Shown here: piece by piece, positions 1-64,000 of the stretch
Layout: every line of letters starts with the position of its first letter
How positions within the stretch are numbered: the stretch's first letter is position 1
Assembly: GCA_016193335.1 (NCBI GenBank)
Contig: JACPSK010000001.1
Location: forward strand, 279,424 to 343,423
Source: Candidatus Magasanikiibacteriota bacterium
GTDB lineage: Bacteria > Patescibacteriota > Patescibacteriia > Magasanikbacterales > UBA922
Direction of reading: 5' to 3'
Length of the DNA stretch: 64,000 bases
The notes under the pieces: model-generated
What the model was told of the DNA's origin: nothing
Seen by the model: only the letters and a program-made list of their open reading frames with translations
Databases searched by the model: none
Position numbers and translations under genes: made by a program

Positions 1-176
1 GCGGAGCGTCTTAAAAAAGCGCGGAAGCAGGCTGAAAAACAAACAGTCTAAAAGACTGCTTTCATCGCAGGTTCTTGTCAATCTATCGCGGGGACCTGCA
101 ATTTCACGACAAAATCGGGATTAGAGCATCACGACTCAGTCGGGAAAGTCGCGGATTCGCGTTTACACTATTCTTT

Positions 177-250
177 GGACCGGTAGTTCAACTGGTTAGA
201 GCACCGCCCTGTCACGGCGGAAGTTGCGGGTTCGAGTCCCGTCCGGTCCG
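177..250 (+). tRNA. tRNA-Asp (anticodon GTC), CCA not encoded
   Basis: Cloverleaf read directly. Acceptor ggaccgg/ccggtcc, D arm gttc-aactggtta-gagc, anticodon stem ccgcc/ggcgg with loop ctGTCac, T arm gcggg-ttcgagt-cccgt, discriminator g. The minus-strand ORF 168..371 is the usual tRNA-shadow translation. Confidence 0.85.
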
Positions 251-258
251 CATAAATT

Positions 259-285
259 AAAACTCCCCCGAAGGGAGTTTTAATT
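259..285 (+). terminator. Hairpin (aaaactccc-ccgaa-gggagtttt) plus T-rich tail immediately 3' of tRNA-Asp
   Basis: Perfect 9-bp stem followed by ttaatttt. Seen in sequence. Confidence 0.5.
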
Positions 286-428
286 TTGCGAGAACGGAAG
301 CGACACAATAGTTTGTGTCGCGTCGGGACGAGAAGGCCGGAGCGATGTTTTGTGAGCTTGCCGGCGAGCAAAACCGCGAGGCCAGCCTGAATCCGAACGA
401 GTGGAAACGAATGAGAGGTGAAGGCGAA

Positions 429-444
429 TCCCGTCCGGTCCGCA
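429..444 (+). repeat. Direct repeat of the tRNA-Asp 3' end (tcccgtccggtccgca, 16/16 nt identical to 234-249); att-like scar
   Basis: Exact match to the T-arm/acceptor 3' half of the tRNA at 177-250. Followed at 451-479 by a second hairpin plus T7 (aactccgct-tgttt-tagcggagttttttt). Confidence 0.6.
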
Positions 445-504
445 AAATTAACTCCGCTTGTTTTAGCGGAGTTTTTTTGTTGGAAAAAATGAGTTTGTAA
501 TTAC

Positions 505-1185
505 CTAGTTGAGATGTAGGATCTTCCGCAAAAGCGCCGGAACTTCTTTTTTGAAAAAAGACTTCACTTGGGGCCATGTAGCTTTGAAATAAATCTCCGG
601 TTCCGGGTCACTTTCCGCGTCCACAAAATACACCAAACTTTTCAGAATATGATGAAAATCGTGAGCAACAGACGGATACTGAATTTTTAATCTCTTAACG
701 GTATTTTCCAATGACTCAAGATGATTGGCGCACCAGTACAAATCAAAAAAATCTCTTTTCCTGCCACGCTGCGAGATAGCGACAATTTTCATGACCGCTA
801 TGTCCAGCGGATCCAAAATCCTTACTGTACCATGCCAGTGTGGTTTTTGTTTGGGAACAAAAAAGGGATAAGCGATAAAGCTAACCTTGGCTTTGAACAG
901 CTCACCGTAGATGGTATTTTCATCCTCGACTTGTATTGTCCAATCAGGGTTATCCAAAAATTTTGATAATAATCTCTTCATGTCAAAACTCTTTTTTTCA
1001 GTAAAAAAATCCAAATCAACAGATCTTCTATTCCCCGAATGGAGCGCAAGAGCAGTGCCTCCGGCCAAGTACCATTTAGACTTTTTAAGCCAATCTTGCT
1101 TTGACAAAAAATCAAAAGCTTTTTTGGTTTCTTTTGGTAATGTTTCAAAATGAAATGCTGCTAGCTGTGTGTTAGTAACTGCCAT
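505..1185 (-). CDS. Nucleotidyltransferase toxin, AbiEii/AbiGii family (type IV TA / abortive infection)
   Basis: 226 aa. Motif KWYLAGGTALALHSGNRRSVDLDFF is the pol-beta-type NTase signature typical of the AbiEii/DUF1814 family. Overlaps the upstream small ORF by 25 nt. Confidence 0.65.
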   Translation of the reverse strand: MAVTNTQLAAFHFETLPKETKKAFDFLSKQDWLKKSKWYLAGGTALALHSGNRRSVDLDFFTEKKSFDMKRLLSKFLDNPDWTIQVEDENTIYGELFKAKVSFIAYPFFVPKQKPHWHGTVRILDPLDIAVMKIVAISQRGRKRDFFDLYWCANHLESLENTVKRLKIQYPSVAHDFHHILKSLVYFVDAESDPEPEIYFKATWPQVKSFFKKEVPALLRKILHLN

Positions 1186-1385
1186 AATTGTTTAGTTTTG
1201 GGTCGCAAACAGCGAGATTTACCAACTACTTTTTTTAAGTGTTTTTTATCGTAAAAATTCCACATCCACCTTACTTCCTTGTCATTGCCAAAATCCAAAA
1301 TTCGCTCGATAACATATTGAGCGTTTTTACGCGGATCTATGTTCTTTGGATTGGTATCCCAAAATAATGCTTGTCTGAATTTCAT
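1161..1385 (-). CDS. Small protein upstream of and overlapping the AbiEii gene; putative cognate antitoxin/regulator
   Basis: 74 aa ORF whose stop overlaps the toxin start (operon coupling). Function inferred from position only. Confidence 0.35.
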   Translation of the reverse strand: MKFRQALFWDTNPKNIDPRKNAQYVIERILDFGNDKEVRWMWNFYDKKHLKKVVGKSRCLRPKTKQLWQLLTHS

Positions 1386-1450
1386 ACCCTAATTATATCA
1401 AAAAATAGAGCATTCGGCAACCGCATTTATAATCGGATTTCATGAAAAAA

Positions 1451-1478
1451 GTTCTAATCCCGTCTCGTCGGTCCCGCA
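1451..1478 (+). repeat. Third, degenerate copy of a tRNA-Asp-like 3' end (gttctaatcccgtctcgtcggtcccgca), followed by hairpin plus T6 (1480-1512)
   Basis: Shares the T-loop/acceptor-3' pattern with 222-250 and 429-444. No 5' half of a tRNA is present. Followed by aaaaactctgctg-aataca-gcagagtttttt. Confidence 0.45.
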
Positions 1479-1693
1479 TAAAAAACTCTGCTGAATACAG
1501 CAGAGTTTTTTATTGACAACGGATGGGATTGTAGTAGAAAAAAAAGCAACCCATTCATGAGTCACTAATAATTTTGAGCCGGGTTCTAGTGACATAAACG
1601 AAAATGATGTCGAATAAACATCTTTGACGAGCGGCATCAGATTGACAAGAGCTCTCCAAACCGCTATAATAGCGGCCACTTTACTGATTATCT

Positions 1694-3166
1694 ATGTCCA
1701 CAGGGAATGTCATTATCCGTTTCGACAATGTTTCGTTTCAGTACACCGAAGACAAACCGATTTTGGAAGAAGTAAATTTTTCGATACGCGAAGACGCCAA
1801 AATCACCATTATGGGCCAAAACGGAGCGGGCAAGAGCACGATTCTGAAACTGATCTGCGGAGCCGCGCATGTGAACATGGTTGAAACGCTCAAGCCGCGA
1901 GAAGGCTCAGTGCACATTCGCGACCAGGCTTCTATTGGCATCGCGCTCCAGGTCATGCCAAAACATTTTTTTGATCATAACATTACAGACTATTTTGCCA
2001 CTGCCTTTAGCGAACAAAAATATAATTTGGAAAAATTGATCACCGATGTCTTGAAAGTCGTTGATCTCTCCATTCCGCTTACTAAAAAAGTAAAAGAATT
2101 GTCCGGAGGCCAGCAAGCCCGCTTACTTTTGGCCTACGCCCTTATACAGAAGCCGGACATTTTGCTCCTCGACGAACCAACCAATAATCTGGACGCGGAC
2201 GGAATCGCGCATCTGACCGGATTCCTTATGATATACGAAAAAACCGTGATCGTCATTTCCCATGACGCGAATTTTCTGAACGCGTTCACAGACGGTGTTT
2301 TGAACGTGGATCTTCATACCAAAAAAGTGGAACAATACCTGGGCAATTATTTTAACGTCGTAGAACAAATCACGGCGCAAATCGAACGTGAAGAAAAAAA
2401 GAACGCACAGCTTAGACGAAATATCCAAGACCGCAAAGATAAAGTGAATTTTTTCGCGCACAAAGGCGGCAAGATGCGCAAACTTGCGAGCAAACTCAGA
2501 GAAGAAGTGGCTGAGGACGAAGAAAACATGGTAGAGGTGAAACGCGATGACAAAACAATCCGCGAATTCAGCATTCCGGCCCAAGCCTGCTCTGACGTGG
2601 TGGTGAAAATTTCCTCGGTCGGAATTATCAAAAATCATGAAGTGACGGAAAAACCCGTTTCCGTTAGCTTGTGGAAAAAGGATCGCTTGCAAATTGTAGG
2701 GCCGAACGGCATTGGCAAAAGCACGCTCCTTAGGACCTTGGCGCTTGGAGAATCAAACGGCGCAAAAATTGAGAGCGGAATAAAAGTCGGCTATTATCGC
2801 CAAGACTTTTCCGGGCTCGATTTCTCTAAAACCGTGTACGAATCACTCGCGGAAATGATGGACACGCCTGACAATCAAAGCATCTACGCCACCGGAGCCT
2901 CGTTTTTGCTTACGGCCGAACTCATAAAAAATTCCGTTGGCTCGCTTTCTGAAGGCCAAAAAGGATTGCTCTGCTACGCGCGTTTTGTGTTGCAAAAACC
3001 CGGTCTCCTAATTTTGGATGAACCTACCAATCACATTAATTTCCGTCATTTGCCCATTATCGCCAAAGCAATTGATGAATTCGGCGGCGCGGTTATTTTG
3101 GTGTCTCACATGCCCGAATTTATGGAGCAAATTAAGATTACGCAGGAACTGGATTTGGCACGCTAG
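1694..3166 (+). CDS. ABC-F family ATPase (two tandem ABC domains, no TMD)
   Basis: 490 aa. Walker A GQNGAGKST and GPNGIGKSTLL, signatures LSGGQQARL and LSEGQKGLL, Walker B LLLDEPTNNLD and LILDEPTNHIN, charged inter-domain linker. Confidence 0.85.
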   Translation: MSTGNVIIRFDNVSFQYTEDKPILEEVNFSIREDAKITIMGQNGAGKSTILKLICGAAHVNMVETLKPREGSVHIRDQASIGIALQVMPKHFFDHNITDYFATAFSEQKYNLEKLITDVLKVVDLSIPLTKKVKELSGGQQARLLLAYALIQKPDILLLDEPTNNLDADGIAHLTGFLMIYEKTVIVISHDANFLNAFTDGVLNVDLHTKKVEQYLGNYFNVVEQITAQIEREEKKNAQLRRNIQDRKDKVNFFAHKGGKMRKLASKLREEVAEDEENMVEVKRDDKTIREFSIPAQACSDVVVKISSVGIIKNHEVTEKPVSVSLWKKDRLQIVGPNGIGKSTLLRTLALGESNGAKIESGIKVGYYRQDFSGLDFSKTVYESLAEMMDTPDNQSIYATGASFLLTAELIKNSVGSLSEGQKGLLCYARFVLQKPGLLILDEPTNHINFRHLPIIAKAIDEFGGAVILVSHMPEFMEQIKITQELDLAR

Positions 3167-3251
3167 AATCCAAGGAAAAAATCAAAGCATATTCAAAAAA
3201 ACTGGCGAATGAGGCCAGTTTTTTCGTTTATGAAAAATTATCCAAAGTGTC

Positions 3252-6200
3252 TTATTCTCCGATATCCTCCGCGTCACAAACTTTCCATCCTTCAGGCACG
3301 GCGCAAGGCGTGGAAAAAATTTGGCACTGCACGCCCGCGCCGCTTTCCTTGGCATAGGTTATCATCTGAGCGCAGAGTCTTTTTTCTCGAACATCCCAAT
3401 GATTATAAACCGGCTTAGTATCAGTTTCAGGATTCTGTAATTTTATACCGGAGAGAAGCGAACCCCAATCCTCGCTCTTTACGTTTATTTCCAAAATGCC
3501 GCCTTCTTCGTCCAAAGGAACTTCCAAAATTATTAAGCGAGGCTCATCGCCAGGAATCCGATACAATTTTGAAGCTATATTTTGATAGAGAAAATCCTCT
3601 TTTTGAGAATCGGGAATAGGGTGAACGAGCAATTGCTTGAATATACTCAAGTATCCGCTCCCATCTTCGCTATTGATTGTCAGTCCTCCGTTCCATTGCT
3701 CCAAAGTCCAGGAACTGGGATACTCCATTTCGAAATTCGCGAAGGTATTATTTTTTATCAATGAACGCTGGGCTTTGAGCTCTTGGTCTTTCTGTTGCAA
3801 AACTTTTTCAACCGCCCGCTCTCGAATGCTCGCCGGTGTAATGTTCAATTCCGAACCGCGAGGAAAAGAACCTGCGGGATTCAAGACATCGGCGCAGCCG
3901 GCACCCAAGCTCATGAAACCGGCACTAAGGACGCCAAGAGCAAGCACCAAACTCACAAAAGCCTTATTGGTTCTTCTTCCTGTCTTTCCCAAGGTTTTTT
4001 CCGCGTACGCTACGCGCTCTCTCACACCGAGCACCGTATCCGGATTAAGAGAAATGCTGTCTATCCCCTGCTGAACCAAAAATTCAGCGAATTCAGGATT
4101 ATCGCTTGGCGCTTGGCCGCAAATCCCCACGGTTTTTTTGTATTTGTGAGCACTTTTTATTACCTGTTTAATGAGTGTCTTGACCGATTCGTCATCTTCG
4201 CTGTAGAGAGAACTTAAACGATCCGAATCACGATCAACGCCCAAAACCAATTGGGTGAGGTCATTGGAACCTATGCTGAATCCATCAAAAAGTTTCGCGT
4301 ATTCTTCGGCCAAAATGACATTCGAAGGAATTTCACACATCACAAATACTTTGAGCCCCTTCTGTCCTTGTTTAAGTCCATACTCTTCCATGGTCTTGAG
4401 GACTTTTTGACCTTCTTCCGGCGTGCGGCAAAAAGGAACCATCACAACAATATTGTCGAGACCCCATTCTTCGCGCGCTTTTTGTATGGCCTGGCATTCC
4501 AATTTGAAAGCAGGCTTGTAAGCCTTGGAATAATATCTGCTTGCTCCTCTCCAGCCGAGCATTGGATTTTCTTCTTTTGGTTCAAACTCAGCTCCTCCCA
4601 CCAGCGTGGCGTATTCATTGGTTTTGAAATCGCTCAGGCGCACCACCACTTCTTTGGGATAAGACGAAACGGCAATCCGCGCTATACCTTCCGCCAATTT
4701 ATCCACGCAATAATCCGTTTTCTTGGAATATCCCAAGGTGAGTTCGGCTATTTTTTTCTTTGCTTTTTTGTCTTTTAGTTTTGCGTAATGAACCAAAGCC
4801 AAAGGATGAATTCTTATAAAATTGCTGAAAATAAATTCAAGACGCGCCAATCCGATTCCATCATTGGGCAAAAAAGACAGAGAAAAAGCGTTATGGGGAT
4901 CTCCCATATTCATCATTATCTTTGTCTTGGTAGACGGAATATTTTGGATGGTAGAACGCTTGAGTTCGTAAGGCAGGATCCCTTTATAAATTCTGCCTTC
5001 TTCCCCTTCAGCGCAGCTCACGGTTATATTTGTTCCATCTTTAAGCACTTTTGTGGCGTTCTCTACTCCCACCACGCAAGGTACTCCCAATTCTCTCGAA
5101 ACAATCGCGGCATGGCTGGTCTTTCCGCCTTTTTCCGTTACAATCGCGCCGGCGATTCGCATGATGGGTTCCCAATCAGGATCTGTAACATGAGTTACCA
5201 AAACTTCGCCTTTTTTAAGAGACTTCATTTCTGAAGGTTTTTGTATGACACGCACTTTGCCCGCTCCGATTTTTTGCCCCACGGCCACTCCGGACAAAAG
5301 CAATTCGCCCTTATGTTTTAAACGATAGACCTCAAGAAAAGCATGATCTGAAAGGCTTTTTACGGTTTCCGGTCTTGCCTGCACAATAAAAAATTCACCC
5401 GTTTCTCCATCTTTGGCCCATTCTATGTCTTGCGGCTTCCCATAGTGCTCTTCTATAAGAAGAGCCCACTGCGCGAGCTGTAATGCTTCAGCTTCGTTCA
5501 GACAAAAACGATGTTGGTCTTTGGCAGACACCACCTGCTGTTTTGTCCCCGCGCTTTTCCCCGATACGAGTTTGATGTCTTTTTTGCCCAAAATCTTACT
5601 GATGAGAGCTTTTTTACCTTTTCTGAGTCCTTCTTTGAAAATATAATATTGGTCCGGATTTACTTTTCCTTTTACCACGTATTCTCCAAGACCATAGGAA
5701 GCGTCTATAAGCACCACACCCTGAAATCCGGATTCAGTATCCAAAGTAAACATAACGCCGCTGACTCCATTTTCCGCTCGGACCATGCGTTGTACTGCCA
5801 CAGAAAGAGCGACTTCCAAATGATCATAGCCTTTTGTTTCCCTATACGAGAGCGCTCGATCGGTAAAAAGTGATGCCATGCATTTGTGCACCGCTGATAG
5901 AACGGCTTTTTCTCCTCGTATGTTTAAAAAAGATTCTTGCTGACCCGCGAAACTGGCGGCTGGCAGATCTTCTGCCGTGGCGCTGGAACGGACCGCCACC
6001 AGACCGGGATCTCCGGACTTGGCGAGCGTTTTGTAAGCAAGAACTATTTCTTTTTGCAGAGTAAGAGGCAAAGAAGTGCTCATGATGAGTTTGCGCGCGG
6101 ATGAAGCCACGCGTTTCAATTGGCCAATATCGCGAACATCCACATTTTTGAGCAAAATTTTCAGCTTCTTTTTAAGCCCGGTGGATTCCAAAAAATCGCG

Positions 6201-6398
6201 GTATGCCCTTGCCGTGACCGCAAAACCGTCTGGCACGCGGATACCTTTTCTGCCGAGTTTGCCATACATTTCTCCCAGAGACGCGGTTTTGCCGCCAACC
6301 AAAGGAACATCTTGTATGGAGATGTCTTTGAACCAGAGAATACGCTGAAGTTCTCTTGAATCTGATTTCATGGCAAAAATAAGGTCTGAATGAGACAA
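3252..6398 (-). CDS. ppsA: Phosphoenolpyruvate synthase (PpsA-like; ATP-grasp plus PEP-utilising His domain plus TIM barrel) with an unusual ~255-aa C-terminal extension carrying a lipoprotein-type signal/TM and an extracytoplasmic domain
   Basis: 1048 aa. N-terminal RVPDGFAVTARAYRDF, mobile His domain GGKTSHAAIVSRELGVPCVVG, C-terminal PEP-utilising TIM barrel GSNDLTQLVLGVDRD. After the canonical end (...VAYAEK) the frame continues without a stop through RRTNKAFVSLVLALGVLSAGFMSLGAGC (lipobox LGAGC) and ~220 more residues. Confidence 0.8.
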   Translation of the reverse strand: MSHSDLIFAMKSDSRELQRILWFKDISIQDVPLVGGKTASLGEMYGKLGRKGIRVPDGFAVTARAYRDFLESTGLKKKLKILLKNVDVRDIGQLKRVASSARKLIMSTSLPLTLQKEIVLAYKTLAKSGDPGLVAVRSSATAEDLPAASFAGQQESFLNIRGEKAVLSAVHKCMASLFTDRALSYRETKGYDHLEVALSVAVQRMVRAENGVSGVMFTLDTESGFQGVVLIDASYGLGEYVVKGKVNPDQYYIFKEGLRKGKKALISKILGKKDIKLVSGKSAGTKQQVVSAKDQHRFCLNEAEALQLAQWALLIEEHYGKPQDIEWAKDGETGEFFIVQARPETVKSLSDHAFLEVYRLKHKGELLLSGVAVGQKIGAGKVRVIQKPSEMKSLKKGEVLVTHVTDPDWEPIMRIAGAIVTEKGGKTSHAAIVSRELGVPCVVGVENATKVLKDGTNITVSCAEGEEGRIYKGILPYELKRSTIQNIPSTKTKIMMNMGDPHNAFSLSFLPNDGIGLARLEFIFSNFIRIHPLALVHYAKLKDKKAKKKIAELTLGYSKKTDYCVDKLAEGIARIAVSSYPKEVVVRLSDFKTNEYATLVGGAEFEPKEENPMLGWRGASRYYSKAYKPAFKLECQAIQKAREEWGLDNIVVMVPFCRTPEEGQKVLKTMEEYGLKQGQKGLKVFVMCEIPSNVILAEEYAKLFDGFSIGSNDLTQLVLGVDRDSDRLSSLYSEDDESVKTLIKQVIKSAHKYKKTVGICGQAPSDNPEFAEFLVQQGIDSISLNPDTVLGVRERVAYAEKTLGKTGRRTNKAFVSLVLALGVLSAGFMSLGAGCADVLNPAGSFPRGSELNITPASIRERAVEKVLQQKDQELKAQRSLIKNNTFANFEMEYPSSWTLEQWNGGLTINSEDGSGYLSIFKQLLVHPIPDSQKEDFLYQNIASKLYRIPGDEPRLIILEVPLDEEGGILEINVKSEDWGSLLSGIKLQNPETDTKPVYNHWDVREKRLCAQMITYAKESGAGVQCQIFSTPCAVPEGWKVCDAEDIGE

Positions 6399-6436
6399 AA
6401 ATCAGTATAACACAAAAAGCAGTTAAAAAACAAAAA

Positions 6437-7873
6437 TCAAACCTCTCTCACTTCGAGGACATTCACATGCCCGGATTCCCCCACCGGCTCTCCGGCGACC
6501 ACAATGATCTTGTCGCCCTTTTTTACTTGTTTATGTTTTTTTAGATAAACCATTGAACGCTCCACCAACTCTTCTATGGTTCTGCAAGGCGGGAGGACAA
6601 AAGGCGCCAGACCCCAAGACAAATTTAGCTGACGTTCTGTCCGCTCTGAATTGGTAGCCACCACGACCGGAAACTCAGGCCTGTTGCGGCTGATGAGCCG
6701 GCCTGTTTCTCCGCTGATGGAAGCGGCCAAAATAAGTTTTGCCCCAAGATCTTCGGCCGCCATCCGCGACATACGACTGATCACTTCATCCACAGAATGT
6801 TTTTTATGCGGGTTCTCCCGCGGGTGCAAGTCATCATAAGCGGATTCTTCGGTTTTCTCTATGATTTCCGACATGGTCTGGACAGTCTCCACCGGGTATT
6901 TTCCCGTGGCGGTTTCGTTGGAAAGCATTACCGCGTCCGCGTGGTCTATCACCGCGTTTGCCACGTCCGAGACTTCGGCTCTGGTAGGACGAGGATTATT
7001 TTGCATGGAATCGAGCATCTGTGTCGCCACGATAACCGGCTTTGCGTGATCAAGAGCCAAATCTATCAATTTTTTTTGCGTGAGTGGGACTTCGGCGGCC
7101 GGAATTTCTATGCCCAAGTCTCCGCGAGCCACCATGATGCCATCCACTACTTCGAGAATTTCGAGTATGTTCTGAACAGCTTTGCCTCGTTCTATTTTTG
7201 CGATTATTCTAATCGGCTGATCGGACACGATACCGCATTCTTTCTCATATTCTTTTATAAGATAACGTAAATCCAATATATCTTTGGCGCTGGTAACGAA
7301 GGAGAGCGCCATCAGGTCTACCTTCTGTTCGACTCCAAAACGCGCGTCCTTTTTGTCTTTTTCCGTAAGCGAGCTTACACTCAGATGCGAATCCGGTATA
7401 TTGATACCTTTGTGCGAGGTGATGGAACCGGAATTCAAAACCTTTGCGCTGATCCGAGTTCCTTCGACGCTTTCAATTTTTGTGCCCGTACGTCCATCAT
7501 TGAGCAGAAGCCGTTCTCCGCTCTGTACATGGGTATGCAATTCTTTGTAATCAACCGGAATCGCGGCGCCTTTATAGCTGTCTATGCTGGTGTCAAAAAT
7601 CACCGTGTCTCCTTCTTTTAATTCTATCCCCTCACCAGGCAAGACTCCAACTCTGATTTTAGGCCCTTGAAGATCTTGAAGCACGGCTATGGGTTCTCCG
7701 GTCTTTTTTCCAACCGAGCGAATATGTTCTATGAGCATCTGATGATTTTCATAGGTTCCATGTGAAAAATTCAAGCGAGCGATATTCATGCCGGCTTTAA
7801 CCATGGCGGTTATTTTCTCTATATTTTCGCAAGCAGGACCGATGGTACACACTATTTTCGTTCTTTTTTTCAT
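6437..7873 (-). CDS. pyk: Pyruvate kinase
   Basis: 478 aa. N-terminus MKKRTKIVCTIGPACENIEKI...NIARLNFSHGTYENHQ is the classic PK signature. Barrel and C-terminal regulatory domain present. Confidence 0.9.
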   Translation of the reverse strand: MKKRTKIVCTIGPACENIEKITAMVKAGMNIARLNFSHGTYENHQMLIEHIRSVGKKTGEPIAVLQDLQGPKIRVGVLPGEGIELKEGDTVIFDTSIDSYKGAAIPVDYKELHTHVQSGERLLLNDGRTGTKIESVEGTRISAKVLNSGSITSHKGINIPDSHLSVSSLTEKDKKDARFGVEQKVDLMALSFVTSAKDILDLRYLIKEYEKECGIVSDQPIRIIAKIERGKAVQNILEILEVVDGIMVARGDLGIEIPAAEVPLTQKKLIDLALDHAKPVIVATQMLDSMQNNPRPTRAEVSDVANAVIDHADAVMLSNETATGKYPVETVQTMSEIIEKTEESAYDDLHPRENPHKKHSVDEVISRMSRMAAEDLGAKLILAASISGETGRLISRNRPEFPVVVATNSERTERQLNLSWGLAPFVLPPCRTIEELVERSMVYLKKHKQVKKGDKIIVVAGEPVGESGHVNVLEVREV

Positions 7874-7956
7874 AAACAGCGTTTCGTATGATTAATAACC
7901 GGACAAGACTAAATAAAAAATTCAAGAGGAGCCGACCCCGCGTAGGGATATTAATT

Positions 7957-8424
7957 TTATTGAGGGTTTGGAGATTTTCCCGAGTATTGGTCGGGTCTTC
8001 CCACGTTCATTTGTTTGGATTCCAAAAAACGATCCACAGAAACTCCGGGAGGCAAAAACTGTTCTATGATAGAGCCGATATCACCCAAGGGAAGGCCCGC
8101 TGAAGAAGATCCGACAAACTGACTGTAAGTCTTTGTGAATTCGCGTATGAGAGGCGGCAAATAAATGGCGCCGAGAATAAAGGGGGCCAGGAACAAACAT
8201 AACTTGATATAATCTCCCACCGCTATGACCGTGAGCCGCCGTTTTATTTTTTTATTTTGCTGATAGATAAGCTCAGACCATTTGATATTTTTTTCCACTA
8301 ATTCCCGAAGCGACCCGTCAATATCCGGCGTATCTTGGATAGGCTTTTCCACTTTAGCCCTATCTTCATGAAGGGTGGTCATATTAGGTATGTGAAGTAT
8401 AAAAATTTTTGCGAATAATCTCAA
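7957..8424 (-). CDS. Hypothetical single-pass membrane protein, immediately downstream of nrdR
   Basis: 155 aa ORF, one hydrophobic segment (LCLFLAPFILGAIYL), 1-nt gap to nrdR. No recognisable domain. Confidence 0.45.
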   Translation of the reverse strand: MRLFAKIFILHIPNMTTLHEDRAKVEKPIQDTPDIDGSLRELVEKNIKWSELIYQQNKKIKRRLTVIAVGDYIKLCLFLAPFILGAIYLPPLIREFTKTYSQFVGSSSAGLPLGDIGSIIEQFLPPGVSVDRFLESKQMNVGRPDQYSGKSPNPQ

Positions 8425-8425
8425 C

Positions 8426-8905
8426 TCAGAAATTTTTTTCTATATGATTTTTCTTCCCGCGTTTCAAAGATTTAATTTCATTTTCAAAAGTATGCACATC
8501 TTCAAAAGCCCGATAAATGGAAGCAAAACGTATATAAGCCACTTTATCAAAATGCTTCAAGTGTTTCATCACTGATTCACCGATCTCAGAACTGGTGATT
8601 TCGCGACGCTTCTTTTTTTGGAGATCGCGCTCTATGGCATACATGAGCCGATCGAACTTCTCCCCTGTATAGGGACGTTTGGTGAGGGATTGCAAAATAC
8701 CGTTTTGCAATTTCCCCCTGCTATAGGCTTCCCGACGTCCGTCGTTTTTTACGACCGTGATATCGAGAACCTCCATTTGCTCCACCGTTGAAAAACGATA
8801 CGAACACTTTACGCATTCCCGACGCCTCCTCACCGACATTCCGTCCTGGGTTATGCGAGAATCTATAACCTTGGTTTCTCGGGATCTACAGACCGGACAG
8901 TTCAT
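8426..8905 (-). CDS. nrdR: Transcriptional repressor NrdR (zinc ribbon plus ATP-cone)
   Basis: 159 aa. MNCPVCRSRETKVIDSR...RRRRECVKCSYRFSTVE, ATP-cone, C-terminal KVAYIRFASIYRAFEDV. Near-textbook NrdR. Confidence 0.85.
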   Translation of the reverse strand: MNCPVCRSRETKVIDSRITQDGMSVRRRRECVKCSYRFSTVEQMEVLDITVVKNDGRREAYSRGKLQNGILQSLTKRPYTGEKFDRLMYAIERDLQKKKRREITSSEIGESVMKHLKHFDKVAYIRFASIYRAFEDVHTFENEIKSLKRGKKNHIEKNF

Positions 8906-9074
8906 ATAGCTTGCAAATAGTATTCAATAAAATGCCTCTCTGTAAAGGCTCAAAAAACATTATAAATATATCACATTAAAAATGCCCTGCAAAGCAGGAC
9001 ATTGTTTCAAATTTAACTGATCCGAAACTGGCTCAAAATTATTTTCGAGATAGACTCCAGATAAACAACAAAAT

Positions 9075-10352
9075 CTACATCCCCATCTTCTTTCGCAAAA
9101 AAGCGGGAATCTCCAAGTCTTCCTCAGGGTCTACCGAACTTTTGGAGTCTTCATGAGAAGAGGCACTTTTGGAAGGCAAGATGTCTTCCATGTCCATGAT
9201 CTTTTTGGTAAATTGAGGTTTTGGCTTGGCCGCGATCTCTTCTTCTTGGAGTTGTTGAGCCGAGTCTTGTTTCTTTTTTGTAAAAATTGCCGATCTGAAA
9301 CTGTTGCGTCTGGCCGGGTAAGAAGATTCAAATTCTCCGCCCGTATTGTAAGAGCCTTGTTCAGAAGATGATGAAAAAGCCCGTTCAGGTTCCCGCTTGT
9401 CGAAGCCAGTGGCGATAACCGTGATTCTGATATCTTCTCCCATCTGTTCGTCAATAACCGCTCCAAAAATAACTTTGGCATTGTCATCGGCTGAACTTGT
9501 AATAATTTTTGCGGCTTCCGCCACCTCTTGCATCCCAAGGCCACTGCCACCGGTTATGGTAAACAATATGCCCCGCGCCCCGTCTATGGAAATTTCCAAG
9601 AGAGGACTAGAGATGGCGGATTTGGCCGCTTCCACCGCACGGTTTTCGCCACTCCCTGTGCCGATGCCCATAAGCGCTGAACCGGTATCGCTCATTATCG
9701 TTTTTACGTCGGCGAAATCCACATTTATAAGACCCGGTACGGTAATCAATTCCGAAATACCCTGCACGCCTTGACGCAGAACGTCATCCACGATTTTGAA
9801 AGCTTCGAGTAAAGATGTTTTCTTGTCTATGATTTGTAAAATCCGATCATTATGTATGGTTATGATTGTGTCTACCTGTCCTGACAATTCTTCATAAGCC
9901 CGTTCGGCGATGTCTTTTCTTTGAGGTCCTTCAAAAGAAAACGGCTTCGTAACCACGGCAACGGTAAGTATCCCCATGTCCCTCGCTATTTCAGCGATGA
10001 CAGGACTGGCGCCAGAACCCGTGCCTCCGCCAAGACCGCAGGTGATAAAAACCATGTCAGTGTCTTTGAGCATTTCACGAACTTCGTTTTGAGTTTCCTC
10101 GGCGCTTCGCTTGCCCACTTCGGGATTCATGCCAGCCCCAAGACCCCTGGTAACGGTTTTGCCTATGTGCAATTTGTGAGGCGCGCTGTTGTGATGCAAA
10201 GCCTGCACGTCTGTATTCATGGCAATAAAATCAACTCCGCGTATGCCGCTCTTTACCATGCGGTCAACGGCAGAACCGCCGGAACCGCCTACTCCAATCA
10301 CTTTTATTTTTGCGAAGGTTTCGATTTCTGGTTTCACTTGTGGCATAAACAT
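9075..10352 (-). CDS. ftsZ: Cell division GTPase FtsZ
   Basis: 425 aa. [12 protein letters not shown], tubulin signature [13 protein letters not shown], disordered C-terminal tail. Confidence 0.9.
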
Positions 10353-10488
10353 TGGCTCAAATATTACTCCGAGTAAAAAAGGTATTCAATAAAAGATCGG
10401 AATTTACTCTTTGTATAAAATCTATATACAGTTTAGAGCTTTCACCCTATAGTGTCAAGAATGCAAGACGTGAGTGTGAATAAGTAAT

Positions 10489-10594
10489 AGGCCTATCCCT
10501 TCATAACACAATTTAAAAATCCCGAGGACGAGCGCGAGAACGAAGCCGGCTGACTCCGCAGACTTGCTAAAATATATTATGAATGGACAGGCTT
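10489..10594. repeat. Conserved ~105-nt palindromic element, locus A (imperfect long stem around 38-nt GC-rich core gaggacgagcgcgagaacgaagccggctgactccgca)
   Basis: Core is ~85% identical to 58090-58127. Flanking arms (aggcctatcccttcataacacaatttaaaaatccc / ...ttatgaatggacaggctt) are inverted repeats. ftsA-ftsZ intergenic. Confidence 0.5.
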
Positions 10595-10602
10595 GAATAC
10601 GT

Positions 10603-10647
10603 AAAAAATCAGGACTCTGCCAGAAAGCTGGCAGAGTCCTGATTTTG
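10603..10647. terminator. Bidirectional rho-independent terminator between ftsA and ftsZ (17-bp perfect stem flanked by A6 / T4)
   Basis: aaaaaa-tcaggactctgccag-aaag-ctggcagagtcctga-tttt. On the minus strand it is followed by U6, so it terminates ftsA transcripts. Confidence 0.6.
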
Positions 10648-10709
10648 ATATTTCGCAGAGCCCATCTCGAAAATAATTTGAGATGGGCTCTGGTTAAAAA
10701 AATTGGATC

Positions 10710-11987
10710 CTACGGTATTAAAGATTTAAATATTTTATGAAAACGATCTCTGACCCCGTGGGTTAGTTTTAATGAAAAACGCTTTTTATTACCGGCCCGA
10801 TGAACCGAACTCCCCCATTTAACGAGACCGATGACAGGCGCAAAGGCGGCATCATTTATTTTGCTGGTAATGCCCTGAATACCAAATAATTGTCCTTGGC
10901 GAGCGGGCAGGGAAAGTTGTTCTTTGGACAGATCTACCAAACCGCCGATTTTAGAACCTCCACCGACAAAAGAAACACCGGCGGGCAAAAGACCCGCCCT
11001 GTCTATGGCGATAAGTTCTTGGTCTATTTTTTCCAAAATTTCTGCGGCACGGGCTTCTACGATTTCCGAAATATAATGAAAGTGAACAAGCTCGCTATGT
11101 TCAGCGCCAAGATCAGCCAGATCTATGGTTTCTTTCTTGCCCACAGACTTGCTGAGACAATGGCCATAGCGTATTTTAACTTTTTCCGCTATATCGATAG
11201 AAGTTTTGAGCCCCAAGGCCAAATCATTGGTAATGTGAGAAGAACCTATTGGTATAGCGGCAGTATGCATGATATCGCCTTCTTCGTAAACTACCAAAGT
11301 AGTGCTTGGCCCTCCGATATTCACTATCAAAACTCCAAGTTCCTTTTGCTTTGAATCGGCAACCACTTCTCCGGCGGCAAGAATTGAAAGTACAAAATCG
11401 TCGATATCCACGCCGGCGCGATACACCGCTTTTGTGATATTTTTCATGTGTGAGCTCAGCCCATAAATGATTTTTGTATCAACCTCCAGCCTTATGCCGG
11501 TCATGCCGACCGGATCTTTGATATGAGTTTGGCCATCAACACTATAACCCCTCGGCAACACATGAAGCACTTCATAATTCAAAGGACTGGCTATAGTGCG
11601 CGCGGCTTCCACCACTCGTTCCACATCATCGTCTGATATTTCGCCGTCAGAACGGCCCACGGCCACCACGCCTCTGCTTTCTTGAACGATAATTTTTGCG
11701 CCGCTTACCCCTACCCATACATGTTCAAGAGGCATGCCGACTACCCTTTCAGCCTGCTCGAGCGCGTTTGAGATTACTGAAACGGTGTCTTCGATACTCG
11801 TGATAAGACCTTTTTGTAAGCCTTCTGAGGGGACTTCTATAGCCGCGATGATCTGGAGAGAGCCTGGCTGGTCTGTATGGTAGACATATTGGCCCACAGC
11901 CAAACGAACAGAAGTAGATCCTATATCAAGACCTGTAATCAATTCCACTTTGTCTTTTCCGCGCGCCATGCCCATAGTTTGATTCAT
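10710..11987 (-). CDS. ftsA: Cell division protein FtsA (actin-like ATPase)
   Basis: 425 aa. ITGLDIGSTSVRLAVGQ N-terminal phosphate-1 motif, IVNIGGPSTTLVVYEEG, actin-fold layout. Confidence 0.9.
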   Translation of the reverse strand: MNQTMGMARGKDKVELITGLDIGSTSVRLAVGQYVYHTDQPGSLQIIAAIEVPSEGLQKGLITSIEDTVSVISNALEQAERVVGMPLEHVWVGVSGAKIIVQESRGVVAVGRSDGEISDDDVERVVEAARTIASPLNYEVLHVLPRGYSVDGQTHIKDPVGMTGIRLEVDTKIIYGLSSHMKNITKAVYRAGVDIDDFVLSILAAGEVVADSKQKELGVLIVNIGGPSTTLVVYEEGDIMHTAAIPIGSSHITNDLALGLKTSIDIAEKVKIRYGHCLSKSVGKKETIDLADLGAEHSELVHFHYISEIVEARAAEILEKIDQELIAIDRAGLLPAGVSFVGGGSKIGGLVDLSKEQLSLPARQGQLFGIQGITSKINDAAFAPVIGLVKWGSSVHRAGNKKRFSLKLTHGVRDRFHKIFKSLIP

Positions 11988-12013
11988 TTTTTGATGACGG
12001 TACTATTGTAACA

Positions 12014-12382
12014 CTATTTATCGAGCCACTCAATAAGGTAAGGGGAAAAAAGTATTATCCCTGCCAAGGCAGACCCCAATGAAGCGCAGAGCACCGCGGC
12101 CGCCATGCAATCTTTTATCCGTTTTACATGCTCGCTGAGCCGAGGTTTCGCCACATCCAACAAAATTTCCACCGCTGTATTAATTAATTCCAAAGCCCAC
12201 ACAAAAGCTATGAGTATTATGATGATGATCCATTCGATTGGGGATATCTTAAAGACAAAGGCAAAACACAGGGCGATGAGAGCGAAAAGGGCGTGAATTT
12301 TAAAATTACGTTCACGTCTGAACGTAAGCACAATACCCCCCAAAGCTCTGCGCACACTATGCAAAAATGTATTTTTATTCAT
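12014..12382 (-). CDS. dgkA: Diacylglycerol/undecaprenol kinase (DgkA family), 3-TM
   Basis: 122 aa, three hydrophobic helices. Conserved ALELINTAVEILLD region typical of prokaryotic DAGK. Confidence 0.7.
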   Translation of the reverse strand: MNKNTFLHSVRRALGGIVLTFRRERNFKIHALFALIALCFAFVFKISPIEWIIIIILIAFVWALELINTAVEILLDVAKPRLSEHVKRIKDCMAAAVLCASLGSALAGIILFSPYLIEWLDK

Positions 12383-12423
12383 ACATGCTCAAAATCTCTT
12401 CTAGCTCCACTCGCCAAGCCGTA

Positions 12424-12861
12424 TCAAAAATGTTCAACAGCCTTCCTCAAAAATCGTTCTTGTAGCTCAAACATTTTTTTGGCTTGCCACTCTTCTTTGT
12501 GATCATAGCCCATATTGTGCAGTACACCATGTATAAGCATTCGCGTCAATTCTTCTTTGTAGGGCACAGACCAACAGGCCGCCTGCCTGCGAATATAAGG
12601 AACTGAAATAAAAATATCTCCCAGGTCTGAATGTTTCAAAGGGACGGCGCTTCCTTCTTGAGCGGAAAATGAAAGCACGTCAGTGGACCTATGGATACCA
12701 CGGTGCTCGGCGTTAAGATTGCGCATCTTGCGATCCCCGATAAAGTGTACACTGAGCTCTCCGTCTTTCCGCAAACCCTTGAGCAGATATGCTATGGTTT
12801 TTTTGACAAAGATTTTTGAAACTCCTATCTCTTTGACACTCTGATATATATTGCATTCCAT
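12424..12861 (-). CDS. ybeY: rRNA maturation endoribonuclease YbeY
   Basis: 145 aa. HGVLHNMGYDH zinc-binding H3xH5xH motif. Classic ybeY-dgkA neighbourhood. Confidence 0.85.
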   Translation of the reverse strand: MECNIYQSVKEIGVSKIFVKKTIAYLLKGLRKDGELSVHFIGDRKMRNLNAEHRGIHRSTDVLSFSAQEGSAVPLKHSDLGDIFISVPYIRRQAACWSVPYKEELTRMLIHGVLHNMGYDHKEEWQAKKMFELQERFLRKAVEHF

Positions 12862-12867
12862 AGAGTG

Positions 12868-14130
12868 CTATTGCGGCCCCAAAACTCCGGACGGGGATGT
12901 GGAAGCGGAACTGTCCGTAAAGTCTGACGTGATCCCGTCTTCTGAAATGCCCGGAGTAGAGGTATTTGTTATATCCAAATCAGAAGATTCAACTCCGGGG
13001 ACAGACGCGGGAGAAACTTGTTCCGGCAGTTCCTTGCCGGCTGAAGCCGGCCTAAAACTTTGGATCATCATGTTCATAACATTCTTAAAAACCGCCGGAC
13101 CGACATTCCCCGGACGATACACCATGATATATACCATCCCCTTGCTTGGAAAGTAAGCCACCATGCTGTCTCGGCGCTTCCATCCTTCCACTTCAAAACG
13201 GTTGGTAAATTGAAGAAGATCCGTAATATTTTGATTGGCGGCGTGTTGCTCAAACCATGCCGTAAAATCACGCTTGTCATCCTTGGCCGCGCGCACTTCG
13301 ATATAATCGCCGCTCACCGCGCTCAATAATACTTGTTTCCCCGATTTGTCGACTTCACCCACTTGCCAATCTTTGGGGTAATACAGTCTGTAGTCAAAAA
13401 TTAAATTGATATATTGTTTTATAAGCCCTGAATCAATAAGGCGGACCGGAGCGAAACCTTTTGGATTATAAAGATTAAAGACTTCTTGCCCATCGTAATA
13501 GCCATCGGCATCAGAGTCCCAAGAGCCCGAATCAGTGTCAAAAATCTCTTCTTCTTTATCACTGAGCTGGTCTTTGTCTATGTCCGTAGCTTCGGATGAA
13601 CTGAACGGCGGAAATTTTATATTCAATTTTTCGGCGTCTGATTCGGAAAGAGACGCATCTTCTGGGATAAGATCCGTGGAGCTAGAGACAAATTTTTCAG
13701 AGCTCGTGGAAGATACAACAGAACTCTTCTGTGGTTCAATAGCCCGGGTGCTGGTTCCGCTCTGCGTGGCGGCTTGAGGCGCGTTACTTTGTTTGGCTGC
13801 CTCTGTCTCAAGCCGGAGAATGGAACGAGCTTGAAAATAACCCCGAAGGTAATAAACGCCTATAAGCGAAACCACACCAAACAAGGCGGCAGAAATAAAC
13901 CACACAGGTTTTTTATTCGATAAAAACAGGAGCTTATGTTTCTCCCCTGAACCCACGGCTTGCTTTCCCAAAAAATTTTTATTCGGATTCTGTGTATTTT
14001 GAGTTGAATCCTGTACCGTTTTTTGATGATACAAAATCGGATCTTTGCCGCCATAAAAGAGATCCGGAATGGTGTGCACTTGCAAACGTTGAGAATCCTC
14101 TTCTGTTTGTTCTTTTTTCCTTCCAAACAT
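12868..14130 (-). CDS. Bitopic surface protein with acidic Dx[DN]xDG (thrombospondin type-3-like) Ca-binding repeat ending LYNPKGF, plus extra C-terminal domain
   Basis: 420 aa. Cytoplasmic N-terminus, TM WFISAALFGVVSLIGVYYL. Repeat DTDSGSWDSDADGYYDGQEVFNLYNPKGF at ~aa 195-225. Paralogous repeat in the two downstream genes. Confidence 0.55.
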   Translation of the reverse strand: MFGRKKEQTEEDSQRLQVHTIPDLFYGGKDPILYHQKTVQDSTQNTQNPNKNFLGKQAVGSGEKHKLLFLSNKKPVWFISAALFGVVSLIGVYYLRGYFQARSILRLETEAAKQSNAPQAATQSGTSTRAIEPQKSSVVSSTSSEKFVSSSTDLIPEDASLSESDAEKLNIKFPPFSSSEATDIDKDQLSDKEEEIFDTDSGSWDSDADGYYDGQEVFNLYNPKGFAPVRLIDSGLIKQYINLIFDYRLYYPKDWQVGEVDKSGKQVLLSAVSGDYIEVRAAKDDKRDFTAWFEQHAANQNITDLLQFTNRFEVEGWKRRDSMVAYFPSKGMVYIMVYRPGNVGPAVFKNVMNMMIQSFRPASAGKELPEQVSPASVPGVESSDLDITNTSTPGISEDGITSDFTDSSASTSPSGVLGPQ

Positions 14131-14183
14131 AAAATATAGCTGAGAGAAATCAGAAAAAATCGATTCTTAACGGCAGACTTGAT

Positions 14184-15158
14184 TTATTGAGCGCTAGTAG
14201 TGGTTGGGGGCTCAAAAATTTTGCCCGGCCCGGCCGGGTTATAACCGTTCTTTACTTCTGTACCATCCTCATACGTGTCTCCATCAGTGTCAGGATCAAG
14301 CGGATTGGTCTTCCAGATAATGAGTTCGTCTCCGTCGCTGAGCTCATCTCCGTCGCTATCCCAGTTCAGCGGATCTGTGTTTGTTTCGGTCTCCCTGATA
14401 TCATCAAGGCCGTCCGCGTCAGTATCTAAAACCGAATCCCCGAATAACACACTCTCATCCACGGTCCCTGCGGTATCTTTGCCCTTGTCCTTTGTTCCAG
14501 CACCGACGGTCGGAGTTTTGTTTACCGGAGCTTGCTCAACATTATCTAGAAAGGGGTCCTCAGAATCTTTACCTTCGACAGAAGAAGCCGGAAACTGTGA
14601 ATTGGAACTTTCGATAAGGCGGTTATTGTCCGCCGTGCGAATGACTGAAAGATAAATCCAAGTCCCGCCCACCCCAATCACCAGCAAAAAAATTACAATA
14701 ATAATAATTGCTATCGTTTTTCTCTTGCCAATAGGCTCTCTCATCATATCGATGCCAGGCGCAGCTTCTTGCATTCTTTCGGACATCATGGAAGTGCTTT
14801 GAGACATACTCGGTGGAGCCATATTTGGCGCTGTTTTGTACCTTTCTTGCCGAAATTCTGGCTCTTGAGCTTGAGAATCTTTCTGCCGACGATTTTGGAT
14901 ATTATAAGGATCCGCCGGCTGAGGCTGGACCTTGGGGCGGAGTATACCGGCGCCCAAGGCCGTAGTCGGGCTTGGCGTCTCCGGGGCCGGAGAATTCTGC
15001 GAAGCAAAATCAGCATTTTCGGTCGCAGAAATTCCCGGACCCGACTCGGGCTGAGAGAGGGCAGATTCATCGGTTGAAGCAAAAATATCTTCCGGTTCTC
15101 CTATCGGAAGATTTGAAGGCGTAGTCCCTGGATTCAGTGCTTGTTGGTCATCAAACAT
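14184..15158 (-). CDS. Bitopic surface protein: disordered P/Q/S-rich cytoplasmic N-terminus, one TM, extracellular TSP3-like DxDxDG repeats ending GYNPAGPG
   Basis: 324 aa. TM IAIIIIVIFLLVIGVGGTWIYLSVI. C-terminal LDTDADGLDDIRETETNTDPLNWDSDGDELSDGDELIIWKTNPLDPDTDGDTYEDGTEVKNGYNPAGPG. Confidence 0.55.
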   Translation of the reverse strand: MFDDQQALNPGTTPSNLPIGEPEDIFASTDESALSQPESGPGISATENADFASQNSPAPETPSPTTALGAGILRPKVQPQPADPYNIQNRRQKDSQAQEPEFRQERYKTAPNMAPPSMSQSTSMMSERMQEAAPGIDMMREPIGKRKTIAIIIIVIFLLVIGVGGTWIYLSVIRTADNNRLIESSNSQFPASSVEGKDSEDPFLDNVEQAPVNKTPTVGAGTKDKGKDTAGTVDESVLFGDSVLDTDADGLDDIRETETNTDPLNWDSDGDELSDGDELIIWKTNPLDPDTDGDTYEDGTEVKNGYNPAGPGKIFEPPTTTSAQ

Positions 15159-15179
15159 AGTATAAGATAATTATAGATG

Positions 15180-16199
15180 CTAATTGCCCGTTTGCAAAAG
15201 ACCCGCGCCTTTGGGGTTATACCCTTTTATTACTTCGAGTCCGTCTCTAAAACCGTCTCCGTCCGTGTCCGCGTTGAGCGGATCTGTACCCCAAATTTCC
15301 ACTTCAGCGGAATCACTTAACGCGTCATTGTCTGTATCAAAACTCCGAATGCTGGTTCCATAATTCGGTTCTTCGCTGTCTTCCAGACCGTCTCCGTCTT
15401 GATCGTTTGAAATGTCCAATTCAGCCGGAGGGATTTGCACAAGCCCACCAAGCAAACCCGCGCTTACCATACCGCCAAGACTCTGCAATGTCTCATTCGC
15501 CGTGTTTGCCGAAGCTTGCAAGGCGGCTCCCTTTTCCGCATCCATTCTCAGCGCAGAAGCAAGAAATTCGTTTCTTTTCTGAATATGCAAATCTATGTCT
15601 GACAAAAATCTTTTAAAAAGCGTTTCATCCTGAAAAGCTCCTGTCCATCTATTGCTCGTGCTTTGGACTTTGCGGATAAAGGCGTTCGCGGATGCCATGG
15701 CTTTCGCGGCCCCTTCATAATCTTTATTTTGCCTTACCATGAGAGAGGCAAGTTCCATGCTCTCTTGAGCATATTTCAAGGCCTTCTGAGCCTTGTCAAC
15801 CGGATTGAAGGTAAAAAATAAGTTGGCTTTTTTTACCACATCCCCCAGATATTGGCCTGCCCGTGAGGGTACGTTTTGTGGAGATTCAACCTCTATAATC
15901 TGAAAAGTCCGAGAAGCGTCACCGCCAGTCGTCACCAGAACCAAGCTACCACCTCCCACGCTGTCTTCTGCCTGTGCATTGCCTGAGAGAAGAAGCCCGA
16001 CAAAAACAAGTACAGCCATACAGAATCTGAAAGTATTCTTAATGTTTCCCCGCGGGTCTCCGTTCGCAATTTTGCCGGAACAGAAAAAAAAGAAAGAGGG
16101 ATGGGACGAAAAAACGGCCCCAGAATGTGAATTAAGGGTTTGCTCTACATTTAACGAAAAAATATCAGATCTCTGAATCATAGACACAGTATAGCACAT
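15180..16199 (-). CDS. Secreted/anchored protein with helical N-domain and C-terminal TSP3-like DxDxDG repeats ending GYNPKGAG. True start probably at internal Met (~16019)
   Basis: 339 aa as called. Signal-like MAVLVFVGLLLSGNAQA begins at aa 61. C-terminal DISNDQDGDGLEDSEEPNYGTSIRSFDTDNDALSDSAEVEIWGTDPLNADTDGDGFRDGLEVIKGYNPKGAG. Confidence 0.5.
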   Translation of the reverse strand: MCYTVSMIQRSDIFSLNVEQTLNSHSGAVFSSHPSFFFFCSGKIANGDPRGNIKNTFRFCMAVLVFVGLLLSGNAQAEDSVGGGSLVLVTTGGDASRTFQIIEVESPQNVPSRAGQYLGDVVKKANLFFTFNPVDKAQKALKYAQESMELASLMVRQNKDYEGAAKAMASANAFIRKVQSTSNRWTGAFQDETLFKRFLSDIDLHIQKRNEFLASALRMDAEKGAALQASANTANETLQSLGGMVSAGLLGGLVQIPPAELDISNDQDGDGLEDSEEPNYGTSIRSFDTDNDALSDSAEVEIWGTDPLNADTDGDGFRDGLEVIKGYNPKGAGLLQTGN

Positions 16200-16200
16200 T

Positions 16201-19200
16201 TTAAAGCGAACATTTTTCTTCGGGTGGCAGAGGCATATTTTCTTTTATCTGACAGATATCTGTTTCTATAGTCTCAACAGGCTCTATACCATAACTGTAC
16301 GTGCCATCAGCCGAGGGACTTACCAAAAAATTAAAGACATGCCAGTACGGAGCCAAAGAATTACTGCTGGAATCGGCCGCGTCTTTTATATTAAAAGAAT
16401 AATCAGGCTGATACAAAGAATAGAGCGGCACTTGTCCTTCGTGGTAAGAATACACATCAACTTGAAGATTGCTATTTGTGTATGAGCCGAGAACATCATC
16501 CACCGCTTCCACGAAAAACCCATAAGAATGCGGCTGAGCAGTAACGATTATTGACGGGTCTATGGTAAAGGATTGGATAAAAGTCTTAGCGGCTCCCGCG
16601 ATTTCATGAACAAACACGCCGTTTGTTCCTGTGCAGCCACTTCCATTCAATGGAGCCGGCATCCAATACTCCTCGCTAACCGACCCCTCATCTGTTTGCA
16701 CGGTCTTATCGGTTTTTACCATAAATTTGCATAATTTTTGCAAGGGGTTAACAGCAGATTTCGCGTCAGCATAACGAATGAGCGCTTTCGTGGGATCTCC
16801 GCCGGAAAATTTCGCCAAACGAGAACTGTACAAGCCGCCGGAAAATATGCCGCCTTTCTTGTTTTCTTCGTCAGTCCAGCGAAGCACTACGCGAACGACA
16901 CCCTCAGGCACTGCCGGCGAAACAACCAATTCATTGACTATTTTTTCTTTTTCTCCATTCACCGGATAATCGAAGAAATGTTTCTTTTTGGCTTTGTATT
17001 GAAGCATTGAACCGCTTATGCCGGTGGCGGTCTGTATTCCAAGCCTGTTAAACGATAAAGCATATTCTTCTTTGCATAAAAGGTTTGCTTCTATATTACT
17101 TTCAGAGGTTATGAAGAAAGGATTTGAAGGAGTTTTAACAGTAATTAATGAAACATCATCGGGTTCCAGACTGAAGAAAGCACCCAAACCACCCTCTGTC
17201 TTAAGCTGTTTCCTGCCAAGAGACAAATCATAATCCGCCAGTTTCGCCCAATTCAAACCGGAACCCAGACTCTGTGTGTCTCCCCCTGTCAAAGGATCCA
17301 CCATTGGGTTGAGCAGAGCTAAAAGAGGCTCCGGGCCAAAGGTCTTTACGCCGCAGGCCACGCATTTGTTCTCCGGCTCTCCCAGACAATCGGAGGAACA
17401 AACCCAAGACCCTTTGTTTGTATAGTCCGGCCCCGCGTCGCAGACCAGCTGTTTTGAGTTGGCTTGTGATTTCTCCGCGACACAAGAGTCATAAGCCGCC
17501 ACGCAATCTTGTTTGCATTGAACATCGGAAACCAAAACTTTTTCCATAAAGGCGTCCGCGTCCGGGTTGTCTTCCCACGGTATTAATTCAAAAGGCAAGG
17601 GCTGGGCCGAGGTCCCATATAGCTTATTGCAGAGTTCTTTTGCCGGATCAGTGTATTGATCCCATTTTGTATAAGAAGAAAAGGAAACATTTACCCCACT
17701 GTTGATCCCTCCGATGGGAAAACCATAATAAGTATCAGGCACACCCTCTGGCGCATGGCCATAGGCCACGCGTATCCGATTTTGTGGATTGGCCGTGTTT
17801 TTGCAAATGTAGCCATCCAGGGTTTCTTTGCCGTATTTCCAAGGGCTTTGAAAATGATCCTCGCAATCGTTCTCGCAAGTCTGCACCTGAGTTTCGGCAA
17901 GACAAATATCCTGGACCTCGGCCAAGGTTTGGGGAATCAAAATAGCAGTACTACTAAAGGGCTCGCATTGCTCCGGACCGCTAATGAGCCCGTCTCCGCA
18001 AAATTCTCCCGAATCAATCGTCAAGATATTTTTACAATCCAATGAACAGTAATTGCAGGACTTGCCATAGACCGGACTGCATTTTACGCCGTTTTTGTCT
18101 TTTCCAAGATCACAGGCTTCTCCAATGTCTTGTTCAATTTTCCCATTGCCGCACTCTGCTTTGGCGATTTCCACGGTGCAAGACGAGGAACAACCGTCAC
18201 CGTCTTTTTTGTTGCCATCGTCGCAAGCCTCTGTCCCTTCTTTTTTTCCATTCCCGCAGAGAAGCGTTACCTCTTCAACTTCACAATAAGTATTACAGCC
18301 ATCGCCGTTTGTTTTGTTGCCATCGTCGCAAGCCTCGTATTCATGTTGGATTGATCCGTCTCCGCAATAATTGCCCACGGCCTTGCAATTCGCGGCGCAG
18401 CTGAATTCAGAAGAAAAATGATAGCTTGGATCTTTTAAGCAAGTATCAACGCAGTCTGAATTCTGGGAACAAGAAAGCCCCAGCGCCTTGCCGTTTGAAT
18501 TGTAGCAGGCGCCGTTCGTGCAAACCAAATTGAAATTACATTCATTCACCGCGCCACAAAGCGTATTCGCGTATTTGCAATATCCCGGTTTCTGCGCGTA
18601 TTTTGCTTCAGCTATATCACAGACTTCTTTGCCCGCTTGCACCAAACCATCTCCGCAATAAGCGGGATGCAGACCCTGGCAGGCCCCGACTTTGCTTCCG
18701 TCCGATAGAGCGCTCTTGCTGTCCGCGCAATGTCCATAGGTTCCATTCAAAGCTCCGTCATCGCATTTTTCTCCTGATTCTACCACGCCATTGCCGCAGG
18801 TATATGAAGCCGTGCAAAGGCCATACTCCCATGTTTTGCAATCTTGGCTACATATACTTTTAGCGAAATTACCCGTGGGGCATTGACCCAAGCCGCCCTG
18901 AATCGCGCCCACACATTGATCAAACTCCCAAGTAACACTCTTGGCGCAAGTAAGCGTCTGCTGATTTATTGCAACATATTGATTGAAGCCATCTTGGTTT
19001 AAAATATTCGGATTCGCATTGTCTAAATCGACAATACCGAATGAAGTGGCATCGTAATACGAGGCTGTTCTGCATTCACTGTCAGAGGAACAACCAAAGG
19101 CAACAAGTTTCAAACCGCCAGGCTCCCAAGTGGAGACAAGCTGATCATAAATTATCTCTTGAGCATTAGAGGACTTCGAATTGATACAGACTCCCTCTTT

Positions 19201-22200
19201 ATTTGTAAGCAAAATTCCGGCTCCATCCAAGTCTACATATTTTGGACAGTCTACTGATGCATTTAAGCAGGCTATGCCCGGGCTGAGGACGCAAGACCCT
19301 TCTTTTTGAGCGATATTCCCTATCTTTGAATACAAAAGCTGCCCCGGCGGATCGCATTCTTCCGCAGGACCCACGATTCCATTCCCGCAAGTTTCGTCAA
19401 AAGGATTCACGGGCAGAGGTAAGGCGGACTGACACCATTGTTCATCAGTAAAAGACTGAGTATCTATGAGGCCGCTTACGATTTCATCGTCAAGATTGAA
19501 AAATTCCAGATTTCCATGCAACACATAGCCTTGAGTGTCCTTTTGATATTCATACTCATACACGCTCGAAAAAGCCGGACACATGTACAGTGACTTGCTT
19601 TCATTCCAACAAGTATTGGGGTCCTGCAAGACGCAAGAATCATTTTCACCGGGGCAATCTTGATCTGAAGCGCAACCCAGAAAAACGCCTTGCTCTTCGG
19701 AACTGCCGCCCAAACACAATCCGCAAGAAGACCAACGGTTGATAGGATCCACCGGCAAACCACCCACCGAGGCGGCCAAAGTAGCACTCCAGGAAGGCCA
19801 TTTTGAGACCGTGTAACCCGGGACGAAAGTGCCGGACTTAAGATCTCCTTTAAAAGTCGGCAGACCTTCATTGGTGCTGAAATGGGTATTTATGTTTTTG
19901 AGAGCTTGCTGAATGCCGGGCAAACGCGCCCAATCTCTGAAAAACTTTGTTTTTGCGTTGGAACAAACACCGCTCGTCGTCGGGAGACCTTGGGCATCAA
20001 CCAGAGGCGAACCGCCGGCATCTCTGCAGTCAAAATCCGTTTCACAGGTTTTATCGGTTATATCATTGGCGTCTTCGCCAAAACGAATATCAAAAGATCC
20101 GTCTGCCATGCAATATTTGTGATCGCTCAAATTTGTATTGAACTCAAGTGAAGATACGAGCTGTTCCAATACGTCTTTTGTAGAAGAATCAGCGTCCGGA
20201 TTGATACTCAATAAATATATGTTATTAAATATGTCGCTTCCCGCTCCGTCCTCCACGAAATTCAAGGCGTTGACATAATAATTGGTATTGTCGCTGAGAG
20301 CTTCATAATTCGCGACGTTTTTCTCTTGCATAGTCCCCAAATCTTCAAATTTTTCAGCGTACCAGGCGCCCAAGGATTTCGCTTTCCCTTCTTCATCCAT
20401 GTTTTTAAAAATTTGCAGTCCGACCACATCTTTATTTTCCGGTTTATCATTGAAAAAGAGAATTTTGCGCAAAACATCTTGAGCCAACAATTTTTTGCCT
20501 TCATCCACTTCAAAAGAAATATCAACGCAAGAATCCGTCACTTTCCAAGCGACAGAAGCGTTAACGCAACTTTCATTCTGAGCCTGGTCACAATCCGCGC
20601 TTGCGGAGCAAGATATATATGTTGAACCATAAAGCGGCGGATATTGTATATTCCCGTTCGCGTCCGTTTTTCTGCAAAATTTTTCCGTGGGCAATGACGT
20701 CAACTTGCAACCATTTGTTTTTAACTCGACGGCGCTCAATTCCAGCTTGCACTCAGGAGTATACATAGGATAGCCCGGACTCGTGTTGACAGCGGGAAGA
20801 TTATACAAAGGAACGCATTGGCTGTCTTCCAAGCAAGAAGTTCCGGGTGCCAGCAAACAATTCCCCGGAACTTTAATTTGGACGTCTTGTTCATTTTGGA
20901 TCTCAAATATATTGTTCAAAAACGGCAAGTCGTCCGAGGTGTCACCGGCGTTACCGGCGTCCGCGCAATAACTCATGCTAAAATTGTACTTCTCGTCTTT
21001 CCACGGCGACCATGAACCATCGGCTTCAAAAGCCGGCCAAGGGTTTTCACAAAAATTCGCGGTCAAATCCATGATTTCGGTAAATTTAAAGCCCTCTTGG
21101 CTGTCTTCGCCCTTGTCGGTTATGATTTCAGCCGCGACAATACCATTGATATGGCCCTCCACGTCTTTGGAGCTAATCGTATTGTCGGGTTTGTTGATAT
21201 CCGGAATATCAAAAATGATATTGTTCACCGGATCCCATTTCCAAACCCAATCATAGACATCTTTAATGGGCACGATAAACTGTCCGTTCGCGCTCTCCGC
21301 TTTTACATTGAAATCCTTTCCTTGGCCGGGTTTATTGAACAAATAGGAATCCGGATCCACTTGAATATCTTTTATCTTGCAAATTTCATTTCCTGTTTTG
21401 AAAACCCAAATATCATCTCGAACCAGCAAGAAAGAATCCGCACTTTTAATGCCCACCCCGTCAATATCTCGTATGCCGGTTAAGCCACCATTCAAGAGGA
21501 CGCCATAAATACTGTTTTCATCCAAAAGCTTTCCTATATATATGGAAACAAGAGAAGCTTTAAGCGGCGTCTCACCGGCTACTGTTATTGTTTTGGCTTC
21601 AAAAGAAACCGGGATTTCACCCGCGCACCAGGTTTGTATATCGGTTAAATCTTTGATTTCAAAATAAGAAAGCGCGAAAGCTATCTTATTGAACAGCATC
21701 ACGAAAAAGTCTTTTATTTGTTTCCACATTTGATAAAAAAATCCGCCGTCGCTCTTGAGAACCAAAGTATTTATACCCATGGCATCCTGAACTTTTTCAG
21801 TAATGTCGTATCCGCCCGAACTTGCACAGTCATAGCCGGCCTCGGGATGTGCTTTTACTATGACTATATTATTATTGAGCGAGTCAACTTCAATTTCTTT
21901 GTTAAAACGCGCTTCTATATATGTGTTTCTGCATACGGCATTGTCAGGATCTCCGATCCCTGCTTGACCGGGAGGGTACTCTTCATATCTCAAAGGCCGA
22001 AGAGCACAGCAAGAATTATAAGCCACACCATAGAGATTGCCCCCATTCCCCCCGTTCACTACGCAATCATTATATTGTTCACTGACATCCTGAACTTTAA
22101 ATTCGGTGTACCCGCATTGAAGCGTATAATCTCCTGAACCGGAAGCATCATTGGGGATGCCAGGATTGCCATCTAACTTCACAGTGATGTCCGTGTTTTG

Positions 22201-25200
22201 CTTTCCATCCGTGACTGTGCCTTTCCCTATGGCGGTCACTACCTGCACCGGGCTACTGCTCGTAAAGTTGAAATTCAAAGTTTCCGCCGCTTTCTCGCAT
22301 TGACCATACTCTCCAAGACCAACTTTTCCTCCTGTTGCAAGTCCGTCGCCGCAAATTGATGAAGAAAAATATTTGGGTGAAGAACCAAGGAGCTGACATT
22401 CATCAGAGCAGCCTTCTAAACCTTTTTGACAACGGAAACCATTTTGTTGCGCGCTTGAATATTCGGGTATATTGGTGGAACAAATGTTTCCTTGGAGAAG
22501 ACAACGGGATCCACAGGCCGCTTTCGCCGCGTTTGTCTCTATCATAACATTTTCAGCGTAGTTACCGGCCACGTACACTTTGTTATTAATGACTTCGCAT
22601 TCTTCTCCATCCTCTATAACCGCATTGCCACAGATACTGAGGGATTCTTGACAGGCTTCTGCTTCTTCTTTGCTTTTGTTTGTTTTTTGTTCGCACCAGT
22701 AAGTAGCCAGCTGGGTGCCTATGTGTAAGCAGGTATCAGTACAAAATATATTTGACTGAGATTTATCCGTAGCGTCTTCGTAACTCAAGGCCATGTCACA
22801 GGCCTCGCCAAGACCCACCTCTCCGTCCCCGCACCACGATTGCCCCACCAACTCTGAATTGAACTGGCTGTAAGGCAGAGAACCTGTCAGCGCAGCGCCT
22901 TCTGGCGTGCTGGAACTGAATAGACAGTGCGTATCGCAGACACCCTCAGCCCATTTCAAGGTTCCGTCAGCGTTCTTTTCATTCAAATCACAATCTTCAC
23001 CCGGATCTTTTACGCCATTCCCGCAGAGAGGAAATGTTAATAAGACCGCGTTCGATAAATCACTGCCTTTCGGCAAACATAAAGGAGAACAAAAATCAGA
23101 CCATCCGAAACCGGTATGAAAATTGCTCACTGAAGCGACACTATTCCCATCCAGTTCATCTTTGTCTTCCGGGGTATACCAATCATACCCATAGTCCCAT
23201 TTATTCAATTTTTGTCCGTATTTGCTACATTCGTTTGGAGAACTGTAAGGAACAACGCCGTATTTTGTCTTCTCTCCTATGTTATAGGCAGTAAATGGAT
23301 CCGGTTCTACTTTGAGATCATTGGCCGCGCAAGGCGTGGCATCATTTTTTGTCTTAAATATCCATTCAAAAGGCTGGAGAGCTTTCCCTTGTTTAAAACT
23401 TCCATCCCCATTGATGAAATCAATGGAACGAATGGCAGAACTGAGACTCACCTTGTAATAGGTATTTTTGTCCAGAGAATCCGGATCCACCACCAATTTT
23501 AATTTGTTACTGCTATCAATATCATAAGCAGTGTTTGATATCTGCGTGGGATTGACGCAATTCGCGTTGTCACATTTGAACAAAACGAAACCCGCCTCAT
23601 AGGTGGACGGATCCATGTGTCTGTTGAAATGCGCGGCAATACTCGCGTTGATGCAAGATTCTGAACAATTTGGTTCCCAATAGATAACTTTCGGATCCCC
23701 AAGTTGGATATTAAGCAGACTGTAAGGCGACAAAAGCGTAGTAAGAGCTCCGGCCCCTTCTGTGGCTTCTTTGATAACAATTTCAGCCTCTGCTTCGATA
23801 TGAACAGGGGTAATGGCTGTATCTTCTTTTGCTCTGGCGATCCCTCTCGTATCTGTGTATTGAGGCGGATTTGGCCAATTATGAGCCGTAGCTTTGACAA
23901 GATCAGAACTGTCCCACACCCAACCTTTGCCGTCCACCGGAAGGACCGAACATTCCTGATCTCCATACCCGTTGATGAAATAATGCAAAGGATTAGTCGG
24001 AACCGCGAATATATCTTCCATATCTTGAACCGGATACTTGGGGTCCTGAACAGTACCCAGTTTGTCGGTGCTGTATTGAATGGGATTAACACCGGCATTG
24101 CTCAATACGCATAATTTATCATTGGTTTTGAAAGCGAAACAATAGGCAGTGCCTTCGCCGCAGGGTCTGGTTTCCTTGAGTGAACCGCTCTGGATCACCG
24201 ATTCGCCGAGAAGCTGAACGGTTTCCTGTGATTTGATATCTTTGGAAAGTTCAACATTGTACCAAGTATTGGGCGATAAATACGTCTCAGGGCTGTCATT
24301 TTCTTTTATAATCAAGATCTCATTCTCCAATTTCAAATCAAGGTTTGTTAGCTGTTCTTTTTTTGCGGCGCAATCCATGGCTCCGTCTTCAGCAGTATCG
24401 CAGACATAGACCTTCACATTATTGGAAGTGAGGGTGCCCGTATCCATGGACATACTGAAACGAACCGCGATACTCGCGTTTTTGCAGGAAGCTTCTCCCA
24501 ATTTCAGATTCTGTTCCCAAGGAGTTGGAGATGGAAATTCCTGCTGAATGTCAAGTTTATTCCAATTCGCCACATTACAATCCTCAATCACATAAGGACG
24601 GTTGGGTATGAGGCCCGTGGTAAAACGCCATACATATCCCGCGTCACGGGTTTCTCCGGGGCACACATAACCATTACCTATCCATTGACCAGCCCCCGGT
24701 CCTTCGGTACAGCAGGTATATCCGGTACCCGGAGCTGTGGCTCCCGTTTCTCTGCAATCTGAAACAGTGTAGAGCACTCCGTTGCTTACTTGCTCTGAAT
24801 CTGATTTTACTTTTATAAGTCCGCTCTGCATGGAAAGACCGGTACCCACATCTACAGGAAGCAATGTCCTAACCAAGGTATCAACAGACTGCAAAATGAC
24901 ATTTTCGCCGCCGAATTTGTCTTGCTCAGAATTCAGCCAGGTGTTGAGCGTATCGGCTTGAGCCCCGTTCTGCCAATAATACACCGTTGGATCGGTGGAA
25001 AAACCATAACCTCTGATATACAAACCCTCGCTCTCTTTGGGCAAAGGAGCCGGGCCTTTATTCGGGTCGAGCAAACAGATGCTGGGTAAAGGCAGACCTT
25101 CATATACTCCAAAAGTATCCAGGCCATTTGAATGCAAAGGCCCGTCGCCTCTTTGAACAATAAGATAATAATTCCCCGCGATCATAGAATCCGGAACCTG

Positions 25201-28200
25201 CACTATAACCTGTGTGTCAGACCAGGTGTCTTTGCAATACGCAGGAAGAGTGGCGTTGGCTTGTGCACAGGTTCCGTCATCCGGACTGCATTCATGACCC
25301 TCTTCGCTTGTAAGATATACGATGCCCGTACTTTCTCCAAAATTCTTTCCAAAAATCGTTATGTAGCTCCCCGGAGTGCTTGACACCGGATCTATGCTTT
25401 CAATGATTGGAGCAAGATCTTTCAAATCTCCGGCCAAAACTTGAAAAGGAACCGCGTTGCTTGTTTTCCCTCCCACTTGCACGGTAACCGGGACCTTGCC
25501 CACGGCAGTATTAAAAGGAACGAGGGACTGTAAGAAATTATCAGTCCATTTATCTTGGTCTACTTGGGCTATGACGCCGCCAAAATCCAGGTTACTCGTC
25601 GCACCCTTTATATTGCCAAAGGATTTGCCATAGGCCTGAATGTCGGTATTCGGCAAAGCGGAAGAAAATTTGTATGAATCTGCCGTAACTACGGCGCAGA
25701 GACCGGGCCGAACGGTTTCATTTTTTATGAAATACCCCGGCTTGCCGCCTGTAATCTGGTCATATTCTTGTTTTGTCAAGTAGCCTTTCGCGGCCGCGTC
25801 CGGGTCTGGGACAGGGTTAGGCCCAAATGCATCGTCGCTTAAATCAAACAAACTCGGGTCGTCTCCCCTGCTCACGCGTATGGCGCTTATCTGGCCCAGG
25901 GCTCCATAGGATCCAAAAACTCCGGTCTGATTGAATAAAGGATTGCTTTCCTTGCTTATTTGAATCGGCGCTTTGCCGTTGACAATATTTACCGGATTTT
26001 GATCGAAAAAACGCAGATACAAGCTAGGCTCAAGAGAAAGGGCCGCGTCTTTGTAATGATCCAAACCTGCCAGAGGATCGTACAAAGCCGCTACCTGGCT
26101 ATCTGACAATGGGGATTCGTACATCAAAAATTCATCTATACTGCCCTTAAAATACAGAGGGGTGAATATAGAACGTTTGCCCAAGTTAATCCCATTTACA
26201 TTTGATTGGGTCAGAGAGCCGGCGCTGAGAGCTGTGGTCTTGAGGACTTTCCCATCAAGATACAAAGCTATTTGTCCGAGAACACTGTCAAAACTTGCCA
26301 CTACATGGTGAAAAACACTGGGAGTAGCAAAGGGAGATGAGATACGTCTGTATTTTGACACGGTCGGATCGAACATTTCGAAATTTATATGCTTCGACAA
26401 ATCAGGGAGCGTATTGAGATACAAACTCCAGCCTCCTCCCGCTTGGCTGAGCCCGCCTCCGGCTACGACTTCAAGACCAGTCTTGCTCCCCTCTCCTCTT
26501 ATCCAAGCGCTTACTGAAAAAGAAGCGGGCGCCTGCTTATATATAGGACTCGGGTTTATACTCAAAGAATCATCCACGCCATCAAAAGCAATGGCGTTAC
26601 CTTTTGGGGCGGGGTTGGGAACTTCCACCACTACAAAACTATCCTGCCAGGTGCTCTTGATCACTTCACTGCACTCCGCCAATTTTGCTTCAATCCATTC
26701 GCTATCTTCATATTCTCCGCTGTCATTTAAATCGGTGGCAAATTCAACTTTCCCGATTTTGGAACCGAAATAATTACCCAATATACTTATCCAATTCCCG
26801 GAAGCCCCGTCCTGCGGAACAATATCCGTGATTTGAGGATATTGCACGCAGGTGTTGTTCACACACTTTAGTCCGGCAGAGCAAGGAGTTGATTCATCAC
26901 AGTAGGCTCCTTCTTCCGCCCCACAAGGTCCGCCGGCGTCAACGTCAGTCTCCCCTTTATCTTTGTCAAATTCTCCGTTGGCGCAATATCCGGGATACAC
27001 GAAAAAATAGGTCTGTTTTTCTGAACTGTTGTGGTCTATATCAAACACCGCGGCTGTAACAATATACTTTGTTTTCGCCGGAATGCCTGAGCCCAAAAAT
27101 AAAGGATAGCTGAAGGTAAAAGGGTTTGCCGATTCATTTTTGTAAGGACCGTCGTAAATGTCGAACACATCTGCCCCATTCTCCGAAGCAATATACAGAT
27201 GGACGTATCCAAGACCAGAATCATCTTCAACGGTAAATTCTATCGGATATGTATTGTTGCTATAGAGCTTGATGCCAGGCTCAACGCTCGGGTTCCCGTC
27301 TGGCAATACAAACTGTATGCCCGTTTTATAAACAGGCGCGGTTTTATCATTAATCTTCTGGTTAACCCCGAAATCGACTTCTTTGAATGTCTCCACGCCG
27401 CAGACAGTACCCTCTTCCAATTTCTCGCCATTAGTCGATTCTATTTCTTTGGGAACTTCAACAAGATATTTGCTATCTGAAAGCGGCAGGCAAGTTTGTC
27501 CTTCTGTTTTGTTTTCATCCGCGCAGTTCTGCTCTTCTCCGGCGTACTTATATCGAGCCTGAATTACTTTTTTACTGTCATCAACAAAGCTGATATCAAA
27601 TAAAGTTGTTATGTCTTCTTTGGTTAATTCATTGTTCCCTCTGTATATTTTCAGAGCGTCTCCCGGAGCAGTGCCCAAGGCCTTACTAAAGACCGCGCGG
27701 ATCACGATATTATTCATGTCTGTGACATCTTGGCTCGGCGTAATGCTTTTCACCACAAAGTGCTGTTCAAAACAAGAACCATAGCCACCCCCGCCGCCAT
27801 TACACTCGGCAACCGTTTGGCAGCCCCCGCCCCCGCCTCCTCCACCTGCGCCAGTGGCCTCCGCGAGCTTGTCCAAGACAAATTGGGTGATGGCGAGAGA
27901 AGACAAAATAATAGCAAGGCCTATAGTGCCATTTATCAAAATTTTCCGCGCTTGCAAAATCTTGTCTTCACTGCCTCCGGCGGTCATGTACACATATCCG
28001 CCGTACAATATAATACCAAGGGCTATGACCCCCAAAAGCCCAAGAAAAATTCGGATTATTTTTGCCACGGTAACGCGAATATCCTGGACTTCCAAATTCA
28101 CGGTTTCGTTTATCTTGGCCACGCCAAAGGTATCGCCTTGCGCCATGGCAAAATCGCTCCACGCAAAAGAAAATAGACCATAAAATAGAAACACGAAAAA

Positions 28201-28272
28201 ACATGGTAGGCCTATTTTGTACAATATTGTGCGAAGAGCTTTGTTCATAGGTAAAACGGAAAGTTTATTCAC
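16201..28272 (-). CDS. Giant (4023 aa) cell-surface adhesin-like protein. N-terminal signal plus two-helix membrane hairpin (TrbC/VirB2-pilin-like), then LamG/ConA-like, IPT-like, Ig-like and many Myxococcus-type Cys-rich (CGDG...ECDDGN..GDGC) repeats
   Basis: Single uninterrupted 12,072-nt ORF whose start overlaps the upstream gene stop by 8 nt. Motifs read from the translation: IIRIFLGLLGVIALGIILYGGYVYMTAGGSEDK...IGLAIILSSLAI, Gly8 linker, LamG block (SFSVSAWIRG...LYLDGKVL), and tandem CGNGKKEGTEACDDGNKKDGDGCSSSC-type repeats (~18150-18420). Confidence 0.8.
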   Translation of the reverse strand: MNKLSVLPMNKALRTILYKIGLPCFFVFLFYGLFSFAWSDFAMAQGDTFGVAKINETVNLEVQDIRVTVAKIIRIFLGLLGVIALGIILYGGYVYMTAGGSEDKILQARKILINGTIGLAIILSSLAITQFVLDKLAEATGAGGGGGGGGCQTVAECNGGGGGYGSCFEQHFVVKSITPSQDVTDMNNIVIRAVFSKALGTAPGDALKIYRGNNELTKEDITTLFDISFVDDSKKVIQARYKYAGEEQNCADENKTEGQTCLPLSDSKYLVEVPKEIESTNGEKLEEGTVCGVETFKEVDFGVNQKINDKTAPVYKTGIQFVLPDGNPSVEPGIKLYSNNTYPIEFTVEDDSGLGYVHLYIASENGADVFDIYDGPYKNESANPFTFSYPLFLGSGIPAKTKYIVTAAVFDIDHNSSEKQTYFFVYPGYCANGEFDKDKGETDVDAGGPCGAEEGAYCDESTPCSAGLKCVNNTCVQYPQITDIVPQDGASGNWISILGNYFGSKIGKVEFATDLNDSGEYEDSEWIEAKLAECSEVIKSTWQDSFVVVEVPNPAPKGNAIAFDGVDDSLSINPSPIYKQAPASFSVSAWIRGEGSKTGLEVVAGGGLSQAGGGWSLYLNTLPDLSKHINFEMFDPTVSKYRRISSPFATPSVFHHVVASFDSVLGQIALYLDGKVLKTTALSAGSLTQSNVNGINLGKRSIFTPLYFKGSIDEFLMYESPLSDSQVAALYDPLAGLDHYKDAALSLEPSLYLRFFDQNPVNIVNGKAPIQISKESNPLFNQTGVFGSYGALGQISAIRVSRGDDPSLFDLSDDAFGPNPVPDPDAAAKGYLTKQEYDQITGGKPGYFIKNETVRPGLCAVVTADSYKFSSALPNTDIQAYGKSFGNIKGATSNLDFGGVIAQVDQDKWTDNFLQSLVPFNTAVGKVPVTVQVGGKTSNAVPFQVLAGDLKDLAPIIESIDPVSSTPGSYITIFGKNFGESTGIVYLTSEEGHECSPDDGTCAQANATLPAYCKDTWSDTQVIVQVPDSMIAGNYYLIVQRGDGPLHSNGLDTFGVYEGLPLPSICLLDPNKGPAPLPKESEGLYIRGYGFSTDPTVYYWQNGAQADTLNTWLNSEQDKFGGENVILQSVDTLVRTLLPVDVGTGLSMQSGLIKVKSDSEQVSNGVLYTVSDCRETGATAPGTGYTCCTEGPGAGQWIGNGYVCPGETRDAGYVWRFTTGLIPNRPYVIEDCNVANWNKLDIQQEFPSPTPWEQNLKLGEASCKNASIAVRFSMSMDTGTLTSNNVKVYVCDTAEDGAMDCAAKKEQLTNLDLKLENEILIIKENDSPETYLSPNTWYNVELSKDIKSQETVQLLGESVIQSGSLKETRPCGEGTAYCFAFKTNDKLCVLSNAGVNPIQYSTDKLGTVQDPKYPVQDMEDIFAVPTNPLHYFINGYGDQECSVLPVDGKGWVWDSSDLVKATAHNWPNPPQYTDTRGIARAKEDTAITPVHIEAEAEIVIKEATEGAGALTTLLSPYSLLNIQLGDPKVIYWEPNCSESCINASIAAHFNRHMDPSTYEAGFVLFKCDNANCVNPTQISNTAYDIDSSNKLKLVVDPDSLDKNTYYKVSLSSAIRSIDFINGDGSFKQGKALQPFEWIFKTKNDATPCAANDLKVEPDPFTAYNIGEKTKYGVVPYSSPNECSKYGQKLNKWDYGYDWYTPEDKDELDGNSVASVSNFHTGFGWSDFCSPLCLPKGSDLSNAVLLTFPLCGNGVKDPGEDCDLNEKNADGTLKWAEGVCDTHCLFSSSTPEGAALTGSLPYSQFNSELVGQSWCGDGEVGLGEACDMALSYEDATDKSQSNIFCTDTCLHIGTQLATYWCEQKTNKSKEEAEACQESLSICGNAVIEDGEECEVINNKVYVAGNYAENVMIETNAAKAACGSRCLLQGNICSTNIPEYSSAQQNGFRCQKGLEGCSDECQLLGSSPKYFSSSICGDGLATGGKVGLGEYGQCEKAAETLNFNFTSSSPVQVVTAIGKGTVTDGKQNTDITVKLDGNPGIPNDASGSGDYTLQCGYTEFKVQDVSEQYNDCVVNGGNGGNLYGVAYNSCCALRPLRYEEYPPGQAGIGDPDNAVCRNTYIEARFNKEIEVDSLNNNIVIVKAHPEAGYDCASSGGYDITEKVQDAMGINTLVLKSDGGFFYQMWKQIKDFFVMLFNKIAFALSYFEIKDLTDIQTWCAGEIPVSFEAKTITVAGETPLKASLVSIYIGKLLDENSIYGVLLNGGLTGIRDIDGVGIKSADSFLLVRDDIWVFKTGNEICKIKDIQVDPDSYLFNKPGQGKDFNVKAESANGQFIVPIKDVYDWVWKWDPVNNIIFDIPDINKPDNTISSKDVEGHINGIVAAEIITDKGEDSQEGFKFTEIMDLTANFCENPWPAFEADGSWSPWKDEKYNFSMSYCADAGNAGDTSDDLPFLNNIFEIQNEQDVQIKVPGNCLLAPGTSCLEDSQCVPLYNLPAVNTSPGYPMYTPECKLELSAVELKTNGCKLTSLPTEKFCRKTDANGNIQYPPLYGSTYISCSASADCDQAQNESCVNASVAWKVTDSCVDISFEVDEGKKLLAQDVLRKILFFNDKPENKDVVGLQIFKNMDEEGKAKSLGAWYAEKFEDLGTMQEKNVANYEALSDNTNYYVNALNFVEDGAGSDIFNNIYLLSINPDADSSTKDVLEQLVSSLEFNTNLSDHKYCMADGSFDIRFGEDANDITDKTCETDFDCRDAGGSPLVDAQGLPTTSGVCSNAKTKFFRDWARLPGIQQALKNINTHFSTNEGLPTFKGDLKSGTFVPGYTVSKWPSWSATLAASVGGLPVDPINRWSSCGLCLGGSSEEQGVFLGCASDQDCPGENDSCVLQDPNTCWNESKSLYMCPAFSSVYEYEYQKDTQGYVLHGNLEFFNLDDEIVSGLIDTQSFTDEQWCQSALPLPVNPFDETCGNGIVGPAEECDPPGQLLYSKIGNIAQKEGSCVLSPGIACLNASVDCPKYVDLDGAGILLTNKEGVCINSKSSNAQEIIYDQLVSTWEPGGLKLVAFGCSSDSECRTASYYDATSFGIVDLDNANPNILNQDGFNQYVAINQQTLTCAKSVTWEFDQCVGAIQGGLGQCPTGNFAKSICSQDCKTWEYGLCTASYTCGNGVVESGEKCDDGALNGTYGHCADSKSALSDGSKVGACQGLHPAYCGDGLVQAGKEVCDIAEAKYAQKPGYCKYANTLCGAVNECNFNLVCTNGACYNSNGKALGLSCSQNSDCVDTCLKDPSYHFSSEFSCAANCKAVGNYCGDGSIQHEYEACDDGNKTNGDGCNTYCEVEEVTLLCGNGKKEGTEACDDGNKKDGDGCSSSCTVEIAKAECGNGKIEQDIGEACDLGKDKNGVKCSPVYGKSCNYCSLDCKNILTIDSGEFCGDGLISGPEQCEPFSSTAILIPQTLAEVQDICLAETQVQTCENDCEDHFQSPWKYGKETLDGYICKNTANPQNRIRVAYGHAPEGVPDTYYGFPIGGINSGVNVSFSSYTKWDQYTDPAKELCNKLYGTSAQPLPFELIPWEDNPDADAFMEKVLVSDVQCKQDCVAAYDSCVAEKSQANSKQLVCDAGPDYTNKGSWVCSSDCLGEPENKCVACGVKTFGPEPLLALLNPMVDPLTGGDTQSLGSGLNWAKLADYDLSLGRKQLKTEGGLGAFFSLEPDDVSLITVKTPSNPFFITSESNIEANLLCKEEYALSFNRLGIQTATGISGSMLQYKAKKKHFFDYPVNGEKEKIVNELVVSPAVPEGVVRVVLRWTDEENKKGGIFSGGLYSSRLAKFSGGDPTKALIRYADAKSAVNPLQKLCKFMVKTDKTVQTDEGSVSEEYWMPAPLNGSGCTGTNGVFVHEIAGAAKTFIQSFTIDPSIIVTAQPHSYGFFVEAVDDVLGSYTNSNLQVDVYSYHEGQVPLYSLYQPDYSFNIKDAADSSSNSLAPYWHVFNFLVSPSADGTYSYGIEPVETIETDICQIKENMPLPPEEKCSL

Positions 28273-30433
28273 CTGAAACAGGGCTTACTTCTTCTGAAGA
28301 CAAAAGGTCCAGACAAACAGGGGTACTCGGCTGAGCCGTAACCGAATCATCCGTGGTAACGCAAGCAGTGTCAACCGTTCCGGTCTCAAGCACTTCGTCT
28401 TCATTTAATTGTTGAAGCTTTACATCAAAACAATCGGCCCCGGTTCCAGTGATCGGGTTCCCTTCCGTGTCTTCTTTATATGCGCATACTATGGATTCTC
28501 CTTTGGCGCCAGACTTGGGCCCCCTGCCCGGATACAAACAATTTCCATTTGAAGAAAGCACGTTTGAATCCGCATAAGGAAAATAATAAAAATCCTGATC
28601 ATTGGGACCAAAAACCCTGTGCAAAAGACTGGCTACGGTAGAGTTCGGATAATCAGGCACCGCAAGTTTCAAAGGATTATCCAGATCTTCAGATTCAGGT
28701 TTTGACCAAAATTCGAGAACTGTTCCCGGAATAGGGGTTACATTATCAGGAAACTCGCGCATTCTAATATTGTAAAGAGTTCCGAAAAGCATTCTTCTAT
28801 TGAAATACAAAGTAACCGGTTCGTCTTTGACCACGTTTTCTTTGTCAACCCCGGGAAAAACACGTTGGAGGTAGGGCGAACTCCGGTCTATTTTATTGAG
28901 GACGACAAAAGACCACCAATAGTTGTCTTCTTGAGCTCCTTCAGCCCGTCCTTTTGCCACTGCGTTTGGGGTTGGCCCGTCCAAAGCATTGCCAGACATA
29001 TCCATGACGCCGCTGAATGGTTTGCTTTCAAATGATTTGTTGTTTGTCGGATTAATTAATTCAGCCGAATGAACCACAATGCTATATTGATTTTTCGAGG
29101 TATCAGTACAAGCAGTTTCTCCGCAATCAAGGGGCAAACAATACAGCGGATTGCCGCAACTGTTTTGTCCGCAGACTTCGTCAGAATAAAATTCCACTGT
29201 TTTGTATCCATTGCTTATCTTCCATTCACCGGTTGGTACAGCCTCGCCCGCTCCATCCAATGTATTGAAAACCAAATTGTTGTGTGGGACCGCGGCTGTT
29301 GTCAAACCCTGTACCATAGTGGGATCCACGGCTTCATTGAAATGAATTTGGACATACTCATTTCGAGCCGTTTCAGTATTGGGATCTGGATTCACGGATA
29401 CCACAAAAGGAGGAGATTGGTCCAAAGTGCCGTCAGTTTGAAAATCCCACGTATAGTATTCGGCGCCAAGAAGGTCGCCGAATACCCCAATTTGTTTGCC
29501 GTTAACCGGTGTTTTTTTGAGAATACTGTTGTTCAATTTCACCGTATGCCATACTTCTTCGGCTTCTTTGCCCAGATGATCAAAGGGCTTTATAACTAAA
29601 GTATATACATTTCGAGCGTCAGCGTCCTCGTACAAAGCTTGGGCTGAGGCGTTTTTGAGCTGTTTGATTTCGGCCTGGGTATCGAAAATTCCCACGGCTT
29701 CTGTTTTGAGATGATCACAATCTTTCTCATAACTGAAATTGGGACTTTCTGTAAGGCAATCTCCATAATACGGCTCAGAAAAAACGTCATCACAAAGAAC
29801 CGGAACAGCTTCAGATCCCCAGCAGGTTTTATTAAAATTGTCCATCACTGACGCAGGGTCAATGGGTTCAAAAAAAGTAATCGCTATCTTTGTATTCCGC
29901 TTTACTCCTGTTTGGTCCCTAAACGGATAATGATCTTTCACCACCTTGCCCAAAGCCCCGCTTCCGGTGAAAGTATCAAATACCGGAGCTCCTTCGCTCT
30001 GTTTCGCGGAAGGATTTATGGCTTCGGTAAGCGCGTTGATGACCCATTGCGCTATAGCAAGAGAAGACAAAATAATGGCAAGCCCGATAACCGCGTTCCT
30101 TAAAATGGTTTTGCCGGCCGTGACTTTTTCTTCATTTCCCGCCGCGGTCATAATAGTATAACCGGCGTAGATGATAAGAATCACGGCAATAAGGCCAAGT
30201 AAACCGAGAACCGCCCGTATAATGCGCGCGGCTATCACTCGTATGTCAGCATTCGCCAATTGCACTTCTTGGCCAAATTGGCCAAGACCAAAGGTGTCTG
30301 ATTGGGCGGACACAGTGCCTCCTCCATACGCCAAACTCAGGCCCAAAAAAAGAAAAACCGCGACTCCAACTATAACGGCATGGAGCGCAGTTTTGTTACT
30401 GTACTTTCTGAATGTGAATATCCTTGGCAGCAT
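28265..30433 (-). CDS. 722-aa surface protein paralogous over its N-terminal ~135 aa (signal plus membrane hairpin module) to the giant protein, followed by Ig-like/beta-rich extracellular domains
   Basis: Conserved N-terminal region: DTFGLGQFGQEVQLANADIRVIAARIIRAVLGLLGLIAVILIIYAGYTIMTAAGNEEK...IGLAIILSSLAIAQWV versus the giant protein's DTFGVAKINETVNLEVQDIRVTVAKIIRIFLGLLGVIALGIILYGGYVYMTAGGSEDK...IGLAIILSSLAITQFV. Confidence 0.7.
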   Translation of the reverse strand: MLPRIFTFRKYSNKTALHAVIVGVAVFLFLGLSLAYGGGTVSAQSDTFGLGQFGQEVQLANADIRVIAARIIRAVLGLLGLIAVILIIYAGYTIMTAAGNEEKVTAGKTILRNAVIGLAIILSSLAIAQWVINALTEAINPSAKQSEGAPVFDTFTGSGALGKVVKDHYPFRDQTGVKRNTKIAITFFEPIDPASVMDNFNKTCWGSEAVPVLCDDVFSEPYYGDCLTESPNFSYEKDCDHLKTEAVGIFDTQAEIKQLKNASAQALYEDADARNVYTLVIKPFDHLGKEAEEVWHTVKLNNSILKKTPVNGKQIGVFGDLLGAEYYTWDFQTDGTLDQSPPFVVSVNPDPNTETARNEYVQIHFNEAVDPTMVQGLTTAAVPHNNLVFNTLDGAGEAVPTGEWKISNGYKTVEFYSDEVCGQNSCGNPLYCLPLDCGETACTDTSKNQYSIVVHSAELINPTNNKSFESKPFSGVMDMSGNALDGPTPNAVAKGRAEGAQEDNYWWSFVVLNKIDRSSPYLQRVFPGVDKENVVKDEPVTLYFNRRMLFGTLYNIRMREFPDNVTPIPGTVLEFWSKPESEDLDNPLKLAVPDYPNSTVASLLHRVFGPNDQDFYYFPYADSNVLSSNGNCLYPGRGPKSGAKGESIVCAYKEDTEGNPITGTGADCFDVKLQQLNEDEVLETGTVDTACVTTDDSVTAQPSTPVCLDLLSSEEVSPVSGE

Positions 30434-30484
30434 GGAAACCAGGGATAATGGTAATGATTATCTGATTCTCTTGTTTTTACCAAT

Positions 30485-30934
30485 CTATGTTTGGGCCAAT
30501 AATTCGGACAGCATTTTTTTTACGCGAACTCCGTCAGAACGCCCCTTTACTTCTAACATCACAGCCCCCATCGCCTTTCCCAGATCTCCAGAGCCTTTGA
30601 AAGATCCTCTATCAAGGACCGAACAAGCAATCTCTCTCAAAGCCTCATCTGAAAGTTGTTCAGGCAGATAAGCTTTCAAAATCGAAATTTCTTTTTCTGC
30701 CTTTCCACTGAGATCCGCGCGTCCCGCTTTCTCAAAATCTTGCAAGGCGTCTTGCAACTGTTTAACGAGACGAGCGAGCACCGCCTCGGTTTCCGAGTCT
30801 TCCAAAGCTCCGCCTTTTCTTATTTTTTCGTTCTTAAGAGCGGCCAAAGCCACTTGCAAAATGGACAAAGTATCCGCGTCTTGCGATTTTCTCGCCGCCA
30901 TTTGATCCTGAGAAAGCCGATCGTATAAAAACAT
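30485..30934 (-). CDS. yqeY: GatB/YqeY-domain protein
   Basis: 149 aa, helical, YqeY-like layout. Classic rpsU-yqeY pairing. Confidence 0.65.
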   Translation of the reverse strand: MFLYDRLSQDQMAARKSQDADTLSILQVALAALKNEKIRKGGALEDSETEAVLARLVKQLQDALQDFEKAGRADLSGKAEKEISILKAYLPEQLSDEALREIACSVLDRGSFKGSGDLGKAMGAVMLEVKGRSDGVRVKKMLSELLAQT

Positions 30935-30938
30935 ATTC

Positions 30939-31181
30939 TTACTTTCTTCCGTAAGGCTCCTCTTTCTGAGGCAATTTCCCTATTTTCTTCAAGTAATTTA
31001 TCTTCGAAACCTTCTTGGATTTTGCCACGGCTTGGCCGCGACGCATATTTCTGCTTGGCTGACTCTGAAAAAATTGTATTTTCCTGGCCTGCAGTAATTT
31101 TCCAGAACGTTTCCACTGGTCTTTAACTCTGCGCATGAAGCCCTCAAAAGACTCACCTTTTTTTCTTTTGATTTCTGACAC
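30939..31181 (-). CDS. rpsU: 30S ribosomal protein S21, probable GTG start with GGGAGG Shine-Dalgarno 8 nt upstream
   Basis: MSEIKRKKGESFEGFMRRVKDQWKRSG aligns with the canonical S21 N-terminus ([22 protein letters not shown]...). The longer six-frame call (to 31190) would start inside the SD. Confidence 0.7.
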   Translation of the reverse strand: MSEIKRKKGESFEGFMRRVKDQWKRSGKLLQARKIQFFQSQPSRNMRRGQAVAKSKKVSKINYLKKIGKLPQKEEPYGRK

Positions 31182-31254
31182 AATACTCACCTCCCGGTGA
31201 AATTAATGAATAATTATCATGTATAATGTAACTGAAACAACGCAAAAAGTCAAA

Positions 31255-32730
31255 TCAAAGCTGTAATAACTTTCGCAAACTGTTTTTCAGTTTTCCTTGG
31301 TCGACCACTTCTTGGATCCCTGACTCCATATCACGAATAAGAATGGTACTGTCTTGAACTTCTTTCTGGCCCAAAATCAAAGCGTGAGTAACCCCGCGTT
31401 TATTGGCACTCTCGAGCTGAGCTTTGAGAGATGATTTCGCCAAATTGTGATATACCAAGATGCCATCTCTTCTAAGCTGTTCGAGCAAATACAAAGCTCG
31501 TTTTCTCCCCTGCTCGCCCAATTGGGCAAAGAAAACAACGGGTGTGGAAGATTTTTTGGGAACCCCGGGTTGCGGTTCTTCTTGTTTTGACTTTTTTTGC
31601 AGAGCCGCGTATACCCGTTCAATTCCCATCGCGAAACCGGCGGCAGGCGTGGGAGCGCCTCCCAGCAATTCAATGAGGCCGTTGTATCTTCCACCTCCGG
31701 CCAAACTGCTCTGCGCGCTCTTTTCTACATTGTCTTCCACGATCTCGAACACGGTATCTGTATAATAATCCAAACCTCGCACCAAGCTTGGTGTCAGAAC
31801 ATAGGGTATTTCCGCGGCGTCGAGATATTCCAAAACAGACGTGAAATAACTTTTTGATTCTTCAGAAAGCCAATCCAGGATTTCGGGAGCTTCTTCAATG
31901 ATGGGCAGATCTTCTTCCTCATTTGAATCAAGAACGCGCAAAGGATTTTTGTGCATCCTCTTTTTGGATTGTTCTGACAGATAACTCCGCTTGCTCTTGA
32001 GATACCCCAACAATTCCACCACATACTGTTCTCTATCCGCGAGAGTGCCGATACTGTTGACTCTAACCGTGCTTTCAATACCCAGATCTCTGAGAGTATT
32101 GTAGGCCACGCTAATAAGTTCGGCGTCTACTACAGGGCTGTGTTCTCCTATGTGTTCACAATCAAACTGATGAAATTCGCGATAACGTCCGGCCTGGGGA
32201 CGGTTGTGGCGAAACATGGGACCCCAATTCCAGATCTTTACCGGTTGCGGCAGCGTTTGCATGCCATGCATGATGTAGGCGCGGGCAACGGCGGCTGTAA
32301 GCTCGGGACGCAAACATACTTTAGTGCCGTCAGCATCTTCAAAAATGTACATTTCTTTTTCCACCACGTCCGTTCCTTTCCCCAAAGAACGCACAAATAG
32401 TGAAGCCTGCTCCACTATGGGAGTTTCTATATATGTGTATTCATAAGCTTTGGCCACAGCCTCGGCCGTATGATATATGCGTGTCCAGAGCTCACTCTGT
32501 TGGGGCAAGAGATCTTTCATGCCGCGAATCAAGGCGAGAGAAGATGATTTCGTCGCGGCCTTTTTTTCTTTTTTATCATCTGAAGAAGACTTACCCGGAC
32601 CCTGTATGGTGGTTTTGGCCTTTGGAGCTCTAAGAGCTCCTTTCTTTTTTCTCTCCGCTTTGCCTGAATCCTTTGCCTTTCTTGGCGCAGAAGCTTTCAT
32701 TTTTGAAGATTGTTTCTTTTGGGGAGACAT
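31255..32730 (-). CDS. hisS: Histidyl-tRNA synthetase (class II) with a ~65-aa lysine-rich N-terminal extension, or a mis-called start
   Basis: LIRGMKDLLP...IETPIVEQASLF...DVVEKEMYIF aligns to the HisRS N-terminus. Motif 2 FRHNRPQAGRYREFHQFDCE, anticodon-binding C-terminal domain. Confidence 0.85.
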   Translation of the reverse strand: MSPQKKQSSKMKASAPRKAKDSGKAERKKKGALRAPKAKTTIQGPGKSSSDDKKEKKAATKSSSLALIRGMKDLLPQQSELWTRIYHTAEAVAKAYEYTYIETPIVEQASLFVRSLGKGTDVVEKEMYIFEDADGTKVCLRPELTAAVARAYIMHGMQTLPQPVKIWNWGPMFRHNRPQAGRYREFHQFDCEHIGEHSPVVDAELISVAYNTLRDLGIESTVRVNSIGTLADREQYVVELLGYLKSKRSYLSEQSKKRMHKNPLRVLDSNEEEDLPIIEEAPEILDWLSEESKSYFTSVLEYLDAAEIPYVLTPSLVRGLDYYTDTVFEIVEDNVEKSAQSSLAGGGRYNGLIELLGGAPTPAAGFAMGIERVYAALQKKSKQEEPQPGVPKKSSTPVVFFAQLGEQGRKRALYLLEQLRRDGILVYHNLAKSSLKAQLESANKRGVTHALILGQKEVQDSTILIRDMESGIQEVVDQGKLKNSLRKLLQL

Positions 32731-32759
32731 AATGAAAATTTTTAATTTATAATTTATAA

Positions 32760-32874
32760 TTTTTAAACAATTTTTATTCTCTTAATTTCTAATGAGTGAG
32801 CCCACACGGTACCTTTCGGACAAGGATATTTTGTGTAGAGGATAAAAATTACATCATTGGAAATTGTTTAAAAA
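32760..32874 (-). mobile_element. MITE-like element, copy L (14-bp TIRs tttttaaacaattt / aaattgtttaaaaa), inverted relative to copy R
   Basis: ~93-95% identical to the reverse complement of 37286-37400, with perfect terminal inverted repeats. Sits between the hisS start and the lepB stop. Confidence 0.5.
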
Positions 32875-32881
32875 TTAAAAA

Positions 32882-33481
32882 TTACAAATTGTATTCCGGA
32901 AGATTGCCGAATGAAGTGAGACGACTGAATGGCCAGCCTCTGAACACGACTCTCCCAACGATATCATTCACAGAAATAGGGCCGAAACGACGAGAATCAT
33001 AGCTCGCGTCTCTGTTGTCGCCAAGTACAAAGTACTGATCCGGACCCAAGGTAATCGAAACTGAACCGGGGGTTTGTTCTTCGAGATACGATTCTTGGAT
33101 AATAACACCCTGCGGGTATTCATTGTTATAAACCACAACTTTGTTCCCCTCCACTTTTATCCGTTCTCCGGGCAAACCTATGATACGCTTCAGATAATTG
33201 TCCGAAGCCACGGGCGCTCTGAAGACAATGATTTCTCCCCGCTCCGGCGCGCGGAAACGATAGCTGATTTCGTCTATGATCAAATAATCACGTTCATAAA
33301 AAGTGGGTTCCATCGATTGTCCTTTTACATAAAAGGGCTTGAACAAAAAGTAGCGTATAAGAACGATGGTAACGCCGGCGAGCAAAGTTACTTTGATGAG
33401 CTCCAAAAAAAAGAGCCCCAATTTATTCAGAAAACCGCGCTCCGTAATATTCACTTGTTCGCGATCATCTTCTTTTTTCAT
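32882..33481 (-). CDS. lepB: Signal peptidase I
   Basis: 199 aa. N-terminal TM, Ser box GQSMEPTF, GDNRDASYDSRRFGPI box. Confidence 0.85.
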   Translation of the reverse strand: MKKEDDREQVNITERGFLNKLGLFFLELIKVTLLAGVTIVLIRYFLFKPFYVKGQSMEPTFYERDYLIIDEISYRFRAPERGEIIVFRAPVASDNYLKRIIGLPGERIKVEGNKVVVYNNEYPQGVIIQESYLEEQTPGSVSITLGPDQYFVLGDNRDASYDSRRFGPISVNDIVGRVVFRGWPFSRLTSFGNLPEYNL

Positions 33482-33623
33482 AATAAAATGTATAACACTG
33501 ACCTCACACTATATCGTTTAACCCTAATCCAGTATACAAAAAAAAACTTCTTATTTCAATCCTGGCCAAGTCGAAACAGTAAATCTATACTCCCGCCGTT
33601 TGTTTTAGTAAAATCCTCTGTTG

Positions 33624-33697
33624 TGGGCATGCCTGGAGTCGAACCAGGGACCTCAACATTATCAGTGTTGCGCTCTAACCATCTGAGCTACATGCCC
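33624..33697 (-). tRNA. tRNA-Ile (anticodon GAT)
   Basis: Reverse complement gives gggcatg-ta-gctc-agatggtta-gagc-g-caaca-ctGATaa-tgttg-aggtc-cctgg-ttcgact-ccagg-catgccc-a. All stems pair. Confidence 0.85.
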
Positions 33698-33868
33698 GTT
33701 TTAACGCTTGGAAATTGATACGTAGAAATCAACCGGTTTATGTCTGACTCAACCGTAAGATATTTATTCTAAAAAAACGAATCACAAGGTTTAAACGTTA
33801 AAAGAGTATACCTATATATAAGTAATTCGTCAACCCTATTTCTTAAACCGCGCTCTTCTACGAGGGGC

Positions 33869-34738
33869 TTATAAAATCACACTGTCTTCATCTTCAGATT
33901 CGATTAGTTCAGGAAGTATATAGGTATCATATCCAAAGCCATCTATCCCTATATATTCGCCTTCTCCTCTTAAAATACGTTCCATGGGAAGGCAAGCGAA
34001 ACATCCATCCTCAGCTTTCGGGCATTTGAAACGCTCCAACTGACGAGCCAATTTTACGTCTCTGGCTATTTTGAGCACCCGCTCGTAAGCCTGATTCAGA
34101 TCGGGGAGTTCTTTTTCAGTCAATTCATCTTGGAATTCGAGATACCAATAACTGGCCTTTTCCACCTTGTGTTTTTGACAACGATCAACCAGCAAATAAT
34201 AGATAGGCAATTGTAAAGAAAACTCTGATTCTTCGGACTTTCCTGTTTTAAAATCAATAATATGCACGCCTTTGGTATCGGGAAGATACTCGAGCCAGTC
34301 CACACGGCCGCATAAAATAATGTTTTCTTCTTCTGAAAGCCAAAAATACGGCAGTTCTTTATTTATTTTTACTGCCAAACGTTTCAGAGGCCCTGGATGA
34401 TGGTAGACTCGCGTCATCATGGTCTGGCCGCGCTTTTTGTACGCGGATTCCTGGTTCTCGTCGGTAAAGCCCCCTTTCTTTCCTGATATATCTTCCCAAA
34501 CTTCATTAAAACGATCCATGAGCGGTTTGTCGAAGCGTTCTTCTTTTTTCAAAACAGACAAAGACTCCAAAGTATCGTGAACAGCCTGGCCCAAAGCAAG
34601 GGCCGGAGACATACGTTTTATCTTGTGGTTTGTTTTGGGATCGCGATACACATTGCGGAGATAATAAGCCCGAGGGCAAGACAAAAAATCGCTGATTGAG
34701 CTGTGCGAAACCCAGGTGGCGGTATATTTGTCGGGCAT
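33869..34738 (-). CDS. PD-(D/E)xK nuclease, Cas4/RecB-like (DUF83-type) with 4-Cys cluster, orphan (no CRISPR/cas nearby)
   Basis: 289 aa. N-terminal Cys (FLSCPRAYYL), nuclease core CGRVDWLEY...IIDFKTGK (D..D-x-K), conserved Y/Q helix, C-terminal C-x6-C-x2-C (CPKAEDGCFAC). Confidence 0.65.
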   Translation of the reverse strand: MPDKYTATWVSHSSISDFLSCPRAYYLRNVYRDPKTNHKIKRMSPALALGQAVHDTLESLSVLKKEERFDKPLMDRFNEVWEDISGKKGGFTDENQESAYKKRGQTMMTRVYHHPGPLKRLAVKINKELPYFWLSEEENIILCGRVDWLEYLPDTKGVHIIDFKTGKSEESEFSLQLPIYYLLVDRCQKHKVEKASYWYLEFQDELTEKELPDLNQAYERVLKIARDVKLARQLERFKCPKAEDGCFACLPMERILRGEGEYIGIDGFGYDTYILPELIESEDEDSVIL

Positions 34739-34750
34739 ACATTTTTAAAA

Positions 34751-34883
34751 TTTTTAAACAATTTTAATGCTTAATTTGAAATTAATTTTTGTCAGATTGA
34801 AAATATTCTCCAGTATACTTGAAAGGTTTCAATCTTCTCTGCCTGATTATTATTACATTCCCTCATTAAAAATTGTTTAAAAA
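34751..34883 (+). mobile_element. MITE-like element, third copy (same 14-bp TIRs, divergent interior)
   Basis: Starts tttttaaacaatttt and ends aaaattgtttaaaaattataaattgtaa, as in copies L and R. Interior differs. Confidence 0.4.
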
Positions 34884-34902
34884 TTATAAATTGTAATTTT
34901 AA

Positions 34903-36021
34903 CTACATATAAGACCCCATGCACACATTAAAATTTTTGATTCCTGTATTATGTATCTGTACCATCTCCCTGCTTTCCAAAACGAGAGCATTATACTCAT
35001 TAACCAAAGCATTATATTCATCCACTTTTGCGTTAAAATTTTCCCCCGGATTTGAGCTCTGCGCGTCCAGATATTGTTTGGTCTCTGATAATTTTTGATC
35101 CACTGCGTTTATTTGCGCGTTTTTACTTTGTATGTTTGTTTCAAGCGCAGCATCAGGCTCGGCGCAAAGACTTTTTGGAGCGCCAAATTCTTGCACTGCC
35201 ATCCACACTTCATTACCCTCATAAATTCCCTTTCCCACGGCTACTCCGATCTCTGTAAAACCTGCTTTCAATATGTTGGCCCTATGGCCCGGGCTGTTCA
35301 TCCAGGCGTTCACCAAATCACCGTCATTGGCAAAATCACCAAGAGCCAAATTTTCACCTACCAAAATATAGGTATAACCCGAGGCCTGCGCAAGATCTCC
35401 CGGTCCTTTACCCGAAGGAGACACATGAGCAAAATACTGCAAAGCAAACATATCATTGAGTTTTGATTGCGCGGCTTGCTCCAACTGCTTATTCGATTTT
35501 AAAATCGCCAGTCCAGCCTTAGCGCGTTCCTGATTGCTGATAATGATAACTCCATCCGCGCTTAAAGCGCTGCCGGGAGACGCGCTGGTGTTTGTTTTCA
35601 AAGGGGCGGGAGCGATAATCACCGGCTCCTGTTTTATACTTGGTTCAATCTGGGCTGTGTCTTCCTGCTTTACTGGCTCTAAGTCCTTCGCGGTCTTATT
35701 ATTTTGAATGATCTCCGACTTCTCGCTTGGTTCTTGAGAAGGGACGCGGTCTTTCTGAGGCAAAACTTCTTTTGCCGGAACTCCTTTTACTTCCGTTTTA
35801 TTGGAAGGAAATGCTGTTTCTTTCTCCGCAGGTTTTTGATATAAATCTTGGAAATTCTTAGAAACTGCCGTGCTCGTTTTTCTATCAACAGGCTCCGCAG
35901 TAAGCGATTCGTTATCGTCTGATATTGTTTCATTCTTTTTAGATATATCAAAAAATGCCGTATAGGCCAAAGCCAAAACCAACAAAGCAGAAAAACCGAA
36001 AAACCAGAGTATTTTTTTCAT
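34903..36021 (-). CDS. Secreted/anchored CAP (SCP/PR-1, YkwD-like) domain protein with C-terminal coiled-coil. Start taken at internal Met before the signal-anchor
   Basis: MKKILWFFGFSALLVLALAYTAFF anchor. CAP motifs GHRANILKAGFTEIGVAVG and EVWMAVQEFG. C-terminal heptad-rich region (NALVNEYNALV). Confidence 0.65.
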   Translation of the reverse strand: MKKILWFFGFSALLVLALAYTAFFDISKKNETISDDNESLTAEPVDRKTSTAVSKNFQDLYQKPAEKETAFPSNKTEVKGVPAKEVLPQKDRVPSQEPSEKSEIIQNNKTAKDLEPVKQEDTAQIEPSIKQEPVIIAPAPLKTNTSASPGSALSADGVIIISNQERAKAGLAILKSNKQLEQAAQSKLNDMFALQYFAHVSPSGKGPGDLAQASGYTYILVGENLALGDFANDGDLVNAWMNSPGHRANILKAGFTEIGVAVGKGIYEGNEVWMAVQEFGAPKSLCAEPDAALETNIQSKNAQINAVDQKLSETKQYLDAQSSNPGENFNAKVDEYNALVNEYNALVLESREMVQIHNTGIKNFNVCMGSYM

Positions 36022-36158
36022 ACAAAATCTTAGGACCGAAAAGACTTGTCTATATTGTAACTCAGATACCTTTATAAAACAAAACGACCCCGCCTCCATC
36101 TATAAACACAATCTTTTGTGAACATAGACAGTGTGGGGTCGTGTGAAACAAAATCTAT

Positions 36159-36584
36159 CTACTCGTAGATAGGCGCGCCGGGCCTCTTCCTCGGGGAAGG
36201 AAGCCTGCCCAAATCAGGGCTCAAGCCGGCTCCTTCAAGGAGCGAGCGAAGCGAGGCAAGCGTGCGGCCCTGCTCAGAGTCGTGCCGGAGAGCCATTGCT
36301 TTGTAGCATGCGGAGACGACTGTGGAATGGTCACGGCCCCCCAGAGTCTTCCCGATCTGGGGGAAAGACATCCGGGTATAAATCCGGAGAAGATACATGC
36401 AAAGATGCCTGGGCAAGGCTATCTGCTTGTACCTTCCTGAGCCTTGGACAGATCCAAAGGCCACATCAAAAAAACCGAGCAACGTGCCAATGACCAAACG
36501 GGCATCCCGGGCGCTGTTCGCCACCCCGACCAAACGCCCGCCATAAACCCGCGCTTGTGGGTCATTTGAAGTCGAAACGGACAT
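36159..36584 (-). CDS. Small DnaA domain-IV-like helix-turn-helix protein, encoded in a ~60% GC patch
   Basis: ALPRHLCMYLLRIYTRMSFPQIGKTLGGRDHSTVVSACYKAMA matches the DnaA C-terminal DNA-binding consensus (R..AMYL....T..S...IG..FGgRDHtTV.ha..k). Start chosen at MSVSTS, which has a GGGAGG SD 5 nt upstream. Confidence 0.55.
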   Translation of the reverse strand: MSVSTSNDPQARVYGGRLVGVANSARDARLVIGTLLGFFDVAFGSVQGSGRYKQIALPRHLCMYLLRIYTRMSFPQIGKTLGGRDHSTVVSACYKAMALRHDSEQGRTLASLRSLLEGAGLSPDLGRLPSPRKRPGAPIYE

Positions 36585-36608
36585 GATGACCTCCCTTGTT
36601 GTCTGACT

Positions 36609-36637
36609 TATATACACAAAAAAAGAGCTCTTGTCAA
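36609..36637 (-). promoter_or_regulatory. Near-consensus sigma70 promoter TTGACA-N17-TATATA driving the DnaA-C-like HTH gene
   Basis: Minus strand reads gagcTTGACAagagctctttttttgtgTATATAagtcagacaacaagGGAGGtcatcATG. Confidence 0.5.
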
Positions 36638-36665
36638 GCTCATGTATTATTCAACTTAATCTAAG

Positions 36666-37109
36666 TTAGCTTGTATTCCGAATATTCAGATATTCCTCTA
36701 CTCCTTTTAGCCAACCGCCCTCAAAATACTTCTCGGGCTGGAAAACTTGCGGGTCAATCCACAACATTTCAGTATGCCTTTCGGAAAGTCGTATAGTTCC
36801 ACTTTGCAAAATGCCTTCATAGCCTATAGCAAATATCCTCACCATAGGGTTGCCGAGGATTCGTTCAATTCTTTCATGCCTCATAAAAAGCAGCGGCCTG
36901 CCAATGCTATATTGAATATCCTCGCCCAATTCCTCGGAGATTTTTCGTTTGATGATCTGATCCAAGGAAACACCAAATTCATCCTTTTGGATTCTGCCGC
37001 CCGGCAAATCCCAATCTCCAAAACGATCTTTCAATATAAGCAAGGCGCCATCTTTTTCCAAAAATACTTTTACAGCCACGAAATAGCTGTCTTTTTGCTC
37101 ATTATTCAT
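36666..37109 (-). CDS. NUDIX hydrolase
   Basis: 147 aa. Nudix box GGRIQKDEFGVSLDQIIKRKISEELGE (G-x5-E-x7-REUxEExGU pattern). Confidence 0.7.
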   Translation of the reverse strand: MNNEQKDSYFVAVKVFLEKDGALLILKDRFGDWDLPGGRIQKDEFGVSLDQIIKRKISEELGEDIQYSIGRPLLFMRHERIERILGNPMVRIFAIGYEGILQSGTIRLSERHTEMLWIDPQVFQPEKYFEGGWLKGVEEYLNIRNTS

Positions 37110-37164
37110 AATCTAACGGCTTCGATTGGCAAATTAATATATCTTGGACAAAATCCCGACACAG

Positions 37165-37238
37165 TGGACCCAAGAGGATTCGAACCTCTGACCTCTACAA
37201 TGTCAATGTAGCGCTCTAACCAACTGAGCTATGAGTCC
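37165..37238 (-). tRNA. tRNA-Val (anticodon GAC)
   Basis: Reverse complement gives ggactca-ta-gctc-agttggtta-gagc-g-ctaca-ttGACat-tgtag-aggtc-agagg-ttcgaat-cctct-tgggtcc-a. Confidence 0.85.
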
Positions 37239-37285
37239 ACTCTATGGGGATGAGAAAACACTAATTTCTAATTTTAAATTTATGA

Positions 37286-37400
37286 TTTTTAAACAATTTC
37301 CAATGATATAATTTTTATCCTCTACACAAAATACCTTTGCCCGAAAGATACCGTGTGGGCTCATTCATTAGAAATTAAGAGAATAAAAATTGTTTAAAAA
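37286..37400 (+). mobile_element. MITE-like element, copy R (14-bp TIRs). Inverted partner of 32760-32874
   Basis: Internal ~85 bp (ccaatgatataatttttatcctctacacaaaatacctttgcccgaaagataccgtgtgggctcattcattag...) is ~93-95% identical to the reverse complement of copy L. Confidence 0.5.
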
Positions 37401-37432
37401 TTATAAATTGTAAATTAAAAATTCTCATCTTC

Positions 37433-38839
37433 TCAATCATCATACCTCTCTCCACCTATCAAGGCGGAAACTTCTTTGAATTTTTCTTTAAATAATTCCG
37501 CGGTCCCTGCTTCAAGATTCAACCGGAGCAAAGGTTCATTGGCCGAAGGCCGCACATTAAAATGCCAGTCTGGATACGACACAGACAAGCCGTCGGTCTT
37601 CTCAAGGCGAGCGTCTGGATACATCTCTTCCATTTTTTTAAAGACAGATGAAATATCAGACACTCTAAAATTCACTTCGCCGGATATATGGTACTCGCCA
37701 AGAGATGAAATAATTTCAGACAAAGGACGTTTTTCCTTCGCGAGAATCTCCATCATGATAAGCGCAGGTATAAAACCATTGTCCATGTATTTATTGGCGG
37801 AAAAATAATAATGTCCGCTCATCTCTCCGCCAAATACCGAGACGGTCTCCCGCATCTTAGGCTTTATATAGGTGTGTCCAACCCGTTCTATATACCCCTT
37901 GCCCCCGAGTTTGTCAATCCAATTTTGTACCACTTTGGAAGCCCTCAAATCATACACGATTCCAGCACCTTTTTCCTTCTTAAGAAACTGAATGGCCAAA
38001 AGAGCGGCAATAAAATCTCCATGTATAAAATCCCCTTTTTCATCAATAAAAAAACAACGATCACAATCAGCGTCCCAGGCAATACCCAGATCTGCCCTGT
38101 GTTCTCGCACTGCCGCCATAATGGCTTCTCTATTTTTGGGCACCAGAGGATTGGGATCATGGTTGGGAAAATTTCCGTCCGGTTCAAAAAAAAGTTTAAT
38201 TATCTTAATATCAAAGCCCGCAAAAACACGCTCAGCCACCAAGCCGCCCATCCCGTTTCCGGCATCCATCACTACGGTCAATCCTCGTATAAGCTTCGTG
38301 TCTGCAAAATTTCTTACAAAAGACACATAATCTTTCCACAAATCAATCTTTTTGTAAGAAGCTGTTTTAGCGGCTGCCATTCCGCCTTTTTCTCGCGAAG
38401 ACAGAACAAAGTCGTCTGAACGCGCAATAGCTTCCAACTCTTCCATGCCAAGCCCCCTGCCGATCGGGTCCAAAACGCCTTTATCGTTCAAACGCAAAAA
38501 CTTCATCCCATTGTATTTGCCCGGCATATGAGAAGCGGTTACCATGATTCCTCCATCATAGCCGCCATGCCAAACGGCGAAATACAAAACATCAGTGGAA
38601 ACCAAACCCAAATCTTCCACCGCAACCCCTAAACTGCGAAGGCCTTCTATAAGAGCCTTTGAAAGTACGGGAGAAGACAATCTGGCGTCAGACCCGATAA
38701 CTACCCGTTTCGCGCCGGAAAATCGCACAAAAGCCCTGGCTATCAAAAAAACAGTCTCTTCAGTAAGATCCAGGCCATATTCACCCCTCACATCGTAATT
38801 TTTAAACAGACTACTCTTTAGAATTGTGTCCAAAGCCAT
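37433..38839 (-). CDS. Phosphoglucomutase/phosphomannomutase family protein (possibly GlmM-type)
   Basis: 468 aa. Active-site Ser loop GGIMVTASHMPGKYNGMKF, Mg loop DADCDRCFF, sugar-binding GGEMSGHYYF. Confidence 0.8.
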   Translation of the reverse strand: MALDTILKSSLFKNYDVRGEYGLDLTEETVFLIARAFVRFSGAKRVVIGSDARLSSPVLSKALIEGLRSLGVAVEDLGLVSTDVLYFAVWHGGYDGGIMVTASHMPGKYNGMKFLRLNDKGVLDPIGRGLGMEELEAIARSDDFVLSSREKGGMAAAKTASYKKIDLWKDYVSFVRNFADTKLIRGLTVVMDAGNGMGGLVAERVFAGFDIKIIKLFFEPDGNFPNHDPNPLVPKNREAIMAAVREHRADLGIAWDADCDRCFFIDEKGDFIHGDFIAALLAIQFLKKEKGAGIVYDLRASKVVQNWIDKLGGKGYIERVGHTYIKPKMRETVSVFGGEMSGHYYFSANKYMDNGFIPALIMMEILAKEKRPLSEIISSLGEYHISGEVNFRVSDISSVFKKMEEMYPDARLEKTDGLSVSYPDWHFNVRPSANEPLLRLNLEAGTAELFKEKFKEVSALIGGERYDD

Positions 38840-38929
38840 AATTTATTGATTTTTAATCTTAAATTAGATAGAATGGAGTATATAAAATTAAGTTGATTTA
38901 GGCAAAGCTTAAGTACGGATGGTACAGCT

Positions 38930-41521
38930 TTGCAGATCTACGTCATCCGTACTACTATGAATCCTCAAAAACTTCTGGATAACTTCTCTACTCACTTAAA
39001 AAACACCATCGCCCGCGCCATTTCTTTGGCTTCATATATACAAGAAGACCAAGTAGAGCCTGTTCATCTCCTTATAGCCCTTACACAAGAAGATGGTTCG
39101 GTTGGAATGGAGATGTTAAAAAAAACCGGTCTAACACAAAAAAGTGTCACTGAATATCTCTCGACTGCGTATCATATCTCTATCCACAAAACCCAATCCC
39201 TGGACACTGCTCGCAGTCTCCCTGAACTCAGCGAAGGATCAAGAGAAGCTTTGGAACAGGCCCTGCTTTTGGCTTATGACAGAAATCATACGTATATAGG
39301 CACAGAACATCTTTTGTACGGCCTTGTGCATGGGCACGACAAAAAAATCCAAAACATTTTTATAGCTCACCGCGTTGAATTCCAAAATATAGAGGCCATG
39401 CTCGAGGCGATTCTCGAAAATACCAGCAAACTCTCCGGCTTGAATGCCGAATCAGGAGAAAACACGACAACAGAACTCGAAAGTCCTGAAACAGACACGC
39501 CGCATATGCCGCTCCCAAGCCTCATGCCTATAATGGGCCTGTCACAAAAAAAACAAAAACACCAAGCTTCGGCGCTGGAACAATTTACCGCGGATCTTAC
39601 CGGGTCTTCCTTACAAAAAAATATAGATCCTGTGATAGGACGGGAGAAGGAGCTTGAACGCATCGTTCATATTCTCTCTCGAAGAACCAAAAATAATCCT
39701 ATTCTCATAGGAGAACCCGGAGTGGGCAAGACGGCCATAGCCGAAGGTTTGGCAAAAAAAATTAACCTCCGTCAGGTCCCTGACCTCTTAAAACGAAAAA
39801 AAATACGCTCCCTTGACCTTACTTTGCTTATAGCCGGTACCATTTACCGCGGCGAATTTGAATCCCGTCTCAAACAAGTCATAGACGAACTATCCGAACG
39901 CGACGATTGCATTTTGTTTATAGACGAACTGCACAACATCATAGGAGCCGGATCAAACCAAGGAACTCTTGACGCGGCCAATATCCTCAAACCCGCCTTG
40001 GCCAGAGGCCAGTTGCGTTGTATAGGAGCGACTACGTATGATGAATACAAAAAATACATAGCCTCTGATCCTGCTCTTGAACGTCGTTTTGAACCAATCC
40101 ACGTCAAAGAACCGGATGAAGCCCAAACATACCAGATACTCGAAGGCTTGAAACCTCATTATGAACAATTCCATCATCTGCGCATAAACACAGGCGCGCT
40201 CAAGAGAGCCGTTGAGCTGAGTTCGAAATACATCAATGACAAATTCCAGCCCGACAAGAGCATAGACCTCATGGATGAAGCCGCGGCCGCGGTTCGCAGC
40301 TCTCAAAAAGACAGCCTTTCAAAACAAAAAATAGACCTTCTCCTCGACCGCAAAATTATCGGCGAAGAAAAAAAACAAAAAGCCATACAAGAAGAACGCC
40401 TCAAAGACGCTCTCCAATATAAAAAAGAAATAACACGCTTGGAAAAACAGATACAGAGCCTGGAAAAACAAGGCTTAGAAGAAAAAAAGGGTTCTGCCAA
40501 GACTCAAGTCACTGAAAAAGATGTGATTAAGGCCCTCAGTCTCAAATTAAACATTGATGCTTCTATTCTTGAACGAGACGATTGGCAAAATATCCAAACT
40601 CTGGAAAAACGCCTAAAAAACTCAATCGTAGGCCAAGACCAGGCTATCAGACAAGTAATAAATGTACTCAAAAAATCTTATATCGGCATCAAAGACGATC
40701 AAAAACCCTTCGCTTCCCTGTTGTTCGTCGGGCCGAGCGGAGTGGGCAAAACCGAGCTTGCGAAAGCATTGGCGAGAGAACTCTACCAAGACCCCAAAGC
40801 CCTGATCAGACTCGATATGAGTGAATTTGCGGAAGCGCACAGTGTTTCCAAACTCCTCGGAGCGCCGGCCGGATATTTGGGATTCAAAGAACGCAATCGT
40901 TTTTTTGAAGAAATACAAAAACGGCCTTATTCCATTGTGCTCTTCGACGAAATAGATAAAGCTCATCCTGATGTAGCCAAACTTTTGCTCCAAATTTTGG
41001 ACGAGGGCACACTCACCGACAGCAATGGAAAACGAGTATTTTTTAAACACGCGGTCATTATTTTAACGAGCAATCTGGGTTCTGATATTTTTAAATCATC
41101 AGGGATAGGTTTCGGACAAACGGTAAAAAATGGCGCTCACGACCGCAAAGCCGTTGAATCAAAAGTGAAATCTCTGCTCAAACAAGAAATAGGGAGCTCT
41201 ATACTCAGCCGTATCGGGCAAACGCTGTTATTTTATCCGCTTGGTCAACCGGAACTCAAAATTATTGTAAAACGACATATCGCTGACATCAATAAAAAAC
41301 TCAAGAAAAAAAGAAACATGACTATAAGCGCCGACGCCAAAGCTTTGCGCTCAATCATCACCGAAAGCTATGATCAAGACAGCGGAGCCAGAAACATCCA
41401 CCAAAATGTGGACAGCATACTCAATGATCTCATAGTCAACATATTGGGCAAAGATTCAACGGAAACGAGGAAAAAACGCTATGTTTTAACCCATGAAACT
41501 CAACATTTCAAATTGATCTAA
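38930..41521 (+). CDS. clpC: Clp/Hsp100 AAA+ chaperone, ClpC-like (Clp_N, two AAA modules, short middle coiled-coil). Start may be the Met at 38957
   Basis: 863 aa. Clp N-domain repeats, D1 Walker [16 protein letters not shown] and [13 protein letters not shown]2 Walker [18 protein letters not shown], sensor/SRH regions. Confidence 0.8.
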
Positions 41522-41577
41522 AAAGCAAAAAAGACAAACACCAATATACATAATCAAAAAATCGTCCCACCAAAGCT

Positions 41578-41925
41578 ATGTCCAACGCTGAAGAACGAAA
41601 ACAAGCGGCGTCTTTCCACGCCAGCAAGCGAAAATCCACGATACACGGGACAACAGATCTTATCGTCCGTGATTCTCGAATTCAGGAAGAGATGACATTT
41701 TATAAAGAAAAATTGACAAAAGCGATAAAAGACAAAGAAATCGCCGTAGCAGAATCTTGCCTGGACAAACTCATGGGATTGAGGACAAAACAACTCGCCT
41801 TCTCTGTCGCGAAACTCAAACAAACAGGCAGAAGTCTGGACAGCAAGGCCTCACAAAAACTCCTGCTCGGCTATCAGGAAGACTGCATCGCTCTGGTTTA
41901 TAGTGTAAAGACGCTGCTGTCATAA
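41578..41925 (+). CDS. Hypothetical small helical protein
   Basis: 115 aa ORF in operon-like spacing after clpC. No recognisable motif. Confidence 0.4.
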   Translation: MSNAEERKQAASFHASKRKSTIHGTTDLIVRDSRIQEEMTFYKEKLTKAIKDKEIAVAESCLDKLMGLRTKQLAFSVAKLKQTGRSLDSKASQKLLLGYQEDCIALVYSVKTLLS

Positions 41926-41935
41926 ATAAAGGATT

Positions 41936-43867
41936 ATGCCTGTCGCGCAAAGCAAACAAGAACAAGACCTGGACAATTTATTTGCCGTGCGTTTTCTTCC
42001 TCATGTAAATAAAATACTCTCTACCTTGCTCGGCGTATTGCCCGGCCCGGATATCAAACTCTTGAGAGAACAAATAACTTCGTCCCTCACTGACACAGCA
42101 AAAATTCTCTCGAGAAAAGGACTCAAAGATGAACAAAGAGCCGCGTCATTGATGAATGTCATCAAAAATTTTGGTGCTCCGCCTCAAAATCCGGATTCCC
42201 TTGAAAATGAACTGGACGATGCTTATTCGGATTTGGAAGAAGAAGACGGAAAACAGACAGAAGAAAAAACCGAACAAAAAAACGACCAGAGAGATAAAGC
42301 CGCTCAAGAACCCGAAGACAAAACACGGGCCGAGGCAGAAGACAGCGCGGGCAGAAAAAAAACAGCTAAGCCGGCTTCAAACGCAGAGAAGCCAGACAAA
42401 ACTGGAGACCAAAAGCAAGCAGAGCATGGTCTCCCCCCTGATGATGAAGCGCAGAAACCAAAACAAGAACCTCAAAATCCAAAGTCGGACACTGCCACTG
42501 AACAAAGGGCCGCGGAATCACCTGAAACCGTACCGGCGCAACAAAAACCGGGAGAAGCGGATAGAAAACCGCCTGTTCGTGAACAGCAAAAACCAAATGA
42601 CGAACAAGAACCAGACAACGAAAAAAACAAACCTGAAGAAAAAACACCGGAAACAGAAAAAAAACCGACAGAAGACAGCCCTACAAAGAAACAAGGCGAA
42701 ACAGAACAAGAATCCTCCCGCCATCCTGCCCAAACAAGCAGTCACGAAGACACGGACGTGGTTGAACAACTAAAAAAACTAGGAGATATCAAATCAGAAG
42801 GAGAAGAAAAAGCTGGGCAAGAACCCAAAGGAACCGGTGAAGAGATTCCTGAAAGAGAAACAACGGGACAAGAGCAAAAATCTCCCGGGATTTCCACAGA
42901 AGGCAAAAACGCGGGAGATCAAGCAATTGAAAATGAAAAAGGTGATGAAGGAGATCAAGAGAATAAAGACAACAGAGGAAAAGAGCCTGAAGCAGAAAAA
43001 AAAGGGCAAGACCAAAAAAAACCTGACGCGGAGGAAGACGCCAATTCGCCGGACGCGAAAGCAAATGAACCTGAAAAAAAACCCGAGGACAAAAATGCCA
43101 AACCGGAGGATGAGGAGAATAAAGACCAGGACTTGGAAAAAGAGCTCGAGGAAGCCTATAAAGACGATGGAGAAGACAAAGAACAGCAAGGCAAAGGAAT
43201 GGAACAAGACCAAGAAGGGCAAGAAAGACCGGGAGGAAAAGGCGGACCAGGCGAGCCCGAACAGAGAGAAGCGGATGAAGAGGGAGCTCAGGACCAAAAT
43301 CAGGAAACTCAGAAGAAAATGATGCAAGAGCAGAAAAAAAGAGGACAAAACACAGAAGCCAAAATACAAGCCTTGCAAAAAAAATTGACAAAAGCTCAAA
43401 AGAAAACCGAACAAATATCCAAAAAAAGAAGCAAACCTTTTGAAAGACAACGCAGCGCGCTCAAAAAACAAAAAGCGGTTTTGCAATTAGAAAAACTAAT
43501 GATATACGTCAAGATGCTTATCGCCATTTTGTGGTGGCTTCTCTTGGCTATTCTTTGGCTTCTTGTTATTATTATATCAATCCCTCTCTTATTTTTTGTA
43601 ATCGGATTCCCCATCATGGGATTCGCGGCCAGGCAGCTGGCAACTGACACCATCAACCTATTCAAAAGACTGGCCGATTACGAAATTCAAATACAGAAAA
43701 TCAACGCGCGGATAAAAACAATAAACAATGAAATCAAAATCCTTAATAAAAAAATCATGGCTATCCAAGGAACCGCGAACAGCAAGCTCAGAGGATACAG
43801 TGAACAGATCCTGCAACAAATCCAAGAACTCCAAACGAAAGGCCTACAAAACCCTTTGACGCGATAA
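41936..43867 (+). CDS. Highly charged low-complexity (K/E/D/Q/P/T-rich) protein with C-terminal multi-helix membrane anchor and coiled-coil tail
   Basis: 643 aa. ~450 aa of KEKE/PEDK-type repeats, then LIAILWWLLLAILWLLVIIISIPLLFFVIGFPIMGF and a heptad-rich end. Many antisense shadow ORFs at 42156-43486 come from the low-complexity codons. Confidence 0.55.
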   Translation: MPVAQSKQEQDLDNLFAVRFLPHVNKILSTLLGVLPGPDIKLLREQITSSLTDTAKILSRKGLKDEQRAASLMNVIKNFGAPPQNPDSLENELDDAYSDLEEEDGKQTEEKTEQKNDQRDKAAQEPEDKTRAEAEDSAGRKKTAKPASNAEKPDKTGDQKQAEHGLPPDDEAQKPKQEPQNPKSDTATEQRAAESPETVPAQQKPGEADRKPPVREQQKPNDEQEPDNEKNKPEEKTPETEKKPTEDSPTKKQGETEQESSRHPAQTSSHEDTDVVEQLKKLGDIKSEGEEKAGQEPKGTGEEIPERETTGQEQKSPGISTEGKNAGDQAIENEKGDEGDQENKDNRGKEPEAEKKGQDQKKPDAEEDANSPDAKANEPEKKPEDKNAKPEDEENKDQDLEKELEEAYKDDGEDKEQQGKGMEQDQEGQERPGGKGGPGEPEQREADEEGAQDQNQETQKKMMQEQKKRGQNTEAKIQALQKKLTKAQKKTEQISKKRSKPFERQRSALKKQKAVLQLEKLMIYVKMLIAILWWLLLAILWLLVIIISIPLLFFVIGFPIMGFAARQLATDTINLFKRLADYEIQIQKINARIKTINNEIKILNKKIMAIQGTANSKLRGYSEQILQQIQELQTKGLQNPLTR

Positions 43868-43958
43868 AACATGACATATTGTTTTTATAAACCCCACTTT
43901 GTTCTCTATTTTCCAAAACAATATGTTTGATGGAATAAATTTGATTTAGTCATCACCT

Positions 43959-45206
43959 ATGGACAGAAAACGCCTTGTCTTTGCCCTCATATTCGCCGTC
44001 ATCAGCATACTGCTCGGTTATGCCATTTATAGGGTTTTCTTTAAAAAAATTCCGGCAGAAAAACCATTGCAGACCGGCATAACAGACACAAGCGGAACTT
44101 TCCCTGCCATAGAAAGCGGCGGCCCAAAAGAAGGAAGCATCGGTCCCACAGGATTGCCCATAAGTGACACAAAAATCACTCCGACCGGACAGGAAACCGG
44201 CGAAAGCCAGCTCCGTCTGCCACGCACGGCGAGCGGAGAAGAACCGCGTCTTAAAAAAGTAGTGGAAGCCGAGGTCTTGAGCCCCTCCCCCACCAAAAAT
44301 GGCGGAGCGAAATTTTACAACCAAGAAGATGGAAAATTCTACCGCCTCAATCCCGATGGCAGCATGACACCTCTCAGCGATAAAGTATTTTTTAATGTTT
44401 CCAAAGCCACCTGGTCGCCGTCCAACAATGAAAGTATCATCGAATATCCGGATGGTGCGAACATATACTACAATTTTGACACCGGACGCCAAGTGAGCCT
44501 CCCCAAACACTGGGAAGAATTCAGTTTTTCCCCTCAAGGAGAAAAAGTGGCTGCCAAAAGCATGGGTCTTTCTCCGGACAACCGATGGCTCATCACATCA
44601 AACCCGGACAGTTCTGAAATCAAACTGGTGGAACCTATGGGAAAAAACGCGGACAAAGTTACGGTTGATTGGTCTCCAAACAAGCAAATCGTAGCCCTGT
44701 CCAGAACAGGAGATTCTCTCGGATCAGATAGACAAGAAGTGCTCCTCGTGGGCCAAAATAAAGAAAATTTCAAATCCATCGTCGTGGAAGGCAGAGGCCT
44801 AAAGACCGCCTGGTCCGCGAGCGGCGGCAAATTGCTCCACAGCGTGTACAACGCGAGAAACGATTTTAAACCTGAGCTCTGGATCGTGAATGCGGAAGGA
44901 GACAACATCGGGTCAAACCGAAAACTTTTAAACGTAAGCACTTGGGCAGATAAATGCGCCATGCCGGATGAACGCTTTGCTTATTGCGGCGTACCGACCA
45001 CTTTGCAAACCGGAGCGGGCTTCGCGCCGGATCTTGCCAACGACACGCCGGATTTGCTTTATAAAATAGACACCGTAACTGGCATAAAAACGCAGATTCC
45101 TCTTGAAGGTTTTCACGTTATAAACAAAATCATCATATCCCCCGACGCCAAGACTCTTTATTTCACGGGTAAAAATGAAACAGGCTTAAATCAGGTAAAA
45201 TTATAG
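43959..45206 (+). CDS. Membrane-anchored TolB-like (PD40/WD40-like beta-propeller) protein
   Basis: 415 aa. N-terminal TM. Repeated W/FSP..... propeller blades (WSPSNNESIIEY, FSPQGEKVAA, WSPNKQIVAL). Confidence 0.5.
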   Translation: MDRKRLVFALIFAVISILLGYAIYRVFFKKIPAEKPLQTGITDTSGTFPAIESGGPKEGSIGPTGLPISDTKITPTGQETGESQLRLPRTASGEEPRLKKVVEAEVLSPSPTKNGGAKFYNQEDGKFYRLNPDGSMTPLSDKVFFNVSKATWSPSNNESIIEYPDGANIYYNFDTGRQVSLPKHWEEFSFSPQGEKVAAKSMGLSPDNRWLITSNPDSSEIKLVEPMGKNADKVTVDWSPNKQIVALSRTGDSLGSDRQEVLLVGQNKENFKSIVVEGRGLKTAWSASGGKLLHSVYNARNDFKPELWIVNAEGDNIGSNRKLLNVSTWADKCAMPDERFAYCGVPTTLQTGAGFAPDLANDTPDLLYKIDTVTGIKTQIPLEGFHVINKIIISPDAKTLYFTGKNETGLNQVKL

Positions 45207-45352
45207 CTGTGAAATCTCTCTTTAATAAAACAGAAATGTTGAGGAGCAGGTCTAATACTCGGTTCGGCCTTCGCTCCAGTTCGCCATTTTAAGAATGTCA
45301 ATAAACCAACGGTGAAACCCCATAACCCAAAGCCACTGCGTTACAAAGCAAT

Positions 45353-46003
45353 ATGTTAAAAACTCGTCACCTCATGTTTATTTTCATACCTGCCACGCTT
45401 TTGGCCGCCGTTTTTCTTTTCGTCCGCGTGGTGCAATATCAGCCGCTCTTTCCAAAAGAAGACAAAACCGAAAATCCGGAAAGCAAAACGCTTTCAGTGC
45501 CCATATTTCCCGATGACCCAATTCTGGGAAACAAAAAAGCCGGCACAGGAATTGTGGCTTTCGAAGATTTTGGCTGTGAAGCTTGCAAAGAGCAAACGGC
45601 TATTTTTGAAGAATTGGTAAACAAATATCCTGGCGCTATAAGAATTATCTGGAAAGGCTTGCCGGTAACACAATTCCCCTACCCCACCGAGCTCGCCGAG
45701 AGCTACGGATATTGCGCGAATAAACAAGGAATGTTCGATATTTTCAAAACCTATGCTTTCAGTAACAGCGGCAATCTTTCACAAACAAGTCTTGATATCA
45801 TTTCAGAGGAAATAAAACTGAACAAAGAAAAACTGACCGAGTGTCTGGAATCTCCCGCTACCGCAAACCACATAACGCAGACAAAACAAATTGCCCGCAT
45901 ACTCAATATTCAGGCAGTACCGGCCATATTTGTGAATGGAAAGCAAATTGATCCGCCAAAGAGTCTGGAAGGCTGGGAGACGCTTTTGGGGTTATCACAA
46001 TAA
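45353..46003 (+). CDS. DsbA-like thiol:disulfide oxidoreductase (thioredoxin fold, CxxC)
   Basis: 216 aa. N-terminal TM, active site FGCEACKEQ, DsbA-type helical insertion. Confidence 0.7.
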   Translation: MLKTRHLMFIFIPATLLAAVFLFVRVVQYQPLFPKEDKTENPESKTLSVPIFPDDPILGNKKAGTGIVAFEDFGCEACKEQTAIFEELVNKYPGAIRIIWKGLPVTQFPYPTELAESYGYCANKQGMFDIFKTYAFSNSGNLSQTSLDIISEEIKLNKEKLTECLESPATANHITQTKQIARILNIQAVPAIFVNGKQIDPPKSLEGWETLLGLSQ

Positions 46004-46009
46004 GTATCT

Positions 46010-48448
46010 ATGAAATTTTTGCCGTTTTCCTTCAAATCCGCGATCATACCCATGATCGGACTTCTTTTTTTATGTCCTTTTCAAACTTCTGCCGCCGAAG
46101 TGCCCAATATTACCGTAGTAAGCTACAACATTCAGGGTGGCTGTTCGGCGCCCATGGATGAAGGCAGCTATAATTTGGACAAAACAATAGCAGAGCTGCA
46201 ATCACTAAACGCCGACATAATTTTTCTCCAAGAAGTACAAGGACAGTCTGTTTCAAAAGGAACCTGCAAAAAATCATTCAACAAAAATCAATATAGCACC
46301 ATAGCTTCCGAGCTTAAGATGAAGTCTTATTATTCCCAGCGTCTTCAAATTTTAGCGCGCAGTGATTTTAAGCTGACAGATACAAAATCAGTTCAATACA
46401 ATGCCCAAAAATCTTCAGGAACCAAACGTTATTACGCAAGAGGGCAAGTCGAGACCTCCGATGGCTTCAAATTTATTGTATACAATACCCACGCGGAACG
46501 TTTCGATCCTCTCCAACGCATAGCCCAAATAAAACAGTTGGCAGCGGACGCTGCTCAAGAAACATTCCCTGTCATAGTCGGGGGAGATTTCAATGAATGT
46601 TCAGACGAACCATTCAAAATATTCGGCCTGTCATTCAATGCCGCGCTCGGATCCACGGCCACCTTTACCCCGCTTCAGCCCAAAAGCTCAAAAACCTTGC
46701 AAGATCTCATAAAAAGTTCAAGCTGTAAATTGACGGTCTCAAATATCAATGAACGGCTTGATTATCTCTTCGGCAGCAAGACACATTGGGTTTTGACAAA
46801 CGCGACTGTGGTCACTGGTGCTGGCGCCACTTCGGATCATTATCCCATTACCACCACCTTCCAAGCCACTGAAGGAGCCATTGCTCTCTCCGGACTTGGT
46901 ACTCCCCCTCCCGCGGCACCCGCCTCGCCACCCGCCCCCCAACCCGGCAAAGGCAACTTTGGCAAAGAATGCGACACCGACGCGGATTGTCCGGTGGGGA
47001 ATGAATGCGAACAGAGCATACATCCGAATGGAAAAGAATACTGTGTTTGTGAAGAGGCGGCGCATTGCGTGGAAGAATATGGCGGAGACGTAAAAGAATG
47101 GACCTGTTCCAATGGGAGTAATGTGTCGTATGAGTTGAATTATTGTTTAAAAGGAAGCACGCCCTATTATCCGATCGGAGAAAATCCGGCGGCAAAGAAT
47201 GTAACGAGTGATGTGGGGCGAGCTTTTGATGGGGCGGCCCTCTCTGAGAGTGAAATACAAAAACTCCTCAAGAAGCCGGTGCCCAAGATCAGGATTCCGG
47301 GGTTGGAGTTTAGTGAGATTGATATAGAAAGACTGCGCGGAGATGGCGTGGACGCCTCGTATCTCTATATTCCTTTTTTAGGAGAATATATCGCGGCTGT
47401 GTACAAATTTAGCGTTATCCTTATTACCGTATTATCTACCGCGCTTCTCATTCTCGGAGGCCTGCAATGGACTCTCAAAGGAGGAGGCACAGGAAATGAA
47501 GAGGTGAAAAAACGCATTACTGGCAGTATCATAGGTCTTCTTCTTTCTCTGGGTTCTTACACAGTCCTTTATCTCGTTAATCCGAATTTACTGGAATTTA
47601 AGGCTCTAAGGGTTCAATTTATAGCTCCTGAACCCTATGCCGACTATGAGGAATTGCCGGAAACCGCTGATTTCGGATATGCGCAAGGATCAGGGCCAGT
47701 CAGCGCCGAAGCGCAAAAAACCATAGGCGGCCTAATCGGCGGGCCGAATACCCTTACGGCTTGCTCCAAAGAAGCGGCTCAAAACGCCTCCCAAAAACTA
47801 CATGACTTAAAAATTTGCACAGGGCCCTGCCATTGTGGCTATACCGCAACTAGATTCTTATCCTATATAGGATGCGGCAACAAAACGCTCAGCGGAGGCG
47901 CGAATATAAACGTTCCGTCTCTGGAACAGCAAGGATGGATTTCAGCAAAAATCAGCCAAGAAAACTACAAATCCCTCCCGGTAGGGCTCTTATGGTTTCC
48001 CGGTCACAATGGCGTTTCCATAGGCGACGGAAAACTATTCGAATCAACTCCGGGCAAAGCCTTCCAACGAGTGGCGGAGGGGACCTCTTGTCCCATCGAA
48101 ATTACCGATGTCCCGGCCGGTTCCGGCATCTGCGATGCCTGTTCAAAACTACAAGGGCACGGTCCGGCGTCCAAATTATACTTTCGGCCGCGCGATCCAC
48201 GAGCCTGCCATAGTAACCAAGGTTGGTCTCAAGGAACCCATGTAAAAGCATTCAGACTTGTGGTTTTCCCTGCTGATACTGCCCCAAACAAACCGCCGCT
48301 CGGTTGCTGCAAAATAAATAATAAAGATACTTACTTTTCTTCTGAACTTTTTTGCAAAGAATTCAGTATCAGATGGAAAAATAAGGCTTACGTCAATCTT
48401 CCGTATACTTGGGATTCTTCCATAACCGACAAAAATCTGTGTAAATAA
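46010..48448 (+). CDS. Modular secreted enzyme: signal peptide, EEP-family nuclease/phosphatase, Pro-rich linker, Cys-rich module, two-helix membrane hairpin, C-terminal papain-like (CHAP/NlpC-like) putative peptidoglycan hydrolase
   Basis: 812 aa. EEP motifs VVSYNIQGG, IFLQEVQ, GGDFNE, TSDHYPI. Cys module GKGNFGKECDTDADCPVGNECEQ...CVCEE..HCVEEYGG. Hairpin IAAVYKFSVILITVLSTALLILGGLQWTLKGGGTGNEEVKKRITGSIIGLLLSLGSY. C-terminal CHCGYTATRF...FPGHNGVSIGDG (Cys/His). Confidence 0.75.
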   Translation: MKFLPFSFKSAIIPMIGLLFLCPFQTSAAEVPNITVVSYNIQGGCSAPMDEGSYNLDKTIAELQSLNADIIFLQEVQGQSVSKGTCKKSFNKNQYSTIASELKMKSYYSQRLQILARSDFKLTDTKSVQYNAQKSSGTKRYYARGQVETSDGFKFIVYNTHAERFDPLQRIAQIKQLAADAAQETFPVIVGGDFNECSDEPFKIFGLSFNAALGSTATFTPLQPKSSKTLQDLIKSSSCKLTVSNINERLDYLFGSKTHWVLTNATVVTGAGATSDHYPITTTFQATEGAIALSGLGTPPPAAPASPPAPQPGKGNFGKECDTDADCPVGNECEQSIHPNGKEYCVCEEAAHCVEEYGGDVKEWTCSNGSNVSYELNYCLKGSTPYYPIGENPAAKNVTSDVGRAFDGAALSESEIQKLLKKPVPKIRIPGLEFSEIDIERLRGDGVDASYLYIPFLGEYIAAVYKFSVILITVLSTALLILGGLQWTLKGGGTGNEEVKKRITGSIIGLLLSLGSYTVLYLVNPNLLEFKALRVQFIAPEPYADYEELPETADFGYAQGSGPVSAEAQKTIGGLIGGPNTLTACSKEAAQNASQKLHDLKICTGPCHCGYTATRFLSYIGCGNKTLSGGANINVPSLEQQGWISAKISQENYKSLPVGLLWFPGHNGVSIGDGKLFESTPGKAFQRVAEGTSCPIEITDVPAGSGICDACSKLQGHGPASKLYFRPRDPRACHSNQGWSQGTHVKAFRLVVFPADTAPNKPPLGCCKINNKDTYFSSELFCKEFSIRWKNKAYVNLPYTWDSSITDKNLCK

Positions 48449-48463
48449 AATACGCGCCAGTCT

Positions 48464-49546
48464 TTGTCCCTGCGCTTAATTTTTATGAAACTGAATCATC
48501 TTTTATTGATTTTCGGTATTTTACTGCCTTTTTTTCTTTTTTTGACGGTAAACCACACTTTATTATCAAAAAAAAATGACATAAAATCCGTATTATTGGA
48601 AAAACCGCGAAGGATAGGATCTGACACTGTGTACTTTCCCTTTTTCGACAAAAAAGAAAACACAGTCACCTATTGGGCGTCAAAAGAAAACGCGTTAAAA
48701 ACGATCTCCTTATCAAATCCGGGGAAAACACTAAAAAAACAAAACACAAGCATCGGGGGCGACACTACAGACATACTGTGGGCACCGAACGGGATCGCGT
48801 TCGCGGAAAAAAACAACGGCGGTTTACGCGTGCGCTCTCTCGATAAAGAAGCGGCGTACCATATTGACGGAGACATAGAAAGCGCTGCATGGTCCCCGGA
48901 CAGCAAAAAACTGCTATACCAAAACTTTTCGGATAGAAACGCCACGAAAAGTTCCCTGTACATCTTCAACAGAGAAACAGGCTCAAGCAGCCTATACCTG
49001 GAACTGGGCGAGCCGGAGGCGTCTTTTTCTGAGGGCATCGTTTTACTTTCTTGGCCAGAAGAAAAAAAAATACTTTATGCTCAAGCAAGCACAGACCAAA
49101 GTCTTCCGGCTTGGTGGAACACGGATAAAGAAGCTCCTGAGAATGAATTATTAAGCGGAATACGCTTTTTGGAATTGTCGCCAGACAAAAAAAACTTGCT
49201 CACTGAAGTGGAAAAACCGGGCAATCAACAGTATACTGTGTATGCCGTACAAAATATGTTAACCGGCGAAGAGGCCCCCACGGATATATCGCCGCAAGAA
49301 TCCTTATGCGCTTGGAAAACGAACACCGCTTTGTTGTGCGTGAGCGCGAAAATAAGTTCTGACGTCGTCTATATCGGGAGTGTCAATCTTCAAGATGGTG
49401 AATACACCCTGCATGGAGCAGTCCGTTCTGAGGACATGGATATCAATCAAAATTCAGAATACATGCATATAGTGGGGAACAATTTCTTTTATATTTCGTC
49501 TTTTGACCAAGGACTATATTCTATAAAGTTGAAAAATACACAATAA
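48464..49546 (+). CDS. Membrane-anchored beta-propeller (TolB/PD40-like) protein, paralogous in style to 43959-45206
   Basis: 360 aa. N-terminal TM. WAPNGIAFAE and WSPDSKKLLYQ blade motifs. Confidence 0.5.
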   Translation: MSLRLIFMKLNHLLLIFGILLPFFLFLTVNHTLLSKKNDIKSVLLEKPRRIGSDTVYFPFFDKKENTVTYWASKENALKTISLSNPGKTLKKQNTSIGGDTTDILWAPNGIAFAEKNNGGLRVRSLDKEAAYHIDGDIESAAWSPDSKKLLYQNFSDRNATKSSLYIFNRETGSSSLYLELGEPEASFSEGIVLLSWPEEKKILYAQASTDQSLPAWWNTDKEAPENELLSGIRFLELSPDKKNLLTEVEKPGNQQYTVYAVQNMLTGEEAPTDISPQESLCAWKTNTALLCVSAKISSDVVYIGSVNLQDGEYTLHGAVRSEDMDINQNSEYMHIVGNNFFYISSFDQGLYSIKLKNTQ

Positions 49547-49549
49547 CAT

Positions 49550-51913
49550 ATGGAAAGGCGAAAAAAAATGACACAAATAACAAAAAACATTACAGACATA
49601 ATAGTGGCCGGCTCTTTTTTGCTATTTCTTTTCTTGCCCCAGGCAAGCCAAGCCGCCCCAAAACTCCTCAACACGGTCGGTTCAGTGGAACACTATACAT
49701 ACAGTTCCTCTTGCTCGGGAACAGGAACACAAAATCTCATCGTCAATACAACGCAGAGTTCTTACTCCAACATCTACTTTTTCTTCCACGGTCAAACCTC
49801 CCCCAGCCCAAAAGGATTCTGCGAAGGCGCTTTTCAACTTTGCTCTCGGGCAAAAGAACAGCCGTCTTCTCTCTTTGTGGGCGTTTCCATGAAAGGATCC
49901 GGCAACCAATGGGTTTCCAAAGTTGATTTTCCCTGCCTTTACAATGAAGCGAAAACACAGCTTGACGAACTTGGCATTCCCATGCCGAGCAGTGTAAACA
50001 TGGCCGCTTTCAGCTATGGCGGCAGAGCCCTTCAAAATATATTCAATCAAGGGAAACAGCAGGGAAACGTCAAAAGCACGCTTTTTTTCGATGCCTGTTT
50101 CGGAAGCTGGTGTTCTGACGTGGCAAAAAAATCTTCTTCAATCCGCGGGTCACAATATATGTACGCTTCTTCAGCCACGGACAATGACAACGGCAAAAAA
50201 AATCAAGAAGCCGCCGCTGCCGCCATCAAAGCCTCAAGCGATGCCACGCGTTATGTGCATGTGCCGGTGAACAACCATGGTCTCATACCCAACATATGTT
50301 TTTGGGATCATATAAACAGTGATCTCTGCCAGGGAAAGGGAGTCTTAAAATCTTCTTCCGATCTTCCGCAAACTCCGGCCGAGCCAGTCCAAAACCCTGC
50401 CGGCAAAGGCAACTTCGGCAAAGAATGCGACACCGACGCGGATTGTCCGGTAGGGAATGAATGCGAACAGAGCATACATCCGAATGGCAAGGAATACTGT
50501 GTTTGTGAAGAAGACGCTCATTGTGTGGAAGAATATGGCGGAGATCCAAAAGAATGGACCTGTTCCAATGGGAGCAATGCGTCGTATGAGTTGAATTATT
50601 GTTTAAAAGGAAGCACGCCTTATTATCCGATCGGAGAAAATCCGGCGGCAAAGAACGCAACGAGTGACGTAGGGCGAGCTTTTGATGGGGCGGCCCTCTC
50701 TGAGAGTGAAATACAAAAACTCCTCAAGAAGCCGGTGCCCAAGATCAGGATTCCGGGGTTGGAGTTTAGTGAGATCAGCGTGGAGGGATTAAGCTCAATG
50801 GACGCGGGAGGAAAAACTTATCTCAATATCCCCTTTCTCGGACAATACATCGCCAGCTTATACAAATATCTCATTATTCTTATTACCGTTGTTTCGACGG
50901 TATTCTTGATCATTGGCGGCATGCAGTGGATTTTGGGCGGTAGCGGATCAGGAAAAGAAGAAATAAAACAACGCATGATAAACAGCCTCATAGGCCTTAT
51001 TGTAGCACTCAGCTCTTATGTAATATTGCATACCATCAACCCTGATCTGGTGCAATTCAAAGCTCTAAAAGTCTTATACGCCCAACCAAACGAATTCTTC
51101 GCGACTCCTCCTGAAAATGATGAAGATAATCCGAATCTTCCGGCCGACACCACTATAGCCGCTAAACCAAATGCCCAGGATGAGGTGACCTCAGACCTCT
51201 TTATGGAAACCGGTATAAACGGTCCGAAAGCGAACGGTTGGCAAATCTGGCAGTCCTTTTCGGAAAATCAAAAAAAAGAAGTCCTGCCTCATCTGTTCAA
51301 ACTTATAGCGGCATGTCCTGGCGAAGGCAATCTTACGAATATCACCGGAATCCCGGGATGGAACGGCATGAAAATCAATTCCCAGGCCTTGGAACCTTTC
51401 AGAAAAGCCAATAAACTGGCCTCTGAATTGGGTTTTGTATTGTATCCCGGAGGAGTGTACAGACCCTCAGCCACACAACTTAGGCTGTGGAATACGGGTG
51501 TCGCGGCCCGCTATCAAAGAGGCCTGAGCGGATGGGAAAATAATCAAGGCAAAATCGCGAGGCCCAGCTGCAAATCCCCTCATCTGAGCGGAGGAGCGGT
51601 GGATGTGAACATGAAATATATCGCTTCCGGCAAAAAACTCGCGGCCAGCGATCCCTTCAAAATAACCAAATCCAATTACGCGACTAAATTTTTGGGGGAT
51701 CCGTATAAAATTATTCTGGAATATATTTTCAATCAAGCCGGATGGCTGCGGCTCTGTTCCGAACATTGGCATTTTGAATATGGTGTGACTGTTTCTTACG
51801 GTAGATGGGACAAGACATCACGTTGCTGGATAGGCAATGAAACATATGATCAACCCATTCCGGACAGCATGAAAGCGGAAGTAAACAAGATCGTTGGCAA
51901 AAATATTTTATAA
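49550..51913 (+). CDS. Modular secreted enzyme: signal peptide, alpha/beta-hydrolase (lipase/esterase-like), Cys-rich module, two-helix membrane hairpin, C-terminal M15 (VanY-like) peptidoglycan peptidase
   Basis: 787 aa. FFFHGQ / AAFSYGG (G-x-S-x-G) / NNHGLIP. Cys module ~96% nt-identical to that in 46010-48448. Hairpin IASLYKYLIILITVVSTVFLIIGGMQWILGGSGSGKEEIKQRMINSLIGLIVALSSY. M15 motifs SPHLSGGAVDV and SEHWHFEY. Confidence 0.75.
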   Translation: MERRKKMTQITKNITDIIVAGSFLLFLFLPQASQAAPKLLNTVGSVEHYTYSSSCSGTGTQNLIVNTTQSSYSNIYFFFHGQTSPSPKGFCEGAFQLCSRAKEQPSSLFVGVSMKGSGNQWVSKVDFPCLYNEAKTQLDELGIPMPSSVNMAAFSYGGRALQNIFNQGKQQGNVKSTLFFDACFGSWCSDVAKKSSSIRGSQYMYASSATDNDNGKKNQEAAAAAIKASSDATRYVHVPVNNHGLIPNICFWDHINSDLCQGKGVLKSSSDLPQTPAEPVQNPAGKGNFGKECDTDADCPVGNECEQSIHPNGKEYCVCEEDAHCVEEYGGDPKEWTCSNGSNASYELNYCLKGSTPYYPIGENPAAKNATSDVGRAFDGAALSESEIQKLLKKPVPKIRIPGLEFSEISVEGLSSMDAGGKTYLNIPFLGQYIASLYKYLIILITVVSTVFLIIGGMQWILGGSGSGKEEIKQRMINSLIGLIVALSSYVILHTINPDLVQFKALKVLYAQPNEFFATPPENDEDNPNLPADTTIAAKPNAQDEVTSDLFMETGINGPKANGWQIWQSFSENQKKEVLPHLFKLIAACPGEGNLTNITGIPGWNGMKINSQALEPFRKANKLASELGFVLYPGGVYRPSATQLRLWNTGVAARYQRGLSGWENNQGKIARPSCKSPHLSGGAVDVNMKYIASGKKLAASDPFKITKSNYATKFLGDPYKIILEYIFNQAGWLRLCSEHWHFEYGVTVSYGRWDKTSRCWIGNETYDQPIPDSMKAEVNKIVGKNIL

Positions 51914-51916
51914 GCT

Positions 51917-53263
51917 ATGCCGGAACCAAAAACACTCTACGTTTGCACGCATTGTGACGCGCAATTCCAAAAATGGATAGGCCGTTGTTTGGAATGCGGA
52001 ACTTGGGGTTCTTTAGAAGAAGTTTCTGCCGCGCGTATGAAACAAGAAAAAGAAAACGCGGCGATCCCCGCAAAAACGCAAGAACTTTCAGAACTAAAAA
52101 CAACTCAGACCGAACGAATCCCAAGCAAGATCAGAGAATTGGATCGAGTGCTCGGAGACGGCATAGTGCCGGGAAGCCTGATACTCCTTGGCGGAGAGCC
52201 GGGGATCGGCAAATCCACGCTCGCTTTGCAATTGGCCGCCATTGTGGACAAAACGCTGTACATTTCCGGCGAGGAATCGGCCGGTCAAATCGCAATGCGG
52301 GCTCGCCGAATTTTAAGTGAAAAATTTTCAAAAAATATCAAAGTCCTCAACGAAACAAACGTGGAAACTATTGTGTCCACTCTCAAGGTCGAATCCGCGA
52401 ACTTCGCGATCATTGATTCCATTCAAACACTCTATTCAGAAGAGGTGAGCGGAGGCGCCGGATCTCCAAATCAAATCCGCGCCTGCACGGTAAAGCTGCT
52501 CGACTGCGCGAAACAACATACCATAGCCATTTGTATCATTGGACATGTTACCAAAGATGGAGCCGTGGCCGGGCCAAAAACCTTGGAGCATTTGGTAGAC
52601 ACGGTTTTGTATCTCGAAGGAGAACCTCATCATTCGTACCGGGTCCTGCGCGCGGTAAAAAATCGTTTTGGTTCCACCGATGAAGTGGGTATTTTTGAAA
52701 TGGACGAAACCGGTCTCCGCGAAGTTCCCAATCCTTCTGAACATTTTCTCTCCGAACGTGCCGAAAAAACTTCAGGCTCTGTCATTACCTGTCTTATGGA
52801 AGGTACAAGACCTTTGCTCGTGGAAATTCAAGCTTTGGTCCAAAAAACAAGTTTCGGATACCCGGTGCGCAAAGCCAGCGGTTTTGATCTGAACCGTCTC
52901 CATGTTTTGGTGGCAGTCTTGCAGAAACGTGCTGGGCTTAATCTGGCTCAATATGATATTCACATCAATGTGGTGGGCGGACTCAAGGCGGAAGAGCCTT
53001 CCGCTGATCTCTCAATTTGTCTGGCCATAGCAAGCTCATTCAAAGACAAAATTCTTGGGCTAGATTTGGTGGTCTTTGGCGAAGTGGGACTTGGCGGGGA
53101 AATACGCGCGGTTCGGCACACGGAAAAACGTCTAAAAGAATGCGAACAGCTCGGCATGAAACGGGTCATAATGGCTCGCAACAAAAAGATAAAAGAAAAA
53201 AATACCAACAAACTTCATATTATCGGCGTTGGGAATATTGAGGAGCTGATACAGCACGCCTAA
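51917..53263 (+). CDS. radA: DNA repair protein RadA/Sms
   Basis: 448 aa. N-terminal Zn ribbon CTHCDAQFQKWIGRCLECGTWG, RecA-like Walker A GGEPGIGKSTLALQ, KNRFG motif, Lon-like C-terminal domain. Confidence 0.9.
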   Translation: MPEPKTLYVCTHCDAQFQKWIGRCLECGTWGSLEEVSAARMKQEKENAAIPAKTQELSELKTTQTERIPSKIRELDRVLGDGIVPGSLILLGGEPGIGKSTLALQLAAIVDKTLYISGEESAGQIAMRARRILSEKFSKNIKVLNETNVETIVSTLKVESANFAIIDSIQTLYSEEVSGGAGSPNQIRACTVKLLDCAKQHTIAICIIGHVTKDGAVAGPKTLEHLVDTVLYLEGEPHHSYRVLRAVKNRFGSTDEVGIFEMDETGLREVPNPSEHFLSERAEKTSGSVITCLMEGTRPLLVEIQALVQKTSFGYPVRKASGFDLNRLHVLVAVLQKRAGLNLAQYDIHINVVGGLKAEEPSADLSICLAIASSFKDKILGLDLVVFGEVGLGGEIRAVRHTEKRLKECEQLGMKRVIMARNKKIKEKNTNKLHIIGVGNIEELIQHA

Positions 53264-53362
53264 ACTTTCAGTTTCAAGAAGAGTGAGATAATTTGTGTTG
53301 TATGTACCTCAAAGCGTCTGCAGCACCCCTTTTTTCCCCCCTCCACGCTGTGTTCTCTATAT

Positions 53363-53457
53363 TTAAACCCCCTCTTACATCTCCCCCTTAGTAAAGGGGG
53401 AGAGACTGCGCAGCCACGATCCTCTCCTTTACTAAGGAGGGGATATAAGGGGTGGTT
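53363..53457 (+). repeat. Palindromic repeat units (C5/G5-armed hairpin tctcccccttagtaaagggggaga plus ~44-bp unit ccacgatcctctcctttactaaggaggggatataaggggtggtt), left flank of a GC-rich insert
   Basis: Both units recur at 54078-54206 (ccacgatcccctccttttcaaggaggggatgtaaggggtggtt; tctccccctttaaaagggggaga). Seen in sequence. Confidence 0.5.
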
Positions 53458-53652
53458 GAATGGTCTGACCTAGTCCGCAAACAAAAAAACCGACTCTTCA
53501 TCGGAATATAATTAGGATTGGGGTGGCCTTGCGCGCGTACAGCTCTATCACCCCCACTGCGATGAAAAGCATGTACAAACACACGCGGAGCTTGCCCAAA
53601 GCTCAACGCGGGCGCGCAAGGCTATAGAAAGGTGGGAGCCCGGCCTGCCGGG

Positions 53653-53940
53653 CTAGAGGTTGGCGATGTTCTTCCGGGTCGGGTCTCCGCGGACCTGGCG
53701 GCAGCCCGTCGGCAGTCGCCGCTCGGAGCCGAGCAGACCCTCCCGGCTCTGGTGGGGGCGATGGGAGACGCCCTCCACCTCGATCCCGAGCCCGAGGGCC
53801 TGCTCGATCCCCTGCTCGAACTCGGCCGTGACCTTACCGTTCCGGTACTGAACGATGAAGGCCACTCCCTCGCTGATCGCGACGGCCACCGTACCAGTCC
53901 CGCCACGGGGCGGGAAAGGACGCTTCTTGATATCCTTCAA
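53653..53940 (-). CDS. Small ORF (95 aa) inside a ~65% GC insert, function unknown
   Basis: GC3-rich codon pattern coherent in this frame only (MKDIKKRPFPPRGGTGTVAVAISEGVAFIVQYRNGKVTAEFEQGIEQALGLGIEVEG...). No family assigned. Confidence 0.3.
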   Translation of the reverse strand: MKDIKKRPFPPRGGTGTVAVAISEGVAFIVQYRNGKVTAEFEQGIEQALGLGIEVEGVSHRPHQSREGLLGSERRLPTGCRQVRGDPTRKNIANL

Positions 53941-54077
53941 AATTACCTCACCTTGCTAAGTACGCACCTCGCACCGGATGCCCATCCGATGAAAAACGCG
54001 CACAATTAGAAATAATAATAGCAGAAAAAATAGAAAAGTCAAGGCTATTTGCCCTGACCTGTAAACTCCGGAACCAG

Positions 54078-54206
54078 TCTCCCTCCTTTACCAAGGAGAG
54101 GGACATTGCATCCACGATCCCCTCCTTTTCAAGGAGGGGATGTAAGGGGTGGTTATGGATTTCTCCGATAACCCCCCCTTGCATCTCCCCCTTTAAAAGG
54201 GGGAGA
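54078..54206 (+). repeat. Palindromic repeat units, right flank of the GC-rich insert (hairpin, ~44-bp unit, hairpin)
   Basis: See 53363-53457. Hairpins tctccctcctttaccaaggagaggga and tctccccctttaaaagggggaga bracket the second copy of the ~44-bp unit. Confidence 0.5.
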
Positions 54207-54228
54207 GAAGTGATATTTATGGATTTGC

Positions 54229-55659
54229 TCACCTCACCTCTTCCAAATCATGCGCTCCGCTTTCTTTTAACCCAGCACTTGTAACGCGCAGAAACTGACA
54301 ATTTTCTTGCAGCTCGGCGATACTTCTTGAATTGGTATAACTCATTCCGGAGCGCAAACCGCCAGTGAGTTGTCCTACTATTTCCTTAAGATATCCTTTA
54401 TATGGCACTATGGCTTCCACGCCCTCGGGTGTCACTTCACTTAAGTCTCTTTTCTCCTGACCCAAGCTCCGTCTCCTCTCGGCCGTGCCAAAACTCGCGC
54501 TTCCTCGGCAGACTTTGTATTTTTTCCCATTCCTGTTCATAATAATTCCCGGACTTTCGTGAGTGCCGGCAAACATTCCGCCTATCATCACCGTATCCGC
54601 GCCCGCGCCGATAGCTTTTACTATATCACCTGATTTTTGTATCCCACCGTCAGCTATCACCGGCACGCCGTATGGCTTGGCCGCGGCGACCGCGTTCATT
54701 ACAGCCGATAGTTGCGGAACTCCACAGCCGGTTACCATCCGAGTAACGCAAATGGTCCCCGGGCCCACGCCCACCTTAATGGCATCCACCCCTGCTTCGC
54801 AAAGATCTCTGGCTCCTTGAGCAGTGGCAATGTTTCCGGCAATAAGCTGTATATCTCCACAAGATTCTCGAATGTTTTTGATTGCTTTAAACATGAGTTC
54901 CGAATGGCCATGAGCAATGTCTATTACAAGAACATCCGCCCCGGCTTCGAGCAAAGCCTGAGCTCGTTCAATATAATCTCCCTTTACACCTACAGACGCA
55001 CCTACAATAAGCCTCCCCTCCTCATCAGTATTTGCCAAAGGGTATTCCATCTGATTTTTGATATCATCACTTATGATGAGCCCGCAAATTTTGTCGTCGA
55101 GATCCACTAAGGGCAATTTTTCAACCTTGCGCTGGCCCAATATTTCTTTCGCTTCTCTAAAACTCGTGTCCGGAGAACCTACAAACAATCTTCCTCGCGG
55201 TGTCATTATTTCATGTACTCTTTGTTCATCACTTTCGGCAAACAAAATATCCCTGCTCGAAAGGATGCCGCGAAGTCGGCCATCACCATTTGCCACCAAA
55301 ATACCACCCACTCCGCAGTTTGCTATAAATTCTTTCGCCTCACGAAGCGTTTTGTCCGGCTCAATGGTATAAGGGTGCTTGATCACGAAATTCTGAGCTC
55401 TCTTTACGCGCCGTACTTCTTCCGCGTTATCTTCAATACTCATGAAACGATGCATAATGCCTATACCTCCAAGCCTGGCCAAAGCTATGGCCATCTCAGA
55501 CTCGGTTACCGTGTCCATATTCGAACTGATGATGGGAATCTTGAGATTGAGCTTTTTGGTCAATTTAGTGGAAATGTTTGCTTCCTGTCTCGAATCCAAA
55601 GAAGAACGCCGAGGCACAATCAGTACATCGTCATAAGTCAAAGCCAAAGGGATGTTCAT
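54229..55659 (-). CDS. guaB: Inosine-5'-monophosphate dehydrogenase (with CBS pair)
   Basis: 476 aa. Catalytic loop [59 protein letters not shown] insert. Confidence 0.9.
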
Positions 55660-55847
55660 AACAATAGGTTTTATAAGTCGGAAAGGAGTATACCAAAGAC
55701 AGCCGAAGTCTCAAAATATGAAACCAAACAAATAAAACAGCCGAAATCCCTTGTACCAAAGACTCGCGCATTTTGCTTCTCCCCTTTTAAAGGTTAATAT
55801 AAGAAATAATTTTTAAGATGGGCTCTAATCTGTCCGTCCCTTCTTTC

Positions 55848-57938
55848 CTATTCCAAATGCACTCTATGGTCCCATTCTTGCACCTTCTCTTTCAATAATG
55901 GATACTCACCAAAATCTATTCCTCGCGCCAATTCTCTAGCCTTTCGTATAAGTTCAGTGTCCCGCATGGTCGCCAATCTCAAATTCATCATTCCGCTCTG
56001 TGCCGTGCCGTATACATCGCCCGGACCTCGTCGTTCCAAATCATATTCCGCCAATCTAAACCCATCACTGCATTTCTCAAAAAAAGACAGCCGCTCTTTT
56101 ACTGTATCAGAACCACTGTCGCTAAACAAAAAACAATAAGACTGATGCTCGCTTCTGCCCACCCGCCCGCGAAATTGATGCAATTCCGCCAAACCGAAAT
56201 GCTCTGCGCCTTCTACAAGCATTACGCTCGCGTTTGGTATGTTTACTCCCACTTCAATGATGGAAGTTGAAACCAAGATCTGTGTTTCTCCCGCGGCAAA
56301 ACTTTTTGTTATCTTGTCTTTTTCCGCGCTCTTCATCTTCCCGTGAAGGTGGGCTATATTACAATCAGGAAAAATCGTCTCTGACAATATTTCATATTCG
56401 GCCAACACAGATTTACGATCATTTCCCTTTTCCAAATCCTCCTCAATCAAAGGACAAACAACAAAGACTTGTCTCCCCTTTTTAATTTGTTCTCGTATAA
56501 AATCATAAGCTTTTTCTCTATTATGCGGATCCACGAAACGGGTTTTGATTTCTTTTCTTCCGGCCGGCATTTCCTTGAGCACAGAAATATCCAGATCTCC
56601 ATACAAGGTCAAGGCGAATGAACGCGGTATGGGCGTGGCAGTCATGCTCAAAAAATGGGGCTCTGTGTTTCGATCTCCGGATTGCTCGCGAATTTTTTTG
56701 CGCTGTTCCACGCCAAAGCGCTGCTGTTCATCCACAATCACCAAAGCCAAATTATTGAAGCGCAGAGACTCAGAAAGTATGGCATGAGTCCCCACCAATA
56801 TATCCACAGCCCCCTCTTTGAGCAATCCGAGAAGCTCTTCCCGTTTTCCTTTTTTTGTTTTTTGGGTAAACGCGCCATTAAAAAGCTCAGACTCAGAAGC
56901 GCTTAGCAAACCGAGAACGATTTTGTCTTTATACAATCTACTCAATGACTCAAAATGCTGGCGCGCCAAAATTTCAGTTGGCGCCATAAAAGCGGCCTGC
57001 TTTTTATTCAAAGCCACTGCGTACAAAACCAAAGCCGCCACCGCGGTTTTCCCGGAGCCTACTTCACCTTCAAGCAAACGATTCATCGGCGTTTCTTTTC
57101 CCAAATCCCGTAGTATTTCCCAAGCCGCTTTTTTCTGATCCTGGGTGAGTCCGAAAGGAAGACTTGAAACAAAATCCTTTATTTCTCTTTCTTTAAAAAA
57201 AATAGACTCGGCTCGAGCTTCTTTGATTGACTGGCGTATCATCTCGGCCCGCAATTGCAAAATAAATAACTCATCAAATTTCAGCCTTGTTTCAGCTTTT
57301 TTTAAAAATGCTTCATCTTTTGGAAAATGTATCTCTTGAATAGCGACGGGAAGAAGCATCAAGCCTGTTTTGTTCATTATCATTTTCGGAAGCCAATCTT
57401 CCACGCTTTTATGTATTTTTTCTTTTAAAATTTGATGAATGAAAGAACGAAGTTGTTTTTGCGTGATGCCGTCAGTGAGATGATAAAGAGGAACAATTCT
57501 CGCCGTATGTGAAGAAACATCAGGTCTGACTTTTTCATACGCAGGTCCTACCATCTGAACCCCAAGCATATCTTCTTTTATTTTTCCGGATAGATAAACC
57601 CTATCTCCTGTCTTGATATTTTTTATGATAAAGGGCTGACCAAACCATAAAACTCTAAGTTGTTCTGTTCCATCGCTCACCAGAGCTTCGGTAAGCATGG
57701 TTCGTTTTCGATGGCTCCGTCTGTTCGCAATCAGTTCCACGGTTCCGGATATGGTTACTCGCTGTCCGTCTTTGAGTTCAGAAATGGGTAAAATCTGACG
57801 ATAATCTTCATAACGAAAGGGAAAATAAAACAAGAGATCTTTAAGAGTCTCTATGCCCAAACGCTTCAGACGCGATTCCAGAGTTTTGCCTACGCGGCTC
57901 AGATGCCGTACCGGAGTTTGGAGGTCCATAGTAGACAT
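55848..57938 (-). CDS. recG: ATP-dependent DNA helicase RecG
   Basis: 696 aa. Wedge domain, helicase motif I LLEGEVGSGKTAVA, DEAH-like VIVDEQQRFG, motif VI. Confidence 0.9.
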   Translation of the reverse strand: MSTMDLQTPVRHLSRVGKTLESRLKRLGIETLKDLLFYFPFRYEDYRQILPISELKDGQRVTISGTVELIANRRSHRKRTMLTEALVSDGTEQLRVLWFGQPFIIKNIKTGDRVYLSGKIKEDMLGVQMVGPAYEKVRPDVSSHTARIVPLYHLTDGITQKQLRSFIHQILKEKIHKSVEDWLPKMIMNKTGLMLLPVAIQEIHFPKDEAFLKKAETRLKFDELFILQLRAEMIRQSIKEARAESIFFKEREIKDFVSSLPFGLTQDQKKAAWEILRDLGKETPMNRLLEGEVGSGKTAVAALVLYAVALNKKQAAFMAPTEILARQHFESLSRLYKDKIVLGLLSASESELFNGAFTQKTKKGKREELLGLLKEGAVDILVGTHAILSESLRFNNLALVIVDEQQRFGVEQRKKIREQSGDRNTEPHFLSMTATPIPRSFALTLYGDLDISVLKEMPAGRKEIKTRFVDPHNREKAYDFIREQIKKGRQVFVVCPLIEEDLEKGNDRKSVLAEYEILSETIFPDCNIAHLHGKMKSAEKDKITKSFAAGETQILVSTSIIEVGVNIPNASVMLVEGAEHFGLAELHQFRGRVGRSEHQSYCFLFSDSGSDTVKERLSFFEKCSDGFRLAEYDLERRGPGDVYGTAQSGMMNLRLATMRDTELIRKARELARGIDFGEYPLLKEKVQEWDHRVHLE

Positions 57939-58055
57939 ATTGTAGCATATTTTGGATCTATCACTTCACGAAATACTTTAAAAATCAGAGAAGGAGAGTG
58001 AAGCAGACTGACTTCTGAGGATTCATAAAATATGTTGTCAGTGGATAAACGCAAG

Positions 58056-58160
58056 CCTATACCTTCACAACATATTAGTTTGGGAGCTGGAGGACGAGTG
58101 CGAGAGCGAAGCGGGATGACTTCCGCAAGCTCCCAAACTAATATGTTGTGAAGGTATAGG
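58056..58160. repeat. Conserved ~105-nt palindromic element, locus B (perfect 33-bp stem cctataccttcacaacatattagtttgggagct around the same GC-rich core)
   Basis: Arms are exact reverse complements. Core gaggacgagtgcgagagcgaagcgggatgacttccgca. Lies at the boundary of the high-GC island, upstream of recG. Confidence 0.55.
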
Positions 58161-58225
58161 CGTCTATAGACGTAGACATTTTGCTTTCCTCACTCGGTCC
58201 TTTACAGCAAAGACAAAGAGTTGGA

Positions 58226-58262
58226 AGCAGGGCTCGCGGATGCGATGAGCCCTGCGAGAGGC
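58226..58262 (-). terminator. Hairpin (gcagggctc-loop-gagccctgc) with U-rich tail downstream of the ALDH gene (minus-strand sense)
   Basis: 9-bp perfect GC-rich stem. The minus strand continues ttccaactctttgtcttt. Confidence 0.4.
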
Positions 58263-58291
58263 GAGAGTCCGGCTATGACCGGACGAAAGAA

Positions 58292-60673
58292 CTAGGCGCC
58301 CTTCAAGATGAAGGTGCTCGTCACCTGAGTGGCCTGGCGCAGGAATTCCAGGGACTCCCCCTGGGGTCCGGCCCAGTCAAAGGACGCATCAAGCTCGGTC
58401 CAGGTCCGCTTCATGTCTCTGGCCGAGGCTTTCTCCACGCGTGTGGCCAAAGCCCCGTCACCCCAGCACCAGACCGAGTCCACGTTCCCGTGGTTGGCCA
58501 GGTTCAAGGCGATGGCGTCCGGCTGAGACGCGGTGAGGATATTCAAGACCCCGGGAGGAAGATCCGAAGTCTGGGCGATCTCCACAAGGGTCATGGCCGT
58601 GAGCGGGTGCTTGCCAGAGACCAAGACCACGGTGTTGCCCCTGGCGAGAGCAGGCGCCAAAGAACCAATCAAACCGAGAAGCGGGAAAGCATCCGGCGCG
58701 CGAATGCCGATCACTCCGACCGGCTCGTAGCTGCTGGTCGCTTCAAAACTCGGATCAGCAAGACTCCCCACCCTGCCGGCGTGGTTCACCGCCTGAGAGG
58801 CCCAGTAGCTCAGCCGGCTGAGCGTGAGCGTGAGCTCCTCGCGCGCCTCTGCCATGCCACAGCCGGTCTGCTGAATCAGCTCGCGGATGAGACGATCTCG
58901 GCCAAGGAAGATCTTCTCCCGCATGAACAGGAGCACCTTGCGACGAAGATCCGGTCCTTTGAGAGCCCAGGAAGCCTGGGCATCGGAGGCCGCAGTGACC
59001 GCGTCTCGGACATCCTTCCTGGATGCCTCGCCGACATCGCCAAGATAAACGCCCGAAGGCGACAGCACCTCAAAGCTCCTTCCTCCGTCAGGCCGCTTCA
59101 GCGCACCGCCAATCAGGAAGCGGTGGGTCACGTCAATGACCCCAAGGCCAGAGTCATCAGCCAACGAAACACCGGCTTCTTCGGACCGCGCGCCTCGAGC
59201 CTTGGCCGGCGGATAGTCTTCCAAGGTCACATCGAGCATGCCCTCCGGACCGCCTTCGCTTCCTTTGCCGCTTCTGCGAGCACCGCTGAAAGGCAAATCG
59301 CCGTCAAAGACCTCGGCGCAGTTCACCCAGCGGGTGCCGGCCTTGATCCGGCTTGCCACATGGTGAGCCTTGTCCGTGTCGTTCGACCACACCGAGCAGG
59401 CCAGGCCGTACTCAGTGTTGCCGGCCAAGCGAATGGCATCCTCAGTGGTCGTGAACGTCATCACGGCGAGGACCGGTCCAAAGACCTCGTCCCTGGCCAC
59501 CGAGTTACTGGGGTCAACCATGAGGAGTGTGGGGCGCACAAAGAAACCGGCCTCGGGCAAGGTGCAATCGGGCTGCCAAACTTCGGCGCCTTCCTCCCTT
59601 GCGAGATGGATCATACCGGTAACTTTTTCGAACTGAGCCTTCGAGTTGAGCGGGCCCATGTCCGTGCTCTTATCGAGAGGATCTCCCACGCGAATGCGCG
59701 CGAAGCGCCTCTTGAGCCGCTCCACGAGAGACGGCATCACTGCCTCATGTACGATCAGTCGAGAGCAGGCACAGCAGACTTCTCCCTTGTTGAAGAGAAT
59801 GCTGCGCACCACAGCCTCGACCACGGCATCAAGGTCAGCGTCTTCACAGACCACCATGGGCGACTTGCCGCCCAACTCCAAAGTCAATCGCTTGCCGCTT
59901 CCGGCCGTGGCTTCGCGAATCGAAGCGCCGGCGGCCGTAGAGCCGGTGAAGCTGATCTTCCAAGGAGTCCGGTGAGCTACCACCAGCTTGCCGGTTTCCC
60001 GGTTGCCGGTAACAATGTTCAGCACACCGGGCGGCAAGCCGACGCGCCGGCAGATCCCGGCAAAATACATGGCGGTAACCGGCGTGGTATCGCCCGGTTT
60101 GATGACCATGGTATTGCCGGCCGCGAGAGCGGCCCCCACTTTCCATGCCAAAAGCATGAGGGGGAAGTTCCATGCATACACGGCTCCGACCACGCCTCCG
60201 GGCTTGCGGCCCGGGAACAGCCTCTCGAAGAGACGGGCGTATGTCGCCTGCTGTCCGAAATGCCTGGCAGTGACTGGAATGTCCGCCAGCCTGGTCTCGC
60301 GGAAAGGCTTGCCTGTGTCCAAAGCCTCGAGAACCTCGAAATCCCGACGGAACTTGAGAATCTGCCGCTCGAAAGCATACAGGTACTCGGCCCGCGCGGC
60401 ACCCGAGAGAGCGCTCCACGCAGGGAATGCGGCGGCGGCTGCAGCGTAAGCCGCGTCCACGTCTGCCGCGTTGCCCTGGGTAAAGCGAGCCAGAACCTTG
60501 CCTGTGGCAGGGTTAATGGCATCCAACATGTCGACGCCGGGGTTAGTGAACTCACCGCCGATGAAGTGGCCGAAACCACCCTCACGGCTCAGCCAGGCGA
60601 GAGCCTCTTTAGGACTCTCCGGCGCCGGACTGTACTTGAAAGGTCCGGTCAAGCTAAAAGTTCTTGCTTCCAT
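58292..60673 (-). CDS. NAD(P)-dependent aldehyde dehydrogenase with an additional C-terminal partial ALDH-like domain; high-GC (~62%) gene
   Basis: 793 aa. First ~480 aa is a full ALDH (GGKSPMVVCEDADLD, FNKGEVCCACSRLIVHE catalytic Cys, ELGGKSP). Residues ~500-793 repeat an ALDH-like N-terminal/NAD-binding fold without a clear catalytic Cys. The plus-strand 843-aa ORF 58181..60712 is an antisense artefact of high GC. Confidence 0.75.
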   Translation of the reverse strand: MEARTFSLTGPFKYSPAPESPKEALAWLSREGGFGHFIGGEFTNPGVDMLDAINPATGKVLARFTQGNAADVDAAYAAAAAAFPAWSALSGAARAEYLYAFERQILKFRRDFEVLEALDTGKPFRETRLADIPVTARHFGQQATYARLFERLFPGRKPGGVVGAVYAWNFPLMLLAWKVGAALAAGNTMVIKPGDTTPVTAMYFAGICRRVGLPPGVLNIVTGNRETGKLVVAHRTPWKISFTGSTAAGASIREATAGSGKRLTLELGGKSPMVVCEDADLDAVVEAVVRSILFNKGEVCCACSRLIVHEAVMPSLVERLKRRFARIRVGDPLDKSTDMGPLNSKAQFEKVTGMIHLAREEGAEVWQPDCTLPEAGFFVRPTLLMVDPSNSVARDEVFGPVLAVMTFTTTEDAIRLAGNTEYGLACSVWSNDTDKAHHVASRIKAGTRWVNCAEVFDGDLPFSGARRSGKGSEGGPEGMLDVTLEDYPPAKARGARSEEAGVSLADDSGLGVIDVTHRFLIGGALKRPDGGRSFEVLSPSGVYLGDVGEASRKDVRDAVTAASDAQASWALKGPDLRRKVLLFMREKIFLGRDRLIRELIQQTGCGMAEAREELTLTLSRLSYWASQAVNHAGRVGSLADPSFEATSSYEPVGVIGIRAPDAFPLLGLIGSLAPALARGNTVVLVSGKHPLTAMTLVEIAQTSDLPPGVLNILTASQPDAIALNLANHGNVDSVWCWGDGALATRVEKASARDMKRTWTELDASFDWAGPQGESLEFLRQATQVTSTFILKGA

Positions 60674-60687
60674 TTTCCTCTCTCCTA

Positions 60688-61638
60688 TCAGCCGATCGGG
60701 ATCTCGGTGTAGTCGGCGTACTTGTCGCCGCCACCGTCCGCGTTCGTGGTAAGCTGGGCGATCAAGTCGTCCAGAAGCGTACTCGCGCCGATCCTGAAGA
60801 GGCGCGGCTCGAGCCAGCTCGGGTCGAGAGTACCCAGCTCTTCGTTCATGAGGACAAACCAGGCACGAGCCTGGGCCGCCTTGCCAATGCCGCCGGCAGG
60901 TTTGAAACCCACCATACGGCCAGGGTCCACCTCGGTGTAGAACCAGCGAATCATGCGGAGCATGACCAAGCCCACCGGCAAGGTCGCGTTGACCTTCTCC
61001 ATGCCGGTTGAAGTCTTGATGAAGTCAGCCCCTGCCATCATGGCCACGCAGGCCGCCTTGGCAATGATCTGGTAGTCTGCCAAGTCACCGACCCCGAGGA
61101 TCACCTTCAGATGAGCCTGGCCACAGACCTCGCGGAAAGCCACAAGCTCGTCGTAGAGTTCCCGCCAGCGCTCGCAGAGTGCCAGCCCGCGGCGAATCAC
61201 CACGTCGATCTCAGCGGCTCCTGCCTCCACCGCTCCGCGAATCTGAGCACAGCGCTCTTCGAGCGAAGAGTTCTGCCCGTGCGGAAAGTCTGTGGACACA
61301 GCCGCCACAGGCACTCGCCCGTAGAGGGCTGCAACGGCAACGGGAACCTGCTGTCTGTACACGCAGACTCCGCCAACCGTCAGTGGCTCGTTATAGCCCA
61401 GCTTGGCCAAAACCCCGGACGGAACCGGAGCCAAAGCCTTGCGGCAGAGACGCCGCACGTTGCCGGGGGTGTCTCCACCCTTCAAGGTGGTGTCATCAAT
61501 GAGACCCACCAAACGGAGATCCGCCTCCACCTGAGAATCTCCCTTGATGCTCCGCCTGGAAACCAGGTCTGCGGCGTCTATGTCCACCTGGGGCCTGCTC
61601 GCATGAACGTGAGACAGAATCCCAGGATCCCAAACCAT
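60688..61638 (-). CDS. deoC: Deoxyribose-phosphate aldolase, long (class II-like) form. High-GC gene, start trimmed so it does not overlap tRNA-Arg
   Basis: LIDDTTLKGGDT, VCVYRQQVP, VSTDFPHGQ, Schiff-base Lys region FIKTSTGMEKVNAT, GFKPAGGI. The six-frame call to 61842 would run through the tRNA at 61785-61856, so the start was moved to Met at 61638. Confidence 0.75.
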   Translation of the reverse strand: MVWDPGILSHVHASRPQVDIDAADLVSRRSIKGDSQVEADLRLVGLIDDTTLKGGDTPGNVRRLCRKALAPVPSGVLAKLGYNEPLTVGGVCVYRQQVPVAVAALYGRVPVAAVSTDFPHGQNSSLEERCAQIRGAVEAGAAEIDVVIRRGLALCERWRELYDELVAFREVCGQAHLKVILGVGDLADYQIIAKAACVAMMAGADFIKTSTGMEKVNATLPVGLVMLRMIRWFYTEVDPGRMVGFKPAGGIGKAAQARAWFVLMNEELGTLDPSWLEPRLFRIGASTLLDDLIAQLTTNADGGGDKYADYTEIPIG

Positions 61639-61784
61639 GGGCGCAAGCACAGGGTGCCTTGCCCTTTCAACAAAACCAGTACCAGTCTGAGTATCCAAAA
61701 AACACCTCGCCTGTAGGTTGTTGCTTGCACAAATGTGCCCGCTGACTCTACTGTATTGAGGTGTTTTTGTAAAGGTATATCGTG

Positions 61785-61856
61785 TGCTCTCGGCAGGAAT
61801 CGAACCTGCATTGCCAGATCCGCAATCTGGTGTCCTATCCATTGAACGACAAGAGC
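61785..61856 (-). tRNA. tRNA-Arg (anticodon GCG)
   Basis: Reverse complement gives gctcttg-tc-gttc-aatggata-ggac-a-ccaga-ttGCGga-tctgg-caat-gcagg-ttcgatt-cctgc-cgagagc-a. All stems pair (one G-U). Confidence 0.8.
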
Positions 61857-61989
61857 TAAATAATTTTTTTGAATCGCGTTCTCTCAGCGTAAAGTTTGGC
61901 CAGTATAATAAATGACAAACAAAAAGTCAACCATTCGGCTGACGCTTTACAGACCAAAATTTTTGGAGTTACCGACAAAACTTAGCGTT

Positions 61990-62505
61990 CTAATGCATCA
62001 ACCATCTGCGCGCAAACATATCGCTAAAGGGTTCTTCTTCCCGTTCCGTGTCTTCGGGCAAAAATTCCCGCAAGGTAAAACGAATTTCACTCGGGTCTTG
62101 ATCTCCAAGAGGCACACGTATCCTCGGGCGAGCGCTTGAACGCGGTTCAAAAAATAAGGTCTTTATCTCGGGAGGATTATATATAATGTAAAAATTTTCA
62201 AGCTCAGAATATGAATAAAACCTGCTATTAATAACAATCCCCAACTCAGTGATCCGGAAAGGCAAACGCGGGGGATCTTGTTGAGACTGCAAAAATAAAA
62301 TAATGGAAAAAAGAACTATAATGAGAGCGAACAAAAAATTGCCGGTGAATAAAGCATAAGCCACGAGAGCCAAACCAATGACAAGCATGCAGGTGTACCA
62401 CAAAACGTTGCGCTTATGTTGTTCGTATTCCAAAATCGTCCATTCATGCAGGACTTCTCCGGTTAGCGTATTGCTATGGTGCACTGATTTTGGCATATAG
62501 GACAA
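61990..62505 (-). CDS. Hypothetical 2-TM membrane protein
   Basis: 171 aa. Two hydrophobic helices (WYTCMLVIGLALVAYALF, FLFALIIVLFSIILFL). No motif recognised. Confidence 0.45.
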   Translation of the reverse strand: MSYMPKSVHHSNTLTGEVLHEWTILEYEQHKRNVLWYTCMLVIGLALVAYALFTGNFLFALIIVLFSIILFLQSQQDPPRLPFRITELGIVINSRFYSYSELENFYIIYNPPEIKTLFFEPRSSARPRIRVPLGDQDPSEIRFTLREFLPEDTEREEEPFSDMFARRWLMH

Positions 62506-62614
62506 TTATAGCACAGGATTGTTCCCGGGTACAATCTACAAAAGACGCCAAGGGCGCTCAAGCCGGCCGAATTGTACAATTTCATTTTTTCCTATATACT
62601 GGCAGCGGATTATT

Positions 62615-64000
62615 ATGGAAGAACAGCACATAAATTTTGTGGAGCAAAACACCGAGGAACCGCGGGACAAAAATACCAAATGGCGCCTGGGTATTTTTTT
62701 GTTTATAACGGTACTGCTCATCTCGGGCTTCATATTGTATTCACGAACAAAAACCGAACTCCCCGCTGACCCGGGAGCCTACGATCCCGTGACTCTTGAG
62801 CCCAAAAAACCAGAAGGATTTCTTAAAAAAATATCCTATTTCGTGTTCAAAAAAGGGAATGAAACACTGGAAGGACAAAAAGACGACCAAATCAATATTT
62901 TGCTCCTCGGCATGGGGGGGCCTGGCCATGATGGACCTTTTTTGAGCGACACCATCATTATCGCCAGTCTTAAACCGAGCAGCAAACAAATTGCCCTCGT
63001 CTCAGTCCCTCGGGATCTCGGCGTCAATATCCCTGGTTATGGATTCACAAAAATAAACCATGCCAACGCGTATGGTGAAAATCAAAAAAAAGATTGGGGC
63101 GGAGCCTACGCGGCCGAGATCATAGCAGACACGCTTGACATCGAGATCCCCTATTATGTGAGGATAGACTTCAAAGCCTTTGAGGAAATTATAGACGAGA
63201 TAGACGGCGTCACGGTAGAGGTAGAACGCTCATTTACCGATGCTCTCTATCCTGCCCCTGATGATGAATACCAAACGCTGTATTTCAAATCCGGCGTGCA
63301 AACCATGAATGGCTCCACTGCTCTCAAATTCGCCCGTTCAAGACACGGAAACAACGGCGAGGGATCCGATTTCGCCCGAGCTAAAAGACAACAAAAAATC
63401 CTCCTCGCCCTCAAAGAAAAACTCTTGTCTTTTGGAACTCTCGCGAATCCGGTAAGAATCAAAAGAGTTATGGATTCTCTCGAACGACATGTAACGACAA
63501 ACATGGAATTCCCGGAAATACTTTCTTTCATAAAGTTGGCCCGAGAATTTAACACAAAAAATATTACCAGTCTTGTTCTTGATAATTCAGAAAATGGCTT
63601 CCTGCGTGAATCAATTTCCTTGGAAGGCGTCTATCTTCTAGAGCCTAAAACCGGCTCTTTCGAACAGATACACGAGGCCATAACGCATATTTTTGATAAA
63701 GAATATGTAGCGACTGACACAAGCCCCGCGCAAAAAGAGCCCAAACAAGGTGACGCAAACGTGGAGATAATAAACGCCACGTGGAGAGCCGGCTTGGCCG
63801 CTCGAGTCAGAAAACGTTTAAGCGACAAAAACTTCATCATTTCAAGCATTGGCAATGCGCAGGAAAAACCGGTCACGAAAAGTGGCATATACCGTGTTAC
63901 TAAAAAAGAAGTGCAGGACACGGTTCTTGCACTCCAACAAGAATTGAACATACCCATCATCGAACGTTTGCCAGCCATTATCGCCCCTACTTCCAGTACC
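62615..64000 (+). CDS. LytR-CpsA-Psr (LCP) family cell-envelope phosphotransferase, N-terminal TM; partial, runs off the window end
   Basis: ILLLGMGGPGHDGPFLSDTIIIASLKPSSKQIALVSVPRDLGVNIPGYGFTKINHA is the LCP core. ORF open to position 64000. Confidence 0.75.
   Translation, partial: MEEQHINFVEQNTEEPRDKNTKWRLGIFLFITVLLISGFILYSRTKTELPADPGAYDPVTLEPKKPEGFLKKISYFVFKKGNETLEGQKDDQINILLLGMGGPGHDGPFLSDTIIIASLKPSSKQIALVSVPRDLGVNIPGYGFTKINHANAYGENQKKDWGGAYAAEIIADTLDIEIPYYVRIDFKAFEEIIDEIDGVTVEVERSFTDALYPAPDDEYQTLYFKSGVQTMNGSTALKFARSRHGNNGEGSDFARAKRQQKILLALKEKLLSFGTLANPVRIKRVMDSLERHVTTNMEFPEILSFIKLAREFNTKNITSLVLDNSENGFLRESISLEGVYLLEPKTGSFEQIHEAITHIFDKEYVATDTSPAQKEPKQGDANVEIINATWRAGLAARVRKRLSDKNFIISSIGNAQEKPVTKSGIYRVTKKEVQDTVLALQQELNIPIIERLPAIIAPTSST

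Follow-up and report, generated by a model that had tools for sequence, protein, structure and literature searches.

A GC-rich deoC-ALDH16 operon, probably acquired horizontally, in a variable slot beside a tRNA-Arg gene of a Candidatus Magasanikbacteria genome

We describe a two-gene catabolic operon, encoding a long-form deoxyribose-phosphate aldolase (deoC, DERA) and an ALDH16-family aldehyde dehydrogenase, which is probably a genuine horizontal acquisition lodged in a variable chromosomal slot in a genome of Candidatus Magasanikbacteria (CPR/Patescibacteria). Horizontal acquisition, as put forward in the original prediction, is the best reading of the operon's foreign composition and of the variability of the slot, seen in a related genome (L094). 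The notable feature of deoC-ALDH16 is a GC excess that has lasted across deeply diverged copies; no published account of this persistence was found in the literature searched.

A GC-Rich Two-Gene Island

In the window (the whole 64-kb stretch of DNA analyzed), the segment from 58.2 to 61.7 kb has a GC content of 0.62 between flanks of 0.44 to 0.45, bearing out the predicted ∼3.5-kb island in a low-GC background. Over 400-nt intervals, GC is 0.43 at 57800 through 58199, 0.62 to 0.63 from 58200 through 61599, and 0.45 at 61600 through 61999. The edges are abrupt and match the ends of genes, the switch on the recG side falling at ∼58225. The remaining window lies at 0.39 to 0.49 GC per kb, with the exception of one block near 53.5 kb. 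Similar-GC homologs elsewhere in the genome had been named as a counter-indication to foreign origin; two further small high-GC patches do occur in the window (36.2 to 36.6 kb and 53.5 to 53.95 kb), but they share no homology with the deoC-ALDH16 island.

The ∼36 native ORFs of the window have a mean GC3 of 0.47 (SD 0.06, including two small outliers), and the neighboring genes for RecG, IMPDH, RadA, and hyp171 fall at 0.41 to 0.47; the corresponding values are 0.73 for ALDH16 (overall GC 0.620) and 0.75 for deoC (0.622). Codon usage is inverted between island and native genes (AAG, 0.80 versus 0.20; GAG, 0.73 versus 0.23; ATA, 0.02 versus 0.38). The deoC and ALDH genes, the tRNA, and the palindrome discussed below all lie where the original prediction had placed them, far beyond chance. 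The predicted gene order and adjacency, deoC and then ALDH, stand, although the spacing between the deoC stop and the ALDH16 start is 14 nt, not 15.

A chimera of assembly or binning, in which palindrome and tRNA would mark the points where a foreign GC-rich fragment had been fused to a CPR contig, had been raised as the alternative and is highly improbable. The abrupt composition jump would suit it, as would the lack of any short-read unitig that crosses the palindrome, Logan contigs terminating at 58132 and 58084 and unitigs stopping exactly 30 nt inside each arm. Such breaks are, however, what a k=31 graph is expected to give on a 40-nt inverted repeat and are no sign of a misjoin. Contigs from five Logan assemblies (SRR12113424, SRR12113383, SRR12113426, SRR12113401, and SRR12113428) are 100% identical to the locus, with the tRNA-side junction seen at 100% identity in four separate runs. 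Genes from both sides are also held together in two NCBI assemblies (contigs of 165 kb and 686 kb), the second contig (686,675 nt) carrying ALDH16, RecG, and the ORFan located at 53.7 kb in the window. These independent assemblies led us to reject the chimera, which would also have to account for the same low-GC/high-GC/low-GC layout at eight other, unrelated loci.

Both Enzymes Retain Their Catalytic Residues

ALDH16 (58292 through 60673, reverse strand; 793 residues) was identified by its matches to Pfam Aldedh and PDB 6MVR. The Pfam match (E = 1.3e-178) comprises two Aldedh stretches, the first covering residues 49 through 483; the complete catalytic domain spans approximately residues 35 through 485 and is followed, at approximately residues 515 through 793, by a shortened ALDH-like (pseudo-NAD-binding) domain. 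Query residues 12 through 789 align with residues 11 through 763 of 6MVR chain A (E = 4.8e-183), the C-terminal part along the entire C-terminal domain of 6MVR. In an alignment of 18 homologs N169, E266, C300, and C301 are invariant, and no Cys/Glu catalytic motifs occur in residues ∼515 through 793; the counterparts of N169, E266, and C300-C301 in 6MVR are Asn165, Glu261, and Cys295 (PMC12041015). Judged by its sequence, the protein is a member of the known ALDH16 family (cd07111), whose further hallmarks are aldehyde oxidation and an atypical dimer resembling an ALDH tetramer. The second, shortened domain noted in the original prediction is thus present but is no oddity of this locus, being the known ALDH16 architecture (6MVR; PMC12041015). 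Structures have been determined for ALDH16 from Loktanella sp. (PDB 6MVR, 6MVS, 6MVT, and 6MVU; Liu and Tanner 2019, as cited in PMC8160307 and PMC12041015), and the solved enzyme was assayed with medium-chain aldehydes, e.g., hexanal (PMC12041015).

The identification of deoC (60688 through 61698, reverse strand) as a long-form deoxyribose-phosphate aldolase is upheld by a TIGR00126 score of 119.2 bits, a narrow margin above the cutoff of 117.3, and by alignment with Escherichia coli DERA (1JCL; E = 6.5e-34). The NCBI call uses a TTG start at 61698, giving 336 residues, with a Shine-Dalgarno-like GAGGTG 4 nt 5′ of it; with the internal ATG at 61641 as start instead, the protein would have 317. 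The DERA catalytic motifs are kept, with lysines in DFIKTSTG and VGFKPAGG and the aspartate of E(I/V)DVV in EIDVV; we take these to be the Schiff-base lysine and its partner Lys and Asp (K167/K201/D102 numbering).

As a class I aldolase with an intact Schiff-base lysine, DeoC would cleave 2-deoxyribose-5-phosphate to glyceraldehyde-3-phosphate and acetaldehyde. ALDH16, with its intact Asn/Glu/Cys triad, would most likely oxidize the acetaldehyde, its presumed substrate, to acetate with production of NAD(P)H, and its C-terminal pseudo-Rossmann domain would be noncatalytic and serve in dimerization. Together the two enzymes could draw carbon and reducing power from scavenged deoxynucleosides for a cell of minimal metabolism. 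The predicted route from deoxyribose-5-phosphate to glyceraldehyde-3-phosphate plus acetate is plausible and is supported by gene order in other genomes: acetate-CoA ligase (acs), deoC, and ALDH16 follow one another at an Uhrbacteria locus, all GC-rich, and in a second Magasanikbacteria genome deoC-ALDH16 is followed by a phosphopentomutase-like (deoB-like) gene.

A Variable Slot between tRNA-Arg and recG

The tRNA-Arg gene with anticodon GCG (61784 through 61856, reverse strand) was called by ARAGORN and Rfam, and the start of deoC lies 85 nt beyond its 3′ end. In the related locus L094 the order is DprA-Pth-Der-LytR-hyp167/hyp168-tRNA-Arg(GCG), then five unrelated low-GC genes, and then RecG (67% identical to that of the window); the tRNA occupies the same position there, after the ortholog of the window's hyp167/hyp168. 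Because the same frame encloses other low-GC genes between tRNA and RecG, the slot is variable and the tRNA is native. A strictly empty slot was not found in related genomes.

Classical integrase-mediated insertion at the tRNA was considered and rejected. The sole genes of the island are deoC and ALDH16, with no integrase, recombinase, or other mobility gene, and the far edge has no att-like direct repeat of the tRNA 3′ end; the longest word common to both island boundaries is 8 nt (shuffled controls: mean 7.4, maximum 11). Of the suggestion that tRNA adjacency signals horizontal acquisition, what holds is that the operon lies directly downstream of a tRNA where L094 has other genes; an integrase-type insertion does not. 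An IMG/VR scan with the clade alignment for phage-borne relatives gave 32 pattern matches, none of which was confirmed as a relative.

As predicted, a palindromic element (58055 through 58161) bounds the island opposite the tRNA. Detected as an inverted-repeat pair and by folding (z = −12), it is near perfect, with 40-nt arms (58055 through 58094 and 58122 through 58161) that are 95% complementary and a 27-nt loop, and lies between the ALDH16 3′ end and the recG start, on the low-GC side of the island edge. No other copy was found in the window or among 143 fetched loci, and it is absent upstream of recG in the relatives L093 and L094. Just past the ALDH16 stop, GC-rich 3′ UTR hairpins (58228 through 58283, reverse strand), recognized from sequence and folding, are likely to be the operon's own terminator region; a simple terminator scan made no call there.

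In the tRNA-deoC gap there is a weak sigma-70-like promoter match (TTTACA-17-TAGAGT, 9 of 12 positions; 61745 through 61773, reverse strand), a consensus match alone that carries no evidence of function. A promoter-like TTGACT-17-TATACT (10 of 12; 61902 through 61930, reverse strand) lies upstream of the tRNA and is also kept 5′ of the tRNA in L094 (GGTTGACTTTTT...TATACT). Since no terminator-like site lies between this promoter and deoC, read-through into the operon is possible; transcription may thus come from the tRNA promoter or from the weak promoter of the operon itself.

Distribution and Phylogeny of the Operon

Across many phyla (Chloroflexota, Gemmatimonadota, Proteobacteria, Bacteroidota, Acidobacteriota, Myxococcota, and others), 72 of 80 genomes have deoC directly upstream of ALDH16, and the pair is therefore a conserved operon; the long-form DeoC is the form that accompanies ALDH16 across phyla, at 47 to 57% identity. 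The original prediction had anticipated best matches in high-GC lineages. This was not borne out: other low-GC genomes, of which several are CPR or CPR-like, contain the closest relatives (51 to 62% identity), and there too the operon forms an island of high GC (0.60 to 0.68), at different sites. At L008, L010/L011, L012, L096, L098, L099, L100, and L101, each with a different genomic context, operon GC is 0.57 to 0.73 and flank GC 0.39 to 0.51; all low-GC relatives examined have the operon as an island of high GC and foreign appearance. Divergence among these island-bearing relatives is deep (54 to 62% identity). The nearest homologs native to their own genomes are just 47 to 48% identical, in genomes of ∼55% GC, and a search of 5.8 billion proteins returned nothing above ∼49% identity outside the island-bearing group and identified no donor.

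In a neighbor-joining tree on Kimura distances (not maximum likelihood), the window sequence and seven homologs group with a bootstrap of 100, nested in a 22-member clade (bootstrap 85). That clade also has Magasanik, Kerfeld, and Uhrbacteria sequences, as well as FCB-like sequences with Bacteroidota-type secretion markers whose operon GC is in keeping with that of their genomes. The eight-sequence group evolves faster than its sister groups (outgroup distance 0.93 versus 0.64 to 0.65). The operon belongs to a distinct, fast-evolving ALDH16 sub-lineage, and each member examined forms a GC-rich island, at a site of its own, in a low-GC genome. From such a pattern, the cassette would be either mobile among these genomes or repeatedly imported; the direction and number of transfers are what we infer.

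Origin and Persistence of the GC Excess

Among 72 genomes with a native gene, ALDH16 GC follows flank GC closely (0.89 × flank GC + 0.09; r = 0.98, residual SD 0.019), with a mean offset of +0.027 and a maximum of +0.087; the window ALDH16 lies 7 SD above this line. After a single old acquisition followed by simple neutral amelioration, the GC3 signal should be gone by the 54 to 62% identity at which the copies now stand. Independent and fairly recent imports into each low-GC host, from members of one essentially unsampled donor lineage of ∼60 to 68% GC, are possible but doubtful; the GC signal would then reflect short residence in each host. Sharp edges matching gene ends, a different insertion site per lineage, and the codon positions of the window gene, where GC1, GC2, and GC3 all imply a donor of ∼0.57 to 0.60 GC or more with no lag in GC3, agree with such imports. 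They sit poorly with the rapid evolution of the eight-sequence clade, which fits long residence in fast-evolving CPR genomes, and with the failure of 5.8 billion proteins and a metagenome scan to place any member of that clade, or L100, in a GC-rich native context. L012 and L100 moreover have their island at a common insertion site with 83% nucleotide identity; this island, at least, has thus had a long history of inheritance. Polarized changes at its synonymous third positions number 43 GC-to-AT and 12 AT-to-GC (21 and 1 under stricter outgroups), which means that GC is being lost from the island and equilibrium has not been reached. Though from one lineage pair, this net flux shows that operon composition is still drifting toward that of the host (amelioration), as would be expected after import.

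The same imbalance weighs against maintenance in situ, whereby the operon has long resided in CPR genomes and some force at synonymous sites (selection for G/C-ending codons, mRNA stability, or GC-biased gene conversion through frequent recombination of the cassette) holds GC3 high; we consider this quite unlikely. The island state at all examined loci, across 51 to 62% protein identity, speaks for it, as do codon positions at L098, L099, L012, and L096, where GC3 is far higher than GC1 and GC2 predict. At several loci the donor GC implied by GC3 is 0.65 to 0.67 and by GC1/GC2 0.50 to 0.59, contrary to the expectation under amelioration. In the L012-L100 comparison, C↔G synonymous changes (66) exceed GC-to-AT changes, whereas the native rlmH fragment beside the island shows 32 S↔W versus 4 S↔S changes; the share of differing synonymous third positions is only 25% in the island versus 59% in the rlmH flank, a flank of 44 codons only. 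Against maintenance, the fragments of EF-G and EF-Tu carried by the L010/L011 contigs are low in GC (0.42 to 0.46), giving no sign that highly expressed genes prefer GC-ending codons genome-wide, and the ALDH16 family copes with a GC of 0.36 to 0.43 in Flavobacteriaceae and Thioglobus. A related idea, unlikely in our judgment, is that the CPR deoC-ALDH16 pair is a self-contained, long-lived cassette rich in GC that hops between sites and lineages of low-GC CPR genomes, with selection or GC-biased gene conversion shielding its synonymous sites from the AT-biased drift of the host; in that case the cassette would pass on its composition as a trait of its own, not as the fading trace of a recent donor. 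Under the preferred reading, a horizontally acquired operon in a variable slot, the GC excess of the cassette would be fading only slowly.

Comparison with Known Systems

Like tRNA-associated genomic islands, the operon has deviant GC and codon usage, lies just 3′ of a tRNA gene, carries accessory metabolic cargo, and has a related genome without this cargo at the same site (L094). Unlike them, it consists of two genes only, without an integrase, a duplication of the tRNA 3′ end, or an att repeat, and deoC-ALDH16 in other genomes is not usually beside a tRNA. The window DeoC shares the class I aldolase fold and catalytic motifs of E. coli DERA (1JCL/TIGR00126) but is longer (317 to 336 versus 259 residues), with a ∼40-residue N-terminal extension and a ∼13-residue insertion. 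The window ALDH has the whole ALDH domain (Asn/Glu/Cys triad) and noncatalytic C-terminal Rossmann-like domain of ALDH16 (cd07111); it differs in being ∼45% identical to typical bacterial members and in belonging to a sub-lineage on a long branch, all of whose occurrences are GC-rich islands within low-GC genomes. Nucleoside- and nucleotide-salvage genes have been transferred laterally among CPR bacteria and DPANN archaea, as known from the RuBisCO/AMP-pathway literature. The present case resembles these transfers in being a patchy nucleoside-catabolism module whose phylogeny does not follow host context, and differs in that the module is deoC-ALDH16.

A GC-Rich deoC-ALDH Pair between tRNA-Arg and recG

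Taken in 400-nt steps, the GC content of the window rises from 0.43 (57800-58199) to 0.62-0.63 (58200-61599) and is back at 0.45 by 61600-61999; the rest of the 64-kb window lies at 0.39-0.49 per kb, except for a block near 53.5 kb. The island holds two minus-strand genes: deoC (60688-61698; TIGR00126, 119.2 bits against a cutoff of 117.3), on the upstream side, and, after a gap of 14 nt, a gene for a 793-aa aldehyde dehydrogenase (ALDH; 58292-60673) with two Aldedh stretches (Pfam E = 1.3e-178). For deoC we prefer a TTG start at 61698, as in the NCBI call, because a GAGGTG motif stands 4 nt before it. A tRNA-Arg(GCG) gene lies on the same strand (61784-61856), and a palindrome with 40-nt arms (fold z = -12) is found at 58055-58161. 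With this sharp GC jump, these gene matches and this tRNA, the original prediction of a high-GC deoC and ALDH stretch beside a tRNA gene was correct. The double-domain ALDH belongs to the ALDH16 family (PDB 6MVR-6MVU, 767 aa; E = 4.8e-183 over residues 12-789).

The GC anomaly is present at all three codon positions: GC1, GC2 and GC3 are 0.63-0.66, 0.46-0.50 and 0.73-0.75 in the island genes and 0.47-0.57, 0.35-0.42 and 0.41-0.48 in the neighbor genes. Codon choice is inverted between the island and the native genes (AAG, 0.80 versus 0.20; GAG, 0.73 versus 0.23; ATA, 0.02 versus 0.38).

Two other GC-rich features were seen in the window. The block near 53.5 kb (53500-53940, GC 0.64) lies between radA and guaB (segment 53300-54220) and has a 95-aa open reading frame (ORF) on the minus strand (53653-53940, GC3 0.86) with no Pfam or NCBIfam match and no homolog besides itself. 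REP-like hairpin repeats with the common sequence AAGGAGGGGATRTAAGGGGTGGTT stand on both sides of it (53363-53460 and 54079-54212); given these hairpins, its Rfam matches, which are of microRNA type and all below threshold, are taken as noise. As the guaB-radA gap of the relative L093 is just 36 nt, the 1-kb segment of the window is an insertion. The second feature is a minus-strand gene (36159-36617; GC 0.57 and GC3 0.65 in surroundings of about 0.43), about 550 nt from tRNA-Val, whose 152-aa product is a stand-alone DnaA C-terminal helix-turn-helix domain (PF08299, E = 6e-19). A single minus-strand ORF of 4,023 aa (16201-28272, GC 0.46) is host-like in composition.

Assembly and Insertion Site

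A chimeric assembly, which the original prediction had offered as the alternative to horizontal acquisition, is excluded for practical purposes. The tRNA-side junction is present in Logan assemblies, made independently from read sets, of four other sequencing runs and the recG side in that of one further run, each with 100% identity to the reference. The runs concerned are SRR12113424, SRR12113383, SRR12113426, SRR12113401 and SRR12113428; the Logan contigs are mutually identical and so hold no strain-level SNPs for a mutation spectrum. The palindrome junction is not bridged by these contigs: those from the ALDH side all break off at 58132 of the window, and the one from the recG side at 58084. 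Both ends lie 30 nt inside an inverted-repeat arm, and a k=31 unitig graph breaks in exactly this way at a 40-nt inverted repeat, so the breaks are no sign of a misjoin. A second NCBI contig (686,675 nt, HYY51 locus tags) also records ALDH16, RecG and the ORFan of 53.7 kb, and the low/high/low GC pattern is repeated in eight unrelated loci. An identical ALDH protein is encoded on NCBI contig CAYOIR010000003.1 (165 kb, GCA_964404105.1) from Candidatus Magasanikbacteria.

The same frame, DprA-Pth-Der-LytR-hyp167-tRNA-Arg(GCG) followed by RecG, is found in the recG relative L094, where hyp167 is 67% identical to the window gene and tRNA-Arg(GCG) and its TTGACT/TATACT promoter match are conserved; between the tRNA and recG this locus carries five unrelated low-GC genes and tRNA-Arg(CCG). 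Since frame and tRNA are shared and the cargo is not, the tRNA is native and a variable slot separates it from recG. No close relative was found whose site is strictly empty; the closest RecG homologs reach only 67% identity. A classical tRNA-integrase island is rejected, as the island has no integrase and no att repeat; no boundary repeat longer than 8 nt is shared by its two ends (shuffle mean 7.4). Nor is a phage origin favored, no relatives having been found on viral contigs. The palindrome is rejected as a repeated mobile element, since a search of the window and of 143 loci gave no second copy, and it is not upstream of recG in L093 and L094.

At L099, another low-GC locus with the gene pair, the island lies between tRNAs, with tRNA-Arg(TCG) upstream (4238-4309) and a partial tRNA downstream at the contig end (8383-8427). 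Here is a hint that insertion favors DNA close to tRNA genes, also where no integrase takes part. The tRNA-Arg anticodons GCG, CCG and TCG occur in the window (61784-61856), in L094 (4217-4289 and 5521-5593) and in L099 (4237-4309). The usual bacterial tRNA-Arg anticodon is ACG, read as inosine; the anticodons seen here suggest that CGN codons are read without the A34-to-I34 step in these genomes.

deoC-ALDH16 Is a Conserved Operon and a Recurrent GC-Rich Island

A scan of species-representative genomes for ALDH16 gave 80 loci among the matches listed (L013-L092) in Chloroflexota, Gemmatimonadota, Alpha- and Gammaproteobacteria, Bacteroidota, Acidobacteriota, Myxococcota, Verrucomicrobiota and others. 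All of these are non-CPR, so that CPR representation comes from nine loci. In 72 of the 80 listed loci, from at least eight phyla, the gene immediately upstream of ALDH16 on the same strand is a long-form deoC; at 5 of the remaining listed loci the upstream sequence is too short to tell. The pair is thus a conserved operon.

Among the matches listed, ALDH16 GC ranges from 0.36 (Flavobacteriaceae) to 0.72 (Gemmatimonadales) and, at the 72 loci with enough flank, follows the relation ALDH16 GC = 0.89 × flank GC + 0.09 (r = 0.98, residual sd 0.019); the offset from flank has a mean of +0.027 and a maximum of +0.087. Because native genes track their host over this span, an intrinsic high-GC requirement of the family is rejected. 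The window ALDH16 exceeds the fitted value by 7 residual sd and its operon sits in a variable slot, which supports the original reading of horizontal acquisition. The ALDH16 family, the conserved pairing with deoC and a compositional island placed in a variable slot are each of a known kind.

In neighbor-joining trees the window ALDH16 and seven homologs (54-62% identity) form a group (bootstrap 100) nested in a 22-member clade (bootstrap 85), which also has Magasanik, Kerfeld and Uhrbacteria sequences and sequences from FCB-like genomes, these last genomes carrying Bacteroidota-type secretion markers. Unexpectedly, each low-GC relative whose DNA could be examined has the operon as a GC-rich island, and its context differs between loci. 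Operon and flank GC are 0.67-0.68 and 0.44 in L012, 0.66-0.73 and 0.41-0.43 in L100, 0.65-0.66 (GC3 0.88-0.89) and 0.39-0.48 in L098, 0.64-0.65 and 0.46-0.47 in L099, 0.60-0.62 and 0.46-0.49 in L008, 0.57-0.66 and 0.45-0.46 in L101, 0.64-0.65 and about 0.51 in the Uhrbacteria locus L096, and 0.60-0.62 and about 0.48 in L010/L011. In the FCB-like loci L095 and L097, the operon (0.58-0.61) is native to genomes of 0.55-0.56 GC.

An intron-bearing 16S rRNA gene, a CPR hallmark, lies 1.2 kb from the island of L010/L011; in L011 (4043-6476) it is split by a group I intron of ~1 kb encoding a LAGLIDADG protein, and one more group I intron and a piece of a group II intron stand downstream (7489-7746). 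The L098 and L096 genomes look like mosaics in which core genes are low-GC and accessory genes GC-rich, some of the latter parted from deoC-ALDH16 by low-GC genes. In L098, for example, such accessory genes encode a 2OG-Fe(II) oxygenase (864-1877, GC 0.65, GC3 0.86) and a 191-aa hypothetical protein (7948-8523, GC3 0.76), and in L096 an acetate-CoA ligase (6904-8838, GC3 0.79) and a 432-aa hypothetical protein (4319-5617, GC3 0.71).

GC Decay of the Island

The operon occupies the same site in L012 and L100, after the rlmH 3' end and its terminator hairpin, with 83% nucleotide identity. Third-position changes between the two were polarized with L098 as outgroup, using only codons for the same amino acid, and comprise 43 GC-to-AT and 12 AT-to-GC changes (21 to 1 with stricter outgroups). 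From this surplus, the island is losing GC, as expected for foreign DNA in an AT-biased host, which argues against a stable equilibrium. Distances to 178 other ALDH16 proteins are 0.93 for the eight-member clade and 0.64-0.65 for its sister groups; such faster evolution fits long residence in fast-evolving genomes.

Simple amelioration is, from several small samples, hinted to be a poor fit. C<->G changes (66) exceed GC-to-AT changes in the L012/L100 island; in the rlmH flank (44 codons), S<->W and S<->S changes stand at 32 to 4. Synonymous third positions differ at 25% in the island versus 59% in adjacent rlmH (44 codons only). In four loci the "home" GC implied by GC3 is above that implied by GC1 and GC2, and the fast clade adds to this misfit. 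A GC-preserving force on the operon is a minority possibility on these small samples; as such a force, translational selection for GC-ending codons is disfavored because GC is low in the EF-G and EF-Tu fragments of the L010/L011 contigs.

The case goes beyond a routine island in that this state recurs in low-GC genomes that have diverged deeply, several being CPR or CPR-like. That recurrence despite deep divergence challenges the equation of a GC anomaly with recent transfer, and makes the operon a tractable case in which CPR genomes could be measured for their rate of amelioration or for forces that preserve GC.

Proposed Route and Comparison with Known Enzymes

The Uhrbacteria contig carries acetate-CoA ligase (959 bits)-deoC-ALDH16, and in a second Magasanikbacteria genome deoC-ALDH16 is followed by a phosphopentomutase-like (deoB-like) gene (234 bits against a cutoff of 256). 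With the deoC linkage, these neighbors support a route in which dR1P would be converted to dR5P, then to G3P and acetaldehyde, and the latter to acetate (and on to acetyl-CoA), the acetaldehyde step being inferred from gene context. They suggest a testable hypothesis, that in deoxyribose catabolism bacterial ALDH16 may serve as the acetaldehyde dehydrogenase. The island would give an organism of very limited metabolism a route from deoxynucleosides to acetate, for energy and carbon. Among the papers that could be searched, none links ALDH16 with deoC, deoxyribose or aldolase, and there was nothing relevant on Patescibacteria with DERA. Also beyond the routine is the strong genomic tie of deoC to an enzyme family without an assigned physiological role.

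Aligned to Escherichia coli DERA, the window DeoC keeps both lysine motifs, FIKTSTG and GFKPAGG, as well as the aspartate of EIDVV; it is of the long form, extended at the N terminus and carrying a single insertion. The catalytic triad of the window ALDH16 is intact (N169, E266 and C300/C301, invariant in 18 homologs). Gout is a disorder of purine metabolism. The vertebrate ALDH16, ALDH16A1, is a pseudoenzyme linked to gout, and reviews still give the physiological role of the family as unknown (PMC8160307, PMC12041015). The Loktanella ALDH16 has a normal NAD-binding and catalytic ALDH unit (Asn165/Glu261/Cys295) and is active on medium-chain aldehydes; its C-terminal domain is similar to those that bind cofactors, takes up no nucleotide and makes an unusual dimer (PMC8160307, PMC12041015).
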